Source of the DNA: Squalus acanthias
Lineage: Eukaryota
Direction: 5' to 3'
Length of the DNA: 64,000 nt
Assembly (NCBI GenBank): GCA_030390025.1
Contig: CM059431.1
Location: 136,030,001-136,094,000, forward strand
Of this stretch, positions 1 to 64,000 are shown one piece after another (position 1 is the first letter of the stretch; each line of letters begins with the position of its first letter). Under the pieces are notes generated by a model, which made no database searches, was not told the origin of the DNA, and was given only the letters and a program-made list of their open reading frames with translations. Both the position numbers and the translations under genes were made by a program.

Positions 1-530
1 TGAGTGAGTGTGACTGATTGACTGAGTGCTTTTGACTGAGTAAGTGAGTGATTGTGACTGACTGAGTGAGTGAGAGTTAGTGTCTGTGACTGAGTGTTTG
101 TGACTGAGTGACTGTGACTGAATGAGTGTAACTGAGTGAGTGACTGTGACTGAGTGAGTGTGACTGATTGAGTGACTGTGACTGAGTGAGTGTGACTCCA
201 TGAGTGTGACTGAGTGATTGTCTGTGGCTGAATGACTGTGATGGTGTGAGTGTGCCTGAGTGAGTGAGTGTGACTGAGTGAGTGTGTCAGAGTGAGTGAG
301 TCTGAATGAGTGTGACTGAGTGAGTGAATGTGACTGGCTGAGTGAGTGAGAGTAAGTGAGTGTGACTGAATGAGTGTTTGTGACTGAGTGACTGTGACTA
401 AATGAGTGTGACTGAGTGAGTGAGTGTGACTGAATGAGTGTGACAGAGTGACTGAGTGAGTGTAAGTGAGTGAGTGTGACTGAGTGAATGTGACTCCATG
501 ATTGTAACTGAGTGAGTGAGAGTGACTGAG
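1..530. repeat. Degenerate (TGAG/TGAC/TG)n simple repeat
   Basis: Low-complexity run of tgag/tgac/tgtg units read directly from the sequence. Confidence 0.95.
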
Positions 531-754
531 TAGAATCATAGAATCCTAGAAAGTTACAGCACGGAAGGAAGCCATTTCAGCCCATCGTGTCCACGCCGGC
601 CAACAAAGAGCTATCCAGCCTAATCCCACTTCCCAGCTCTTGGTCCATAGCCCTGCAGGTTAGAGCATCCCAAGTGCACATCCAAGTACTTTTTAAATGT
701 GGTTAGGGTTCCTGCCTCTACCACCCTTTCAGGCAGTGCGTTCCAGACCCCCAC
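531..754 (-). mobile_element. CR1 LINE 3' fragment, interrupted by the foamy-like provirus
   Basis: Nearly the same sequence as the CR1 3' end at 63662-63878 (tagaatcatagaa...ccagacccccac). Similarity stops abruptly at 754, where TGTAAAGG begins. Confidence 0.85.
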
Positions 755-2212
755 TGTAAAGGAATGAGCCATATTTCAAAAAAATACACCATCCTATGAA
801 CAGAATTCTAGCTTTATTAAAATATGACAAACTAGGGTTTATAAATCTAAAAGCCTCAACAACACAGGCTGCAAACAGAACACAGGCTTCTGAGATAAGA
901 TCAGTTGTTAACAAAAGTTGTAAACACCATACAAGCTTTGAAATGGGAATTGATTGTAAATACTGAGACAATGGCCTCATTGAAACAGAGGGTTGTAGGT
1001 TCCAAGGAGTCTGCAGTTTGGAACCAACACATTAGCAATGCCCAAGTAAAGTGTTAAAAAATAACACTTCGAACAGGAACACAGAATATTAAAAAACCAT
1101 GTGCCTTTGATAAAAGTAACGTCAAATGAAACAGGATACACGATTATATATATAACCAACTAAGATGGCTAGGAAAACAAACACCCTGGTTGAAGTGGTT
1201 TTGATATACATATTGTAAAAGGTACACAACAGAACACTTTGAAAATATTACATCAATAGATGACACCAAGCAATCACATTGTGTTTGTATAGAAAATGGA
1301 ATAGTTAGGAGACACGACGTCTGCTAATAACCAGTTAAGCCAATATTAAGAATTGAATGGAAGACCTTCGATAAGAATGGCATCAAAGAGATAAATCTGT
1401 TGTAGCCATTTTATGATAGGTTTTGAAACACCTAAAGGTAGAGTCAGAAGTCTGAAAGTTAACAGCTAAATTGACAGTAAGAATAGAAAAACGTCAACAG
1501 AAAGGATGACCAGAGATAATTAGCTTACATCAGCAGAAAACTTCAAAGAATATACCACTAAAAAAAGGTATAAAAATAGAGCTTTTCAGATAGAAAGTCA
1601 GAAGTCGCTAGAAGGGCAAGCGATTCTCAACTTCAGAGGCAGGCTCTGTAAGTTTTTAACTCTTTGAGTCTCGGGGATCAAAAGGTACTTTTATTGGATT
1701 TTGGTGGATATTCTGGATTAAGAATAAGTAGAAGTGTGGAAATGTAACGAAGTTAAGATTTGAGAATAAGGATCTCTGATAAGAAATGTAAGCTATTTGT
1801 ATTTTGAACTGTTAAAGTTGCGATTGAATCAACAACTGTTAGCTGAATGTCGGTTCTGTAATAAATCTATATATTTTTTAGAATTGTCACAGAGTATTTC
1901 TGTATCAATCTCGTGAACTCAATCTCTGTACACTCTTTTGTGAGGAGTTGCAGAATTCTGGGGGGGGGTTTACGGACCCTCTTAATATCCAGAAGGTTGC
2001 AGTCTAGTTAAACTTATTAAAAGTGCTATCCGGAGGACGGTAACATCTTCAGGCCATTTCTTTCCTTTAGGGAGAGGTAGTCTGACCTTTAGACCCAATT
2101 AAGCATCTTATGGGATTCAGCTATCTCTAACTTTAGTTGAAGGGGAACGTCTGGGGAATACGCCTGATCTGGGGTAGCCCAAGAAGAGCTAGGACTTGTA
2201 ATTATCCCTTCA
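755..2212 (+). repeat. 5' LTR of foamy-like provirus (left boundary inferred)
   Basis: Starts with TG exactly where the CR1 breaks and ends ...cccttCA 2 nt before the PBS. TATAAAA near 1569 and AATAAA at 1860. The 3' part is duplicated at 12500-12799. Confidence 0.65.
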
Positions 2213-2214
2213 GT

Positions 2215-2232
2215 TGGCGCCCAATGTGTGTG
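2215..2232 (+). promoter_or_regulatory. Primer-binding site, tRNA-Lys(1,2)-like
   Basis: TGGCGCCCAATGTG resembles the foamy-virus PBS TGGCGCCCAACGTGGGGC. Confidence 0.8.
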
Positions 2233-3038
2233 TTAACGAGTTGATACAGAACCTATACTTATATTTATATCTATATCCATCTTGTAGATTGTTAAGTATA
2301 GAAGGAGTGTATGCTGACAGTGGTACTAAGACCCAGATTTAAGTTTCTAGAGATGACAAGTCCCTGATCAGGCCTTGTAGAACCTAAATCAGAACTCATA
2401 CCATTGAGGTCTAGAAATTTCTTATAAAGTTCATATTAAACCCTAACCGAGGTTATGTCCTGACGAAATGGCAAACTCTGCAGGAATTGGCCAAGTCTTT
2501 TTATTAGAAAATTTAAACAATTGCTTTATTAGGGGAAATAAACCTATCCCTGTACCTCCACCAAACCAAGTGATAATTTTTGAAATAGAAGACTTTGATG
2601 CCGAAGGAGCCGTTAGAACTCATGGCACGATTAATGTTGATCCCCAGAACCAGGGGATACAGAATATCCAGAGGGATAATCAAACAAATACTCCAAATCC
2701 AATAAATTCCTTAATGATAAGGTGCACACCTGCACAATTGGGAGGCCTAATGAATGGTGCCCAACAAGGTGGTGGCAACCATGGCCGAATAGCAAGACCC
2801 AGCGCAGCCTATGCTCCTGGGGGCCATGGATTCCGGTTAAGGTGGCAAACTCATGATGAAATAAATAACAACAATCTTAGAGAAAACTATAGACAGCTTA
2901 GAATTCATTATAATCAATGCCGACAGGCACTAGCTCACTCTTATCTAAATGCTGGAGGTGCAATGATTAATGGTCCAGTAAACCAACCCCAGCAACCACA
3001 AATTGCGCCCCTAGGTCAAGTAAACCTGAGCTCTATCT

Positions 3039-3816
3039 ACACATTGGCCCACAAATTCGGGTCGGAGGCTTCCCGCGGGTGCAAGCATAGCGGGTGCACT
3101 TACATAGCGCGCCTGCCGTTGTGCTTTGGGCCCGCGTGGGATTCCGATCCTGGGCCTCCTCCAGCTGCCGGTGTGCAGTGCTCGCATATCCCAGCGGCGC
3201 AAATAGTTCGCACCGTCCCCTGGGATCATGTGGGCCATGGGGAGCCAATCGGAGCAGGGAATCTCCATTCATAGATTTGACAGGAAGACCTGTCAAATCT
3301 ATGAATAGAGATCGGCCCCAAAACCTAAGTAAAACTTCAAATAATTTTTTTTTTAAAAATCACATTTTTAAAATAACTATAAATTACATAAATTAACTAT
3401 TTTAAACAAAAATTTAAATTTTTGAAAAAATGTATTAAAGTTTTTAACGAGGCTAAAAATAAACTTAGCTTTCTTTAATGTATTTAAAAATGATAAACCT
3501 GTGGAAAAAAGTTTCAATTTTTCTTAATTCACCTCTTACCTTGTTAAAAGCAGGCCTTGCGCCTGCTTTTTCCACGTGCAGCTGCTAGGGACTTACCCGC
3601 ACGGAGAAACTTGTAAAAAAAGTGGAAGTTCGATGCGTACGCGCTGCCTCTCCCACGCACGCGGTTGACCCAAGAACCCCTTCTTTCAACAGACCGGAAG
3701 TTCTGGTTTCCCGTGCATGCGCAGTGCATGCGCGAAACTGGCACTTCCGGTGGCCCTACGGGTGCGTACACAGCGCGTACTCACCCGTGGGGACCCGATT
3801 TTCTGGGCCAATGTGT
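3039..3816. mobile_element. MITE-like non-autonomous DNA element inserted in gag
   Basis: ~25-bp terminal inverted repeats (acacattggcccacaaattcgggtc / gacccgattttctgggccaatgtgt), an AT-rich core and an internal 18-bp perfect hairpin at 3267-3306. Confidence 0.75.
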
Positions 3817-4288
3817 GGTAGACCGGGAAACACCAGCCAGGAAAAAACCTGCTGGATTCTAACTAACCTTGATAAATTGGAAACCTGTTGCCAAGATTGG
3901 AATGTTCAACACCTGAGGCAACTACTGCAAATGATACTAAGTTCAGACTTAATTTCCCCATTAAACCAGTGTAACAACTGGGTTCAAATATACGCTTATG
4001 TTCTCACGGCAACTCAGGGAGGGCATGTAATGGGTTCCATCAAGGAAATACTCACTAATACAGCCTCAACTAAAGGGCTGGTAGCTGCCTACAGATTAGA
4101 CAAAGTACTTACACAGGATAATTGAGACATTGTCCATGGTTGCCTGGCCAATCAATACCAAAATACAGCCCTCAAACTTGCCTGTGAGGGTGCGCTAAAC
4201 GATTATCGAGATAACCAACAAAGATGGGAGAATATCAATCGCATTATCCAATTAAATCATGACCTCTTAGGTCTACCCCAAACTAAAC

Positions 4289-4993
4289 CAGTCACTGAAG
4301 GCAAGCATGCAGGTGCAACAGGCGGTCAAGAAGGCAAACGGTATGCTGGCCTTCATAGCAAAAGGGTTGGAATACAGGAACAGGGATACCTTGCTGCAGC
4401 TGTACAGGGCACTGGTGAGACCACACCTCGAGTACTGTGTACAGTTTTGGTCGCCTCATCTGAGGAAAGATGTTCTTGCCATGGAGGGGGTGCAGCGGCG
4501 ATTCACCAGGCTGATACCAGGAATGGCGGGATTGACCTATGAGGAGAGACTATGTAGTTTAGGGATGTACACACTGGAGTTTAGAAGATTGAGAGGGGAC
4601 CTCATAGAAGTGTATAAAATTCTGACAGGTCTAGACAGACTAGATGCAGAAGGAATGTTTCCCTTGGCGGGTGAGAACAGAACTAGAGGACATAATTTAA
4701 GGATAAGGGCTAAACCATTTAGGACAGAAATGAGGGGAAATTTCTTCACTCAAAGAGTGGTGAACCTGTGGAACTCATTGCCACAGAGGGCAGTGTACGC
4801 CAGCTCATTAAATATATTTAAGAGGGAATTAGATATATTTCTACAGGCAAAAGGGGTTAAGGGTTACGGAGAGAAGGCGGGGACGGGATACTGAATTGGA
4901 GGATCAGCCATGATCACATTAAATGGCGGAGCAGGCTCGAAGGGCCGGATGGCCTACTCCTGCTCCTATCTTCTATGTATCTATGTATCTATG
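4289..4993 (+). mobile_element. 5'-truncated CR1 LINE (ORF2 C-terminus, 3'UTR and tail) inserted in gag
   Basis: ORF 4307-4894 with LVRPHLEYCVQFWSP...FTQRVVNLWNSLP; (TATCTATG)n tail. Confidence 0.95.
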
Positions 4994-7293
4994 TACAATA
5001 CGAGAAAGATTTCTCCACAGAAAGATGGGATAGACGAGGGGCTAGACCTCGAAAGGAAAGCGAAGGACAGTGGACTCCCTATGGGGACAGCTTTTACACT
5101 GGCCAAAACTATCAAAGAGTCATGGGAGGATATCGGGAAAACCGATATGGGGATCAAAAAGATTCCCGGCAGAACCAACGTCCACCTCAACAGGAGGATC
5201 GTCAAGATAATAAACGGACCGACAAAACCCCTCAGGGATCTGGAAAACGTGAAACCCCCAAGAGGGAGGAACAAAAATCAGTAAAAATAATTAAAGATAA
5301 AGAAGCAAGTGAAACTCAGGATTCTGAGGATGAACAATCCCAGGATTGAAGGCCTGGCACGCAGCCAGGGCCTCTTGAATTCCCCTATGCCTTGGCAACC
5401 TTGCCCACAAACACACAAGTGAAGGCCCTGTTTGATACGGGAGCTGATTACACTGTAATAGATCCTGCAATTATAAAAACTAACTGGACAGATTTGGGGA
5501 GCCCAATTTGTAAAAGACCATTAGGGGGATTTACACAAGACAAAATCAAAATAATTAATTTTTACAAAATACCTATTACTATATATGGAATCACGGTGAC
5601 CCTAGATGTAGGACTGGTAACACAATTGGCCTGTTCCCTCATTATAGGACAACCAGACATGAAACATTACCTTAAAATCTCAACCAAACCTGTAAAAGCA
5701 TCCACAGACCAGGATGACAGGGAAAAACACGTTCGAACACAGCTTGATCAAACTTGCCTAAAGGGGGGAGGCAAAGACCTCCTCGAGCAACTCATTAAAA
5801 AATACTATCCTTATCTACAACGCCATCCAAATCAATGTGGAAAGATAGAGCATCTCCCCATCATGGAGGATGATGATACGGAGGAGGGAATCAGACAAAT
5901 ACTTATGAGACCGCTTACAGAATACCATCAAGTTATTTACTGTGATGGAACGTCAATGACGATTAAAAAAGGGACATCCCAACAATCCTCAGCTGGGATG
6001 GGGATAGTAGTAGGGACTTTTTGAAATTCCAGAAGAATTACTGTCTAGACCCCTTGGCCATAAGACAGCGCAATATGCTGAAGCCGCAGCATTACGGTAT
6101 GCTTTAGAGAAGGCAGACCCTATTAAACCCACACTGTGGGGAAAAATTCTCAGTTCGAGGATGGAGAAACAGAATTGTCAGGTGATTCATGTAAACGGGC
6201 ATACCACTGGGACAGTACACTCAATAGGAAACAGCCTTGCAGATGAACAAGCAAAACATTCGGTCTGCATGACACCCCCTCGAGAGGGGCCTGCCAATGT
6301 AATCACTAGGGTAGAATGGGCAGCTAATCAGGATGAGGAACTGATTCAGCTATTAGACCCAATAACAGAGAATCCACCAGAATATCCACCAAAGTACTTT
6401 TACTCGGAAACCCCTATGGGTATTGTACTAGTTAAGTTGCCCAAGGGAAGCCAAGAAGTACCCCCGAGCCACAAACGAGAACAGCTTGTAAAAGAAGCTC
6501 ACAAGGGCATAAGTCAAGCACATTGTGGTGCCAGAACAACATTCTGCAAATTGACCCCCTTATATTGGTGGCCAGGCATGCTTAGAGCCTGTAAAACATA
6601 CGTGGCAAATTGTGAGGCATGCTATTTTACCAGTAAGTCATCACTAAATTAAGCCACCACCATTGGCTCCTGTGAAAGCTGATGAGCCAATGGGAAAATT
6701 CTTTATTGACTTTTTTGTACCACTTTCCCCATCTTTGGGATATAGACATGTTCTCGTTTGTGTGCATGGATGCACTTCCTTCTGCTGGCTGGTCCCCACA
6801 AAAACTGTTTCAGAAAACGCACTTGCCAGGGCTATTTCTGATATAATTACTGTAGCTGGTGCACCCAAAATCTTACACACCGTTAAAGGCGGAGCCTTTG
6901 TATCCAAGGTCTTCAAAGACTACTGCGAACAAAGGGGGATTGGCTTAGAGCACAGCACGCCACGTCATCCGCAATCAGCGGGACTGGTGGAATGTAAAAA
7001 CCAGGAAGTAATAAAGTTATTGGTCAAACTGTTGAGAATCAGTGGGAATAAGTGGACCACCATCATTCCGGAAGTACAGCTTGTCGTAAGAATGAGCCTT
7101 ACGTGTGGTGAACTTAAAGTAAGCTTTAATCAACTAAAAAGGTGCTACATACAAAAGAGGTCTTACTCTATGCCTCTCCAGGATCCAACTGCTCAGTCCA
7201 GTATTTATCCTGGACTAATCACAGGAAGTGATGCAATAAAGTTCGAGTCACAGGAAGCTGTATTGTGTTACCACATTCTCCCCCCCCAAAAGA

Positions 7294-8997
7294 TTAGGAG
7301 GCCGGGATGCTCCCTCCATTTCGTAGCCGCCGGACAAGGGAGAGCCGCACCCGTTTGGGTTCTCGTAGCGGTAGAGGGCCCCTAGCCCGTTTACCCGCCG
7401 CGGGCCGTGGACCAGAGTCCGAGTGATCCAGCCCGCTCTGTGAGGGGTCAGGACGATCCTGACTGTGTACTGGTGCCCGAACGGGTGTCGGGCAGGGCTG
7501 TGGCAGATCCGTTTCCGAGCGTATGGTACGGGGTGGATCGTGGCTGCGCGTGCGAGCCCCGACGGGCTCATAGTCAGTCTGCCCCAGGTCGGCACGCTGG
7601 AGTGAGGTACCAGCCGGCGTCAGATCCAGAGCGTGAGGAGAGGCACCTGGCGAGCCCAGAGATGTGCCTGGTACAATATCATCCCCTGGTGTCCCTCTAT
7701 GTTTCGGCGGGCAGGGAGCCAGATCCCGCAATGACACGGTAGATTCCCGACCGTCAGGATACCGAATATAGGCGTAGGTAGGGTTGACGTCAGTGAGCTC
7801 AACCTCATCTACCAGGGGGTCATTCTTAGACGCCCGGACATATCTTCGGAGTAGCACTGGTCCCGGTGCAGTCAGCCACGACGGGAGAGATATCCCATAG
7901 GATGAGCGACGCTGAAATCGGAAGAACCGTTCATGAGGCGTCGTATTTGTGGCGGTCGAAAGGAGGGACCGTGTGGAGTGTAATGCGTCTGGAAGTACTG
8001 CTTCCCATTGCTGGTTGGGTAGGCCCCGAGATCTCAAAGCCAGACGTACCGCATTCCAGATGATAGCGTTAAAACGCTCGACTTGCCCATTCCCGACCGG
8101 ATGATAAGGCGTCGTTCTGCTGGCAGCAATACCCCGTTCCGAGAGATAGGCCTTGAGTTCTCCTGACATAAAAGAAGGGCCCCGGTCCGAATGAACATAG
8201 GATGCCATGCCACAGAAAGCAAATACCTGCTCAAGGCAGCTGATAACCGTGGTCGTCAGCATATTGGGGCAGGGAAAGGCAAACGGAAAACGGGAATACT
8301 CATCGACCATGGTCAATAGATAAGTGTTGCGAGTTGAAGAGGGCAACGGCCCCTTAAAATCGATGCTAAGCCGTTGCATTGGCTGGGTCGCATGTATGAG
8401 TATACCACCCGAGGGGCGGAAAAACTGAGGTTTCAATTCCGCACAGACTCTGCAGTCCGAGCACATCTTCTTTACATCCCCGGTAGAGAATGGGAGATTT
8501 CGGGACCGCACGAAGTGTAGCATGCGAGTAACGCCCGGATGACACAACCCATCATGGATGTCTACGAGCGTAGAGGGTGCCATGGCGGAGCAGAATGCTC
8601 GTGTAAGGGTATCCGGAGCCACATTCTCCTTGCCAGGTCGATAGTGGATGGTGTAACCAAAAGAGGCCAATTCCAGCCGCCAAAGCTGGATTTTATTATT
8701 TTTAATTTTGGTCCGTTTTCGATTATCGAGCATGAAGGCGACCGATCGCTGGTCCGTGATTAAGGTAAAGTGCTGGCGAGCTAGGAGATGAGTCCACTTC
8801 CGTACTGCCTCTATGATGGCTGTAGCTTCTTTCTCGACTGGAGGATAATGTAGCTCAGCCCCTTGAAAAGTCCTGGACAAAAATGCCACCGGACGACCTT
8901 CCTGATTCAGAGTGGCCGAGATCGCCACCTCCGAGGCATCACACTCAACAACAAAAGGAAGACTCTCATCGATGGAGTGAAGAGCCGCTTTCTCCAA
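7294..8997 (-). CDS. Gypsy RNase H-integrase (3' part of gag-pol, after a 1-nt frameshift)
   Basis: VECDAS...EKEA...TDQ RNase H; H-H-C-C; IDFKGP...HSDRG...GQVER integrase. Confidence 0.9.
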   Translation of the reverse strand: MEKAALHSIDESLPFVVECDASEVAISATLNQEGRPVAFLSRTFQGAELHYPPVEKEATAIIEAVRKWTHLLARQHFTLITDQRSVAFMLDNRKRTKIKNNKIQLWRLELASFGYTIHYRPGKENVAPDTLTRAFCSAMAPSTLVDIHDGLCHPGVTRMLHFVRSRNLPFSTGDVKKMCSDCRVCAELKPQFFRPSGGILIHATQPMQRLSIDFKGPLPSSTRNTYLLTMVDEYSRFPFAFPCPNMLTTTVISCLEQVFAFCGMASYVHSDRGPSFMSGELKAYLSERGIAASRTTPYHPVGNGQVERFNAIIWNAVRLALRSRGLPNQQWEAVLPDALHSTRSLLSTATNTTPHERFFRFQRRSSYGISLPSWLTAPGPVLLRRYVRASKNDPLVDEVELTDVNPTYAYIRYPDGRESTVSLRDLAPCPPKHRGTPGDDIVPGTSLGSPGASPHALDLTPAGTSLQRADLGQTDYEPVGARTRSHDPPRTIRSETDLPQPCPTPVRAPVHSQDRPDPSQSGLDHSDSGPRPAAGKRARGPLPLREPKRVRLSLVRRLRNGGSIPAS

Positions 8998-11251
8998 CTG
9001 TTTTTTTCAGGAGGTTAAAGGCTGCAACAGCCGCTGTGTCTAGTGGGAATGTGCTGGCCTTCAGTAGAGGTTGGATTCGGTCCGAGAAGTTAGGAATCCA
9101 TTTAGCATAGTATGCAAACAGGCCGAGGGCCCGGCGCAAGGAGGCCGGATTCTTAGGTGGCGGGAGTTCTTGGAGTGGGCGAAGCCTTTCAGGGTCAGGT
9201 TTAATGATGCCATTGCCCACACAATAGCCAAGGATGTTGATGGTTGGTTGTGACTCAATGGATTTAGCCGCATTTAATGTCAAATTACGGTGCTGGAGTG
9301 CATCCCAAAATCGTTGGAGATTGGCGTCATGTTCCCGCTGATTGCGACCTGCGACAGTAATATTGTCCAGATAAGGAAACGTATCCTTCAAGTCTTCCTG
9401 TTTGACCAGGTCATCCATTGCTCGCTGGAAGACAGCCACTCCATTAGTGACCCCAAAGGGGAGGCGACGAAATTGATACAGCCGTCCATTGGCTTCAAAG
9501 GCCGTATACTGCTTGTCTGAGACCTTCAAGGGTACCTGATGATAGGCACTTTTCAGATCATATGTTGAGAACACCGTGTACTCAGCCAGTTTATTAACCA
9601 TATCATCGATGCGCGGCAATGGGTATGCGTCCAAGTCCGTATATTGATTGATGGTCTGTGAATAGTCAATGCACAGCCGTTTCTTGTGAGGTTGTAGAGG
9701 GTTCTTAACAATAACGACCTGGGCGCGCCATGGCGACGAACAAGGCTCGATGATATCCTCTGCTAAAAGCCGAGAAATCTCAGCCGCAATAAAAGACTGG
9801 TCTTCCTGACTGAAACGTCGTGACTTTGTTATAATCGGTTTGCATCGAGGAGGGATACTGGTAAACAGTGAGGGTTCATCCAGTGAAGCTGCTGACAATG
9901 CACAGAACGGTAATCGAGGTCGTATATTAGAAATAGTGAGTTCAGGTTTGGATCCGCCGAACTCAATGGTGAGCTTCTTATGCTGCTTTTGAAAATCCAG
10001 CCCTAAGATAAGATCACTACATAAGTCCTTGAGCACCGAAAGCCGGGTGGAGGGATACCTGTGACCATTAAGTGTTATTTCAACCATACAAAAGCCAGAA
10101 ATTCTGGTATTAAGTGATGACTGAGCCATCGCAATTGCCTGGTCCGATGGGAAAACATGTAGCTTTAACTCTGCAACAATCTGTTCCCTAATGAAACTAT
10201 CAGTGCTACCTGAGTCAATTAAGGCATTTAAAGTATGTCCATTAATTGATGCTTTTGTAGCTGCATGGAATAGGTTCTGAGGACAAGCAGCTGTAATTGG
10301 TGTCGTTGCACAAAGAGTGGCTGAAACTCTAGGTGTGTTTCTTCGAGAGAAAACCCGAGAGGAAGCACGATAGATTTTAGCCGGAACATCTTGATAGGCC
10401 CTTACCGGGGCAGTTCGGTAGGACTTAGCTTGATAAGCCCTCGTAGAGGCTCTTGATAGGCAAACCTTTGCAAAATGACCCTTTTTGTTGCAATGACTGC
10501 AAAACGCATTGCGAGCAGGGCAGAATTTCCGAGGGTGAAACTCATCACCACAAAAGAAGCATTTCTTAGATTGCCAAGAGGCTGCCACAGTGGGGTCATC
10601 ATCCTCTTCATCAGTGAAGTCATCAGATTGATCGTCAGGGATAAAGTCCTCCCTAATAGAGTTCACCTGTGGCCTCTTAAATTGCCTGACTGTAGTTAAG
10701 GCAGCAGACCGAGGTCTGGGCACTGTATAAAGGTCTGCATTTCTTTTTGCCAGATCTAGAGAGCAAGCCATGTCATAAGCTCTCTGAAGCTCAAGTGTCT
10801 TACTTTCCAGTAGACGCTGGCGTATAAATGGGGAGGCAAGCCCGCAGATGAAAGCATCACGGATCATTTCTTCACGGTACAGCTCAGCTGAGGCCGCCTG
10901 AAAGTTACAGTCCATACTAAGTCTGCGAAGCTCTTGGAGGAATTTATCAATGGATTCCTCCGGCCCTTGTTCGGCTGTAGCTAGTAGATGTCTGGCATAG
11001 ACCTCATTCGGTGTCTTAGTATATAGTCTTTTAAGCGTCCGAATTGCCTCCTCGTAACTGCCCCATTCCTCAACATACTGAAATACATTCGGAGTGACAC
11101 AGTTGATGAGTATCCGCAACTTTGTGTCATCATCAGCCTTGCAATATTCGAGAAAATTGTCAAACGTGCGATACCAGTGTTTCCACACCTTACCGGCTGC
11201 TGGGGTGTTTGGGTCCAAGTCAAGACGCGATGGTTTAAGGATGTTTTCCAT
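8966..11251 (-). CDS. Gypsy Gag-PR-RT (5' part of gag-pol)
   Basis: Two Cys/His knuckles (CFFCGDEFHPRKFC, CSHCNKKGHFAKVC), LIDSGS protease, RLCIDY...YPLP...LPFG...YLDN reverse transcriptase. Confidence 0.9.
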   Translation of the reverse strand: MENILKPSRLDLDPNTPAAGKVWKHWYRTFDNFLEYCKADDDTKLRILINCVTPNVFQYVEEWGSYEEAIRTLKRLYTKTPNEVYARHLLATAEQGPEESIDKFLQELRRLSMDCNFQAASAELYREEMIRDAFICGLASPFIRQRLLESKTLELQRAYDMACSLDLAKRNADLYTVPRPRSAALTTVRQFKRPQVNSIREDFIPDDQSDDFTDEEDDDPTVAASWQSKKCFFCGDEFHPRKFCPARNAFCSHCNKKGHFAKVCLSRASTRAYQAKSYRTAPVRAYQDVPAKIYRASSRVFSRRNTPRVSATLCATTPITAACPQNLFHAATKASINGHTLNALIDSGSTDSFIREQIVAELKLHVFPSDQAIAMAQSSLNTRISGFCMVEITLNGHRYPSTRLSVLKDLCSDLILGLDFQKQHKKLTIEFGGSKPELTISNIRPRLPFCALSAASLDEPSLFTSIPPRCKPIITKSRRFSQEDQSFIAAEISRLLAEDIIEPCSSPWRAQVVIVKNPLQPHKKRLCIDYSQTINQYTDLDAYPLPRIDDMVNKLAEYTVFSTYDLKSAYHQVPLKVSDKQYTAFEANGRLYQFRRLPFGVTNGVAVFQRAMDDLVKQEDLKDTFPYLDNITVAGRNQREHDANLQRFWDALQHRNLTLNAAKSIESQPTINILGYCVGNGIIKPDPERLRPLQELPPPKNPASLRRALGLFAYYAKWIPNFSDRIQPLLKASTFPLDTAAVAAFNLLKKTVGESGSSLHR

Positions 11252-12499
11252 GATGGGTGATTCCCTGGATCCTTAGTTCCGAGTTCGTCCAAAAAGTTTG
11301 AGTGCGAAGTTTTTCAAAGTTGATTAAATTGTCGTAAGAATGAGCCTTACGCGTGGTGAACTTAAAGTAAGCTTTAATCAACTAAAAAGGTGCTACATAC
11401 AAAAGAGGTCTTACTCTATGCCTCTCCAGGATCCAACTGCTCAGTCCAGTATTTATCCTGGACTAATCACAGGAAGTGATGCAATAAAGTTCGAGTCACA
11501 GGAAGCTGTATTGTGTTACCACACAGCTATCACTCAATAATGTGCCCACATTTGCATCAGGGACAGTGTCCCCTAAAACTCCATATTATCTGATGTATGG
11601 GGTTGAGATGCATACGCCGCTTACCCATAGTTCTTTTATTGCCTCTACACACTTTGAGTCCTTGACCCCCAGCGACAGTTAGAAGAAAAAAAAGAAGTAA
11701 CAGGAGATTCATTGAATTGATCAGAGGATAAGGAAGGCAAATAGGCAGAAAAGATTGACAAATAAAGCATGGCAACCCATAGTAGGAGAATGGGTACAGG
11801 AAAAGAAGTTTGAGCAGAAACCTGGTTTAAGACTGAACTGGAAAAAACCTGTTCAAATACATTCTGTTATTAATGAAAGAACAGTTCAAATACATATTAA
11901 CCAGCCGAATGGCAAGTATATTCTTAAAACTGTCTCCATAGACAATATCAAAAGATGTCCTGCGGGATACCGAAAAGGAGGAACAATACAAGGTGCAGTC
12001 GTACACTGTCTTTTAAGACCCAGCTTGGAGCACGACACAGGAAATGGATGCAATCGAATTACTGATGATGGTCAGTCAGAAGGTGTCGCCGGCTCTTCTA
12101 CACGGTGCTTGGCAACGCATCAGGAATTGGATTTGCGAAAAGCAACAACCGAAACAAGGAAAAATCAACGAGTTACTTTAATGAAGGAGGAAGACACCAC
12201 GGATGAAGAAGGAATCAACTGAGTGCCTGGCAAGGCCTTTACGAATACAAGCATCTGTACACACGCCGGATCGAAGGAACAGTGTGTCAAACTTCAAATA
12301 GTTTCACCTGACGTCTCCTTGACTTGTATGAATAACTCATCTCTACGGAAGGTACATCTGCCGATTGGACATTATAAGTATTTATTGTTTTGCTCAAAGC
12401 ATGACTATGTACTTATCATCCTTTTAAATTGTGTTCAATTTAAAATAAGGCAAAACATTGTCCTAGGATGACTTAAAACGAATTTTCATGTTGCACATT

Positions 12500-12799
12500 T
12501 AATAAATCTATATATTTTTAGAATTGTCTCACAGAGTATTTCTGTATCAATCTGCGAACTCAATTTCTGTACACTCTTTTGTGAGGAGTTGCAGAATTCT
12601 GGGGGGTTTTCTGGACCCTCATAAAATCCAGAAGGTTACAGTCTAGTTAAACTTATTAAAGGTGCTATCCGGAGGACGGTAACATCTTCAGGACGTTTCT
12701 GTCCTTTAGGGAGAGGTAGTCTGAACTTTAGACACAATTAAGCGTCTCATGGGATTCAGCTATCTCTAACTTTAGTTGAAGGGGAACGTCTGGGGAATA
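12500..12799 (+). repeat. Remnant of the foamy-like 3' LTR (R/U5 part)
   Basis: Diverged direct repeat of 1859-2160, cut off by a CR1 tail at 12800. Confidence 0.85.
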
Positions 12800-15700
12800 G
12801 AAACATAGACATAGACATAGAAGATAGGAGCAGGAGTAGGCCATTCGGCCCCTTGAGCCTGCTCCGCCATTCGATGAGATCATGGCTGATCATCCAAACT
12901 CAGTACCCTGTACCTGCCTTCTCCCCATATCCCTTGATACCTTTAGCTTTAAGAAATATATCTAACTCATTCTTGAATATATTTAATGACTTGGCCTCAA
13001 CTACCTTCTGTGGTAGAGAATTCCACAGGTTCACCACTCTCTGGGTGAAGAAATTCTTCCTCATTTCTGTCCTAAATGGCTTACCCCTTATCCTTAGATT
13101 ATGACCCCTGGTTCTGGACTCTCCGTCCATCGGGAACATTCTTCCTGCATCTAGATTGTCCAGACCTGTCAGAATTTTATATGTTTCGATGAGATCCCCT
13201 CTCATTCTTCTATACTCCAGTCAGTATAAGCCCAATCGACCCAATCTCTCCTCATATGTCATTCCTGCCATCCGAGGTATCAGCCTTGTGAATCTTCGCT
13301 GAACTCCTTCCATGGCAAGAACATCCTTCCTCAGATAAGGCGACCAAAACTGCACACAGTACTCAAGGTGTGGTCTCACCAAGGCCCTGTACAAGTGCAG
13401 CAGGACATCCGTGTTCCTATACTCAAACCCTTTCGCTATGAAGGCCAACATACCATTTGCCTTCTTCACCGCCTGCTGCACTTGCATGCTTACCTTCAGC
13501 GACTGGTGCACAAGGACACCCAGGTCTCGTTGCACTTCCCCTTCTCCCAATCTATTGCCATTCAGATAATAGTCTGCCTTTCTGTTTTTGACACCAAAGT
13601 GGATAACCTCGCATTTATCCACGTTATATTGCATCTGCCACGCTTCTGCCCACTCACCCAACCTGTCCAAATCATCCTGGAGGTATCCTCCTCGCAGCAC
13701 ACACACCCACCCAGCTTTGTGTCATCTGCAAACTTGGAGATATTACATTTAGCTCTCTTATCTAGATCATTAATGTATATTGTGAATAGCTGGGGTCCTA
13801 GCACCGATCCCTGCGGTACCCCACTAGTCACTGCTTGCCACTCGGAAAAAGACCCATTAATTCCTACTCTCTGCTTTCTGTCCGCCAACCAGTTATCTAT
13901 CCAAGTCAATACCTTGCCCCCAATCCCATGTGCCTTAACTTTACACGCTAATCTCTTATGCGGGACCTTATCAAAAGCCTTTTGAAAGTCCAAATACACC
14001 ACATCTACTGGTTCTCCCTTATCTATTTTCCCAGTTACATCCTCAAAAAATTTCAGTAGATTAGTCAAGCACGATTTACCTTTTGTAAATCCATGTTGAC
14101 TTTGTCCGATCCTGTCACTGTTTTTCAAGTGCTCAGCTATTACATCCTTTATAATGGACTCTAGCATTTTCCCCACTACCGAGGTCAGGCTTACCGGTCT
14201 ATAATTCCCTGCTTTCTCTCTACCACCCTTTTTGAATAGTGGGGTAACATTAGCTACCCTCCAATCCATGGGTCCTTTCTCATTACATAATACCCAGTCT
14301 AAGATGGCCTGATCTCTGGTTGATTCCTCGACATATTGTTCCAGAAAACCATCCCGTAAACATTCTAGGAATTCCTCCTCCACAGTATTTTTACTAATTT
14401 GGTCAGCCCAATCTATATGTAAATTAAAGTCACCCATGATGACTGCTGTGCCCTTACTGCATGCTTCTCTAATTTCCCTTTTAATGCCATCCCCAACCTG
14501 CGTATTACTGTTTGGAGGTCTATATACCACTCCCACTAACGTTTTCTGCCCCTCGTTGTTTCTCAGTTCTACCCATACAGATTCTGCATCATCAGAGTTA
14601 CTATCCTTCCTTTCAATTGTGTTAATCCCCTCTTTAACCAGCAATGCTACCCCACCTCCCTTTCTTTTTTGCCTATCTTTCCTAAATATTGAATACCCCT
14701 GGATGTTGAGTTCCCAGCCTTGGCCACCCTGGAGCCATGTTTCTGTAATCCCAATCAAATCGTATTCATTTACCTCTATTTGCGCAGCTAATTCATCCAC
14801 CTTGTTCCGAATGCTCCTTGCATTAAGACACAAAGCCTTCAGGCTTGTTTTTTTAACGCTCTCAGACCTATATGAATTATTATTTACTGTGGCCATGTTT
14901 GATTTAAACCGTTGAGTTCTTTGCCTTCTACTTTTGTTTTTCTCCTTCCTGTCTTTAGCTTTTATCCTTGTTTCCCTTTCCTCTGTCTCCCTGCTCAGGT
15001 TCTCAACCCCCTGCCACTTTAGTTTAAACCCTCCCCAACAGCACTAGCAAACACTCCCCCTCGACATCGGTCCCGGCCCTGCCCAGGTGCAGACGATCCC
15101 ATTTGTACTGGTCCCACCTCCCCCAGAACCGGTTCCAATGTCCAAGGAATTTGAATCCCTCGCCCTTGCACCATTCCTCTAGCCACGTATTCATTTGAAA
15201 TATCCTCCTATTTCTACTCTGACTAGCACGTGGCACTGGTAGCAATCCTGAGATTACTACCTTTGAGGTCCTATTTTTTAATTTACCTCCTAACTCCCTA
15301 TATTCTGCTTTTAGGACCTCATCCCGTTTTTTACCTATATCGTTGGTGCCTATGTGCACCATGACAACTGGCTGTTCGGCCTCCCCCTCCAAAATGTTCT
15401 GTAGCCGCTCCGAGACGTCCTTGACCCTTGCACCAGGGAGGCAACACACCATCAAGGAGTCTCGTTTGCGGCCACAGAGATGCCTATCTATTCCCCTTAC
15501 AATTGAGTCCCCTATCACTATAGCTCTTCCACACTTTTTCCTCCCAGCCTGTGCAGCAGAGCCACCCATGGTGCCAGGAAGTTGGCTGCTGCTGCCTTCC
15601 CCTGATAAGTCATCCCCCCCAACAGTATCCAAAGTGGTATATCTGTTTGAGAGGGGGATGGCCACAGGGGACCCTTGCACTACCTGCCTGCACCTCTTAC

Positions 15701-15965
15701 TCTGCCTGGTGGTCCCCATTCACTTCCTGCCTGTACACCCTTTACCTGCGGTGTGACCAACTCGCTAAACGTGCTATCCACGACGTTCTCAGCGTCGTGA
15801 ATGCTTCAATATGCATCCATCTGCAGCTCCAGAGCCGCAATGCGGTATATCAGTAGCTGCAGCTGGATACACTTCCCACACACATGGTCGTCAGGGACAC
15901 AGGAAGTGTCCCTGATTTCCCACATATAGCAGGAGGAGCATATCACGGGGCGGAGCTCTCCTGCC
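12800..15965 (-). mobile_element. CR1 LINE with ORF1 and an internally deleted ORF2
   Basis: ORF1 fragments (CSSC..CGKC finger, GDSIVRG esterase). ORF2 endonuclease (LNARSI..GITETW..GDFN) is joined directly to RT near 14272; 3'UTR and tail at 12800. Confidence 0.92.
15024..15719 (-). pseudogene. CR1 ORF1p, SGNH/GDSL esterase-like domain
   Basis: VIGDSIVRG, CCLPGA, HIGTND and D-x-x-H-like (DRLHL) motifs. Confidence 0.85.
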
Positions 15966-17363
15966 TTTTGTTCCTCTACACTACTCAGTTTCCTACCATT
16001 TAATGTGTATTCCCTTTCCTTGTTAGCCCTCCCCAAATGCATTACCTCACACTTCTCCGGATTGAATTCCATTTGCCACTGTTCTGCCCACCTGACCAAT
16101 TTATTGATATCTTCCTGCAGTCTACAGCTTCCTTCTTCAGTTTTAACCACACAGCCGATTTTAGTATCATCTGCAAACTTCTTAATCATACCCCCTATGT
16201 TCCAGTCTAGATCATTGATATATACCACAAAAAGCAAGGGACCTAGTACTGAGCCCTGTGGAACCCCACTGGAAACAGCCTTCCAGTCACAAAAACACCC
16301 ATCAACCATTACCCTCTGCTTCCTGTCTCCGAGCCAGTTTTGAATCCAACTTGATCCTGCATCCCATGGGCTTTTAACTTTGTGACCAGTCTGCCATGTG
16401 AAACCTTATCAAAAGCCTTGCTAAAGTCCATATACACTACATCAAATGCACTACCCTCATCTACCCTCCTTGTTACCTCCTCAAAAAATTCAGTCAAGTT
16501 TGTCAGACACGACCTTCCCTTAACAAATCCGTGCTGACTATCTTTGATTAATCCGTGTCTTTCTAAATTAAACTTTATCCTGTCCTTCAGAAATCTTTCC
16601 AATAATTTTCCCACCACCGAGGTTAGGCTGACTGGCCTGTAATTACTCGGTCTATCCTTTTCTCCCTTTTTAAACAAGGGTACCACATTAGCAGTCCTCC
16701 AGTCCTCCGGCACCACACCTGAAGCCAGAGAGGATTGAAAAATGATGGTCAGGGCCTCTGCTATTTCCTCTTTTGCTTCGCTTAACAGCCTGGGGTACAT
16801 TTCATCCAGGCCTGGGGATTTATCCACTTTTAAAGCTGCTAAACCCCTTTATACTTCCTCTCTCACTTTGTTTATTTCATCTAATATTTCACACTCCTCC
16901 TCCCTGATAGCAATGTCTGCTTCGCCCCTCTCCTTTGTGAAAACAGACGCAAAGTATTCATTAAGAACCCGACCGACGTCTCCCACCTCCACACACAGAT
17001 TACCCTCATGATCTCTAATAGGCCCTACCCTTTCTTTAGTTATCTACTTACTCTTAATATATTTATAAAACATCTTTGGGTTTTCCTTGATTTTACTTGC
17101 CAAGAATTTTTCATGCTCTCTCTTTGCTTTCCTAATATCCTTTTTAATTGCACCCCTGTACTTTCTGTACTCCTCTAAAGATTCTGGAGTATTTAGCCCT
17201 CAGTATCTGTCATAAGCCTCCCTTTTTTTCTTTATCCTACCCTGTATGTCTCTAGACATCCAGGGGGTTCTAAATTTGTTAGTCCCACCTTTTTACTTTA
17301 AGGGCACATGTTTGGTCTGAACCCTCCGGATCTCCTCCTTGAATGCCTCCCATTGCTCTGACA
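15966..17363 (-). mobile_element. CR1 ORF2 (RT) internal fragment
   Basis: KSPGLDEMYPR..NYRPVSLTS..DFSKAFDKV..GVPQGSVLGP..FADD in ORFs 16309-16827 and 15806-16309. Confidence 0.9.
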
Positions 17364-17669
17364 CGATGCTGTTGAGACCAGGGCACGGACCTGGTCTTTC
17401 AGCTTCTGCCAATGATGAGCTGCTGCCAGTGCAGCACACGGTTAATATATGCCATTCACTCTGCCCACCGTCTTTTGCCATTCTTGCTGGCTCCTCCCTT
17501 CCAATTGCCATGCACTCTGTCCCTTCCATAGAACTGCAAACTGTTATCAGCACAGAAGTAGGCCATTCAGCCCATCATACCTGTGTCAGCTCTTTGCTAG
17601 AGCAAGCCAAAACTAACCCCACTCCATAGTCTTGTATCTTCCTCTGAATCAAGTAACATTCGTGCCACA

Positions 17670-18280
17670 CATAAGAACATAAGAAATAGGAGCAGGAGTA
17701 GGCCAATCGGCCCCTCGAGCCTGCTCCGCCATTCAATAAGATCATGGCTGATCTGATCCTAACCTCAAATCTAAAGAACACAAGAAGTAGGAGCAGGACC
17801 CGGCCACTCAGTGGCAGGTACTGACCATCTTCAACAAGAGAAAGTCTAACCACCTCCCTGTGACATTCAATGGCATTACCATCATTGAATCCCCAACCAT
17901 CAACATCCTGGGGGGTCACCATTGACCAGAAACTTAACTGGACCAACCACATAAATACTGTGGCAACAAGAGCAGGTCAGAGGCTAGGTATTCTGCGGCG
18001 AGTGTCTCACCTCCTGACTCCCCAAAGCCTTTCCACCATCTACAAGGCACAAGTCAACAACAACAACAACTTGTATTTATATAGTCAGGAGTGTGATGGA
18101 ATCCTCTCCACTTGCCTGGATGAGTGCAGCTCCAACAACACTCAAGAAGCTTGACATTATCAAGGACAAAGCAGACCGCTTGCTTGGCACCCCATCCACC
18201 ACCTTAAACATTCACTCCCTTCACCACCGGCGTACCGTGGCTGCAGTGTGTACCATCTACAAGATGCACTGCAGCAACTC
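17670..18280. mobile_element. Mosaic of CR1-family fragments (minus-strand 3' tail, plus-strand ORF2 C-terminal piece of a second family)
   Basis: acataagaacataagaaataggagc tail; GVTIDQKLNWTNHINTVATRAGQRLGIL, the same family as 44630-45555. Confidence 0.75.
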
Positions 18281-18680
18281 GATCAAGGCCGGCATTTATT
18301 ACCCATCCCCAGTTGCTCTGAGAAGGTGGCGGTGAGCCACCTTCTTGAACCACTGTAGTGGTTTGATACAACTGAGTGACTTATTAGGCCGTTTGAGAGT
18401 GCAGTTAAGTGTCAACCACATTGGTGTGGGACTGGAGTCACATACAGGCCAGACATAGGCACTGTATATTCACAATGCTTGTGTGTCCCCAGTACCCCGT
18501 GTATTCATCCATTATCTAATGCTCGCTGGTCCCATAACTCGTGGGTTATCTAATCGTTGGCTGCTTCTTTCTGTGTGACCCATTTTTTGATACATTTTAC
18601 GTCTGACGTGATAAGTGTGGAGTTAATGCTTGTTTTTATTGCCGACCATTCAATGACTTGCTTTTTCTTTTCTTGTACAG

Positions 18681-18770
18681 TATACTTTCTGGAACTTCAT
18701 TCCCAAGAACTTGTTCGAACAGTTCAGAAGAATTGCTAACTTCTATTTCCTCATCATATTCCTTGTGCAG
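18681..18770 (+). pseudogene. atp11a: atp11a exon: [30 protein letters not shown] (TM1)
   Basis: tacag| ... |gtacgg; conserved P4-ATPase FEQFRR.AN.YFL motif. Confidence 0.95.
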
Positions 18771-18961
18771 GTACGGAGAGATTCTATCATTTATTCAGAA
18801 TGTGGCTTCTGAATGCGATAGATTTTACATTTTTGTTGCAGTGAAAGATCATTTTATCAAGTTCTGTAGATTTTGACATTAATCATTCAGAATATATTGC
18901 ACAGAACATTCAACCAATTATCAGGCAGTTTTAGTTACTATTTACACTTAGAGACTGGACA

Positions 18962-19340
18962 CATAAAGCTAGGCTGACACTCCAGTGCAATGGTGAGGGA
19001 GTGCTGCACTGTTGGAGGTGCCGTCTTTCAGATGAGACGTTAAACCAAGGCCCCGTCTGCTCTCTCAGGTGGACGTAAAAGATCCCATGGCACTATTTCG
19101 AAGAGGAGCAGGGGAGTTATCCCCGGTGTCCTGGCCAATACTTGTCCCTCAACCAACATAACATAAACAGATTATCAGGTCATTATCACATTGCTGTTTG
19201 TGGGACCTTGCTGTGCGCAAATTAGCTGCCGCGTTTCCCACATTACAACAGTGACTCCACTTCAAAAGTACTTAATTGGCCGTAAAGCGCTTTGAGACAA
19301 GCAGTGGTCGTGAAAGGCTCTATATAAATGCAAGTCTTTT
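18962..19340 (+). mobile_element. Deu-domain SINE (SacSINE1/AmnSINE-like), 5'-truncated
   Basis: ggctgacactccagtgca...gccgtctttcagatgagacgttaaacc core and an L2-like tail ...aaagcgctttgagac...tatataaatgcaagtc. Confidence 0.7.
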
Positions 19341-19415
19341 TTCTTTTTTTAGCAATAAGTGATGAAATAGCTTTTGAGCTTTTACAGTGGATTAACACTC
19401 TCTTTTTATTTTCAG

Positions 19416-19496
19416 TTGATCATTGATACTCCAACCAGTCCAGTAACCAGTGGACTTCCACTTTTCTTTGTAATCACTGTGACAGTAATCAAACAG
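19416..19496 (+). pseudogene. atp11a: atp11a exon: [27 protein letters not shown] (TM2)
   Basis: ttcag| ... |gtgagg; ATP11-typical [19 protein letters not shown]. Confidence 0.95.
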
Positions 19497-19999
19497 GTGA
19501 GGCACTGGACAAAATGTGTGTCTTGCTTCCAATTCTCTCCTCTCCTCTTCTCTTCTCCCTCTCACCTCCCCTCCCCTCCTTTGTTTCCCCCTATTCCATG
19601 GAGGCAGATCATGTGGAAAAGTTTAAGGGAGAAGAGGTAAATATCTGAAATTAAAAAGAAGGAAGCATTTTTCACACAAAGGCTAGTGGAAATCTGGAAC
19701 TCTGCCCCACAAAGCTGTGGATGCTGAGGGTCAATTGGAGCTTTTAATAGTGAGATTGATAGAATTTTGTTGGGTAAGGGTATCGAGGGTTACGGAACTA
19801 ATGGAGTTAAGATATACATCAGCCATGATTTAATTGAATGGCGCGACAGGCTCGAGAGGCTGAATAAGAACATAAGAAATAGGATCAGGAATAGGCCACT
19901 TGGCCCCTCGAGCCTGCTCTGCCATTCAATAAGATCATGGCTGATCTTGGGCTCAAAGCCACTTCCCAGCCCGCTCCCCATAACCCTTCACTCCCTTAT

Positions 20000-22620
20000 C
20001 ATAGAATCATAGAAGATAGGAGCAGGAGTAGGCCATTCGGCCCCTCTAGCCTGCTCCGCCATTCAATGCGATCATGGCTGATCATCCAAATTCAGTACCC
20101 TGTCCCTGCTTTCTCCCCATATCCCTTGATACCTTTAGCCTTAAGAAATATATCCAACTCCTTCTTGAATATATTTAATGAATTGGCCTCTACTGCCTTC
20201 TGTGGCAGAGAATTCCACAGGTTCACCACTCTCTGGGCGAAGAAATTCCTCCTCATTTCTGTCCTAAATGGCTTACCCCTTATCCTTAGGCTGTGAGCCC
20301 TGGTTCTGGACTCCCCGACCATCGGGAACATCCTTCCTGCATCTAGTTTGTCCTGTCCTGTCAGAATTTTATAAGTTTCAATGAGATCCCCTCTCATTCT
20401 TCTAAACTCCAGCGAGTATAAGCCCAATCGACCCAATCGCTCTTCATACGTCATTCCTGCCATCCCAGGTATCAGCCTTGTGAATCTTCGCTGAACTCCT
20501 TCCATGGCAAGAACATCCTTCCTCAGATAAGGCAACCAAAACTGCACACAGTACTCAAGGTGTGGTCTCACCAAGGCCCTGTACAACTGCAGCAAGACAT
20601 CCTTGTTCCAGTACTCAAACCCTCTCGCTATGAAGGCTAACATACCATTTGCCTTCTTAACCGCCTGCTGCACCTGCATGCTTACCTTCAGCAACTGGTG
20701 CACAAGGACACCCAGGTCTCGTTGCACTTCCCCTTCTCCCAATCTATTGCCATTCAGATAATAATCTGCCTTCCTGTTTTTGACACCAAAGTGGATAACC
20801 TCGCATTTATCCACGTTATATTGCATCTGCCATGCTTCTGCCCAATCACCCAACCTGTCCACATCATCCTGGAGTTTCTCGGCATCCTCCTCACAGCACA
20901 CACGCCCACCCAGCTTTGTGTCGTCTGCAAACTTGGAGATATTACATCTAGTTCCCTTGTCTAGATCATTAATATATATTGTGAATAGCTGGGGTCCAAG
21001 GACCGATCCCTGCGGTACCCCACTAGTCACTGCCTGCCACTCGGAAAAAGACCCGTTTATTCCAACTCTTTGCTTTCTGTCTGCCAACCAGTTCTCTATC
21101 CAAGTCAATACCTTGCCCCCAATCCCATGTGCCTTAACTTTACACGCTAATCTCTTATGCGGGACCTTATCAAAAGCCTTTTGGAAGTCCAAATACACCA
21201 CATCCACTGGTTCTCCCTTATCTATTTTACCAGTTACATCCTCAAAAAATTCCAGTAGATTAGTCAAGCATGATTTACCTTTTGTAAATCCATGTTGACT
21301 TTGTCCGATCCTGTCACTGTTTTCCAAGTGCTCAGCTATTACATATTTTATAATGGACTCTAGCATTTTCCCCACTACCGATATCAGGCTTACCGGTCTA
21401 TAATTCCCCGTTTTCTCTCTACCACCCTTTTTGAATAGTGGGGTAACATTAGCTACCCTCCAATCCATGGGTACTGTTCCAGATTCCATCGAATGTTGGA
21501 AGATGATCCGCAATGCATCTACTATTTCTAGGGCCACTTCCTTAAGTACCCTAGGATGTAGATTATCAGGCCCTGGGGATTTATCGGCCTTCAATCCCTT
21601 CAATTTTCCTAACACCATTTCCCTACAAATACTGATTTCTTTCAGTTCCTCCCTTTCATCAGACCCTATGTTCCCCAACATCTCTGGGAGGTTATTTGTG
21701 TCCTCCTTTGTGAAGACAGAACCAAAATATGTATTTAATTGGTCTGACATTTCTTTGTTCCCCATTATAAGTTCCCCTGATTCTGACTGCAAGGGACCTA
21801 TGCTTGATTTCACTAATCTTTTTCTCTTCACATATCTATAAAAGCTTTTACAGTCAGTTTTTATGTTCCCTGCAAGCTTACTCTCGTATTCTATTTTCCC
21901 CTTCTTAATTAATCCCTTTGTCCTCCTTTGTTGAATCTTAAACTGCTCCCAATCCTCAGGGTTACTGCTTTTTCTGGCCAATTTATATGCCCTCTCCTTG
22001 GATCTTATGCTATCCCTAATTTCCCTTGTTAGCCATGGTTGAGTCACCCTTTTTGTTTTATTCTTATGCCAAACTGGGATGAACAAATTCTGTAGTTCGT
22101 CCATGCGGTCTTTGAATGTTTGCCATTGTCTATCCACCGTCAACCCTTTGAGTGACATTCTTCAATCAATCCTACCCAACTCACACCTCATACCATCGTA
22201 GTTTCCTTTATTTAAATTCAGGACCCTAGTCTCTGAGTCAACTACTTCACTCTCCATCCTAATGAAGAATTCTATCATATTATGATTGTTCCGACCCAAG
22301 GGGCCTCACACAACAAGATTGCTAATTAATCCTTTCTCATTGCATAATACCCAGTCTAAGATGGCCTGATCTCTGGTTGGTTCCTCGACATATTGGTCCA
22401 GGAAACCATCCCGTAAACACTCCAGGAATTCCTCCTCCATAGTATTGTTACTAATTTGGTTAGCCCAATCTATATGTAGATTAAAGTCACCCATGATGAC
22501 TGCTGTGCCCTTATTGCACGCATCTCTAATTTCCCTTTTAATGCCATCCCCAACCTCCGCATTACTGTTTGGAGGTCTATATATCACTCCCACTAACGTT
22601 TTCTGCCCCTTGTTATTTCT
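20000..22620 (-). mobile_element. CR1 LINE, 5'-truncated, with a 688-aa open ORF2 segment (20092-22158)
   Basis: Partial endonuclease (YRPP..GDFN) plus a complete RT domain; catagaat tail. Confidence 0.95.
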
Positions 22621-22776
22621 CTGTTTGTGTTGTGTTCAGCTAATTACACAAGTGCTGTGCTAGTGACTGAATATTCCACTGTGCAGCAACATAGTTAAGG
22701 ACATTGCTGGATGGAACTCGTGTCTCAGGATTTGAACGTGAGAGAGATGTTTACCGATTTACATTCTTTCCTTCAG

Positions 22777-22875
22777 ACATTCCATTCAAGATACGAAAGC
22801 TTTGCGAACTGAGGCGGAAGTGGACACCTTGAATGCTACAATTGAATGTGAACAGCCACAGCCTGATCTTTACAA
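22777..22875 (+). pseudogene. atp11a: atp11a exon ...[30 protein letters not shown](K), frameshifted
   Basis: cttcag| ... |gtgagt. Only 7 nt precede ATT CAA GAT where 12 nt (T-H-Y-x) are expected, so the exon read in phase 0 hits TGA. Confidence 0.85.
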
Positions 22876-23029
22876 GTGAGTCTTGGCATGAATATCAAAT
22901 CTCAGAGCAGATCTGCAGGCAAGAGTGGGAGATGTCAGTTCCTGCTGGGGCCTAACTTTAGTATCCTGCTGTTGGATCACTGATGGTGTTTGTGATATTA
23001 ATCTGACAACCTGGAGTTTATATTCTCGT

Positions 23030-23325
23030 CTAATACTGCCCTCTTGAACATCCCTGATTATAATTACTCAACCATTGGTGGCTGTGCCTTCTGTTGCCTA
23101 GGCCCTAATCTCTGGAATTCCCTCCCTAAACCTCGCTACCTCTCTCTCCTCCTTTAAGACGCTCGTTAAAACTGACCTCTTTGACCAAGCTTTTGGTCAC
23201 CTGTCCAAATGTCTCCTTATGTGGCTCGGTGTCAAATTTTTGTTTTATAATACTCCTGTGAAGCGCCTTGGGACATTTTACTAAGTTAAAGGCGCTATAT
23301 AAATACAAGTTGTTGTTGTTGTTGT
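23030..23325 (+). mobile_element. L2-like LINE 3' end
   Basis: ctctggaattccctccct...gtgaagcgccttgggac...ggcgctatataaatacaag followed by (ttg)n. Confidence 0.7.
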
Positions 23326-23471
23326 CTAGTTCGGCAATAAACTGTGACCCCATTTATTGATCAACTCTCTCTCAGTTCACACGCTGCAGCGTTTACTCAC
23401 TAGAGAGCGTTCTACTCTCTGAAACTCAGTTTTACCAGCATTGTTACAGACCTTTTACTATATTCAGACAA

Positions 23472-23870
23472 ATCTAATCCCACACTCATCCCTTACTCCC
23501 CATACCCTTCAATATCCCCCCCAGTCTAATCCCACTCTCCTGCTCACTTCCCGTACCCTTTAATATCCCACCCAGTCTAATCTCACTCTCCTGCTCACTA
23601 CCCATACCCTTTAATATCCCACCCAGTCTAATCTCACTCTCCTTCTCACTACCCATACCCTTTAATATCCCACCCAGTCTAATCTCACTCTCCCGCTCAC
23701 TCCCCGTACCCTTTAACATCCCACCCAGTCTAATCTCACTCTCCTGCTCACTACCCATACCCTTTAATATCCCACCCAGTCCAATCCCACTCTCCCCCTC
23801 ACTCCCCGTACCTTTTAATATCCCACCCAGTCTAATCCCACTCTCCTGCTCACTCCCTGTACCCTTTAAT
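23472..23870. repeat. 51-bp minisatellite, about 7-8 copies
   Basis: Unit ccctttaatatcccacccagtctaatctcactctcctgctcactacccata. Confidence 0.9.
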
Positions 23871-24754
23871 AATCCTTTTTTTCAAGAAACTATCTAATTT
23901 TTTTAGAAGAATTCATGGGCTCAGTTTGTGACAGAAAATTTCTCAGTCTAACCACCCTGTGTGAAGAAATATTTTTCTAAGCTCTCCTATAAGTTCTATT
24001 TGAGATCATTTTGAATTTCTATCCTCTCATTATCATCTGTCGACTAGCCAAATTGTCCATCATTATTCACCTTCTCCTGGAATCAAAGCCTCTGCCAGGT
24101 CAGCCCGAACCGTTCTCAGTCTTTGTGGAAAAAGCCCGAACAGAATTACAGAATCTTCCAGCACAGAAGGAGGTCATTCAGCCCATCGTGCCTGTGCATG
24201 TCTCCGAAAGAACGATCCAATTAGTCCCACTCCCTGTCCTTTCACATTTTTATTTTTCAAATATTTATCCATGACTCTCAAAAGCTGTTGTGCATTCTGC
24301 TTTAAGTATGGAGTGTGGTTAAACCTTAATCTCCCCAGGTCAGCCCCCGCCCTCCCCCTCCGCCCCAGCACCACCCCCTCCCCCGACTTTCCAAACCCCT
24401 GTATAACAGCACTAAGCCCTTGTATAAGAAGCCTCTCCCGGGTCCTCCTGCCTCCTGTGAATCTCGGGGTTCTTGGGCGCCGTCTCTTCTGTTGGAAGCG
24501 TGTTGGGGGCTGGAAATGTTTTGCACCTTCACTACAGATTGCCCAATCAATCTGGCAGAAAATGGCAACGGCACCTGCGGCCGTCCCGGGCCCACTAAAT
24601 GTAATGGGAGGAGGGCGAGGCGTTGGAGATTTTTCCGATTCCTGCACCAACGCCCCCCCGGGCAGTGCTGGGAAACCTCTGCAATTGGGACTCATTCCCT
24701 GTTTCCCACAAATCACGCTGCTAACGGCCATGTTTGGGATTTTTTTACTTACAG

Positions 24755-26581
24755 TTTTGTTGGCCGGATCTAATGGGGAACAAGGAAATGGCTGATCAAT
24801 TGAACAAGTACTTTGGTTCGGTGTTTACTGTGGAGGACACACACAACCTGCCGGAAATAAAAGGGGTCAGAGGATCTGGTAAGAGGGAGGAGCTGAGGGA
24901 AATCCTTATTAGTCGGGAAAAGGTATTGGGGAAATTGATGGGACTGAAGGCTGAAAAATCCCCGGGGCCTGATGGTCTGCATCCCAGAGTACTTAAGGAG
25001 GTGGCCTTGGAAATAGTGGATGCATTGACGATCATTTTCCAACATTCCTTAGACTCTGGATCAGTTCCGATGGAGTGGAGGGTGGCCAATGTAACCCCTC
25101 TTTTTAAAAAAGGAGGGAGGGAGAAAGCAGGGAATTATAGACCGGTCAGCCTAACATCGGTCGTGGGTAAAATGATGGAAGCAATTATTAAAGATGTCAT
25201 AACAGACCATTTGGAAAGTGGCGACATGATAGGTCCAAGTCAGCATGGATTTGTGAAAGGGAAATCATGCTTGACAAATCTTCTGGAATTTTTTGAGGAT
25301 GTTTCCAATAGGGTGGACAGGGGGGAACCAGTAGATGTGGTGTATTTGGACTTTCAGAAGGCCTTCGACAAGGTCCCACACAAGAGATTGGTGAGCAAAG
25401 TTAAAGCACATGGGATTGGGGGTAATGTGTTGACGTGGATTGAGAACTGGTTGGCACACAGGAAACAAAGAGTAGGAGTAAATGGGTACTTTTCAGAATG
25501 GCAGGCAGTGACCAGCGGGGTACCGCAGGGTTCGGTGCTGGGACCCCAGCTATTTACATTATATATTAATGATTTGGACGAAGGGATTAAATGTAATATC
25601 TCCAAATTTGCGGATGACACTAAATTGGGAGGCAGTGTGAACAATGAGGAGGATGCTAGGAGGCTACAGAGTGACTTGGACAGGTTGGGTGAATGGGCAA
25701 ATGTATGGCAGATGAAGTACAATGTGGATAAATGTGAGGTTATCCACTTTGGTGGTAAAAATAGAGAGGCGGACTATTACCTGAATGGTGGCAGATTAGG
25801 GAAAGGGGAGGTGCAACGAGACCTGGGCGTCATGGTACATCAGTCACTGAAGGTGGGAATGCAAGTGCAGCAGGCAGTCAAGAAAGCAAACGGAATGATG
25901 GCCTTCATAGTAAGGGGATTTGAGTACAGGAGTAGGGAGGTGATGCTGCAGTTGTACAGGGCCTTGGTGAGGCCACACCTGGAGTATTGTGCGCAGTTTT
26001 GGTCTCCTAACTTAAGGAAGGACATTCTTGCTATTGAGGGAGTGCAGCGAAGGTTCACTAGATTGATTCCTGGGATGGCCGGACTGACATATCAAGAAAG
26101 ATTGGGTCAACTGAACTTGTATCCTCTGGAGTTCAGAAGAATGAGGGGGGATCTTATAGAGACATTTAAAATCCTGACTGGTTTAGACAAATTAGATGCG
26201 GGCAGAATGTTCCCAATGTTAGGGAAAACTAGAACCAGGGGTCACAGTCTAAGGATTAAGGGGAAGCCATTTAAGACTGAGCTGAGGAGGAACTTCTTCA
26301 CCCAGAGAGTGGTGAATCTATGGAATTCTCTTCCACAGAAGGTTGTTGAGGCCAGTTCGCTAAATATATTCAAAAGGGAGTTAGATATAACACTCACAAC
26401 TAGGGGGATCAAGGGGTATGGCGAGAAAGCAGGAATGGGGTACTGAGGTAGCATGTTCAGCCATGAACGCATTGAATGGCGGTGCAGGCTCGAAGGACCG
26501 AATGGTCTACTCCTGCACCTATTTTCTATGTTTCTATGTTTCTATCTATATTTACCATGAGATAGAGGGGCCTATTGCAAG
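24755..26581 (+). pseudogene. atp11a: atp11a 51-nt exon FVGRI|YIYHEIEGPIAR, split by a CR1
   Basis: acag|t ttt gtt ggc cgg atc (24755-24770) and tat att tac cat gag ata gag ggg cct att gca ag|gtaagt (26547-26581); matches the ATP11A FVGRI....PxxR exon. Confidence 0.85.
24771..26546 (+). mobile_element. 5'-truncated CR1 LINE with an open RT frame, inserted in an exon
   Basis: ORF to 26446 with full RT motifs; (TTTCTATG)n tail; ATCTA present at both junctions. Confidence 0.95.
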
Positions 26582-27071
26582 GTAAGTGGAATTCAGTTTA
26601 TCCTCCTTAAATATTTAATGTCTGTTTTCAGATCTGCATTTAATATTTATTAAATATTCCTGTATAGCAAATATTTAAATTATGAACCTGCTAAATTGGC
26701 ACAAGAAAATTGGGAATTCTTTCAAACTGACAGGAACAGCACCTTGGGGTGGCCTGTCTCTCCAGGTCCCCTCGCTCCTATCTGCACTATAGACCCTCCC
26801 CCCCCGCCTCCCTAATATACCTTCTGGAGCCTTGCTCTTCCTGCCGCATTTGCTAGAGAACTGGCCCTCCCCTGCCTGACTAGTTTAGCTCGTCCCCTAT
26901 TGCTGTACAGACACTGTCTGTGAGTGAAAGTGATCTGCCTTTGTTTAGGTGAAGCTCATCCTGGCTGAAGAGCTCCTCTGGCCTGAGGCCTACGAATCTG
27001 TTTATAGTCATCTAAAAATTGCAATTTTTTTTATGGCTTTATTTCCTCAATAATTTTTAACTTTATTCCAG

Positions 27072-27136
27072 GCCTTTGGGAACAGAGAATGTGCTGCTGA
27101 GAGGGGCAACTTTAAAAAATACCCAGAACATTTACG
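27072..27136 (+). pseudogene. atp11a: atp11a exon: PLGTENVLLRGATLKNTQNIY(G)
   Basis: ccag| ... |gtaaaa; P4-ATPase LLRGA.LKNT motif. Confidence 0.92.
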
Positions 27137-27654
27137 GTAAAACCCAGTTTGCTTTATCCACTGTGTGTGTCTTGCTCCATTCACAGTGACCCGAGTGTAT
27201 TTTACTGTATATTCAATATGTGTATGCTAGTTATAAAGTTTGGGTTGGCTGTAGATATTCTCGGCAGTGTTGGTCACTCCTGTAAGTGGTCTGAGCATCT
27301 TGCGTTCAGGAGTCTGCCCATACCACCCAATATTGAAGCAGCGATGGTGTAACGCAAGCATAATGTTAGGACCCCTTGTGATCAGAAGTGGATGGCGTGA
27401 CTCGCGTCTTTCAGTAGGTGGATTGAAAACACTTTAGTGAGATGAAGCCAGATATGAATCATTTAACTGCTTTATTTAAAAAAAATGAAAGGAGGAACTT
27501 GGATTTCTGTAGCGCTTTTCACAACCTAAGGCTGTCTCAAAGCTCTTTACAGTCAATTAAATATTTTTGCAGTGTAGTCACTGTTTTATATTAAAGTGAA
27601 CATACAAAATAATGGTTATGATGAAATATTTCTAACTTCATTTAACTTCAAACA

Positions 27655-28112
27655 CCAACACCCCCCCCACCCACTCCCCCCCCCCCACCCCACTCCCCCA
27701 CCCCACTCCCCCCCCCCCCACTCCCCCACCCCACTCCCCCCCTCCCCCCCCCACCCCACTCCTCCCCACTCCCCCCCCCACTCCCCCCCACTCCCCCCCC
27801 TCCCCCCCTCTCTCCCCCCCCACTCCCCCCTCCCCCCCCTCCCCCCCCTCCCCCCCCACTCCCCCCCCACTCCCCCCCCCACCCCACTCCCCCCCCCCAC
27901 CCCACTCCCCACCCCCCCCCCCCCCACCCCCCCACCCCCCCCCCACCCCCCCACCCCCCCAACCCCCCCCCACCCCCCCCCCCCCACCCCCCACCCCCCA
28001 CCCCCCCCACCCCCCCCACTCCCCCCCCACCCCACTCCCCACCCCCCCCCACCCCCCACCCCCCCCCCACCCCCCCCACCCCCCCCCACCCCCCCCCCAC
28101 CCCCCACCCCCC
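27655..28112. repeat. Poly-C-rich low-complexity tract (G-rich on the minus strand)
   Basis: Runs of C interrupted by a/t/act. Confidence 0.95.
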
Positions 28113-28538
28113 ACTGCCATTCATGAAGAAAAATAATAGTCCACACTGCCGTGCCCTGGGTTAGTGGGCTGACTAATGCTTCCTTTGGTCAGTCTGGCAT
28201 CGAAACAGACCAATACTTGGATGTCACTAGTCGCTCTCGGTTGTGCCTAGATCTTTCCTGCCTTTTCCTTGGTGCACCATTGTCATTGACTTTGCATGTT
28301 TTCCTTTTCTTTTTGTTATTCCTGAGTTTGGATTGTCCCTCGGACTTCTTCCCCATTTAGTGATTCACCAGTCAGTCTGTCAATAAAAGATGGAAAATGC
28401 TGGAAACACTGCAGGTCAGGCAGCATCTGTGGAGAGAGAAACAGAGTTAACAGGCTGGATTTTGTCAATGGGGAGCTTTTGGAGGCGGGACTCCCACTTG
28501 TCGGGTTTTAGTCCCGCCTCCATCGACTTGTGGCCAAC

Positions 28539-30186
28539 TGTAGAATTCGCAATTTATCGCGATTTTATTAATAAGGAGAAAACACAGAGTCTCGTTCAAA
28601 CAGCTTTTATTTCAGCAGAATGCGGTCAGGTTTTCTCAAAGTGGACACAAGCAGCCTGTAAAGTGCCCGCCGCACCTCGTGACAGAACATTCTAGACTTT
28701 TCGACAGGCAGACAAGATGGCGTTCCAATAAACATTTGTGCAAGATCGATTAAGATTCAGCACAGTGAAGATAATACACGAGACATTATGGGTTTGCAGT
28801 ATACACATAAATACTGAAATCGGTCTCCCAGGTACGAATGAAAGCTATTGTACCGAGTAATCAAGGGCCCATCCAAAAGACATTAATATGTAAAATCCCA
28901 ACGACTCTACGATGAGAGAGCCGTTAGCAGGTAGTTATACAAAACACTTGGAAGCCCCAAGACCCCTCCAGGGAGAACACCGACCGATTTAACAATGGGA
29001 GAAATATTAACAGGTACTCAGACAGTTACGAGTAGCCCCGAAACCCATTAAGAACGGAGATCACCCATACAAGACATTTGAGCGCCAAACCCAAACAAAA
29101 GAAAGGACATTAAGGTTGGGCGGGAAACGGAAGATTTTGTACTATAATTACAAGCTCCAACCGTCCATCGCTCTCTTATTCTCTTATCCGATCGACTCGT
29201 AACCTCGTGGCTGCTCCTGTGTTTTGACTCGTAGTCTGGTTCCTGCTTGCCTGGTGCCTCTTTGAAAAAGACTGTTGAACTTTCTGATCCGTTCGGATCT
29301 ACCTCGTGTCGCGTAACGAAGACCTATGTTGGTAACTGGCAGCGGAACCAAAGGCCCGAGATGAGATGAGATGAGATGAGATGAGATGAGAAGAGAGGAA
29401 GACCATACTCATCGCCACGGTCAGTAAATCCCGACCGCGCCTGTAGGTCGAATAGCCAAGTTTTCCTTGCCAGGAAGACTTCTTTGAACTTGCAAGAACG
29501 GATCATCACCGATGATATTGACTGGTCTGTGAAACCTGTTCGGAAAGTACCTGTTAAACCAACCAACACAGATCTTCATCACAGCAGACGGCCCAGCCTG
29601 CTAGCCGGAGCAGAAGCAAGTAAACAAGTGGGACCAGGAGATCTCCTGACCGACACGTGGGTGCTGCGGTGAAAAACATCCGATCAGCTATTCGGAATTT
29701 CTCCGAGTTATCACGAGTGGTGAGCATGAGTCTCGAAATCCTACGAATCTAGTTAGGACAGATATTGATAGGGGAGGGTTTAAGTATTAAGGATACTTGT
29801 AATGTGTGCCCCTATTTACGGTGTGTCGTTCGTTCCTCGTTTCCCTAAGATCAGCTATATAACTGCTTGTAAGATTGTACTGTCGTTAATCTGTGCTTAT
29901 GACATGTATTTCGTAATCTTAAGTATCATGCAATAAAGATTTTCCATTTCGTACCATTCAACCGAGTCTACATGAGTTTCATCTCCATTACTGCTCTCGC
30001 ATCTAAGTCCAGTGTCTAGAACCGTAAGGGCGAGTGATTCGAACCACTCACAGGTGTGTCTAGTGCTCCCAGACTGGCTGGAGACCAGAACAGGCAACAA
30101 GGCCTAAACCCGCACTGACATACAGGCTGCACAGAGCCGCGTGAATCTCACAGGCTGCGAGACACGCAGGGTCAGAATCCCTTACA
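28539..30186 (+). repeat. 5' LTR (1648 bp)
   Basis: tgtagaattc...cccttaca, a direct repeat of 39612-41258. Confidence 0.97.
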
Positions 30187-30190
30187 GAAA

Positions 30191-31999
30191 ATGGCGACCG
30201 CGGCAGGACACTGGCAGCGAGAGGGTAGTGTGTTAGACTTTGGAATGACTGTACGAAATGTTATGCAGGAAAAGATAGCAGATTATGTGTTCGGAAAGGT
30301 TAATCTAACCAAGAAATGGATAAGTGAATTGTTAGCGGATAAAAGCCCGCTAGAGGCAGCCGAAAGGTGGACAGATAGTAAAGAACATAAAAAGACACTC
30401 GAGAAAGCAGTCTGGCTTATGTGTTACAAAAGGCAGGTTCAGATTTCAAACCAGACCATTACAGCGCTAGTAGCTCGAATCAGTCATTTAGAGGGAGAAA
30501 TGGATGAGAAGGTTTCTGGAGGGGAAATGCTCATTAGGAATTTAAGTGCGTTGCACCAAGAACGCCAGGAAATCTCCAGTCACCATAAAACAAGGATAGA
30601 TTACCTCGAGTGCCAGGTCACTGAGGCAAAGTTAAATGAGAGCAGGTTAAAGGAAAGATGTGCCCGCCAAGCTGCCCAGATAAGAACTCAGGAAGAGAGC
30701 TTAACGGGGGTTAGGGCGGCATATAAGTTGGCCCTTGAGGATAAGTTTCAGGGAGCCGATCATAGCGCCTGCCAAAAAGAGATAGAGCACCTCAAAAAGG
30801 CCGTGAACAAAGCGCACGGCATGGTGTGCCTTATCAGTCCGTCAGCACACCAGCCGCTAGTAAGTGAGAAGTTTAAGAAATCCCCACCAAGTAAAGCAGA
30901 GGAAGTAGTAGCCACTGCGCCCTCCGCGCCACCCAGCTACTCGGAAACCTGGGTTAGGGAGGAAGCAATGGAAGAAACGAAAGAGCCCATTGAGAAAGAA
31001 GTGGAAAAGGGACCGTTGTATCCAGTAACGGGTATTAAAAGGGGCCCAAACAGAAACGGTGGGGAAGAACCAGGGGATCTCCTCGGACAGCTTGTGTTGC
31101 CTCACAGCTCACACCAGCTGAGAGCTATGATAAATCACGTACGGAAGCTGACCGAGTCAGACGACCCTTCCGTACATTTCAGAGAAGTTGAGCAAGCCGC
31201 AGCCATTAACGGCTGCGATGATGGGGAAACAGCAAAAATGCTGCTGTTCTCATTAGACAGCTCGGTCCTTCAGTGTCTCTCAGGCGAGAGCAAGAGGGGA
31301 ACCAAGACTTATGAGGCATTAAAGAATGAGGTCCTGGAAGTGTTGGGGGCGAACGATGAAGGTCCGTTTGCTAGAGTGGGACAGACAGTGCAGATGGAGG
31401 GAGAACCCCCGAAGGTTTTTGCCGACAGGCTGTGGCCAGTATATGAGCGCAGCTGTCTAGGTGCGGCCGAGCGCGAAGATGTGGAAGGCGCCGGTTTAGC
31501 TCATTGGCTTAGGTGCATAATAGCCAACAGTTTACCAGCCGTCAGAGAGCAGGCAAAAGCATGGTTTGATCCCAATGACCCCAACATTACGGAAGAGTCG
31601 GTCTTGAATCGACTCACGTTAGGATATCGCAATATAAGGGGTATGGCAACACGTCCCCTTAAGGGAAAAGTACATGAGGTACGACCCGCAGCCCCGTATC
31701 AAAGAGAGTGGCATCAGGAGGGTAATCGCGCCCCACAGGCAAGTAATGCTTGTTACGGGTGTGGGAAGACAGGGCACTGGCGCAAGCATTGCAGGAACCC
31801 TTGGAAAGATTCCAAGGATAAAAATCCCGCGGTCCGAGCCCAGGCGCCTGTCCCGGCTAGGGAAGCTAATGCACCCACCCCTCCCGACGACCTCGAAGTA
31901 GTGTTAGGAGCCATGCGCAATCTATTGAGTGCACATGGAAAGGTGGCGGTCGCAACCGGCCCCGTAGGTGCCGCAGGACCGTCTAATAGTACCCCATGA
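30191..31999 (+). CDS. gag: Gag polyprotein (coiled-coil N-terminus, late domains, capsid, one CCHC knuckle)
   Basis: 602-aa ORF; PSAPPSY; CYGCGKTGHWRKHC. The true start could be 30191 or 30245. Confidence 0.92.
   Translation: MATAAGHWQREGSVLDFGMTVRNVMQEKIADYVFGKVNLTKKWISELLADKSPLEAAERWTDSKEHKKTLEKAVWLMCYKRQVQISNQTITALVARISHLEGEMDEKVSGGEMLIRNLSALHQERQEISSHHKTRIDYLECQVTEAKLNESRLKERCARQAAQIRTQEESLTGVRAAYKLALEDKFQGADHSACQKEIEHLKKAVNKAHGMVCLISPSAHQPLVSEKFKKSPPSKAEEVVATAPSAPPSYSETWVREEAMEETKEPIEKEVEKGPLYPVTGIKRGPNRNGGEEPGDLLGQLVLPHSSHQLRAMINHVRKLTESDDPSVHFREVEQAAAINGCDDGETAKMLLFSLDSSVLQCLSGESKRGTKTYEALKNEVLEVLGANDEGPFARVGQTVQMEGEPPKVFADRLWPVYERSCLGAAEREDVEGAGLAHWLRCIIANSLPAVREQAKAWFDPNDPNITEESVLNRLTLGYRNIRGMATRPLKGKVHEVRPAAPYQREWHQEGNRAPQASNACYGCGKTGHWRKHCRNPWKDSKDKNPAVRAQAPVPAREANAPTPPDDLEVVLGAMRNLLSAHGKVAVATGPVGAAGPSNSTP
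30192..30209 (+). promoter_or_regulatory. Primer-binding site, tRNA-Arg(TCG)-like
   Basis: TGGCGACCGCGGCAGGAC is the complement of the vertebrate tRNA-Arg(TCG) 3' end ...GTCCTGCCGCGGTCGCCA, as recalled from the human sequence. Confidence 0.8.
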
Positions 32000-34900
32000 C
32001 TAGAACCCGCGCAGCCCGTCTACCTGTGTCCGCTTAGCTATGATGCGTGGAAGCGACCTTTGGTGGAGATGGAGGTAGAGAAACAGAGGGGTAGTTATTT
32101 GTTGGACACGGGAGCTTCTTGCACCATAATCCATACAGATAGCCCTTTTGACTCGCCGCTATCTACCAGGGTCCCATTCACGTTAGCGGGGTTCACAGGA
32201 AAAGAACAGGCTGGCGCGTTCTCCCTTCCGCTATCCATTCGTTTGGGAGCACTTCACCTTAAGTGGAAGTGTATACTGATGGAATGGCAGGAGGGGGGTG
32301 GAAGAGGTATTCTCGGGTCTGATCTTCTATCGGGACACGGGATCCTCGTGGACCTCAGAAATCACTGTCTCTGGGGGGCTAAGGGTGAAAAAGGCGAGGT
32401 AGTAGTGATTCCGGGGGAGGAAGAAACAGGGGTCCTGTGTACCGTACAGCCATCCGGAGGCTACGACCTCAGGCTTATGGTCGCAGATGTCCCAACGGAC
32501 ATGCAAACGTACGTGTCAGATAATATGCACGCGTTTGCAACCCACAAGCACGATTGTGGGAGGGTTATCGGGTTTGAGGTCAGCGTAGATGGGGACCCCA
32601 TGACCCGACCCCAAAAGCAGTATAACTTCCCCAAAGAAGCAGAACCCGATATGGAAACAGCAATGTCCTCTTTGGTGCAGCAGGGCGTGTTGAGGCCGAT
32701 AGCCACACACGTGAACTCCCCATTATGGCCGGTTAGGAAGCCGGATAATTCGTGGAGAGCCACGGTGGACTACAGAGTCCTTAACAGTAACATTCCCGCC
32801 TGCGCGCCCACGGTAGCAGCAGTTGCTGACCTGATAGGGAGCATCCCAGCGTCCGCGACCACGTTCACGGTGCTGGATATCTCGAACGGTTTTTGGTCCA
32901 TCCCGCTGAGGCGAGAGGACCAGTACAAGTTTGCCTTTACTTTCAAAGGACAACAGTACACATGGAACTGTCTGCCACAGGGTTTCCACAATAGCCCCAG
33001 TATTTTCCATCAGTGTATGGCAGGAAGTTTAAAGGAGTTTAGTCAGCCCAATCAGATAGTGCAGTACGTGGATGATTTGCTCCTATTTACGGACTCAAGG
33101 GAGGAGCATGGACCACTACTGGACGAGTTATTGGAGCTGCTAGCGAGAAAGGGTTTTAAAATAAATCCTAAGAAAGCACGTATCGGTCAGCGGGAAGTAA
33201 AATTCCTGGGACTGACCATACGCGCTGGGGAAAGAGCCATAGACAAAGCAAGGAGGGAGTCGGTGCAAGAATTACCGATTCCCAACAACATAAGGGGTGT
33301 GAGGTCCTTCTTGGGACTGACCGGTTACTGCAGGGACTTTATCGAAGACTATGCGGCCACAGCAGCGCCGCTCCTCCGACTCCTCCATAAGGGGGTGGAG
33401 TGGTCTTGGGACGAGGGCTGCCAAGCAGCCTTCGAGAAGTTAAAAAGGGATCTGCAGACCGCGCCAGCCTTAGGGGCCATAGATGGGGGTAAGGAGTTTT
33501 TCCTGGAGGTAGCTGCCAGCGGAGACAGCTTGAGCGCTGTGCTGCTCCAAGAGCGTCACGGCAAGCTGAGGCCGGTTGTCTATTCATCCAGGGTGTTAAC
33601 GGATGTGGAGAGAAGTTTCTCCAATTGCGAAAGGCACCTTTTAGCCACGCATTGGGCTGTGAAAAGATCAGCGATCTTCACAGGGCTCTCTCCCATCACT
33701 CTCCTCACACATCACACACCAACTAAGATGCTTCTGGATGGGAGGATTAAAGATGGGACCGTAAGCAGCGCGCGCATTGCGCGTTGGACCCTTCTTCTCT
33801 CCCAGTTGGATCTTAGAGTAAAAGGTCTTTGCGAGCCCAGGCTTGCGGCCAATTTGGTATACCCCGGTACAGCCCACCGGTGTTCGGTGGAAGGGGTGTG
33901 GGACGTCAACATAGGTTTACGGGCCGGGATACATCCCACTGGGCGCGAGATTTATGTTGATGGGTCTAGCACAGTATCTGCTGGCGAACGACTCACGGGG
34001 TGTGGAGTTTATGACCCTGCGGCAGACCTTGCCCTGGCGATCAAGCTCCCTAGCACCATGAGCGCGCAGCAGGCTGAGCTGTCTGCCGTGGTGTACGTTG
34101 TTACCCACCCAGACATTTTCCCAACCCCATACACGATTTGCTCGGACAGTATGTTCACCTGCAATTCGTGTACGGAATACCTGGCCATTTGGTCCCGCCG
34201 TGGATACACCTCCGCGGACGGGCGACCTTTAACGGTGAAGCCCTTGCTGGAAAAGATCTTAGCAGCAGCAGTAGGGGAGGAAGGAGAGATTTTCATCCAT
34301 AAGGTGAAAGCTCACTCCTCCACAGAGCCCCGTGGGGAGGGCAACCAGCAGGCGGATGCGCTAGCCAGGGAAGGTGCCCGCAACGGCATTTTCTGGGACC
34401 CCTATGGGACCAGACCCATAGCAGCGATCCGAGGCAGGGACGGGAATCCCGGGAACACCAGGGTAGCATTGCCCCTAGACCTTAAGACCGTCCAAACCCA
34501 GGATCCCGCCCTAAAAGCAGTCCTAAAAACCATTGCTGAGGGGAGGCAGGTAGAAGGTCCGTACAGTACGGCAACCCTCTCAGTTAAGGAAGGCATGCTG
34601 TTCCGCGAGGAGCAGTGGGTTGTGCCGCAGCAGCACAGGAGGGAATTCCTCCAGTTGGCTCACGAGGGACCAGGGGCAGGGCACCCCGGGCCCGAGGTTA
34701 CCTGGCAACGGGTAGAGCAAGCGGGATGGTGGCCAGGGCTCAGGGAACAAGTCCGCGAGTTCTGTGCAAACTGTCTTGTGTGCGCTGCAAACAACCCAGA
34801 CCCCCAGAAAAGGAAGGTGCCCATGGGACACGTAAGAAGGGTAGAGGGACCATGGCAGTCGATACAGATCGACTATATAGGACCCCTGCCCACCACCCAG

Positions 34901-36520
34901 GGAGGTTATAAATACTGCCTCGTCTTGGTGGATGTGTTTTCCAAGTGGGTGGAAGCCTTCCCCTGTCGAACAGCTACGGCACTGGGTACAGCAAAAATCT
35001 TGGTCCGGGAAGTGTTCTCGCGGTGGGGACTTCCCCGTTTTGTGGAGTCAGACCAAGGGAGTCATTTCACCGGCCAGGTGATGCAGAACACCCTCATGCT
35101 TTTGGGCATTGAAGGGAAGTGGCACGTAGCACACAATCCCCAGTCATCCGGGATTGTTGAACGCATGAACCGGACCCTGAAGGAGAAATTGAGGAAAGAG
35201 ACTAGGAACTCGCCCCAAAAATGGGCGGAAGTTCTGCCTTTAGTCCTCATGGGGGTCCGGGCCAGTCAGTCAAAAAGTACGGGGTACTCCCCGCACGAGG
35301 TGATGACTGGGAGGCTCATGCGAACCCCCACCCATGTGCTAGCGCCGGTGCTCACTGAGGGTCAGCTCCAAGAGATAAGCAGGGACAAGTTCGCCCAGAC
35401 TCTCTTGGAGCGCCTGAAGCAGGTTTATGAGCAGGCGGCTGGGAACATGGGAAGGCAGCATCAGGGCAATCGCTTGTTGCTGGAACCCCGCAAAACGCGG
35501 GAGTGGGAAGTAGGAGACCAGGTCATGGTCAGAAACTACGCCAGAGTAGGGAGTCTGGAACCACTGTATATGGGACCCTACAACATTGTAGACAAGGCGA
35601 GTCCCATGGTATACGCCGTAAAAGTACCTCGGCGCACTAAGTGGTTCCACGTAAACCAATGCAAACTGTACAAGCCAGGTGCGCAAGGGAAAACCACAGG
35701 GGTAAACCCCGCCAGTGGGGAAGCACAGCCCCAGGTAGGACCACAAGGCACACAGGCAGGCAAAGCAGCTTGCATCAGGGGAGGGGACATCCTGGAAGAT
35801 CATGAAGCATTTTTGTGGGGTTGGGAGTCAGATGAGGGAGAATTCCGGGAACTCGAGTCAGATGAGGATAGTGATGAAGACGAGTGGTTTTTGGGGAACG
35901 GTCCCATTTTAGGTATAGGGAGGATACGGGCTGCAGATAGAGATCCACACAGGGTGGACACACAAGCTGCAGGTCCCGAAGACAGGAGGGAGGAGCTAGG
36001 GGAGGCGGGGCCAGCCGCTGTGGGAGCACAGGGAGTGACGGTGAGGACCCCAGAGACAGAGCCGCCCGCTTTGAACGTCCCGTCCTCGGGGGAGGCAGAG
36101 ATCACGAGTGAAGGGCCGCCTGCTGGGCCGAGCAGGGCGGAGCCACAAACTGCGAGCCCCGAGGTTAGGGAGGCGGAGTCAGCGGAGGCGGAGCCAGCGA
36201 CTGTGGTGGAACCCCAGGTCGTCCCGATGGAAGTCTCGGAACCCGGTCCGTCAGTCACGGAACCCCCGCCCATGGCAACTCCCCGTAGGTCAAGTAGAGA
36301 ACCCCAGCCCAGGAGGATGTGGTCATGTCCCCAGACTGCCCCAAGGCGTAGACTTAAGGTTAAGGCAACCCAGATACAGCCCGGCCCCATCGCAGCAGCA
36401 ACAGGCTGCGGCAGATCAGAGGAAGGAATCAGTGCAGCAACAGGCTGCGGCAGATCAAAGGGAAGGGTCAGTGCCCTCCCACCGTCGGGAAGAGCTCGCA
36501 GCAGCCTTCTCAGAATTTAA
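32000..36520 (+). CDS. pol: Pol: PR-RT-tether(degenerate RNase H)-RNase H-integrase plus C-terminal extension
   Basis: The frame is open from directly after the gag stop. LLDTGAS; LPQGF..YVDD; LEVAAS (degenerate RH); YVDGS..AQQAEL..SDS..GNQQAD (second RH); HHCC, IDY..SDQG..VER; GPY. Confidence 0.95.
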   Translation, partial: LEPAQPVYLCPLSYDAWKRPLVEMEVEKQRGSYLLDTGASCTIIHTDSPFDSPLSTRVPFTLAGFTGKEQAGAFSLPLSIRLGALHLKWKCILMEWQEGGGRGILGSDLLSGHGILVDLRNHCLWGAKGEKGEVVVIPGEEETGVLCTVQPSGGYDLRLMVADVPTDMQTYVSDNMHAFATHKHDCGRVIGFEVSVDGDPMTRPQKQYNFPKEAEPDMETAMSSLVQQGVLRPIATHVNSPLWPVRKPDNSWRATVDYRVLNSNIPACAPTVAAVADLIGSIPASATTFTVLDISNGFWSIPLRREDQYKFAFTFKGQQYTWNCLPQGFHNSPSIFHQCMAGSLKEFSQPNQIVQYVDDLLLFTDSREEHGPLLDELLELLARKGFKINPKKARIGQREVKFLGLTIRAGERAIDKARRESVQELPIPNNIRGVRSFLGLTGYCRDFIEDYAATAAPLLRLLHKGVEWSWDEGCQAAFEKLKRDLQTAPALGAIDGGKEFFLEVAASGDSLSAVLLQERHGKLRPVVYSSRVLTDVERSFSNCERHLLATHWAVKRSAIFTGLSPITLLTHHTPTKMLLDGRIKDGTVSSARIARWTLLLSQLDLRVKGLCEPRLAANLVYPGTAHRCSVEGVWDVNIGLRAGIHPTGREIYVDGSSTVSAGERLTGCGVYDPAADLALAIKLPSTMSAQQAELSAVVYVVTHPDIFPTPYTICSDSMFTCNSCTEYLAIWSRRGYTSADGRPLTVKPLLEKILAAAVGEEGEIFIHKVKAHSSTEPRGEGNQQADALAREGARNGIFWDPYGTRPIAAIRGRDGNPGNTRVALPLDLKTVQTQDPALKAVLKTIAEGRQVEGPYSTATLSVKEGMLFREEQWVVPQQHRREFLQLAHEGPGAGHPGPEVTWQRVEQAGWWPGLREQVREFCANCLVCAANNPDPQKRKVPMGHVRRVEGPWQSIQIDYIGPLPTTQGGYKYCLVLVDVFSKWVEAFPCRTATALGTAKILVREVFSRWGLPRFVESDQGSHFTGQVMQNTLMLLGIEGKWHVAHNPQSSGIVERMNRTLKEKLRKETRNSPQKWAEVLPLVLMGVRASQSKSTGYSPHEVMTGRLMRTPTHVLAPVLTEGQLQEISRDKFAQTLLERLKQVYEQAAGNMGRQHQGNRLLLEPRKTREWEVGDQVMVRNYARVGSLEPLYMGPYNIVDKASPMVYAVKVPRRTKWFHVNQCKLYKPGAQGKTTGVNPASGEAQPQVGPQGTQAGKAACIRGGDILEDHEAFLWGWESDEGEFRELESDEDSDEDEWFLGNGPILGIGRIRAADRDPHRVDTQAAGPEDRREELGEAGPAAVGAQGVTVRTPETEPPALNVPSSGEAEITSEGPPAGPSRAEPQTASPEVREAESAEAEPATVVEPQVVPMEVSEPGPSVTEPPPMATPRRSSREPQPRRMWSCPQTAPRRRLKVKATQIQPGPIAAATGCGRSEEGISAATGCGRSKGRVSALPPSGRARSSLLRI

Positions 36521-36806
36521 AGGGGCCGCCCTGAGAACGGGCGGCACTGTATAGTAATAAGTTTTAAGTTTTAAGTTCATAGTTCAAGGTTAAGTTTATA
36601 GTTTTAATAAGGTTAAGATTGTAGTGTTTTTAACAGAAAACGATAAAATGATGGGAGCTTTAAAAATAGGTTTAGTTAAAGTTTATTCAGCGAACGTTGA
36701 AGTTTACGTGAGGCGAGGTCAGGGGACCCGCTCACCCTTCACAAAAGCCAGAGACTCTTGCGAGGCTGGCTACCTCATTCTATCTGATCACAGGAACCAA
36801 GGAAGG

Positions 36807-39158
36807 ATGGAACGAATTCTAGTATTGCTCGCGGCAATCGGATGTGGATTGGCCTATCGAGGCCGCACCAAGGATGTCGTGGTGTTTGGATGTTCCGGGG
36901 ACACGGCCCCCATCGCGGTGGATGGGACCGGAAGACGGGAGGCAGAGGAGACCAGCACCTATTTCCACAAGGGAAGGTGGCCAGGATGGCTGGGAACGAA
37001 CTCAACGGAGTATTCTAGCACATCGGGGTTTGCCTACAAAGAGACTTCTTTAATGTGCCCCAAAGTAAGGATCATCGCACCCAGGATCAGCGTCACCGTC
37101 GGCAAACGGATTTGTTTGACTTGTAGTGGGAATGTCCCATTGAGCCGATGGTGGTGGCTGCGAAAGCTGAGCAAAACTATGAGGAACTCTTCGGTCGAGT
37201 GGGAACGACTGGGTAATAATACCCATCGGACAATTACGGGGACAAACGGACAAGTGAAAGTCTGTTGGGACAAATGGTGGGAACCGGACGAGGGAATTTA
37301 TGTATGCATGTGGGGGTCAAAATACCCTTGCCCCAAAGGCATATCCATATTTTTCATTAATCAGTGGCAGGATAACGGACAGGGGATGAGGTGGGATGCG
37401 AGCACCAGGGGGTGCGGAGCCCCATACTCTTCGATCCCGGTAAATGCCACTGAGCTCATTACGCGCCCACGCAAAGCCCCGCCCACGATTCCGGTGGTTC
37501 TAGCTGAGGAAGAAGGGTGCCCTAAAACTAGTAAGGGACCCGGGAATGGTTTGGTACTGGTCCCCACAGACCAGATACTATTTCAGGGGGTACATTACGC
37601 GGTGGCCTCGGTGATTTTAAATCTCACCGAGGTGCGGTTACCAGAGTGGTGCCCCAAAAAGACGGAACAGTTGTATCAGGTCCTGTTGACCAAGATGTTC
37701 AGACAATTTTACGAATTCGATTTCGCGGAAATTGATAAAACAAGTTTGTACACCGCACCACAGGAAGTTTTGGATCAAGTAGGGAGGCAAAGAAGGGGTT
37801 TGGTGAACGATGCGTTCACTGCTTTTAACACGGGTACATCTGTGGTCAACGCTCTAGACAGTGTGGAGCTGCAGACCCAGATTAATGGTCTAAAAACGCA
37901 ATTAAAAGACATTCTAACAGATGAGAATAAAGTGGTAGGGTCGGGTCTACACGAGGACCAAGCCATGACTCTCCATTTAAAGGAAATTATAGCAGAGCTG
38001 GAGAAACATGCAAAGACGGTAAATGCCCTGATTAGGGAAGATCGGAATGCATCCGATCAAGCTGCGCAGAACGAGGTGTGCGTGCTTTACGGGGCGTGGT
38101 TACTGGGCGAGGGCCGCAGTAATTTGGAGGATTTAAAACAAGGTTTGGTCCCGTCCTGGATAAGTAACAAACACCTGCGGGCGCTCCACCCTTTTCAGAA
38201 CGCATTAAGTCCGTGTCAGCTCAGGCTAGCTTCAGAAGCATACCCAGTCCCCGTGGACTGCGGACGATCAAACCATACCATTATGGGTATAGTTTTACGC
38301 ATGCCGGTTTTGGGCGACACAGCAAAGCCCGCCCCGGTGTATCGGGTAGAGAACATTGGTGTCATTCAGGGGGGAGCCCACATTCGTTATGCAGCGGTTC
38401 CACCTTACGTCATCCGCTGGGAGCAAACGATGACAGGTACAGATCTCTCTGGTTGTCGTGGCAGGGGAGCACACATAATACTGTGCCCCCAGCACTTGAA
38501 TGCCTTTTTAACACCACAGTGCGGGTTCAGAACGATTGGCGCCAAGTCCATGAATTGTACCATGGAGGCAATGGCACAAGATCATGTGCCTCCGCAGGTA
38601 GCATACATCGGGGGTGGAACATATTGTGTTACCACTGCAGCGCAACACTACCAGCATGGAAACCGTAGCCGGTGTCCGGTGAGTGACAGCAGTTTCTGTT
38701 TTAAACCCAGGGCGGAAGTTCAAGTAGCACAACAGCGAATTATCCCAATCCCTGAACCATCCACTGTTCATCTCACAGTAAAAGAGAATTTCACCGACTT
38801 GCAACGATTCGTCGCGCATTTCGGATACCTCATTCCCCCTCTCCCTGAACACCTCACCAAGCTTTTAAAAGCCGTCGCGGTGTCACAGAAACATTTTTAC
38901 ACATTAGAACAGAAAACTGTCGAAATAGGAACAGACATTCTGGATATAGTAGTTCCACCGTGGTGGAATCTGTTCACCAATATTGAAGTGCCTTCATGGA
39001 TCAGAATAGCCTCCCACATTTTAGTCGTATGTCAAGTGTTTATTGTAGTGTACCTATTGGTCGTACATTGTAAAAGAGACAAACGCCTCACCAAGCATGA
39101 AAACACGGGAGAGTGGCGAGAACGTTACGTGCGCGTGCACGATGAAAGCACCGTGTAA
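36807..39158 (+). CDS. env: Envelope glycoprotein: signal peptide, Ig-like domain, class I fusion protein of paramyxo/pneumovirus F type, TM anchor
   Basis: ORF open from 36624; likely start MERILVLLAAIGCGLA at 36807, after a candidate splice acceptor (…gatcacag, 36793). RQRR|GLVNDAFTAFNTG cleavage site and fusion peptide, heptad repeat, Cys-rich region, TM IASHILVVCQVFIVVYLLVV. Confidence 0.88.
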   Translation: MERILVLLAAIGCGLAYRGRTKDVVVFGCSGDTAPIAVDGTGRREAEETSTYFHKGRWPGWLGTNSTEYSSTSGFAYKETSLMCPKVRIIAPRISVTVGKRICLTCSGNVPLSRWWWLRKLSKTMRNSSVEWERLGNNTHRTITGTNGQVKVCWDKWWEPDEGIYVCMWGSKYPCPKGISIFFINQWQDNGQGMRWDASTRGCGAPYSSIPVNATELITRPRKAPPTIPVVLAEEEGCPKTSKGPGNGLVLVPTDQILFQGVHYAVASVILNLTEVRLPEWCPKKTEQLYQVLLTKMFRQFYEFDFAEIDKTSLYTAPQEVLDQVGRQRRGLVNDAFTAFNTGTSVVNALDSVELQTQINGLKTQLKDILTDENKVVGSGLHEDQAMTLHLKEIIAELEKHAKTVNALIREDRNASDQAAQNEVCVLYGAWLLGEGRSNLEDLKQGLVPSWISNKHLRALHPFQNALSPCQLRLASEAYPVPVDCGRSNHTIMGIVLRMPVLGDTAKPAPVYRVENIGVIQGGAHIRYAAVPPYVIRWEQTMTGTDLSGCRGRGAHIILCPQHLNAFLTPQCGFRTIGAKSMNCTMEAMAQDHVPPQVAYIGGGTYCVTTAAQHYQHGNRSRCPVSDSSFCFKPRAEVQVAQQRIIPIPEPSTVHLTVKENFTDLQRFVAHFGYLIPPLPEHLTKLLKAVAVSQKHFYTLEQKTVEIGTDILDIVVPPWWNLFTNIEVPSWIRIASHILVVCQVFIVVYLLVVHCKRDKRLTKHENTGEWRERYVRVHDESTV

Positions 39159-39599
39159 TCGGAAAATGGCGTCATTCCCGCTCGCCACGTGCGCCGCGGA
39201 AGTTTGTACTCGATCATGATTTTCAAAGATTGTAAATACGTTTGGGAACTCGACATGTGTTAAGAGTTGGTGTTGATTATTTTTGGTGATGGTGTTGTAG
39301 TTAAAAATGATTGTTTGGTTTTGGGTTTTGTTTTTCCTTTCCCTGAATAAAAGATGAATATACAGGTGATACGAGAGGCATCGGCCTGGTTACGCCGGGA
39401 AGGAAAACAAGTGGTGTAAGTTTAAGGGCAAATAAAGGCCCACGGTGATATAAAATGTAATTTTCTTGGGAAATAAGGACGACACAGAGACCCTAGCTAG
39501 GTTAAAATTATGGGATTAATTTGCTGGATTCGGAGAGAAATCGAGATAATATTGCTCACCACTATGATTTTTGATACGATAAGCGGAGTTATTCGCATC

Positions 39600-39611
39600 A
39601 ACAGGAGGGAC
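39600..39611 (+). promoter_or_regulatory. Polypurine tract
   Basis: aacaggagggac immediately before the 3' LTR TG. Confidence 0.75.
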
Positions 39612-41258
39612 TGTAGAATTCGCAATTTATCGCGATTTTATTAATAAGGAGAAAACACAGAGTCACACAGTTCAAACAGCTTTTATTTCAGCAGAATGCG
39701 GTCAGGTTTTCTCAAAGTGGACACAAGCAGCCTGTAAAGTGCCCGCCGCACCTCGTGACAGAACATTCTAGACTTTTCGACAGGCAGACAAGATGGCGTT
39801 CCAATAAACATTTGTGCAAGATCGATTAAGATTCAGCACAGTGAAGATAATACACGAGACATTATGGGTTTGCAGTATACACATAAATACTGAAATCGGT
39901 CTCCCAGGTACGAATGAAAGCTATTGTACCGAGTAATCAAGGGCCCATCCAAAAGACATTAATATGTAAAATCCCAACGACTCTACGATGAGAGAGCCGT
40001 TAGCAGGTAGTTATACAAAACACTTGGAAGCCCCAAGACCCCTCCAGGGAGAACACCGACCGATTTAACAATGGGAGAAATATTAACAGGTACTCAGACA
40101 GTTACGAGTAGCCCCGAAACCCATTAAGAACGGAGATCACCCATACAAGACATTTGAGCGCCAAACCCAAACAAAAGAAAGGACATTAAGGTTGGGCGGG
40201 AAACGGAAGATTTTGTACTATAATTACAAGCTCCAACCGTCCATCGCTCTCTTATTCTCTTATCCGATCGACTCGTAACCTCGTGGCTGCTCCTGTGTTT
40301 TGACTCGTAGTCTGGTTCCTGCTTGCCTGGTGCCTCTTTGAAAAAGACTGTTGAACTTTCTGATCCGTTCGGATCTACCTCGTGTCGCGTAACGAAGACC
40401 TATGTTGGTAACTGGCAGCGGAACCAAAGGCCCGAGATGAGATGAGATGAGATGAGATGAGAAGAGAGGAAGACCATACTCATCGCCACGGTCAGTAAAT
40501 CCCGACCGCGCCTGTAGGTCGAATAGCCAAGTTTTCCTTGCCAGGAAGACTTCTTTGAACTTGCAAGAACGGATCATCACCGATGATATTGACTGGTCTG
40601 TGAAACCTGTTCGGAAAAGTACCTGTTAAACCAACCAACACAGATCTTCATCACAGCAGACGGCCCAGCCTGCTAGCCGGAGCAGAAGCAAGTAAACAAG
40701 TGGGACCAGGAGATCTCCTGACCGACACGTGGGTGCTGCGGTGAAAAACATCCGATCAGCTATTCGGAATTTCTCCGAGTTATCACGAGTGGTGAGCATG
40801 AGTCTCGAAATCCTACGAATCTAGTTAGGACAGATATTGATAGGGGAGGGTTTAAGTATTAAGGATACTTGTAATGTGTGCCCCTATTTACGGTGTGTCG
40901 TTCGTTCCTCGTTTCCCTAAGATCAGCTATATAACTGCTTGTAAGATTGTACTGTCGTTAATCTGTGCTTATGACATGTATTTCGTAATCTTAAGTATCA
41001 TGCAATAAAGATTTTCCATTTCGTACCATTCAACCGAGTCTACATGAGTTTCATCTCCATTACTGCTCTCGCATCTAAGTCCAGTGTCTAGAACCGTAAG
41101 GGCGAGTGATTCGAACCACTCACAGGTGTGTCTAGTGCTCCCAGACTGGCTGGAGACCAGAACAGGCAACAAGGCCTAAACCCGCACTGACATACAGGCT
41201 GCACAGAGCCGCGTGAATCTCACAGGCTGCGAGACACGCAGAGTCAGAATCCCTTACA
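39612..41258 (+). repeat. 3' LTR (1647 bp)
   Basis: Copy of the 5' LTR; four differences seen by eye. Confidence 0.97.
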
Positions 41259-42729
41259 CCAACCCACGCTATTTTCCCTTGATTGACCTTGTTAAGCCCG
41301 CCCAGCGGGCCAAGCAGGCCAATTAAGGGAAAGCCGGTTACAAGTGACGTCAGCGAGTGACGTTTCATCTGTCAAGAGCTTTTGACAGATGAATTGTCAT
41401 TGTTTGATGGCTCTGTGAAGCTGTCAATCAGGCTGAGTTAGAGAGCCCTCCTGAGCAGAAAGCAAAAGGCTGCAGCTTTTGACAGTTCAGTGGCCATTCT
41501 GCTTTCTGTGCCGGTGAGCTGAGGGACTCCGAGACCTGAAGGGAGGAAGCCTGCAGGAAGAAGTAAAGGTAAGTAAAACTTATTAAAACATTTTAAACAC
41601 ACCTCACACACTTACCTCTTCACACGTGCACCCATCACTCACCTGCACACCGGACATCTCGGCCCCTCCGACCCCCGCAGACCCACGGCTCGCCTCGCTG
41701 ACCATGGCGAGGTTTGGAGCCGTCGGGAAGCCCACACTTCAGGGCTGAAAATAGGTATTAGCCAAAAAAAAACCTGTTAAAATTGGCACTAATCCCCTTC
41801 CCGCCTCAGGGAGGCGGCTCCCAGCGCGGGTCGGGTACCCGCCTCCTGGGAAGATGGCACGGAGGCGGGTTGGGGCGGGATGGGTACCCGCCCCCAGATT
41901 CTGCCATTTTCCCGGCAGTCCCGCCTCCCCAGGGCTGGCAAAATTTCCCCCAACGTTTCAGGTCGATGACCTTTCGGCTGCACTGAAAGATGCTGGAGAT
42001 GAACAGCTTTTAAGCAAATGCAGAGCAGGGGAAAAGCTGCGACGTGTTTCTCCTCTTCCCCATCAGATTCCCGGAGACACCCCATCCTGGACTCAAATTA
42101 ATCTATCAGAAAATAGATGTGGATGTTTCTTGGCAGTCTGAAACAAGATAAACAGCACATTGTCAATACCTGGTTGATTAACAACTCTTTCCTCGGTGGC
42201 TGCTGGATACGACTGAAATCCAACGTGAACCCATGTAAATTTAAACACCACTTAATGTAACTCACTCCCAAATCCTTTCAGTGGAAGAATAGTCAAAAAT
42301 CCTAAGATGTGATGGTGTTGCTATTCTGTTCAGTGTGTCTATATTTCTCTTGTCAGAATATGTGTTACATCCCCTCTCTCCCGCCCCCGCCTCTCCACTC
42401 ATCACATAGCTGGGAATATTTGAACTGATGAACTAATTAGTGACATGAGGTATATCATCGGGTTCACATGTTAATAGTTGCATTGGTATTATAGCTCCCT
42501 TTGTAACATTATCGTAAAATGCCTGTTGATGGGATTTGAAGCAATATTTGATTGTGGGGCTTCAGTGACTTCATTACAGGTTATTTAATTAGGTTCTAAC
42601 AATGTTCAAAGTCTGGTGCAGTAATTGTCGGAATTAATTCTCTGTGAATTGTGATTTTGTTATGTTTGTATTTGTGTGATCTTTCCTGTCACTGGTGCTT
42701 TCCTCCAATATTGTTTGCTCGTGTTTCAG

Positions 42730-42752
42730 GAGTGGCAATTCACACACTCAAT
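42730..42752 (+). pseudogene. atp11a: Remnant of the atp11a GVAIYTG... exon (GVAIHT, then diverges)
   Basis: ttcag|GA GTG GCA ATT CAC ACA in the expected position and phase; the GMETKMA part is absent. Confidence 0.55.
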
Positions 42753-42964
42753 CATGATACAAAAATCACTGGTATTAGTAGTATACCTTATTCAGTAGTC
42801 AGAGCTTGAAAGTAACACAATGAGATCCCAAGCTAGTGGTGTGCCCCGGGGGTCGATATTAGGGCATATTATGGTGCGCCCCTACTGGTCTCAAGCTAAG
42901 TTCTGCATGTCTATAATTCTGTCTGTTTGATATCCGTGCGTAATTTGTGTATTTTCTTTAACAG

Positions 42965-43115
42965 ATCAATGAATGCGTTCCTGATTGTGTACTTGTGTAT
43001 CTTGATCAGTAAAGCTTTGATAACCACAGTCTTGAAATACATATGGCAAAGTGATTCTATTCAGGATGAGCCTTGGTTTAACATGAAAACACAGACAGAA
43101 CGGCAAAGAAACAAG
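42965..43115 (+). pseudogene. atp11a: atp11a exon: SMNAFLIVYLCILISKALITTVLKYIWQ...ERQRNK (TM3)
   Basis: aacag| ... |gtaaat; the SMNAFLIVYLCILISKAL peptide is ATP11A-like. Confidence 0.95.
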
Positions 43116-43719
43116 GTAAATGAGAACATCGTGGATTGCTTCGGGCCCATTTAAATCTTCCTGGAATTTACATAGAGAACCGGAATAATTTCAGAATTTT
43201 AGACATCACTGATACGACTCACTCCTTCTACCAAAAGTGTAGGAGGGTGAATCAGATGCAGCATCAGCCATACCTTGGAATCTGCATCAACCCAGTGAAG
43301 CTACAACATGGCTGTACAGCGAAAGCAGCAGGCTAAAGGCAGAGCTAAGCAGTCCCATGACCAACTGCTTAGAGCAAAGCTCTGAAGCCCAACCACATCC
43401 ATGGATGGACAATCCGGCAACTCATACATCCGCAGCCCCATCCTCAACTATTGCGGAGCCTGGCATTTGAGTGCAAGCGACAAGGCTAAAGTCTTTGTGA
43501 TTATCTTCAGCCAAAGGCTTGCTTGGCCTCCTCACAAAGTCCTCAGCATCATGGCTGCCGTGTCTAGCCAATTCGGCTCACACCATGTGATGCTGAGTGC
43601 ACTGGACTTGACAAAGACTTTGGGGTCTGACCACATCACGGCTATCGTGCCGAAGGTGTGTGCACTAGGAACGAGCTGCTTCCCGAGCTATTCCAGTCCA
43701 GCTGTGACATTTACCCAAC

Positions 43720-44540
43720 ATAAGAACATAAGAATTAGGAGCAGGAGTCGGCCATTCAGCCCTTCGAGCCTGCTCCACCATTCAATAAGATCATGGCTGA
43801 TCTTCTACCTCAACTCCACCTTCCCGCACTATCTCCATATCTATTGATTCCCTTAGTATCCAAAAATCTATCAATCTCAGTTTTGAATATACTCAATGAC
43901 TGAGCATTCACAGCCCTCTGGGGTAGAGAATTCCAAAGATTCACCACCCTCTGAGTGAAGAAATTTCTCCTCATCTTAGTCCTAAATGGCTGACCCCTTA
44001 TTGTGAGACTGTGATCCCTGGTTCTAGACTCTCCAGCCAGGGGAAACATCCTCCCAACATCTACCCTGTCAAGCCCCTTCAGAATTTTATACGTTTCAAT
44101 GAGATCACCTCTCATTCTTCTAAACTGTAAGGAATATAGGCCATTCTACTCAGTCTCTCCTCATAGGACAATCCCCTCGTCCCAGGAATGAGTCGAGTGA
44201 ACCTTTGTTGCACTCCCTCTAAGGCAAGTGTATCCTTCCTTAGGTAAAGAGACCAGTATTCCAAATGCAGTTTCACCAAGGCCCTATATAATTGCAGTAA
44301 GACTTCTTCATTCTTAGCCTTTATTGCAAAAGGATTGTAGTATAACAAACCATTTTATTTCCTAATTGCTTGCTGTACCTGCATGTTAACTTTCTGTGAT
44401 TCGTGTACAAGGACACCCAAATCCCTCTGCATGCCAACATTTCCCAATCTCTCCCCTCTTAAAAAATAATCTGCTTTTCTATTTTTCCTACCAATGTGGA
44501 TACATTCACATTTCTCCCCATTATTTTTCATCTGCCACGC
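43720..44540 (-). mobile_element. CR1 3' fragment, degraded
   Basis: ORFs 43810-44115 and 44112-44348 with CR1 ORF2 C-terminal motifs; cataagaa tail. Confidence 0.9.
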
Positions 44541-44629
44541 ACTTACCCACTTACTTCACCAAAAGGACAGTTGGGTTTTTACGGCAATCCGGCAGCTACA
44601 TCGTCACTTCTATTGAGACCAGATTTTTA

Positions 44630-46560
44630 TTCGTTTATGGGATGTGGGCGTCGCTGGCAAGGCCAGCATTTATTGCCCATCCCTAACTGCCCATGAGAAG
44701 GTGGTGATGAGCCGCCTTCTTGAACTGCTGCAGTCCATGTGGTGAAGGTACTCCCACAGTGCTGTTAGGGAGGGAGTTCCAGGATTTTGACCCAGCGACG
44801 ATGAAGGATCGGCGATATACTTCTAAGTCAGGATGGTGTGTGACTTGGAGGGGAACTTGGAGGTGGTGGTGTTCCCATGCGTCTGCTGCCCTTGTTCTTC
44901 TAGGTGGAAGAGGTCCTGGGTTTGGGAGGTGCTGCCGAAAAAGCCTTGGCGAGTTGCTGCAGTGCATCTTGTAGATGGTACACACTGTAGCCACGGTACG
45001 CCGGTGGTGGAGGGAGTGAATGTTTAAGGTGGTGGATGGGGTGCCAATCAAGCGGGCTGCTTTGTCCTGGATGGTGTCGAGCTTCTTGAGTGTTGTTGGA
45101 GCTGCACTCATCCAGACAAGTGGAGAGTGTTCCATCACACTCCTGACATGTGCCTTGTAGATGGTGGAAAGGCTTTGGGGAGTCAGGAGGTGAGACACTT
45201 GCCACAGAATACCCAGCCTCTGACCTACTCTTGTTGCCACAGTATTTATGTGGCTGGTCCAGTTAAGTTTCTGGTCAATGGTGACCCCCAGGATGTTGAT
45301 GGTGGGGGATTCGGTGTTGGTAATGCCGTTGAATGTCAAGGGGCGGAGGTTAGACTCTCGCTTGTTGGAGATAGTCATTGCCTGGCACTTCTGTGGCGCG
45401 AATGTTACCTGCCACTTATCAGCCCAAGCCTGAACGTCTTCCAGGTCTTGCTGCATGCGGGCATGGACTGCTTCATTATCTGAGGCGTTGTGAATGGCAC
45501 TGAACACTGTGAGTCATCAGCGAACATCCCCATTTCTGACCTTGTGTTGGAGGGAAGTTACTTCCAGATTGTAACTGAATTCAAATTCTCAAACTGCCAT
45601 GATGAGATAATCCTCTGGATAGTCCTGGCCTCTGGGTTACTCGTCTAGTAACACAACCACTGCATCACCACCAACAATGTGGAACATTTCCCAGATATTT
45701 CCTGTCCAGTGGTGGAGGCTGCAGGTTTGGGAGCTGCTGGTGAAGTAAGCTTGGCGAATTGCTGCAGTGCATCCTGTGGCTTGTACACACTGTGGCCAAA
45801 GCCCATCACTGGTGGCGGGGTGAATTTTCAGTCCAGTGGCAGGGACACGGATCGAGCAAACTGCTCTGCCCTGGAAAGTCTCCAGCTTCTTGAGTGTTGT
45901 GGCTGCACCCATCCGGTGTTGAATATTCCATCACGCTTCTGACTTGAGCCTTGAGGATGATGGAAAGATTTTGAGGAGACAGGAGGTGACACATTCATTG
46001 CAGATTACCCAGTCTCTGTCTTGCACTTGTAGCCATGGTGTTTATACGGCTGGTGCAATTAAGCTTCTGGTCAATGGTGGAGGCCTTGATGGCGATGGTA
46101 GTGCCAATGAAGGTCAAAAGGAGATGATTGGGTTATTGCCTGGCACTTAAGTGACAGGTAGATTCAGGCCACATATCAGCCCAAACTTGGATGTTGTCCA
46201 GCTCCTGCTGTAGGCTTACACGGGCTGTTTTATTATCGGAGAAGTTGTGAATGGAGCTGAAGACTGGAATCATCAGTGAACGGCCCCAGTCCTGGCCTTT
46301 ATGACAGACGGAAGGTCATTGTGAAGCAGCTGAAGATGGGTGGACCAAGAACACTTCCCTGAGGAACTCCTACAGCGATGTCCTGGGGCTGTGATGATTA
46401 GATTGCAACAGCCATACCCATCTTCCTTTGTCTTGGGTATGCCCCCAGCTACTAGAGGGTTTTCTCCTGGACCTCCATTGACCTAAGTTTTGCTCGGGCT
46501 ATTTGGGGCCATTTTCAGTTGAATGCTGCTTTGATGTCGAGGACAGCTACTTTCACCACT
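44630..46560 (-). mobile_element. Two fragments of a second CR1-like LINE family (44630-45555, and an older copy at ~45690-46560)
   Basis: FADD region..WADKWQVTFAPQKCQ..GVTIDQKLNW..WNSLP; the older copy has LDIKAAF. Confidence 0.8.
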
Positions 46561-46579
46561 ACTCCAGACATGAACACCC

Positions 46580-47000
46580 CTTCTCCCCCCATGGATGATA
46601 CTTCACGTACCTTCTCCCCCATGAATGATACTTCACGTCCCTTCTCCCCCATGAATGATACTTCACGTACCTTCTCCCCCATGAATGATACTTCACGTAC
46701 CTTCTCCCCCATGAATGATACTTCACGTCCCTTCTCCCCATGAATGATACTTCACGTCCCTTCTCCCCCATGAATGATACTTCACGTACCTTCTCCCCCA
46801 TGAATGATACTTCACGTCCATTCTCCCCCCCCCCCATGGATGATACTTCACGTCCATTCTCCCCCCCCCCCCCCCCCCATGGATGATACTTCACGTACCT
46901 TCTCCCCCATGAATGATACTTCACGTCTCTTCTCCCCCATGGATGATACTTCACGTCCATTCTCTCCCCCATGGATGATACTTCACGTCCATTCTCCCCC
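46580..47000. repeat. 30-bp minisatellite
   Basis: Unit cttctcccccatgaatgatacttcacgtac, about 13 copies. Confidence 0.93.
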
Positions 47001-48317
47001 CGTTATAGTGTCAGAAAATTAAGTCTCTCGAGCAGAGGGCTTCTGTGCTCGAGCAATGTTTGGCCTCAATGTGCAGCATAAGGGAGGATGAGGGGTTTCT
47101 GGATTGTACTTTCCAGAATGTGGCCACCCAAGAGGCAATGTTAGACTGGTCAAGACACAGGGATAGAGAGAACAGAGTGACCACCTGCAGGAACAACCAA
47201 AGGAGGCAGGATTCACAGGGACATGGAATCCCAGTATTACTGGAACTGTCTAATCCACAGTGTTGGACAAGTATGAGGTGGACAGTAACAGTGAATCAGA
47301 AAGCTGGTCCTGAACAACACTGCAGTACCATGGAGCAAAGGATGCTGCAGGAGGGACGACTTTGTGTTCTTGGGGTAAGGGAAGGCTGCACTGTCTGGGC
47401 AACCATTACCGGAACCAAACCGGCCCAATGTCCTTGCAGAGAGTGGGTCAACGGAGTGGGGGGGTGGGGGGGGGGGGTGGATTTATACTAATATGGTTGG
47501 GGGGGGGGGGGGGGGGAGTCTAGATTTGGGAATAGAGAGGGAGACCAAGAGAGGAGAGCAGTATTAATAAAGCTGTTGGAACAAAACAAGGGGCCATAAT
47601 CCTAAAATTAGAGCTAGGCTCTTCAGGGGTGATGTCAGGAAGCACTTCTTCACACAAAGGGTAGTGGAAATCTGGGACTCTTTACCCCCCCACAACCCCC
47701 CCAAAACTGTGGAATCTGGGGGTCAATTGAGCTTTCAATACTGAGGTCAATAAACTTTTGTTTAAGGGTATTAAGGTATGTGAGGCAAAGGCGGATAGAT
47801 GGAGTTGAGATACAGATCAGCCATGATCTCATTGAATGGCGGAACAGACTCGAGGGGCTGAATGGCCTGCTCCTGTTCCTGTGTTCCTAACTGTCAATTT
47901 TTGATGATGACCTAGGCCTTGACTCATGGAATAAGTTGGGTGTATTTATTTCTCAATAATACATCAGCTGTCCTACACTCTCACACAATTAATGTAAAAC
48001 TTTACTTTCTGCAGGAACCTTTCTGCTGGTCACACATTTTTCAGGTGCATGTGGGAACCTCATTGGCCATTTGAAAGCTTCCTGAAGATTGCATTTGAAT
48101 CACAATCTTTACAATCATGTCAATGATTTGAAGCATAGGAAAGCAGTTGTCACAGTAGAGCTTCCTTCAGTTGTCTTGTGGCAAGTCGAATGAGGCGAAA
48201 AGGAACATTAACATAGTTCTGCAACTTCTGAACGGATGTTTAAAAAATGATATTTTTGCTTAATTTATTGAGAGGAGCAACGTCAAGCTTATAAGTTTCC
48301 CTTCTGTTTCTTTCTAG

Positions 48318-48494
48318 TTCTTGTCATCGTTTACAGATTTTCTGGCCTTTATGGTTCTTTTCAATTACGTCACCGTGGAGATGCAGAAGTTTCTTGGTTC
48401 CTATTTCATTACTTGGGATGAAGAAATATTTGACAATAAAATTCGTGAGGGGCCAACAGTGAACACATCGGACCTGAATGAAGAATTGGGGCAG
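48318..48494 (+). pseudogene. atp11a: atp11a TM4 exon lacking the IIPVSMY segment
   Basis: ctag| [34 protein letters not shown]...[11 protein letters not shown] |gttggt. Confidence 0.92.
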
Positions 48495-48979
48495 GTTGGT
48501 TGATTTAAAAGGCATCGGAGGTGGAGATTCGTTTTGACCCGTTTCGGGTGAGCTGGGATTGTGCCCAAAACTCACCCAAAATTGCATATTGCTGGCGAGC
48601 TGCAGATGCCAATCGGGCATCGAGGCAGCACCGGCTCCATGGTGTCAACATTGTTCAGATTGACTCCCCAGCAGCCCTCGGGTAGGCTGGGAGCGGTTGG
48701 GGGGGAGAAAGGAGTGGGGCGAGAGGGGGGGGGCAATTGAGAGAGAGGGGGGCGATCGGGGAGAGGGGGGCGCTCGGGGTGTGGGAGGGGGCGCTCGGGG
48801 TGTGGCGCCGAGCAGGGATGGGGAGGATCAATCCTCCACATTCAGATATTTTTAAAAACCTGTTTGGTGGCGGCCTCCAGTGGTCCAGGTCAGAATTACA
48901 GGTTAGGATGCCTCAACCCGATGATCCTAAACACAGCAGCCCAGTTTCGGGGTCAGGTACCGTGTACCTGTGCTATAAC

Positions 48980-49283
48980 GGGACACTGTGATCCATTAAC
49001 CCTGTCGGTGGGACACTGTGATCCATTAACCCTGTCGGTGGGACACTGTGATCCATTAACCCTGTCGGTGGGACACTGTGATCCATTAACCCTGTCGGTG
49101 GGACACTGTGATCCATTAACCCTGTCGGTGGGACACTGTGATCCATTAACCCTGTCGGTGGGACACTGTGATCCATTAACCCTGTCGGTGGGACACTGTG
49201 ATCCATTAACCCTGTCGGTGGGACAATGTGATCCATTAACCCTGTCGGTTTGACAATGTGATCCATTAACCCTGTCGGTTTGA
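48980..49283. repeat. 30-bp minisatellite
   Basis: Unit gggacactgtgatccattaaccctgtcggt, about 10 copies. Confidence 0.95.
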
Positions 49284-49382
49284 CCGGGTACCTGTTGTAT
49301 AACAGGATGATGCTAAATTCTAACGTTAGTTCTAATCCTGATAAATTTGTTCGTTCATAATTTTTTGTTTCTCTTCTTTTAG

Positions 49383-49556
49383 GTTGAATATATTTTCACA
49401 GATAAAACGGGAACCCTGACTGAGAATAACATGGAGTTTATCGAGTGCTGCATCGACGGCCACGTCCATGTATCATGCGCCATATCCAACGGCCAGAGCT
49501 TTTACAGCAATGTAGCAATCGATTTCATTGATGCACCTTGTGGAATGGCTGACCAG
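49383..49556 (+). pseudogene. atp11a: atp11a exon with the phosphorylation motif: [19 protein letters not shown]...
   Basis: tttag| ... |gtaaga; P-type ATPase DKTGT. Confidence 0.96.
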
Positions 49557-50131
49557 GTAAGAGTGATTCGGAATCAACCAGAGGAAAGTGTTGAGCTGCT
49601 GACTGCAGTTTCTTTGGAAATACATTGAATTGCAGCAGTTTTTTTCTTGTAGTGATCTTTCACTCCCTAGTGTTAGTGTATGTCCAGACCATGCATCCCA
49701 AAAGCTCTCGCTCACCTAGGATGCAGAGCTCGGGCCCACTACTGCTTGGTGCTTCACCTGCTGGTCAGAATTTTTAGGCTTTATGCCGCATAATTTGCCT
49801 GTAAATCGGGCAGTGCAGGTGCGCAGGTCTCGGGTTGCATACCAGCCGGGCCTGTTGTGTTGAATGAAATGGTAAAGCCTCCATCTGTGTTAGTGCTCCC
49901 TGCGAGAGGGATGTGCACAGGCAAGCCAGTGCTTCCCACTGAAACTTACCTTTAAGAGTGAAATATTTTGGATGAGGTTCCATTGGCAAACACTGGGGTC
50001 CTCTGGCCGCCCACCAGATCCCTCCAAATGGGTGAAAACCACACTGACCGATTTGTATCGGTCAGCCATTTATGAGCAGAAGTGAAAGTACGCAAAAGCA
50101 AAATAATCAGTGGGTGAATAGCCATACACCG

Positions 50132-51045
50132 TAGAATCCGAGAATCCTACAGCAAGGAAGCACAATTCGGCCTGTCGTGCCTGTGCCGGTTCTTTGAAAG
50201 AGCTTTCCAATTTAGTCCCACATCCCAGCTCTTTCCCCATAACACTGCAAATCAGTCCTCTTCAAGTACATGTCCAATTACCTTCTAAAAGTGATTCCAC
50301 CACCCTTTCAGGCAGTGCGTTCCAGACCTTAACCGTCTCTGTGGAAAAAAATTCTCCTCATTTTCCCTCTAGTTCTTTAGCCAATTGTTTTAAATTTATG
50401 ACCTCTGGTTACTGACCCACTTGCCAGAGGAAATAGTTTCTCCCACTTGCTCCATCAAAACCCCTCATAATTTTGATTACCTCTATTAGGTCTCCCATTA
50501 AACTTCTCTGCTCTATGGTGAACATTCCCAGCTTCTCCAATCTCTCCACATAACTGAAGTCTCTCATCCCTGGTATCATCCTGGTAAACCTCCTCAATAC
50601 CCTCTCCAGGGCCTTGACATCCTTCCTAAAGTGCGGTGCCCAGAATTGTACACAATACTCCAGCTGAGGTCTAACCAGTGATTTGTCAAGGTTTACCATG
50701 ACTTTTTTGTTTTTGTATTCAATGCCCCTATTTACAAAGCCAAGTATCCCATACGCTTTTTTCACTGCCTTATCAACTTGCCCTGCCACCTTCAAAGATT
50801 TGTGAATATACACACCCAGGCCTCTCTGTTTCTGCATCCCACCACTCCCCCCCCCCCCCCCGCCCCCCCCCCCCAAAATAGTATCATCTGGATTATCCTG
50901 CCTCTCCATGTTGTTCCTCCCTAAGTGCATCCCTTCACACTTCTCTGCATTAAATTGCATCTGCCATGAGTTTGCCCATTTCACCAGTCTGTCTCTGTCT
51001 TCCTGACGTCTGCCATTATCCTGCTTACTATTTACTACTTTGCCA
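50132..51045 (-). mobile_element. CR1 3' fragment, degraded
   Basis: ORF 50409-50984 with LVRPQLEYCVQFWAP. Confidence 0.85.
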
Positions 51046-52064
51046 AGTCTTAGAGAGCTGTCTCCATGGAGCCCTTAGTAACCCCCAACCAATGTCCCCC
51101 ATAAACCACGCTGCTTCCTGCGCGGCCTGCCTCTCCCAATGCACGGCCCATTCAAATTTTTGCAACTGCCGGTATCTACAATATAAAAGCCTGTAAGCGG
51201 CCCGCGTGGGACCTTGTGGATGACCGCGCGACCGCTCAGCTTAGCAGGAACATTGCCCCCTACCCATTTAGAAAGAAAGACTTACATTTATAGCAGCACA
51301 GTTAAATGAAACCAAACAACACCAGCACAGCCTCGTTTCCTTTGACATCTGAGCAGCAACAGTGAAATGTGAATTAGCTGCAGCAGTAACTGACTAGGGA
51401 CAGAAGAAACTGTGATGTAAACAACTTCAAAGAACAAAGCTTAGCCAAACAGCATCGGACTTAATTAGATTTGTGTCCCAATCAAGATGCTTGTGTATGA
51501 TTTATGACTCAGAAACCAATTAATTCTTTTAACAATGCAGTTAGCCGCGCTAATTTAATTTGTCATTAATATACAGCTCTCCCAGACACTGGGTCAGTTT
51601 ACACTCTAGCTCCCAGCTGTCAAACTAAAACAAAGGAACTGTCAACAATGAAACTTTAAACTTCCCAGTGTCTCGGCCAAGTCACAAGTTCATCCAAAGA
51701 TAAAATGAAGAATTCCTTGTGGTTTAAAACTGTTGTTGTGATCTGGAATGTGCTGCCTGAAAGGGCGGTGGAAGCAGATTCAATCGTAACTTTCAAAAGG
51801 GAATTGGATAAATTCTTGAAAAGGAGAAATTTTCAGGGCTATGGGGAAAGAGCAGGGGGAGTGGGACTAATTGGAAAGCTCTTTCAAAGAGCCGGCACAG
51901 GCATGATGGGCTGAATGGCCTCATTCTGTGCTGTAAGATTCTCTGATCGATGGGCTGATAGTCCAGCATGTGAGGTGGCTCAATCCTCGATTACAGGCAC
52001 TTTGGTCGTACACAGAACAGCTTCTCACTCAAAGTTAAAGATACCAAATGGAAACATTAGCCCA

Positions 52065-52185
52065 GGAGAGCTCGTACCCGGGTGTGTCGGGAGAGCTCGT
52101 ACCCGGGTGTGTCGGGAGAGCTCGTACCCGGGTGTGTCGGGAGAGCTCGTACCCGGGTGTGTCGGGAGAGCTCGTACCCGGGTGT
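52065..52185. repeat. 25-bp minisatellite, about 5 copies
   Basis: Unit gggagagctcgtacccgggtgtgtc. Confidence 0.9.
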
Positions 52186-53324
52186 GATGTTCCAGCTGTC
52201 AGTCACGATCGGGTGACCTGGATTGATGTCTGTTACCTGTTACCTGGTTCATTGAAGGTTTGCAGTGCTCCTATTGCCACTTTCCCTCGGCACAGGCTCG
52301 ATGGGCCGAATGGCCTCTTTCTGTGCTGTAACCATTCTATGATTAGAGGGAATATTTAATCGGTGAATTCTGAATGGATTCCATGGACCCTAAAAACAAA
52401 TTGAAAAGCAGGCTGTGCCTCCCGTGATTTGCACAAACTGTTTCACTAACGAAGGTCTGGTTTCTTTCATGACAGTTCCTCTCCGCACTTATTTCAGTGG
52501 CAGGTTGAATGAGCTTCACGTTCTGTTGAGGATTCTCAGGCTTCAGCAGATATTTCTGCTGCGCTCAGCATCACAAACAGCCCTTGTAAGCTTCGTCCTT
52601 GCTCACTAGGAATGGAAATGTGACCTTTTACACTTCGCTTCTGGCATTGTAGCAATGTGCTGCAGGGTTGTCATCGCAACATCTTATTTCTAATGCTTCT
52701 GGAGTTCTTATTGTAGAACATCCTCCTTTCATGCCCCCTGCACCCCGTCTGTGTATTCCTGGTCTCTGGTACTTGTGGCTCTCTCTGGATGTCATTGTCC
52801 AGACTCTTGACTGACTGTTGCCGCCTTCTCTCTGGTCTTTCTCGCATGGAGCATAAACATTGGCATAGACCATCGAGTCAAATGGCCTGTTTCTGTACTG
52901 TCGACTCGATGTAATTCTGTGTAATGTAATTTGTGATGCTGGATTTTTATTCACCGCAAGTATTTTGATGTTCACAGTGGAACCAACCATATGTTGTCTC
53001 TGTTTCCTGTTATTCACCCTGAGGAGGTTTCTGAATAAACGGGTCGTAGAAGCTCTTTCTGTTTGTTGTTCCTCAGCTGATGAGGAACTGCCATAGATTG
53101 AGCCAAATGCCACATCACAGACCAGCTTGCTGATAGGATTGGATAGAGTTTGTGGTGAGGCTCCCTAAGCAGAGCCTCGTTAGTTGGGGGCACGGGTCCG
53201 GTTGGGGGCTCACGTGGGTCGGATGCAGAGATCAACATTTCTAATTCGTGACACTTCCGATTTTCCAGTCATTAATTTTAATGATTGGAAAATTAGCAGT
53301 GCTTTTTTTTTGCATTCAGCATCC

Positions 53325-56300
53325 TGTTGTGGCTGCCGCGAAACACTAATTAAGGCCGAGTCCATGTGTGGAACACAAAGCTTTTAATTACATCTGCCTG
53401 ATAAAATGGCTGCTAACAAACTGATCTGAAAACTCTGAGGCCACGCCCACTCCTTTTCTCCTGCCTTAAAGGCAGCATGCGCCTTAAAGGCAAGGTGCCC
53501 GATTTATTGTCCACGGACGGAAAAGTGGATTGCGCCCGTTTAGGTGGCGATCCGCCACACAGCTCCCCCCAGAATCTGCTTAGAGGTGTGGACGAGACGG
53601 TGCGGCGGTCTGATGGGCCGGCCGGAGCGGCTCTTGTAGGACGCCGTTGGACGTGGAACGGCCGGGCGTGGAGCAGCCGGGTGAACCGGCTTGAGGGCAG
53701 GTCGGCCGCGTGGCGGTGGACGAGCTACAGGGACCTGCTCACCGGGCTCAGAGTGTGCTGGCTTGAGTCGGTCAACCGACACTTTTTCGGTCCTGTCGCC
53801 CACTTGCAGGGTGAAAAATTTGTCCCCAGCCTGTAGCACCTTGTAGGGCCCGTCGTACGGGGGTTGAAGGGGTCCACGGTGGGCGTCATGCCGGACGAAA
53901 ACGAACCATGCCTGGTGCAGGCTAAGTGGGACGAGTGAGGTGGATTCGCCGTGTCGGGCAATGTGCACCGGGGCGAACTGTAGCGCCGGTGAGGCGAAGT
54001 CGTGGCGTTGCTGGTCGGCTGACCAGGGTGTCGTGGCGGTGGGCAGGAACTCGCCGGGTACGCGCAGCGGCTGACCGTACACGAGCTCTGCTGCCGATGC
54101 GTGGAGGTCTTCTTTAACCGCGGTGCGCAGGCCGAGGAGGACCCACGGAAGTCGGTCGGTCCAGGCACCGTCCTGGAGTCTGGCTCGAAGAGATGCCTTC
54201 AAGGATCTGTGGAACCGCTCACACAGTCCGTTGGCTTGGGGGTGGTACGCTGTGGTGCGGTGAATGGTCACCCCGAGATTGCGTGCGACGGCGGTCCAGA
54301 GTTCAGAGGTAAATTGCGGACCTCTGTCCTACGTCATGTCGGAGGGGACGCCGAACCGTGCGACCCAGGTGCTGACGAAGGCTCTGGCGATGTCGCCGGT
54401 GGTGGTAGAGTCAGTGGAATTGCCTCAGGCCAGCGTGTGGTGCGGTCAACGATCTTCAGCAAGTGCGTGTGGCCTTGCGACGGCGGCAGGGGCCCGACGA
54501 TGTCCACGTGGATGTGGTCGAATCTACGCGAAGGGACAGTAAACTCCTCGAGGGGTGCTTTCGTTTGTTGCTGTACCTTAGCCCGTTGGCAGGCTAGGCA
54601 GGAGTTGGCCCAAGTACGCACATCCTTGCGAAGGCCGCGCCAGACGAAGCGGTTGGCTACCAATTTGATGGATGCGCGGGCGCCGGGGTGGGAGAGGTTG
54701 TGGAGGATCTCGAATACCCGGCGGCGCTGGGACGACGGGCCGAGGTTGACATAGGGATATGTCGCACTTGACCGTGACTGCGGTCGGGCCACAGGCGACG
54801 TCGGCCAGGCGTAGCCCTGGTAGGTTGGTAGGAAAGGAGAGCAGATCAGGGTCGGTGATCTGGTCTGCTGCGAGTTGAGCGTAGTCGACTGCCAGGTGTG
54901 CGGCGTGGATGGCGGGGCGGGAGAGGCAGTCGGCTACCACATTGTCTCGGCCGGAGACGTGTTGGATGTCCGTGGTGAACTCGGACACTGCCGCGAGCTG
55001 GCGCTGCTGCCTGGCGGACCAGGGGTCGGTTGTCTTTGCCATTGCGAATGTCAGGGGCTTGTGGTCGACAAACGAAGTGAGGGGGTGGCCCTCCAGCAAA
55101 AACCGGAAATGGCGGACCGCCAGGAACAGCGCGAGGAGCTCGCAGTCGAAGGTGCTGTAATTGACCTCCGGGGGGCGTAGTTGGCGGCTGAAGAAGGCAA
55201 GTGGTTGCCAGGCGCCGTCGACCCACTGCTCATACACGGCGCCGACCGCGTGGTCGGAGGCGTCCGTGGTGAGCGCTACCCTGGCATTGGGCCGTGGGTG
55301 CGCGAGCAGGGTGGCATTGGCGAGCGCCGTCTTGGTGGAGTCGAAGGCGGCTGACGCGTCTGCCGTCCATTCGACCGCCATCTTGCCGCTCCTGCCCCGG
55401 AGGGCTTCATACAGGGGCCTCATTTGGGATGAAGCGGTTATAGAAATTCACCATCCCGAGGAACTCCTGGAGGCCTTTGATGGTGGTGGGGCGGGGAAAT
55501 TGTTGGACGGCCTGCACCTTGGTGGGCAGGGGAATGGCTCCAGCATGGGTGATGTGGTGGCCGAGGAAGTCGATCTTGTCCAGGCCCAACTGGCATTTGG
55601 CTGGGCTGAGGATGAGTCCGTGGTCGCTGAGGCGCCCGAACAGGATGCAAAGGTGTTCGAGGTGTTCCTGCTTGGAGGAACTGGCTACCAGGATGTCGTC
55701 CAGGTAGACGAACAGGAACTTCAGGTCCCGAAGGACCGAGTCCATGAGCCGTTGGAATGCCTGGGCCGCGTTTTTGAGGCCGAAGGGCATCCGCAGGAAC
55801 TCGAACAGGCCGAAGGGGGTGATTACGGCCGTCTTGGGGACGTCCGCGGGGTGGACGGGGACTTGGTGGTAGCCGCGCACCAGGTCGACCTTGGAAAAGA
55901 CTGAGCGGCCGGCCAGTCTAGCCGAGAAGTCCTGAATGTGCGGCACGGGGTACCGATCAGGGGTGGTGGCGTCATTGAGGCGGCGGTAATCCCCGCAGGG
56001 GCGCCAACCTCCGCCTGGTTTGGGGGCGATGTGGAGTGGGGAGGCCCAGGGACTGTTGGAGCGGCGGATGATGCCGAGCTGTTCCATGGTGGCAAACTCG
56101 GTCCGCGCGATCTCCAGTTTGGCCGGGTCCAGCCTGCGGGCGTGGGCGTACACTGGGGGGCCTGTGGTGGGGATGAAGTGTTCCACCCCGTGTTTGGCGG
56201 CCTCCGCGGAGAAGGTCGGATTGGTAAGGGCCGGGATTTCGGCCAGGAGTGCCGAGTAGTCATCCGTGGCCCGGGCGTGGCACTGTGACGCCATGTCGGC

Positions 56301-57277
56301 GGGTTGACGGGGGGCCATGGCGCCCAGGATGGGGGACATGGTGTTCATGTCCACGAGGCGGTGACAAGGGATGTCTACCAGTAGGCCGTGGGTGCACAGG
56401 AAATCTGCGCCGATGAGGGGGGAGAGCACCTTGGCAGTGATGAACTCCCATCGGTAGCGGTGACCAGCGAGGTCGAGGGTGACTGTCCGGGTGCCATACG
56501 TCCGGATTTCCGAGCCGTTAGCAGCAGCCAGCGCCGGTCCTCGTTCGCCCTTTTGGATGTCAAGGGAGGAGGCCGGGATGATGCTGTGCTGAGCCCCAGT
56601 GTCGAACAGGAACCGGCGGCCGGTTTTGTCATCCGTGACGAACAGCAGGGAGCCAGCGTGGCCCACGGCCATCGCGGGGGCTGGAACGGGGGTGGACTTG
56701 AAAGAGCAGGGAGGTGTGCACCGTTGTGCCCTGGCGCCGAACCGTGCGTGGTAGTAACAGTGGCCCGGGTTAGTGGGGCGTGAAGGCCCCGTGGGCCTGG
56801 TGACAGGCCCTTGTGGCCGCGTGCTGGATGGTGAGGGGCGCGCCCAGGCATTGGCTGCCAGGTCCGGAGTGATGTCGCGGCTAGAGTGAGCGGACAGCAG
56901 CTTGTCGGCCTCATCGGCCAGGGCTTCCAGGTTCGTGAGGCCGGACGCCACGATCACTGGGCGGATGCTGAGAGGGAGCTGGCGGATGAACAGCGTGCGG
57001 AAGAGGGATCCAGGTGGGCTCTCGTCGGTGAGGGAGAGCATGTGGGAGAGGAGGTCTGACGGTGAGGCATCACTGAGGCCTGGAAGGTCGAGGAGGTGGC
57101 AGTTTCGCTGGTATGCCGAGGCCGTAAATTTTTTAAGGAGCGCTGTTCTGAGATGTGCGTACTTGCCTTCCTCTGGTGGGTTCTGCAGCGTTGTCCAAAC
57201 CTTGGAAACTGCGGCGCTACTGAGTGATGTGACGAGATAGTCGTACTTCGTCCCATCTGTGGTGATATTTCGCAGCC
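53325..57277 (-). mobile_element. 5'-truncated Ty3/Gypsy element (CsRn1-like), GC-rich, frameshifted; 3' LTR at ~53325-53559
   Basis: CYYHARFG gag, FDTGA, DYRRLN..YPVP..MPFGL..YLDD, TTDAS, HVDIVGP, GLCER, PYDGPY; PPT ggggggagctg before the LTR TG on the minus strand. Confidence 0.9.
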
Positions 57278-60200
57278 TGTACTTAGGGCACAGAGTAGAC
57301 AAAGATGGTTTACATCCAACCAAGGGAAAGCTGGATACACTCAGAAATGCATCCATTCCCAAGAATGTCTCTGAACTTCAATCATTTTTGGGTCTTTTGA
57401 ATTATTACGGAAAATTCCTCCCAAACTTGGCTACATTGTTACATCCACTGAATGAGCTGTTGAGAAAATAGGTCCCTTGGAAGTGGTCAAAAGAATGTGA
57501 CACAGCATTCAAAGAGTGTAAAAGCCAGTTTGTAGAGAGTACCATGTTAGTTCACCATGATGTATCTAAGGAGATCAAGCTAGCGTGTGACGCCTCTCCG
57601 TATGGAGTTGGGGCAGTGATCTCTCATGTACTAGATAGTGGGGAGGAGAGACCAATTGCTTTTGCTTCACGCACTCTCAGTGCCAGTGAGCAGAATTATG
57701 CGCAGATCGAAAGGGAAGCTTTGACAATGATTTTTGGGGTCAAGAAGTTTCACAAATACTTGTTTGGTCGTAAATTTACCATAGTTACTGACCGCAATCC
57801 TCCATCCAAAGTCCCCAGTTCCAACCTTAGCTGCAGCCCGAATACAGAGATGGGCTTTGATTTTGTCAGCGTATAGGTATGACATTGAGTACAGATGATC
57901 AGCTGATCACAGTAATGCTGATGCTATGTCCAGGTTGCCATCCCCATCACAAGTTACACCCAATAAGGAAGAAGTGTTCTATTTCTCATACATTAATGAG
58001 CTGCCAGTCATAGTTGAAGAGATTGATAGGGCAATCAAACGTGACCCAATTATGTCAAAGGTGTATGATTACATAGCAAATGGATGGTCAAACCAGGTAT
58101 CAGAGGAATATATCCATCCATACTTCATTCGTAGAAATGAATTGTCAGTGGATAAAGATTGTATCATGTGGGGAGCAAGAGTGGTTATCCCAAATAGGTT
58201 CAGGTCTAAATTGTTAGGAGATCTTCATGACCAGCATCTGGGAACGTGCTTGACCAAGTGTTTTGCACGCAGTTACTTATGATGATCAGGTTTAGATAAA
58301 GAGATAGAGTATATAGTCAGCCAGTGTACAACATGTCAATCGGTGAGTAAGAAACCACCATCAGTACCATTACAGCCATGGAAATGGCCTCCCAGAGTGT
58401 GGCAAAGGTTACATGTAGATTTTGCTGAGCTAGAAGGACAGCAATTGTTCATAGTGATAGATAGTCACTCGAAGTGGGTAGAGGTGTTTCCGATGCGGAT
58501 AATAACAACAAGCAAAACACTAGACAATTTGCAAATATTGTTTTCTTCATACGGCCTCCCAGAAGAAATCGTGTCTGATAATGGGCCGCAATTTTGTTCA
58601 GAAGAGTTCACAGCTCATGAGCAGAAATGGTGTGAAACATACCAAAGTTTCACTGTACCACCCTGCTTCAAATGGTGCAGCAGAGCGCACAGTCCAAATG
58701 CAGGTGCAGCAAGCCATTAGGAAGGCAAATGGAATGCTGGCCTTCATTACAAGAGGATTTGAGTACAGGAGTAAAGAAGTCTTACTCCAATTATATAGGA
58801 CCTTGGTGAGACCGCACCTGGAGTACTGTGTACAATTTTGGTCTCCTTACCTAAGGAAGGATATACTTGCCATAGAGGGAGTGCAACAAAAGTTCACGAG
58901 ATTGATTCCTGGGATGGCGGGACTGTCGTATGAGAAGAGATTGAGTAAACTAGGCCTGTATTCTCTTGAATTCAGAAGAATGAGGAGGGATCTCATTGAA
59001 GCATACAAAATTATTACAAGGCTTGATAGGGTGGATGCTGGGAGAATGTTTCCCTTGGCTGGGGAGTCTAGAACCAGGGACCACAGCCTCAGGATAAAGG
59101 GTAAGCTATTCAGGACTGAGAAGAGAAGAAATTTCTTCACACAGAGGGTGGTGAATCTTTGGAATTCTCTACCCCAGAGGGCTGTGGAGGCTCAGTCATT
59201 GGGTATATTCAAAACAGAAGTCGATAGATTTCTGACTAGTAAGGGCATCAAGGGATATGGCGATAGGGCCGGTGAATGGAATTGAGGCAGAAGATCAGCC
59301 ATGATCTCATTGAATGGCGGAGCAGGCTCGAAGGGCCGAATGGCCTACTGCTCCTATTTCTTATGTTCTTATAAAACTAAAGAAACGTCAGTTGTCGTTG
59401 GACCACAAACTGGCAAATTTTCTGATTACCTATCGGAATACTCCTCATACAACTACTGGTAGAAAACCAGAAGAGTTGTTTCTCAAACGACAGCCACGAA
59501 CCAGGTTCTCGTTGTTAAAGCCAAACTTGGCACAGTCTGCAGAAGAGAAACAATCAAGGCAGAAAGAGAGTCATGATAAAGGTAGAGTTAGAGACATAAG
59601 TGTGAAGTTGAACCAGAAGGTTAGAGTGAAGAACCATCACCATAAATGGTTAAAGTGGTTACCAGGAAAAGTAGTGAAGATATTGTGGCCCTCGCACATA
59701 TTTGGTCAAGATTTTTGATCATGGAAAGGTTATGTTTGTTCACATTGATCATATCTTACCTACAGATGTGGAAGGAGTTGAAAGCTGGGATGATTCAATT
59801 TATTCTGATGAGTCAGATAGTCTTGTTACAAGTAGAGTACCAGTAGCAAGACCTACATCAGATGTACCAGAAACAATTCGAAGACAAAGTCAGAATTTAA
59901 GTCTGAGCGTGAGTCAGGCAGACAAACAGTCTGAAAGTGTAGAGAGTCCAAATGTAGATCAAGGTCAGCCCTTGGAGAAAAATGCTTCTCAGGCTCAGCC
60001 TAGAATGAGTCAAAGTCCTACAACAAGATCTGAAAGTTCTGTTCAAGAAAGAAGGTATCCTCTTCAAAATAGAAAACCAGTGGTAAAGTTTAATCTGTAA
60101 ATATGGAAAATAAGTTCATATCTTTTGTTTGTGTAACAGAATTCTATAGTAGAATTTAGAAACATAAAATGGATTCCATTTGAGAAATGTATACCAAGAG

Positions 60201-60392
60201 TTGTGTATACCATGCAAGTCATGTACAATGGTTATTTGCTTTGATTAACTTCTTCAATAAGGAGGGAGAATTGTAATAGTGCCACCTGGTGGACTACTGA
60301 TGTATATTAATAAAGCACATGGGCAGTACAGTTCTTACTGGAAGCCGTGTTGTGCAGTTGTGTATATATATGCTGTGTCCCAAGATATCACA
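57278..60392 (+). mobile_element. 5'-truncated Ty3/Gypsy element (Mag-like), degraded; PPT ~60259-60271 and short 3' LTR ~60272-60392
   Basis: YLGH..FLGLLNYYGKF, ACDASPYGVGAV, LHVDFA..SDNGPQF..SNGAAER, YRNTPHTTTG; many stops. Confidence 0.87.
58698..59370 (+). mobile_element. CR1 3' fragment inserted in the Mag-like integrase
   Basis: AERTVQ switches to MQVQQAIRKANG...; tail ttcttatgttctt; integrase resumes afterwards. Confidence 0.93.
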
Positions 60393-60651
60393 CTGTTTAA
60401 CTACTTAAAGGAAAGTTGATGGTATTCTGCACCCATTTTAATCTGGATTTGAACAGTAATTATGTGCACAGTGCAGCATACAATGCTGGCAAACCTGTGA
60501 ATATGGTGCAGCAAATGAAACATTGGGTCTTTAGATTACAGACAGGCATGAGCTGGAAGTATGCCCCGCCGTTATTTATTCACATCTTATTATCTCTAAA
60601 GCAGATTTTTCTGTCCCTTCTTTTCCTTGATGATGTTTGTTTTCTTCTCAG

Positions 60652-60817
60652 GCCGTTTCTGAATTACCAGAGAATGTACTATGTCTTCATGCAGATGCTC
60701 TCAACAGGGCCGGCCTGGTTAGGGATTATCCTGCTAATAACAGTCAGCCTCCTTCCGGATGTAGTTAAAAAAGTGATCTGCAGGCAGCTTTGGCCAACAG
60801 CAGCGGAGAAAGTTCAG
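60652..60817 (+). pseudogene. atp11a: atp11a near-terminal exon: PFLNYQRMYYVFMQMLSTGPAWLGIILLITVSLLPDVVKKVICRQLWPTAAEKVQ (TM10)
   Basis: ctcag| ... |gtaacg; ATP11A-like C-terminal TM peptide. Confidence 0.95.
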
Positions 60818-63424
60818 GTAACGTTCAGTGGACGGCGTCAGAAATTAACAGTAATTGAGAGCAGCAATTGCTGTCTGAGTGTGCAGTGCATCGCAACTGG
60901 CAATGAACATATTGATGCTTTTCATTCAGGTAAAAGACAAAAATAGATTGTGGGAGAAATGTTGCTCAGTGTTTCACAAAATTCACAGCTGTTTGGTACC
61001 CAACAGATTAATTGAGTGCTAAGTTTAAAGAATGTGGATACATACTGAATTGTATATTACTTTTAATTATGCGGCACTCACAGAGAGCAAATAGCCATTA
61101 CTCTGTGATTGGCAGATAGCTGCAGCTCAGACAGTTTAGCCCTGAATTTCCTCAGGCCCGAGGGAGTAATCTGGGCAAGTGAGGGATGGGAAATGGGATA
61201 GGACAAAGTTGACATCAGGTCTAATCCCCAGAGCAGACCCTGAGAGTTTCCTCTGAGGGAAGTGCGGAGTGGGCAATAGTTTCAGCTGCCGTTAGAATCC
61301 TGTGTGCAAAGGAGGCAGGGCCGGTGGGTCAACATTTGCTACTGCTGTGTCTGACCCGAATGAATTGGGCACCAGCAAGCTACTGGTGTTCGGTTGTGTG
61401 GAGCAGCATAAGTGAGGCCCGCAGGATGTTCCAAACTCGGGTCAGGTCCTGGAAGGAACACACCTGTATAAAGGGGATAATTTCAAATTGAAACAACTGT
61501 TTAAACCTGCTGCTACCTGCTTAGCTCTCAAGCAACTAGCAAGTACCTCATTTTGCTCCCCTGCACCTCCCTGGCAGGTGCTCAAGATGTACCAATACTA
61601 GCACGATGCCTACCTGTATTTTGATTTCCTGGCCCCAGAAACTCTCAGCAGGGTTGCACGTGGAGTCAGGGTCCCAGGTCAACGTCAGGGTTACAGGTCG
61701 TCAGAAGGGTTAGAGTTGTAGGTTGTTAGCAGGGTTAAAGTCGTATGTTGCCAGCAGGATGTGATTCCTGCTCTGCCATAGTTACCGTGGAAAAGTGGGA
61801 TGGTCGGTTTTTATCCCCATTATTTCTTGTGTCAAAGAATTGGATAGAATCCCTAGGGAATTTGAAGCACTTTTGCTTTTTCGTTATATCCATTACAAGT
61901 GGGTCCAAGTGTAGTGTTGAAGTTAAACTCCCTGTGGTTGAACTTTACCAATTAAAGAAACCCAGAACACTTGCTCTACATTAGTAGCAAAAAACATTCA
62001 CACCAACCTTACCTTGTTGAATAGCCTCAATTGCCTCACAAATTGGCTCCAATGTACTGCTAGCTTTTTGTCCAATGTTGTAGCAATAGGTTGTACTTGC
62101 CGCTGGACTGCTTCTACTGCTGATGTTGCTCAACGACCTTTGCTATGCCACTACCTGCTCAGGTTTTGTGGCCGTGGACTCTGCTTCACTCCGTACTGCC
62201 TTTCTGATATTCCTCATCACTGGCTGGCTCTTCATGCTGTGCAATAACTTCCTCATCTCCACCAGTCTCCTGAATTACTCTTCTACCTTCTTCAGCTTCC
62301 TAGTCTTCAGTACTCCAGCCTCCTGGATTTTACTCCTCCTCCTCTGTTGGTCTCTGGATCTTCTGATCTTCATTGTTAGCACCTGTAACTACTTTGCAGC
62401 TCTGATGGACCCTGGATTTACTTGTGCTGGATCTACTGCCACTGGTTCTTAGTCGACTCTCCACTCCTTTATTGGCTCCCTGAATCCACTAGTTTTTCCA
62501 ATTGCAACCCCTGCCAGTGCATTGGCTGACTGTCTGCTACCTTTGCCCTTCCAAGTGTTCCCAAATCCACTTTTGCTCTTCTATCATCTCCAAACCGGAC
62601 CTCTCTCCTTATGACTGATAGCTGCTCAAAGCTCCTCCTCACACTGTCTTCAAGTGGTGTACAGTGCCTCCTGCTCCTCCCTCTCTCATTTGGGACTATT
62701 TTATATACCCTCTTCTCTGCCCTCAGTTTTAAGCCTTGTTTTGTGTAAATCTCCATCTTACCATCAAAAAGTAATTCAGGCTTACTTTTGTAACCACTTG
62801 TGTGCACACCTTGCCCCAAGTCACCTACTCTTATTTCCCTTTCTCTGGCCCTTCCTGGAATCTGCTCACCTCTCCTATTCCACTCATCCAACCATCCAAC
62901 CTTTCAACTCCACCTTCTCCAACATCCAATGTTTAGTGATCCTTACTCCAACGTCCATTACTCCTCAACCTATTTTATCTCCTGCTGCCATCCCAGTCTT
63001 GAATCTTTGTAAATGAGTCATAGCTTTGCCTTCTGCCTTGCTTGGCATTCTCCACCAGACCCATTGTGACAGCCATCATTGCCTTTCTGTGAGTAGTAGC
63101 CTCAATTACCCATCCATCTTCTCTCCTTGTCCATCTCAGCCAACATGCTCCTCAGGAGGTAATCTCTTCACCTTCCTTCTCATTCCAGTTACTCAACCCA
63201 TTGCCCAGAGACCTCCAAGGACTCTGCTACCAGATCTACAATCATTAACCCTCTCTGTATTTCTCTCGAGAATGGTCACTCACTCACAAAGAAGGTGCTC
63301 TCTGTCCATGAGCCATGAAACTGACCAAAACATGGCTCAGGGGGTGATGATTCCCTCTTTTCTGCACTGAAACAGCCCCAAAAAAGTCATGACTAACATT
63401 CTATGTGACTGTTGTGCATTATTC

Positions 63425-63660
63425 CTCCTTTTGGATGAGTCCACAGCATTGGACACGTTCAACCAAGCCATCCTTTTCAGTACCTCTGCTTCGTTGTCCA
63501 GCTCCATGGGGTAGCCCTCACATAGTTACAGTCCTTACTTTCTCAGCACCAGAGCATCCCCAGCATTAGCTTCCCTTCCCACCTCAGGAGTCCCCCAAGG
63601 ATCCTTCCTTGGCCCCCTCCTCTTCCCCATCTACATGTTGCCCCTTGGTGACACCTTCTG
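63425..63660 (+). mobile_element. Old L2-like RT fragment
   Basis: Degenerate LD.S.A.DT and GVPQGS.LGPLLF..Y coding remnants. Confidence 0.55.
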
Positions 63661-63661
63661 C

Positions 63662-64000
63662 ATAGAATCATAGAAAGTTACAGCACGGAAGGAGGCCATT
63701 TCGGCCCAACCTGTCCGCGCCGGCGAACAAAGAACTATCCAGCCTAATCCCACTTCCCAGCTCTTGGCCCGTACCCCTGCAGGTTAGAGCATCCCAAGTG
63801 CACATCCAAGTACTTTTTAAATGTGGTTAGGGTTCCTGCCTCTACCACCCTTTCAGGCAGTGAGTTCCAGACCCCCACAACCCTCCGGGTGAAGAAATTT
63901 CCCCTCAAATCCCCTCTAAACCTTCCACCAATTACTTTAAATCTGTGCCCCCTGGTTTTTGACCCCTCTGCTGAGGGAAATAGGTCCTTTCTATCCACTT
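63662..64000 (-). mobile_element. CR1 LINE 3' end (runs off the window)
   Basis: ORF 63744-63998 TRGHRFK..FFTRRVVGVWNSLP; atagaatcatagaa tail. Confidence 0.92.

What the first reader, a model, noticed from the sequence alone, without database searches (positions are those of the whole stretch)
31997..32059. gag and pol joined by a UGA-CUAG stop-codon readthrough signal
Seen: gag ends TGA (31997-31999), followed by CTA G and 20 sense codons (LEPAQPVYLCPLSYDAWKRP) in frame with pol, leading into the protease. Known: UGA-CUA(G) is the leaky context used by alphaviruses and by vertebrate genes such as AQP4, LDHB and MDH1, whereas gammaretroviruses read through UAG using a pseudoknot. Inference: Gag-Pol is made by UGA readthrough.
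Basis: partly seen in the sequence, partly recalled or inferred. Interest (0 to 1): 0.7.

Follow-up and report, generated by a model that had tools for sequence, protein, structure and literature searches.

The report
Retroviral UGA readthrough with long hairpin
A young retrovirus integrated in a shark- or ray-type genome appears to make its enzymes by letting ribosomes slip past a leaky UGA stop codon followed by a predicted 220-base RNA hairpin, a signal known from alphaviruses rather than retroviruses; this is predicted from sequence, not measured.

Summary
Observation confirmed. TGA (31997-31999) plus CTAG ends a 602-codon gag in frame with a 1506-codon pro-pol, inside a complete provirus (28539-41258, LTRs 99.3% identical). 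The stop is not a fresh mutation: Gag relatives from three other clusters end within one residue of the same place, and conserved protease residues lie upstream of the first pol ATG, so translation must cross the stop region. UGA-CUAG plus an extended stem is the alphavirus (type II) design, not the gammaretroviral UAG plus pseudoknot. The element is a basal, snakehead-retrovirus-grade retrovirus, not a lokiretrovirus, yet 7 of 24 published lokiretrovirus consensus sequences also end gag in an in-frame TGA-CTA, unremarked by their authors. UGA between gag and pol is already reported for a few fish and frog retroviruses and yeast retrotransposons, so this is a new variant of a known mechanism. 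Readthrough was not measured, the DNA context in close relatives and covariation of the stem could not be tested.

The parts
28534..28538 (+). 5-bp target-site duplication, left copy
   Evidence: same 5 bases at 41259-41263
28539..30186 (+). 5' LTR (TGTA...TACA, 1648 bp)
   Evidence: 99.3% identical to the 3' LTR; 2 substitutions and 3 indels
30192..30209 (+). primer-binding site, 5 nt behind the LTR, overlapping the gag ATG
   Evidence: begins TGG right after the LTR; assignment to tRNA-Arg(UCG) is recalled, not tested
30191..31999 (+). gag, 602 codons, one CCHC zinc knuckle, ends at the UGA
   Evidence: 52% and 44% identical to P0001 and P0002
31997..32003 (+). UGA-CUAG stop context (type II readthrough motif)
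   Evidence: motif class from PMC13517186 and PMC3159437
32002..32222 (+). predicted extended rod-like RNA stem-loop, 84 pairs (12 G-U)
   Evidence: -98 kcal/mol, z -6.2, 0 of 200 shuffles; best of 131 windows; 0 of 500 in two codon-preserving controls. Prediction only, no covariation test
32000..36520 (+). pro-pol, 1506 codons, same frame as gag; first ATG at 32069 lies inside the protease fold; catalytic DTG at 32105-32113
36807..39158 (+). env, 783 codons, RQRR cleavage site and C-terminal membrane segment; candidate splice acceptor at 36792-36793
   Evidence: acceptor ranked 5 of 373 YAG sites by pyrimidine content
39612..41258 (+). 3' LTR, preceded by a short purine tract
41259..41263 (+). 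5-bp target-site duplication, right copy

Best explanation
The locus is a recently integrated endogenous retrovirus of the basal, snakehead-retrovirus (SnRV) grade. On its unspliced RNA most ribosomes stop at the UGA and release Gag; a minority decode the UGA with a near-cognate tRNA and continue into protease-RT-RNase H-integrase, giving Gag-Pol at a set low ratio. The leak is set by two elements: the CUAG behind the stop and a 220-nt stem-loop whose accessible base lies about 12-16 nt from the U of the stop, where alphavirus stimulatory stems begin. Shown: frame, context, conserved Gag end, protease residues before the first ATG, predicted fold and its statistics. Inferred: readthrough itself (about 0.88) and stimulation by the stem (about 0.65 given readthrough).
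For: Gag relatives of 3 other 90% clusters (P0001 with members P0004/P0005, P0002, P0127 with P0275/P0276) end 12-13 residues after the same C-terminal motif as the window's Gag (12). None of the 20 hits with a capsid-region match among the 149 new proteins is longer than 628 aa. The Pfam protease match begins at residue 17, before Met24, and the L-x-P/S-L...RP-x-V stretch upstream of that Met recurs in SnRV and two other relatives. Stem-loop; opposite strand weaker (-81.6, z -3.1); mean pair probability 0.89 in a 900-nt context; -87 kcal/mol remains with the first 12 nt held open. SnRV and gammaretroviruses show the same layout with UAG-G and no long stem (z -0.7, -1.2, +1.1 over 225 nt). UGACUAG alone gives at least about 1.3% readthrough and alphavirus stems raise it 3- to 14-fold (PMC13517186, PMC3159437).
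Against: No measurement of readthrough. The stop's DNA context could not be read in any close relative (proteins only; the variant table showed 40 of 472 rows). No covariation test of the stem: of five listed variant rows inside it two keep pairing (wobble to Watson-Crick), one is at an unpaired base, and three single-contig changes at 32059-32060 would break predicted pairs. A distant coelacanth protein (P0008) runs from a Gag-like part into Pol without a stop, and two lokiretrovirus consensus sequences have a sense codon or no stop.
Confidence: 0.8

Rival explanations
1. Readthrough is real, but the hairpin does something else (shielding the unspliced RNA from nonsense-mediated decay as the Rous sarcoma virus stability element does, or export or packaging), and CUAG alone sets the leak.
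For: 220 nt is longer than the 126-177 nt alphavirus stems listed in PMC13517186; that review says a structure is only conditionally required for UGACUA. The RSV precedent is recalled, not read.
Against: The stem's 5' arm starts at the stop to within a few bases and the window starting there is the strongest of 131, the geometry of readthrough stimulators.
Confidence: 0.3
2. Pol comes from a spliced RNA that uses the AG of CTAG (32002-32003) as a 3' splice site and so skips the stop, or from a foamy-like separate pol mRNA.
For: CTAG holds a YAG, a branch-like CTAAT lies about 17 nt upstream, and foamy viruses use a separate pol start (PMC8278194).
Against: The site ranks 49 of 373 YAG sites, has a competing AG at 31988, and would be buried in the stem; the env acceptor ranks 5. 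None of 9 joints in four runs has GT..AG ends or lands here (weak, no positive control). Three lokiretrovirus junctions read TGA-CTA-A, keeping the codon but not the AG. A reason for an exact in-frame gag-pol register would be lacking.
Confidence: 0.06
3. Pol is made by re-initiation or internal initiation at ATG 32069 or a near-cognate codon behind the stop.
For: ATG 32069 has a purine at -3 and G at +4; gene callers start the nearest relative there (P0006).
Against: A protein from there lacks the conserved N-terminal protease strand, the ATG lies inside the stem, and several relatives have no Met at that place.
Confidence: 0.03
4. The TGA is a recent nonsense mutation in a single gag-pol frame and CTAG is chance.
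For: Fused frames exist in distant relatives (P0008; Loki-Pfl, Loki-Str).
Against: Gag relatives at 44-52% identity end at the same place; no longer fused Gag relative was found (weak); all other frames of this young copy are open.
Confidence: 0.02
5. The UGA is recoded as selenocysteine.
For: UGA followed by a stem-loop also occurs in some selenoprotein mRNAs (PMC3159437).
Against: No SECIS family among the 4 Rfam matches up to E 1 over the provirus; the codon sits in a variable linker, not an active site.
Confidence: 0.01

Closest known systems
Alphavirus opal readthrough (Sindbis, ONNV, CHIKV: UGA-CUA plus extended stem-loop; Beier-Grimm type II)
   Same: UGA-CUA(G) context, polymerase downstream of the stop, extended stem beginning about +9 to +16 (PMC13517186, PMC3159437).
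   Different: Here a retroviral gag-pro junction; stem predicted as a near-continuous 220-nt rod; unmeasured.
Snakehead retrovirus (SnRV) and SnRV-like ERVs, incl. elephant-shark CmiERV lineage I (PMC4422223)
   Same: gag-stop-pro-pol in one frame; closest named RT (44% over 257 residues); grouping not rejected (p-AU 0.23).
   Different: SnRV has UAG-GGC and no long stem; Gag and Env show no significant tblastn match to it; a clade with SnRV is not shown.
Fish and frog retroviruses with UGA at gag-pro (SSSV UGAAGA, ZFERV UGACGA, RMEV UGAAGU; XtERV-S TGA)
   Same: UGA between gag and pol, readthrough assumed (PMC13517186, PMC8278194).
   Different: The three listed hexamers are not UGACUA, and no downstream structure is described in the passages read; the XtERV-S context was not visible to me.
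Lokiretroviruses (PMC7947760)
   Same: 7 of 24 consensus sequences show an in-frame TGA-CTA(G/A) before the protease.
   Different: RT lacks the Loki CPFGY motif, 35% to the Loki-type P0028, grouping rejected (p-AU 0.002).
Gammaretrovirus readthrough (MoMLV)
   Same: Single in-frame stop between nucleocapsid and protease.
   Different: UAG-G plus compact pseudoknot, Asp 27 codons after the stop; the window lies outside the gamma/epsilon clade.
Fission-yeast Ty3/gypsy elements Tj1, Tcry1, Tosmo1-3
   Same: In-frame TGA followed by CTA or CTG between gag and pol, read as type II-like readthrough (PMC10085805).
   Different: Env-less fungal retrotransposons; shows that this signal can arise independently in retroelements.

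Membership tests
Type II stop-codon readthrough site | UGA followed by CUA or CGG | tested here: met
   definition from PMC13517186
Type II stop-codon readthrough site | In-frame downstream coding region that has no other route to translation | tested here: met
   1506 open codons; protease homology starts before the first ATG; splicing not fully excluded
Type II stop-codon readthrough site | Stop position conserved in relatives | tested here: met
   Gag ends within one residue in 3 other clusters
Type II stop-codon readthrough site | Stop identity and CUAG conserved in close relatives | tested here: inconclusive
   variant table cut at 40 of 472 rows, none in 31997-32003; no DNA of close relatives obtained
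Type II stop-codon readthrough site | Extended 3' stem-loop (predicted) | tested here: met
Type II stop-codon readthrough site | Stem supported by compensatory changes | tested here: inconclusive
   only five variant rows, mixed
Type II stop-codon readthrough site | Measured readthrough | not testable with these tools
   needs reporter, proteomics or ribosome profiling
Retroviridae provirus | [quoted passage not shown] | tested here: met
   RT inside the retroviral side of the tree at 100/98
Lokiretrovirus | RT groups with Loki lineage; CPFGY motif | tested here: not met
   p-AU 0.002 with the one Loki-type row P0028; motif absent
SnRV-like clade | RT forms one clade with SnRV | tested here: inconclusive
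   unresolved basal grade; not rejected, p-AU 0.23; no foamy or ERV-L rows in the tree
Gamma/epsilonretrovirus readthrough (type III) | UAG-G context and RT in gamma/epsilon clade | tested here: not met

The most novel reading that the evidence does not exclude
UGA-CUA readthrough with a 3' stem is the ancestral way of making Gag-Pol at the root of retroviruses: it survives in lokiretroviruses (the sister lineage) and in this basal cartilaginous-fish lineage, and the UAG-pseudoknot, frameshifting and spliced-pol strategies are later replacements. The alternative is convergence, which fungal retrotransposons show to be possible.
Probability: 0.15. Interest if true: 0.75.

Novelty: new variant of a known kind. 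Interest (0 to 1): 0.52.

Why it matters
Retroviral readthrough is described as UAG plus pseudoknot, with a few fish and frog UGA cases whose cis-elements are unknown (PMC13517186). This locus supplies a concrete, testable cassette: an alphavirus-type UGA-CUAG with an unusually long and strong predicted stem, in a basal retrovirus. The same hexamer at lokiretrovirus junctions suggests how that lineage makes Pol, which its describing paper does not address, and bears on which Gag-Pol strategy is oldest. It also means that annotation of such elements as separate or broken gag and pol genes may be wrong.

Tried and rejected
No whole genome is held for this window, so paralogous junctions could not be listed. 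Viral and metagenome scans gave no close relative: none; 49 mammalian gammaretrovirus-type loci, of which 25 show a TAG-G junction before the protease; 13 viral loci. No RNA holder is listed on record; the RNA-like runs laid are guesses and say nothing on expression. could neither confirm nor exclude variation at the stop (40 of 472 rows) and had no positive control for splicing. My first guess, a lokiretrovirus, was rejected. Short folding windows (60-150 nt) show nothing. Frameshifting rejected: same frame, no slippery site at the junction. Env could not be classified: no Pfam hit, only weak Ig-like PDB hits (E 0.4-0.7), Atlas 0.84 to an unnamed chordate cluster, single-sequence model pLDDT 36, so no fold search was run. 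No TGACTAG in the elephant-shark ERV supplement and the two TGACTAA places are not junctions. Rfam has no family for the stem. Earlier-findings searches by exact words and by sequence found nothing.
Full report
Observation. The sequence at 31997-32006 is TGA CTAG AAC and the next 20 codons translate as quoted. The stop closes a frame of 602 codons from ATG 30191 with one CCHC knuckle and is followed in the same frame by 1506 open codons holding protease, RT, tether, RNase H and integrase. Only 7 of 2339 TGA triplets in the window are followed by CTAG. No slippery heptamer lies at the junction.

The element. LTRs at 28539-30186 and 39612-41258 are 99.3% identical (2 substitutions, 3 indels), end in TGTA...TACA and are flanked by a 5-bp duplication; a primer-binding site follows 5 nt behind the LTR; env is a 783-codon open frame. 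Two substitutions in about 1645 sites give roughly 0.3-3 million years with the two rates quoted in PMC4422223, a very loose figure. The named Gag relatives come from a skate and a catshark, so the host is inferred to be a cartilaginous fish. Contigs of four runs from three coded organisms cover all 30 bins of the gag-pro region, with hundreds to thousands of contigs per run, so this is a multi-copy family.

Placement. In an RT tree of 51 rows (window, 45 of the 120 proteins listed, 5 of the 13 viral loci; no foamy or ERV-L rows available) the window lies on the retroviral side (100/98), outside the gamma/epsilon clade, in an unresolved basal grade with amphibian and coelacanth Pol proteins and near L050. 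L050 is SnRV: its RT matches the SnRV row of PMC7947760 read by eye and its junction is the UAG-GGC given in PMC13517186. RT identity is 44% to SnRV, 38% to a gammaretrovirus, 35% to the Loki-type P0028. Grouping with P0028 is rejected (p-AU 0.002), grouping with SnRV is neither rejected nor shown (p-AU 0.23).

Is the stop real and old? Gag relatives from three other 90% clusters, P0001 (52%, with members P0004 and P0005), P0002 (44%) and P0127 (with P0275 and P0276), end 12, 13 and 13 residues after the same C-terminal motif after which the window's Gag has 12; P0003 and P0126 are truncated forms and were not counted. Of the 149 new proteins listed by the profile search, 20 match the capsid region and none is longer than 628 aa; a search of longer proteins found nothing (weak by the tool's own warning). 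Against: the distant coelacanth model P0008 runs from a Gag-like part into Pol with a sense codon at about this place. These are proteins, so the stop's identity and context in close relatives remain unread; the read-laying table showed 40 of 472 variant rows, none in 31997-32003.

Must the ribosome cross the stop region? The first pol ATG (32069) is codon 24, twelve codons before the catalytic Asp. The Pfam protease match begins at residue 17 and the RP-x-V strand and an upstream L-x-P/S-L stretch recur in SnRV and two other relatives. SnRV and gammaretroviruses have the same layout, with the Asp 32 and 27 codons after their UAG against 36 here. Splicing onto the AG of CTAG is the main alternative: the site ranks 49 of 373 by a crude pyrimidine score with a competing AG 14 nt upstream, against 5 of 373 for the env acceptor, and none of 9 joints has GT..AG ends or lands there, though that test lacked a positive control.

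The hairpin. Folding 32000-32150 gives nothing unusual (z -1.3). Among eight windows tried, extending to 200-250 nt revealed a rod-like stem-loop pairing 32002 with 32222. For 32000-32225 the energy is -98 kcal/mol, z -6.2, 0 of 200 shuffles; the opposite strand gives -81.6, z -3.1. In a fixed scan of 131 windows of 225 nt across the provirus the one starting at 32000 is strongest (z -6.8; next -4.2; median -1.0; 20 shuffles each). Two controls that keep the protein sequence give z -5.3 and -4.9, 0 of 500 each; 72 of 84 pairs keep probability above 0.8 in a 900-nt context; -87 kcal/mol remains with the first 12 bases held open. SnRV and three other viral junctions show no such long stem (z -0.7, -1.2, +1.1, -0.8 at 225 nt). 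Variation is too thin to test it: at 32035 and 32169 most contigs carry a letter that makes a wobble pair Watson-Crick, 32052 is unpaired, and three single-contig changes at 32059-32060 would break predicted pairs. The structure is therefore a strong prediction without covariation support.

Lokiretrovirus junctions. The main text of PMC7947760 has no mention of readthrough, frameshift or stop codon. In its supplement (first 300 of 318 pages held), read by eye, 7 of 24 consensus sequences have TGA-CTA in frame with the protease: Ofa, Cne, Pyo, Sau with CTAG and Dcl, Lro, Bsp with CTAA. For six the authors' own Gag ends at that stop; for Cne I saw no Gag annotation; in Bsp the authors' pol frame is offset by a later shift in the consensus. 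Tfu has X-L-S in the authors' translation, Pfl a sense R-L-S, Str no stop, Npa an ambiguous residue then Q; Ape and Lch begin at or inside pol; 11 were not inspected, and string searches miss motifs split by line ends. The CTAA cases keep the Leu codon but not the AG, which favours a readthrough signal over a splice site.

Mechanism. Most ribosomes release Gag at the UGA; a minority insert a residue (Arg, Cys or Trp by recalled precedent) and make Gag-Pol. UGACUAG alone supports at least about 1.3% readthrough and alphavirus stems starting at +9 to +16 raise it 3- to 14-fold (PMC13517186, PMC3159437); the accessible base of this stem lies at about +12 to +16. Readthrough is inferred at about 0.88, a stimulatory role of the stem at about 0.65 given readthrough; protection from decay, export or packaging are open alternatives for the stem.

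What is known. UGA at gag-pro is listed for SSSV, ZFERV and RMEV with other contexts (PMC13517186) and for XtERV-S (PMC8278194); TGA-CTA/CTG separates gag and pol in fission-yeast retrotransposons (PMC10085805). I found no report of UGA-CUAG or an extended stem at a retroviral gag-pol junction, nor of readthrough in lokiretroviruses, in searches (40 of 1560 listed, none with the Loki term) and 87; the library lacks most subscription papers, and figures and bioRxiv supplements were not visible. Papers as seen: PMC7947760 parts 1-2 of 4, word search and supplement passages; PMC13517186 abstract, outline and passages; PMC3159437 passages and Discussion; PMC4422223 part 1 of 2 and a supplement search; PMC8278194, PMC10085805, PMC10435555, PMC8310308, PMC12193657, PMC12440569 and 10.1101/2024.03.25.586437 passages; PMC9040795 a word search with no hits. 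Recalled, from no call: the tRNA-Arg(UCG) assignment, the RSV stability element, the residues inserted at UGA, the likeness of Env to paramyxovirus F, and AQP4 and LDHB as UGA-CUAG genes (MDH1 and OPRL1 appear).

Verdict. A real feature and a new variant of a known mechanism: retroviral Gag-Pol readthrough using an alphavirus-type signal. Interest 0.52; the ancestral-mechanism reading has probability about 0.15 and would merit 0.75.

Noticed in passing
window:30187-30209: The gag ATG (30191) overlaps the first bases of the primer-binding site, only 5 nt behind the LTR, so the start of Gag is encoded by the PBS; the skate relative P0001 begins with the same MAT..GHWQ pattern.
   Followed up: partly
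window:36807-39158: Env has an N-terminal region with weak likeness to Ig domains (antibody light chains, JAM-A; E 0.4-0.7) and a TM part that by recall resembles F-type fusion proteins; no family could be assigned.
   Followed up: partly
window:35700-36520: Pol carries a tail of about 270 acidic, proline-rich, low-complexity residues after integrase; the nearest Pol relatives align only to about residue 1225.
   Followed up: no
PMC7947760 supplement, Loki-Ofa, -Cne, -Pyo, -Sau, -Bsp junctions: By eye each has complementary stretches within about 70 nt behind the TGA-CTA, with different sequences, hinting at a shorter conserved stem; not computed.
   Followed up: no
window:28539-30186: The LTRs are long (1648 bp); a donor-like site lies at about 30022 in U5, upstream of the PBS, an arrangement noted for spumaviruses and XtERV-S.
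   Followed up: no
P0008: A coelacanth protein named NYNRIN-like joins a Gag-like N-terminus to SnRV-grade Pol without a stop, with Gln-Gly where SnRV has UAG-GGC; may be a sense variant or a spliced gene model.
   Followed up: partly
window:24725-26446 and repeats at 4300-4990, 12800-14570, 20000-22630, 43700-44260, 58700-59360: A 573-codon CR1-like LINE RT frame with several related LINE/SINE copies on both strands, plus tandem arrays at 1-560, 23440-23920, 27600-28130, 46540-47000, 48920-49340 and 52065-52214.
   Followed up: no

Follow-up and report, generated by a model that had tools for sequence, protein, structure and literature searches.

Does the env gene at this locus encode an immunoglobulin (Ig)-like domain fused ahead of a viral fusion protein and, if so, where does that domain come from? 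The question was raised by an earlier note on the window (the whole 64,000-nucleotide stretch of Squalus acanthias contig CM059431.1 analyzed here), which read the Env product as a chimera of a captured Ig domain and a paramyxovirus/pneumovirus F-like fusogen. Paramyxovirus F proteins normally require a separate attachment protein. Taken together, our results favor, with moderate confidence, an F-type Env with an old, probably Ig-like, putatively receptor-binding N-terminal head.

The provirus and the layout of Env

The env frame lies in a provirus, 28539-41258, that is young and lokiretrovirus-like and sits in the genome of a cartilaginous fish; its parts are collected in Table 1. The provirus is considered young because its LTRs are near-identical (99.3% identity over 1654 blastn columns, with 2 mismatches and 4 gap openings). 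Pfam searches with the pol product matched RVT_1 (5e-36), RT_RNaseH_2 (2e-21), RNase_H (1.2e-19), Integrase_H2C2 (1.7e-17), and rve (5.9e-15). By its layout, dual RNase H, and F-type Env the element appears lokiretrovirus-like. Gag, pol, and env occupy the inter-LTR space; the ORF list holds no other plus-strand frame of at least 100 aa between the LTRs, and there is no candidate attachment gene besides env. The env frame also remains open 5' of the signal-peptide Met (36648..36806, + strand; 53 codons from an earlier ATG in the ORF list). Contigs showed no splice joints, and the one genuine RNA run, X15, contributed 0 reads, which carries no weight either way. Word depth was higher for env than for pol in runs X1 and X4, a difference of no use as evidence, as the RNA status of these runs is guessed and they were chosen with env.

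Table 1. Features of the provirus and of its Env product (window positions; residue numbers refer to Env)
Feature	Positions	Strand	Basis
Target-site duplication CCAAC, 5' copy	28534..28538	+	same 5 bases directly after the 3' LTR
5' LTR (TG...CA)	28539..30186	+	blastn against the 3' LTR, ends read
gag ORF, 602 aa	30191..31999	+	ORF list; weak Pfam zf-CCHC match, E 0.29
pol ORF, 1483 aa	32069..36520	+	protease, RT, tether-type RNase H, RNase H, integrase, long acidic/Pro-rich tail
env ORF, 783 aa + stop	36807..39158	+	ORF list, open on translation
Putative signal peptide, ~residues 1-16	36807..36854	+	hydrophobic MERILVLLAAIGCGLA, judged by eye
Conserved N-terminal segment, residues 18-84	36858..37058	+	GCSG and GRWPGWLGxNSTxYSS motifs, invariant columns in alignment A3; pLDDT <50
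Probable Ig V/I-type domain, residues 85-190	37059..37376	+	B-strand CLTC, C-strand WWW, F-strand DEGIYVC; sub-threshold matches
Linker and Pro-rich hinge, residues 191-244	37377..37538	+	sequence; pLDDT <50 to residue 234; precedes first F-aligned residue
F2-like core, residues 245-326	37539..37784	+	VIA alignments to F; pLDDT 85-95
Furin-type site RQRR, residues 327-330, cleavage predicted	37785..37796	+	R-x-[KR]-R aligned in homologues
Fusion peptide and heptad-repeat-A helix, residues 331-444	37797..38138	+	AF2 helices 332-376 and 383-444
F head domains with Cys-rich DLSGC...ILC, residues 445-651	38139..38759	+	pLDDT 80-95; F-aligned to ~651
Heptad-repeat-B helix, residues 679-713	38841..38945	+	AF2 helix; some rows align to post-fusion F stalks
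Transmembrane anchor, residues 734-755	39006..39071	+	hydrophobic in regex pass; Kyte-Doolittle maximum 2.55 at residue 734
Cytoplasmic tail, residues 756-783	39072..39155	+	sequence
Purine-rich tract AACAGGAGGGA	39600..39610	+	sequence read; adjoins the 3' LTR upstream
3' LTR	39612..41258	+	blastn against the 5' LTR, ends read
Target-site duplication CCAAC, 3' copy	41259..41263	+	sequence read

The Env product is a type I membrane glycoprotein. All motifs listed in the earlier note were found in place in the open 783-aa frame. A regex pass located CLTC at residues 103-106 (nt 37113), WWW at residues 115-117, and DEGIYVC at residues 161-167 (nt 37287), 61 residues past C106, and it counted 10 N-x-S/T sequons and 23 Cys. 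The RQRR site is followed by GLVNDAFTAFNTGTSVVNAL, and the Pro-rich hinge, GLVLV...VILNL...C, and DLSGC...ILC are all legible in the translation.

The F-type fusogen and its known counterparts

Residues 245 to ~715 have the fold of paramyxovirus/pneumovirus F, a class I fusogen, in the predicted (AF2) model. With the full-length model, Foldseek gave E <= 0.001 in 241 of the best 500 matches, and the top rows were the F proteins of hPIV3, RSV, Langya, PIV5, Nipah, and NDV (best E 1.2e-10, prob 1.00). The model contains the F head domains and the heptad-repeat A and B helices; the fusion-peptide/HRA region forms a long post-fusion-like helix, and the best matches are to post-fusion F. A multibasic site, at which cleavage is predicted only, lies directly N-terminal of the fusion peptide. 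The earlier reading of the C-terminal part as F-like is borne out by ~540 aa that match F in Foldseek and VIA. A conventional retroviral TM was ruled out for Env, in which the fold is that of F and the regex pass found no CX6CC. In the VIA alignments to the model, F residues 23-38 correspond to model residues 243-245 in 48 of the 50 listed rows, which places ~225 Env residues before the start of mature paramyxovirus F2 and confirms that an extra segment stands ahead of F2. The Fusion_gly match that had been expected did not appear, as no PF00523 row at E <= 1 was obtained by sequence for Env or 12 homologues. Profile A1 retrieved no F rows from the PDB sequences, its sole retroviral row being a HERV-K chain weakly matched in the stalk/TM region (E 0.034), and one Env homologue gave a weak Baculo_F match (E 0.0011).

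Single-chain attachment plus fusion had been put forward in the earlier note as a system not recognized as described. Retroviral Env, as a rule, combines attachment with fusion. F-likeness of lokiretroviral Env, too, was on record in 2020, as stated in the accessible part of the article (Wang & Han, Mol Biol Evol; PMC7947760). The F-type Env is thus already known for the virus group; the present one carries in addition the N-terminal, probably Ig-like domain. According to the same portion of that article, lokiretroviruses share with the present element the LTR-gag-pol-env-LTR order, a Pol with tether-type and true RNase H, and an Env with a signal peptide, R-x-[KR]-R, fusion peptide, coiled coil, and TM anchor that is kin to paramyxovirus/pneumovirus F and not to canonical retroviral TM. 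In contrast, the Env model given there comprises the signal peptide, the fusion peptide, a coiled coil, the transmembrane segment, and the cleavage site only, and the main text, as far as available, does not contain the words immunoglobulin, N-terminal, receptor, surface, shark, skate, cartilaginous, or Chondrichthyes. The published Env matched PF00523 by sequence (E 2.2e-7), unlike the Env studied here, and the closest named relatives of the latter come from skate and sharks, a host class absent from the lokiretrovirus hosts named in the available text (PMC7947760).

Likeness to paramyxovirus/pneumovirus F (hPIV3 1ZTM, Nipah 8DMJ, RSV 3RKI) covers the whole-body fold from the first F2 residues to the stalk, the furin site before the fusion peptide, the two heptad repeats, and the TM anchor, whereas sequence identity in the structural alignments is 6-16% and the additional N-terminal residues with the probable Ig-like domain are peculiar to the Env side of the comparison. 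In addition, F is a gene of negative-strand RNA viruses that have a separate attachment protein, whereas env here lies between pol and the 3' LTR with no attachment gene. An F-like fusogen as the sole envelope gene of a reverse-transcribing element is described, in the portion consulted, for errantivirus (Ty3/gypsy) Env, grouped here with baculovirus F, although errantiviruses are another retroelement lineage with invertebrate hosts; 'immunoglobulin' and 'Ig-like' have 0 occurrences in that portion (bioRxiv 10.1101/2023.10.26.564294).

Evidence for a probable Ig-like fold in the N-terminal extension

Residues ~85-190, which make up the core of the extension, are likely to form an Ig V/I-type beta-sandwich. 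Their B-strand Cys, C-strand Trp, and F-strand DxGxYxC triad is kept in close relatives (alignment A3) and in a second, ~50%-identical family. Over the N-terminal stretch of the window protein, Pfam matched Ig_3 only (E 0.072 for the N-terminus alone and 0.46 for the whole protein or core). The same family was matched by three of the eight members of alignment A2 (best E 0.0085) and by four of five family-B copies (E 0.018-0.044), with scores of 11.5-17 bits that are everywhere below the gathering cut-off of 30; P0002 and L039 had no Ig match in Pfam, and P0004 had none among the listed 25 of its 34 families. A phmmer search of the window Env against the PDB returned Ig V-type domains in 10 of 12 rows, aligned from the B-strand Cys to the F-strand Cys (best E 0.38). 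With profile A3, the top two of four rows were CRTAM IgV (E 0.12 and 0.22); this clean alignment was used instead of A2, for which the PDB search was swamped by the zinc fingers of the chimeric gene model P0004. The V-domain, JAM, and CRTAM matches are in register over the Ig-like stretch, at E values of 0.12-1.5, none of them significant. The PDB is very rich in antibodies, and weak Ig rows are expected by prior. Ig clusters in the ESM Atlas scored 0.80-0.84, a range also reached by shuffled proteins.

Composition-preserving shuffles of Env contained D.G.Y.C alone in 562/300,000 cases, the same motif with an upstream C followed 7-16 residues on by W at Ig-like spacing in 92/300,000, and the full Ig pattern with [LIV]xC added in 18/300,000, counts that serve as a guide only since the pattern was defined after the sequence had been seen. 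Strands are present in both AF2 models where Ig B, D, E, F, and G would fall. The model of the N-terminus alone is all-beta, with a mean pLDDT of 40.0, a pTM of 0.42, and no residue at or above 70, and residues 1-234 of the full-length model are mostly below pLDDT 50. From the low-confidence N-terminal model, Foldseek gave 0 matches at E <= 0.001 (the best being a non-Ig transpeptidase, E 0.092), and VIA produced nothing significant (Z <= 3.8). The check by AlphaFold and Foldseek proposed in the earlier note thus upheld the F-like part and found no significant match for the N-terminal model. As for the Ig domain itself, the motifs and the recurrent in-register matches speak for it, but every Ig-type match is below a curated or conventional threshold, and the Ig fold is best termed probable on this sequence evidence.

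The sub-threshold scores, the poor N-terminal model, and its lack of significant fold matches would also suit a Cys-rich, beta-rich SU domain of other or new fold, in which C...W...DxGxYxC and the weak Ig matches arose by coincidence or convergence. Further points in favor of such a domain are the extra cysteines C103, C153, and C175, the odd Trp-rich composition (WWW, WDKWW), and an hhalign comparison of the N core with host V exons (30 fetched loci, less L056, which has one stop, and exact duplicates), in which 16 columns only were aligned (E 0.063). We nevertheless consider this improbable. Ig families alone were matched over the stretch, in two ~50%-identical subfamilies and always in the same register, whereas the non-Ig Pfam rows, DUF6360 at residues 328-407 and Zn_ribbon_11 in one family-B copy (where it was weaker than Ig_3), are elsewhere, weak, and single. 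Moreover, the motif is rare in shuffles, and independent lineages, frog and shark, give antibody V-domain matches at the corresponding place in the protein.

Origin, role, and spread of the extension

The N-terminal extension is common to skate and sawshark relatives at 50-75% identity, occurs in a metagenome record, and is found at about 50% identity in a second, older ERV family of the same genome (family B). Between families A and B identity is about 52% in the N-domain and about 61% in the F2 core; beyond this clade the N-domain is not alignable, and the F part retains 20-32% identity. Frogs and coelacanth, both of them groups known to host lokiretroviruses, also have Env homologues. The frog homologue P0019 matched antibody heavy chains in 50 of 50 PDB rows (best E 0.0049), and its alignment extends across a J-like motif, WGxG, that immediately precedes the conserved CP...GL with which the F2 core begins. 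The shark homologue P0013, named 'Ig-like domain-containing protein' in UniRef, matched VH in six of nine rows (E 0.054-0.85), with interleukin-2 as the best single row, and P0035 matched Pfam V-set (E 0.045). P0048, P0035, and profile A4 had no Ig rows in the PDB. Alignment of A3 by hhalign with P0013, P0012, P0019, and P0035 gave E values of 0.11-0.39, too weak to establish homology between lineages, the P0012 match falling in the wrong region. Only 2 proteins came from a further word-index search aimed at short relatives of the N-domain. Since the V-domain matches in the frog and shark homologues fall at the same position, the Ig-like module is rather likely to be old and family-wide in vertebrate F-type retroviral Env, as opposed to something that this element recently took from its host.

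Retroviruses are able to pick up host sequence, and V-set exons number in the thousands in the host genome (2831 candidates at first look), from one of which this particular element might recently have captured its domain. We regard such an event as very improbable. No close donor was found, the PDB and host V-exon similarities being the marginal ones given above, with the proviso that the host-genome search with the N-domain was swamped by ERV copies and may miss a weak donor. The domain is also shared by divergent cartilaginous-fish ERV families, which speaks against a recent date for the capture envisaged by the earlier note, and its divergence between families A and B is in step with that of the F2 core, with no sign of a recent swap.

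What would an old Ig-like module do? In gammaretroviruses, the N-terminal beta-sandwich of SU, which a Pro-rich hinge follows, both engages the receptor and sets off a class I TM subunit of the canonical retroviral type with CX6CC. The working logic proposed for Env is alike, a likeness by description only, and Env differs in having no CX6CC. After furin cleavage, the extension and F2-like core would form the SU-equivalent subunit. There is perhaps an even chance that the Ig-like domain is a receptor-binding module that triggers refolding of the F-like TM-equivalent, combining attachment and fusion in one precursor as ordinary retroviral Env does. The domain might instead cover the F head or lock it in its prefusion state, or it might target immune receptors of the host, roles to which we give little probability. 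A shielding surface would suit the ten N-glycan sequons, of which residues 65-213 contain four, and the nearest marginal matches (CRTAM, JAM, butyrophilin-type) belong to molecules of immunity or adhesion, which carries little weight at such scores. Against this, env is the only candidate attachment gene of the element, receptor binding by retroviral SU is usually the task of its N-terminal domains, and change between lineages is faster in the N-domain than in the F part, a pattern that receptor-binding modules typically show.

If an F-type fusogen does carry an Ig-like head of its own, receptor binding would be coupled to the F machine in another way, and lokiretroviral Env would have the SU/TM division of labor of ordinary retroviruses. 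A head of this kind common to shark, skate, and frog lineages would date an early exchange between a vertebrate Ig-superfamily gene and a virus and would bear on the origin of lokiretroviral Env. A tentative and somewhat doubtful history is that vertebrate F-type (lokiretroviral) Envs, as single-chain machines for both attachment and fusion, gained a V-type Ig domain once from an early vertebrate host, fused ahead of F2 as a receptor-binding head, and that in this fish the virus spread through infection until very recently and may be passing among related species even now.

The genome contains no fewer than 57 env copies at 99-100% identity, and in the 57 copies scored the env frame is open over 789-861 aa, compared to 783 aa in the window copy. 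Codon differences between the window copy and 29 others comprised 64 synonymous and 20 non-synonymous changes in the N-domain (omega about 0.09) and 375 and 70, respectively, in the F part (omega about 0.055), both omega values being biased downward by the choice of the 30 copies as top-ranked by protein score. Within the family the N-terminal extension has evolved mostly via synonymous change, and the mostly synonymous env differences between copies point to spread by infection and not by copying within cells.

Provirus organization and Env architecture

The env gene belongs to a complete provirus within the window. The LTR pair is 99.3% identical in an alignment of 1654 columns with 2 mismatches and 4 gap openings, and a 5-base duplication, CCAAC, lies on both sides of the element. 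Pol combines RT and integrase with a tether-type RNase H-like region and a true RNase H. Motif search and translation located every feature that the earlier note had listed from the sequence, including the Pro-rich hinge and the GLVLV...VILNL...C and DLSGC...ILC segments, and the 783-aa Env lacks CX6CC, as that note had said. Env opens with a signal peptide and a conserved segment, then has a probable Ig-like domain and a Pro-rich linker; behind these come the F2-like core, RQRR, the fusion peptide with HRA, the F head, HRB, the TM, and a short tail.

Features of the provirus and motifs of its Env protein
Feature	Window position	Env residues	Remark
5' LTR	28539-30186		starts TG, ends CA
gag	30191-31999		between LTRs
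pol	32069-36520		between LTRs
env	36807-39158		between LTRs; 783 codons open
3' LTR	39612-41258		starts TG, ends CA
CLTC		103-106	
WWW		115-117	
DEGIYVC		161-167	
RQRR	37785-37796	327-330	
Hydrophobic anchor		734-755	

The gag ATG lies only 4 bases past the 5' LTR with no untranslated leader between them (window 30187-30215), and thus the putative tRNA primer-binding site, a TGG-starting stretch from 30192, overlaps the first gag codons. Beyond the integrase SH3-like region, Pol continues for ~270 acidic, Pro/Ser-rich residues (Pol residues ~1210-1483, window 35700-36520) without a Pfam match, and this tail is overlapped by two long antisense ORFs on the minus strand (35339-35803 and 35800-36390). 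An earlier in-frame ATG is found 53 codons upstream of the env signal-peptide Met; the open stretch 36648-36806 might encode a leader peptide or might simply be untranslated. The env frame is open beyond 783 aa (789-861 aa) in 57 of 57 copies scored in the same genome. The DNA directly upstream of the provirus (window 27608-28129) is a degenerate, G-rich tandem repeat whose period is 8-15 bases and whose minus strand shows spurious ORFs rich in Gly and Trp.

An F-like fusogen behind an N-terminal extension

The proposed paramyxo/pneumovirus F-like fusogen is real by structural match, though sequence searches fall short of F: Pfam PF00523 matched neither the query Env nor 12 homologues, and the profile of the 39-sequence Env alignment retrieved no F row from PDB sequences. 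The full-length AlphaFold2 model built on this alignment has a mean pLDDT of 62, reaching 80-95 at residues ~235-310 and ~420-650. Its shape is post-fusion-like, residues 332-444 forming a long helix. Of the model's best 500 Foldseek matches in PDB, 241 have E <= 0.001, and the top rows are all paramyxo- or pneumovirus F (hPIV3 1ZTM, E 1.2e-10; RSV, Langya, PIV5, Nipah, NDV). In 48 of the 50 rows listed, alignments begin at model residue 243-245 and F residues 23-38, the first residues of mature F2; therefore, the F-like body is complete and residues ~17-244 have no F counterpart. The fusogen is already known, since the F-likeness of lokiretrovirus Env was reported in 2020 (Wang and Han, PMC7947760, main text) and repeated in later papers.

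The earlier note had read the extension as an Ig-like domain. Its motifs are present and Ig rows recur among database matches, but all scores remain below threshold and the model confidence is low. Ig_3 was the only Pfam family matched over this stretch in the query (E 0.072 with the N-terminus alone as input, 0.46 with either the whole protein or a 116-aa core); it also matched 3 of 8 members of the N-terminus alignment (best E 0.0085) and 4 of 5 copies of family B, an older ERV family of the same genome (E 0.018-0.044). Every match spans profile positions 2-6 to 74 of 78, at 11.5-17 bits against a Pfam cut-off of 30. The homologue P0002 and the family B locus L039, which has lost the F-strand Cys, gave no Pfam Ig match. 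In phmmer searches of PDB with the query, 10 of 12 rows were V-type Ig domains, from antibody light chains and JAM, aligned from VGxRxxLTC to DxxxYxC (best E 0.38), and of the four rows found with the clean N-domain profile, the first two were the CRTAM IgV domain (E 0.12, 0.22); the crowding of PDB with antibodies lowers the weight of such weak rows. D.G.Y.C arose in 562 of 300,000 shuffles of the Env protein, in 92 when it was preceded by Cys and Trp at Ig-like spacing, and in 18 when [LIV]xC was added; since the pattern was defined post hoc, these counts serve only as a guide.

The AlphaFold2 model of the N-terminus alone (mean pLDDT 40.0, pTM 0.42) is all-beta, and it has strands at the positions expected for B, C, D, E, F, and G. 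In a Foldseek search with this model, no match reached E <= 0.001; a non-Ig transpeptidase ranked first (E 0.092), and most rows below it were antibody VL domains (probability 0.6-0.75). Neighbors by ESM features are Ig clusters at 0.80-0.84, a level often reached by shuffled proteins. On balance, we consider that the extension probably has an Ig fold; a non-Ig fold, which would fit the sub-threshold scores, appears unlikely given the recurring Ig rows. The domain is apparently undescribed: literature searches turned up no F-type retroviral Env described as carrying an Ig-like domain, and "immunoglobulin" is absent from the main text of PMC7947760, PMC9040795, PMC12440569, PMC13709493, and bioRxiv 10.1101/2023.10.26.564294, although supplements may list Env domains or cartilaginous-fish hosts.

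Relatives and origin of the extension

The extension is shared at 50-75% identity with annotated skate and sawshark proteins and a metagenome record, some mis-joined to host genes, and the N-domain of family B is ~50% identical to that of the query. The alignment retains the blocks GCSG, GRWPGWLGxNSTxYSS, CLxC, WWWLRKLS, and VCWDKWW..GIYxC. The probable Ig-like domain is likely common to the whole family and not a chimera peculiar to this locus. Family B (loci L031-L040) was sampled by scoring 150 matches among 5830 first-look candidates, many with stops; since both families are present, several lineages of lokiretrovirus-like ERV colonized this genome. In other species, the public gene models P0003, P0004, and P0040 join Env fragments to Niban 1-like, C2H2 zinc-finger, and F-box genes; these are probably annotation chimeras, possibly exonised ERV pieces.

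Distant full-length homologues from sharks (Mustelus, Chiloscyllium), frogs (Pelodytes, Mantella), and other records align with the query only from residue ~221-235 on, as does the partial coelacanth homologue P0047 (482 aa, from ~233). The N-termini of these homologues have lengths of 140-180 residues. For frog P0019, all 50 PDB rows were antibody heavy chains (best E 0.0049), with the aligned part running from the C' region past the F-strand Cys and across a J-like WGxG motif; this motif immediately precedes the conserved CP...GL with which the F2 core begins. For shark P0013, named "Ig-like domain-containing protein" in UniRef, VH domains took 6 of 9 rows (E 0.054-0.85), the single best row being interleukin-2. 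P0035 matched Pfam V-set (E 0.045); P0035, P0048, and a further homologue profile gave no Ig rows in PDB, and comparison of the clean N-domain profile with four distant homologues was not significant (E 0.11-0.39). The picture from these sequences suggests a fast-evolving N-terminal module that resembles an Ig V domain in three or more lineages, and the modules of these lineages may be homologous.

Recent capture of the domain from the host, as "captured" in the earlier note might imply, found no backing and seems highly improbable: 30 V-set exons of the host, taken from this genome and aligned with the N core, yielded only a 16-column match in the A'/B strand (E 0.063), and families A (that of the window) and B diverge in step (N-domain ~52%, F2 core ~61% identity). 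A weak host donor could be missed because ERV copies fill genome searches with the N-domain. Ancient capture, the interesting case, is possible.

Proposed function and spread of the family

Furin cleavage would yield a TM-equivalent and, bound to it, an SU-equivalent made up of the extension and the F2 core; the Ig-like domain may then bind a cell-surface receptor, and this binding would release F-type refolding. A shielding or immune role for the same domain is rather improbable in our estimate. Of 12,922 first-look candidates, 57 env copies were scored; all span residues 1-783 at 99-100% identity, and 54 are stop-free. Compared with the env of the window, 29 of these copies differ by 6-49 nucleotides, with 64 synonymous and 20 non-synonymous codon changes in the N-domain (omega ~0.09) and 375 and 70 in the F part (omega ~0.055), both values being biased downward because copies were ranked by protein score. 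Copies with 30-49 nucleotide differences show at most 8 amino-acid changes. This pattern differs from the expectation under neutral decay, and codon comparison indicates that env, N-domain included, was under purifying selection during family spread, which fits spread by infection.

Near-identical env sequence occurs in 14 public runs (six studies, five organism labels), which contain 54-67% of sampled env 31-mers (window 36600-39200); this could mean that closely related host species share the family, or that it recently spread between species. In the small public runs X1 and X4, which may be RNA, LTR word depth (window 29400-30081) is 10-50x that of gag-pol, which fits many solo LTRs or LTR-driven transcripts.
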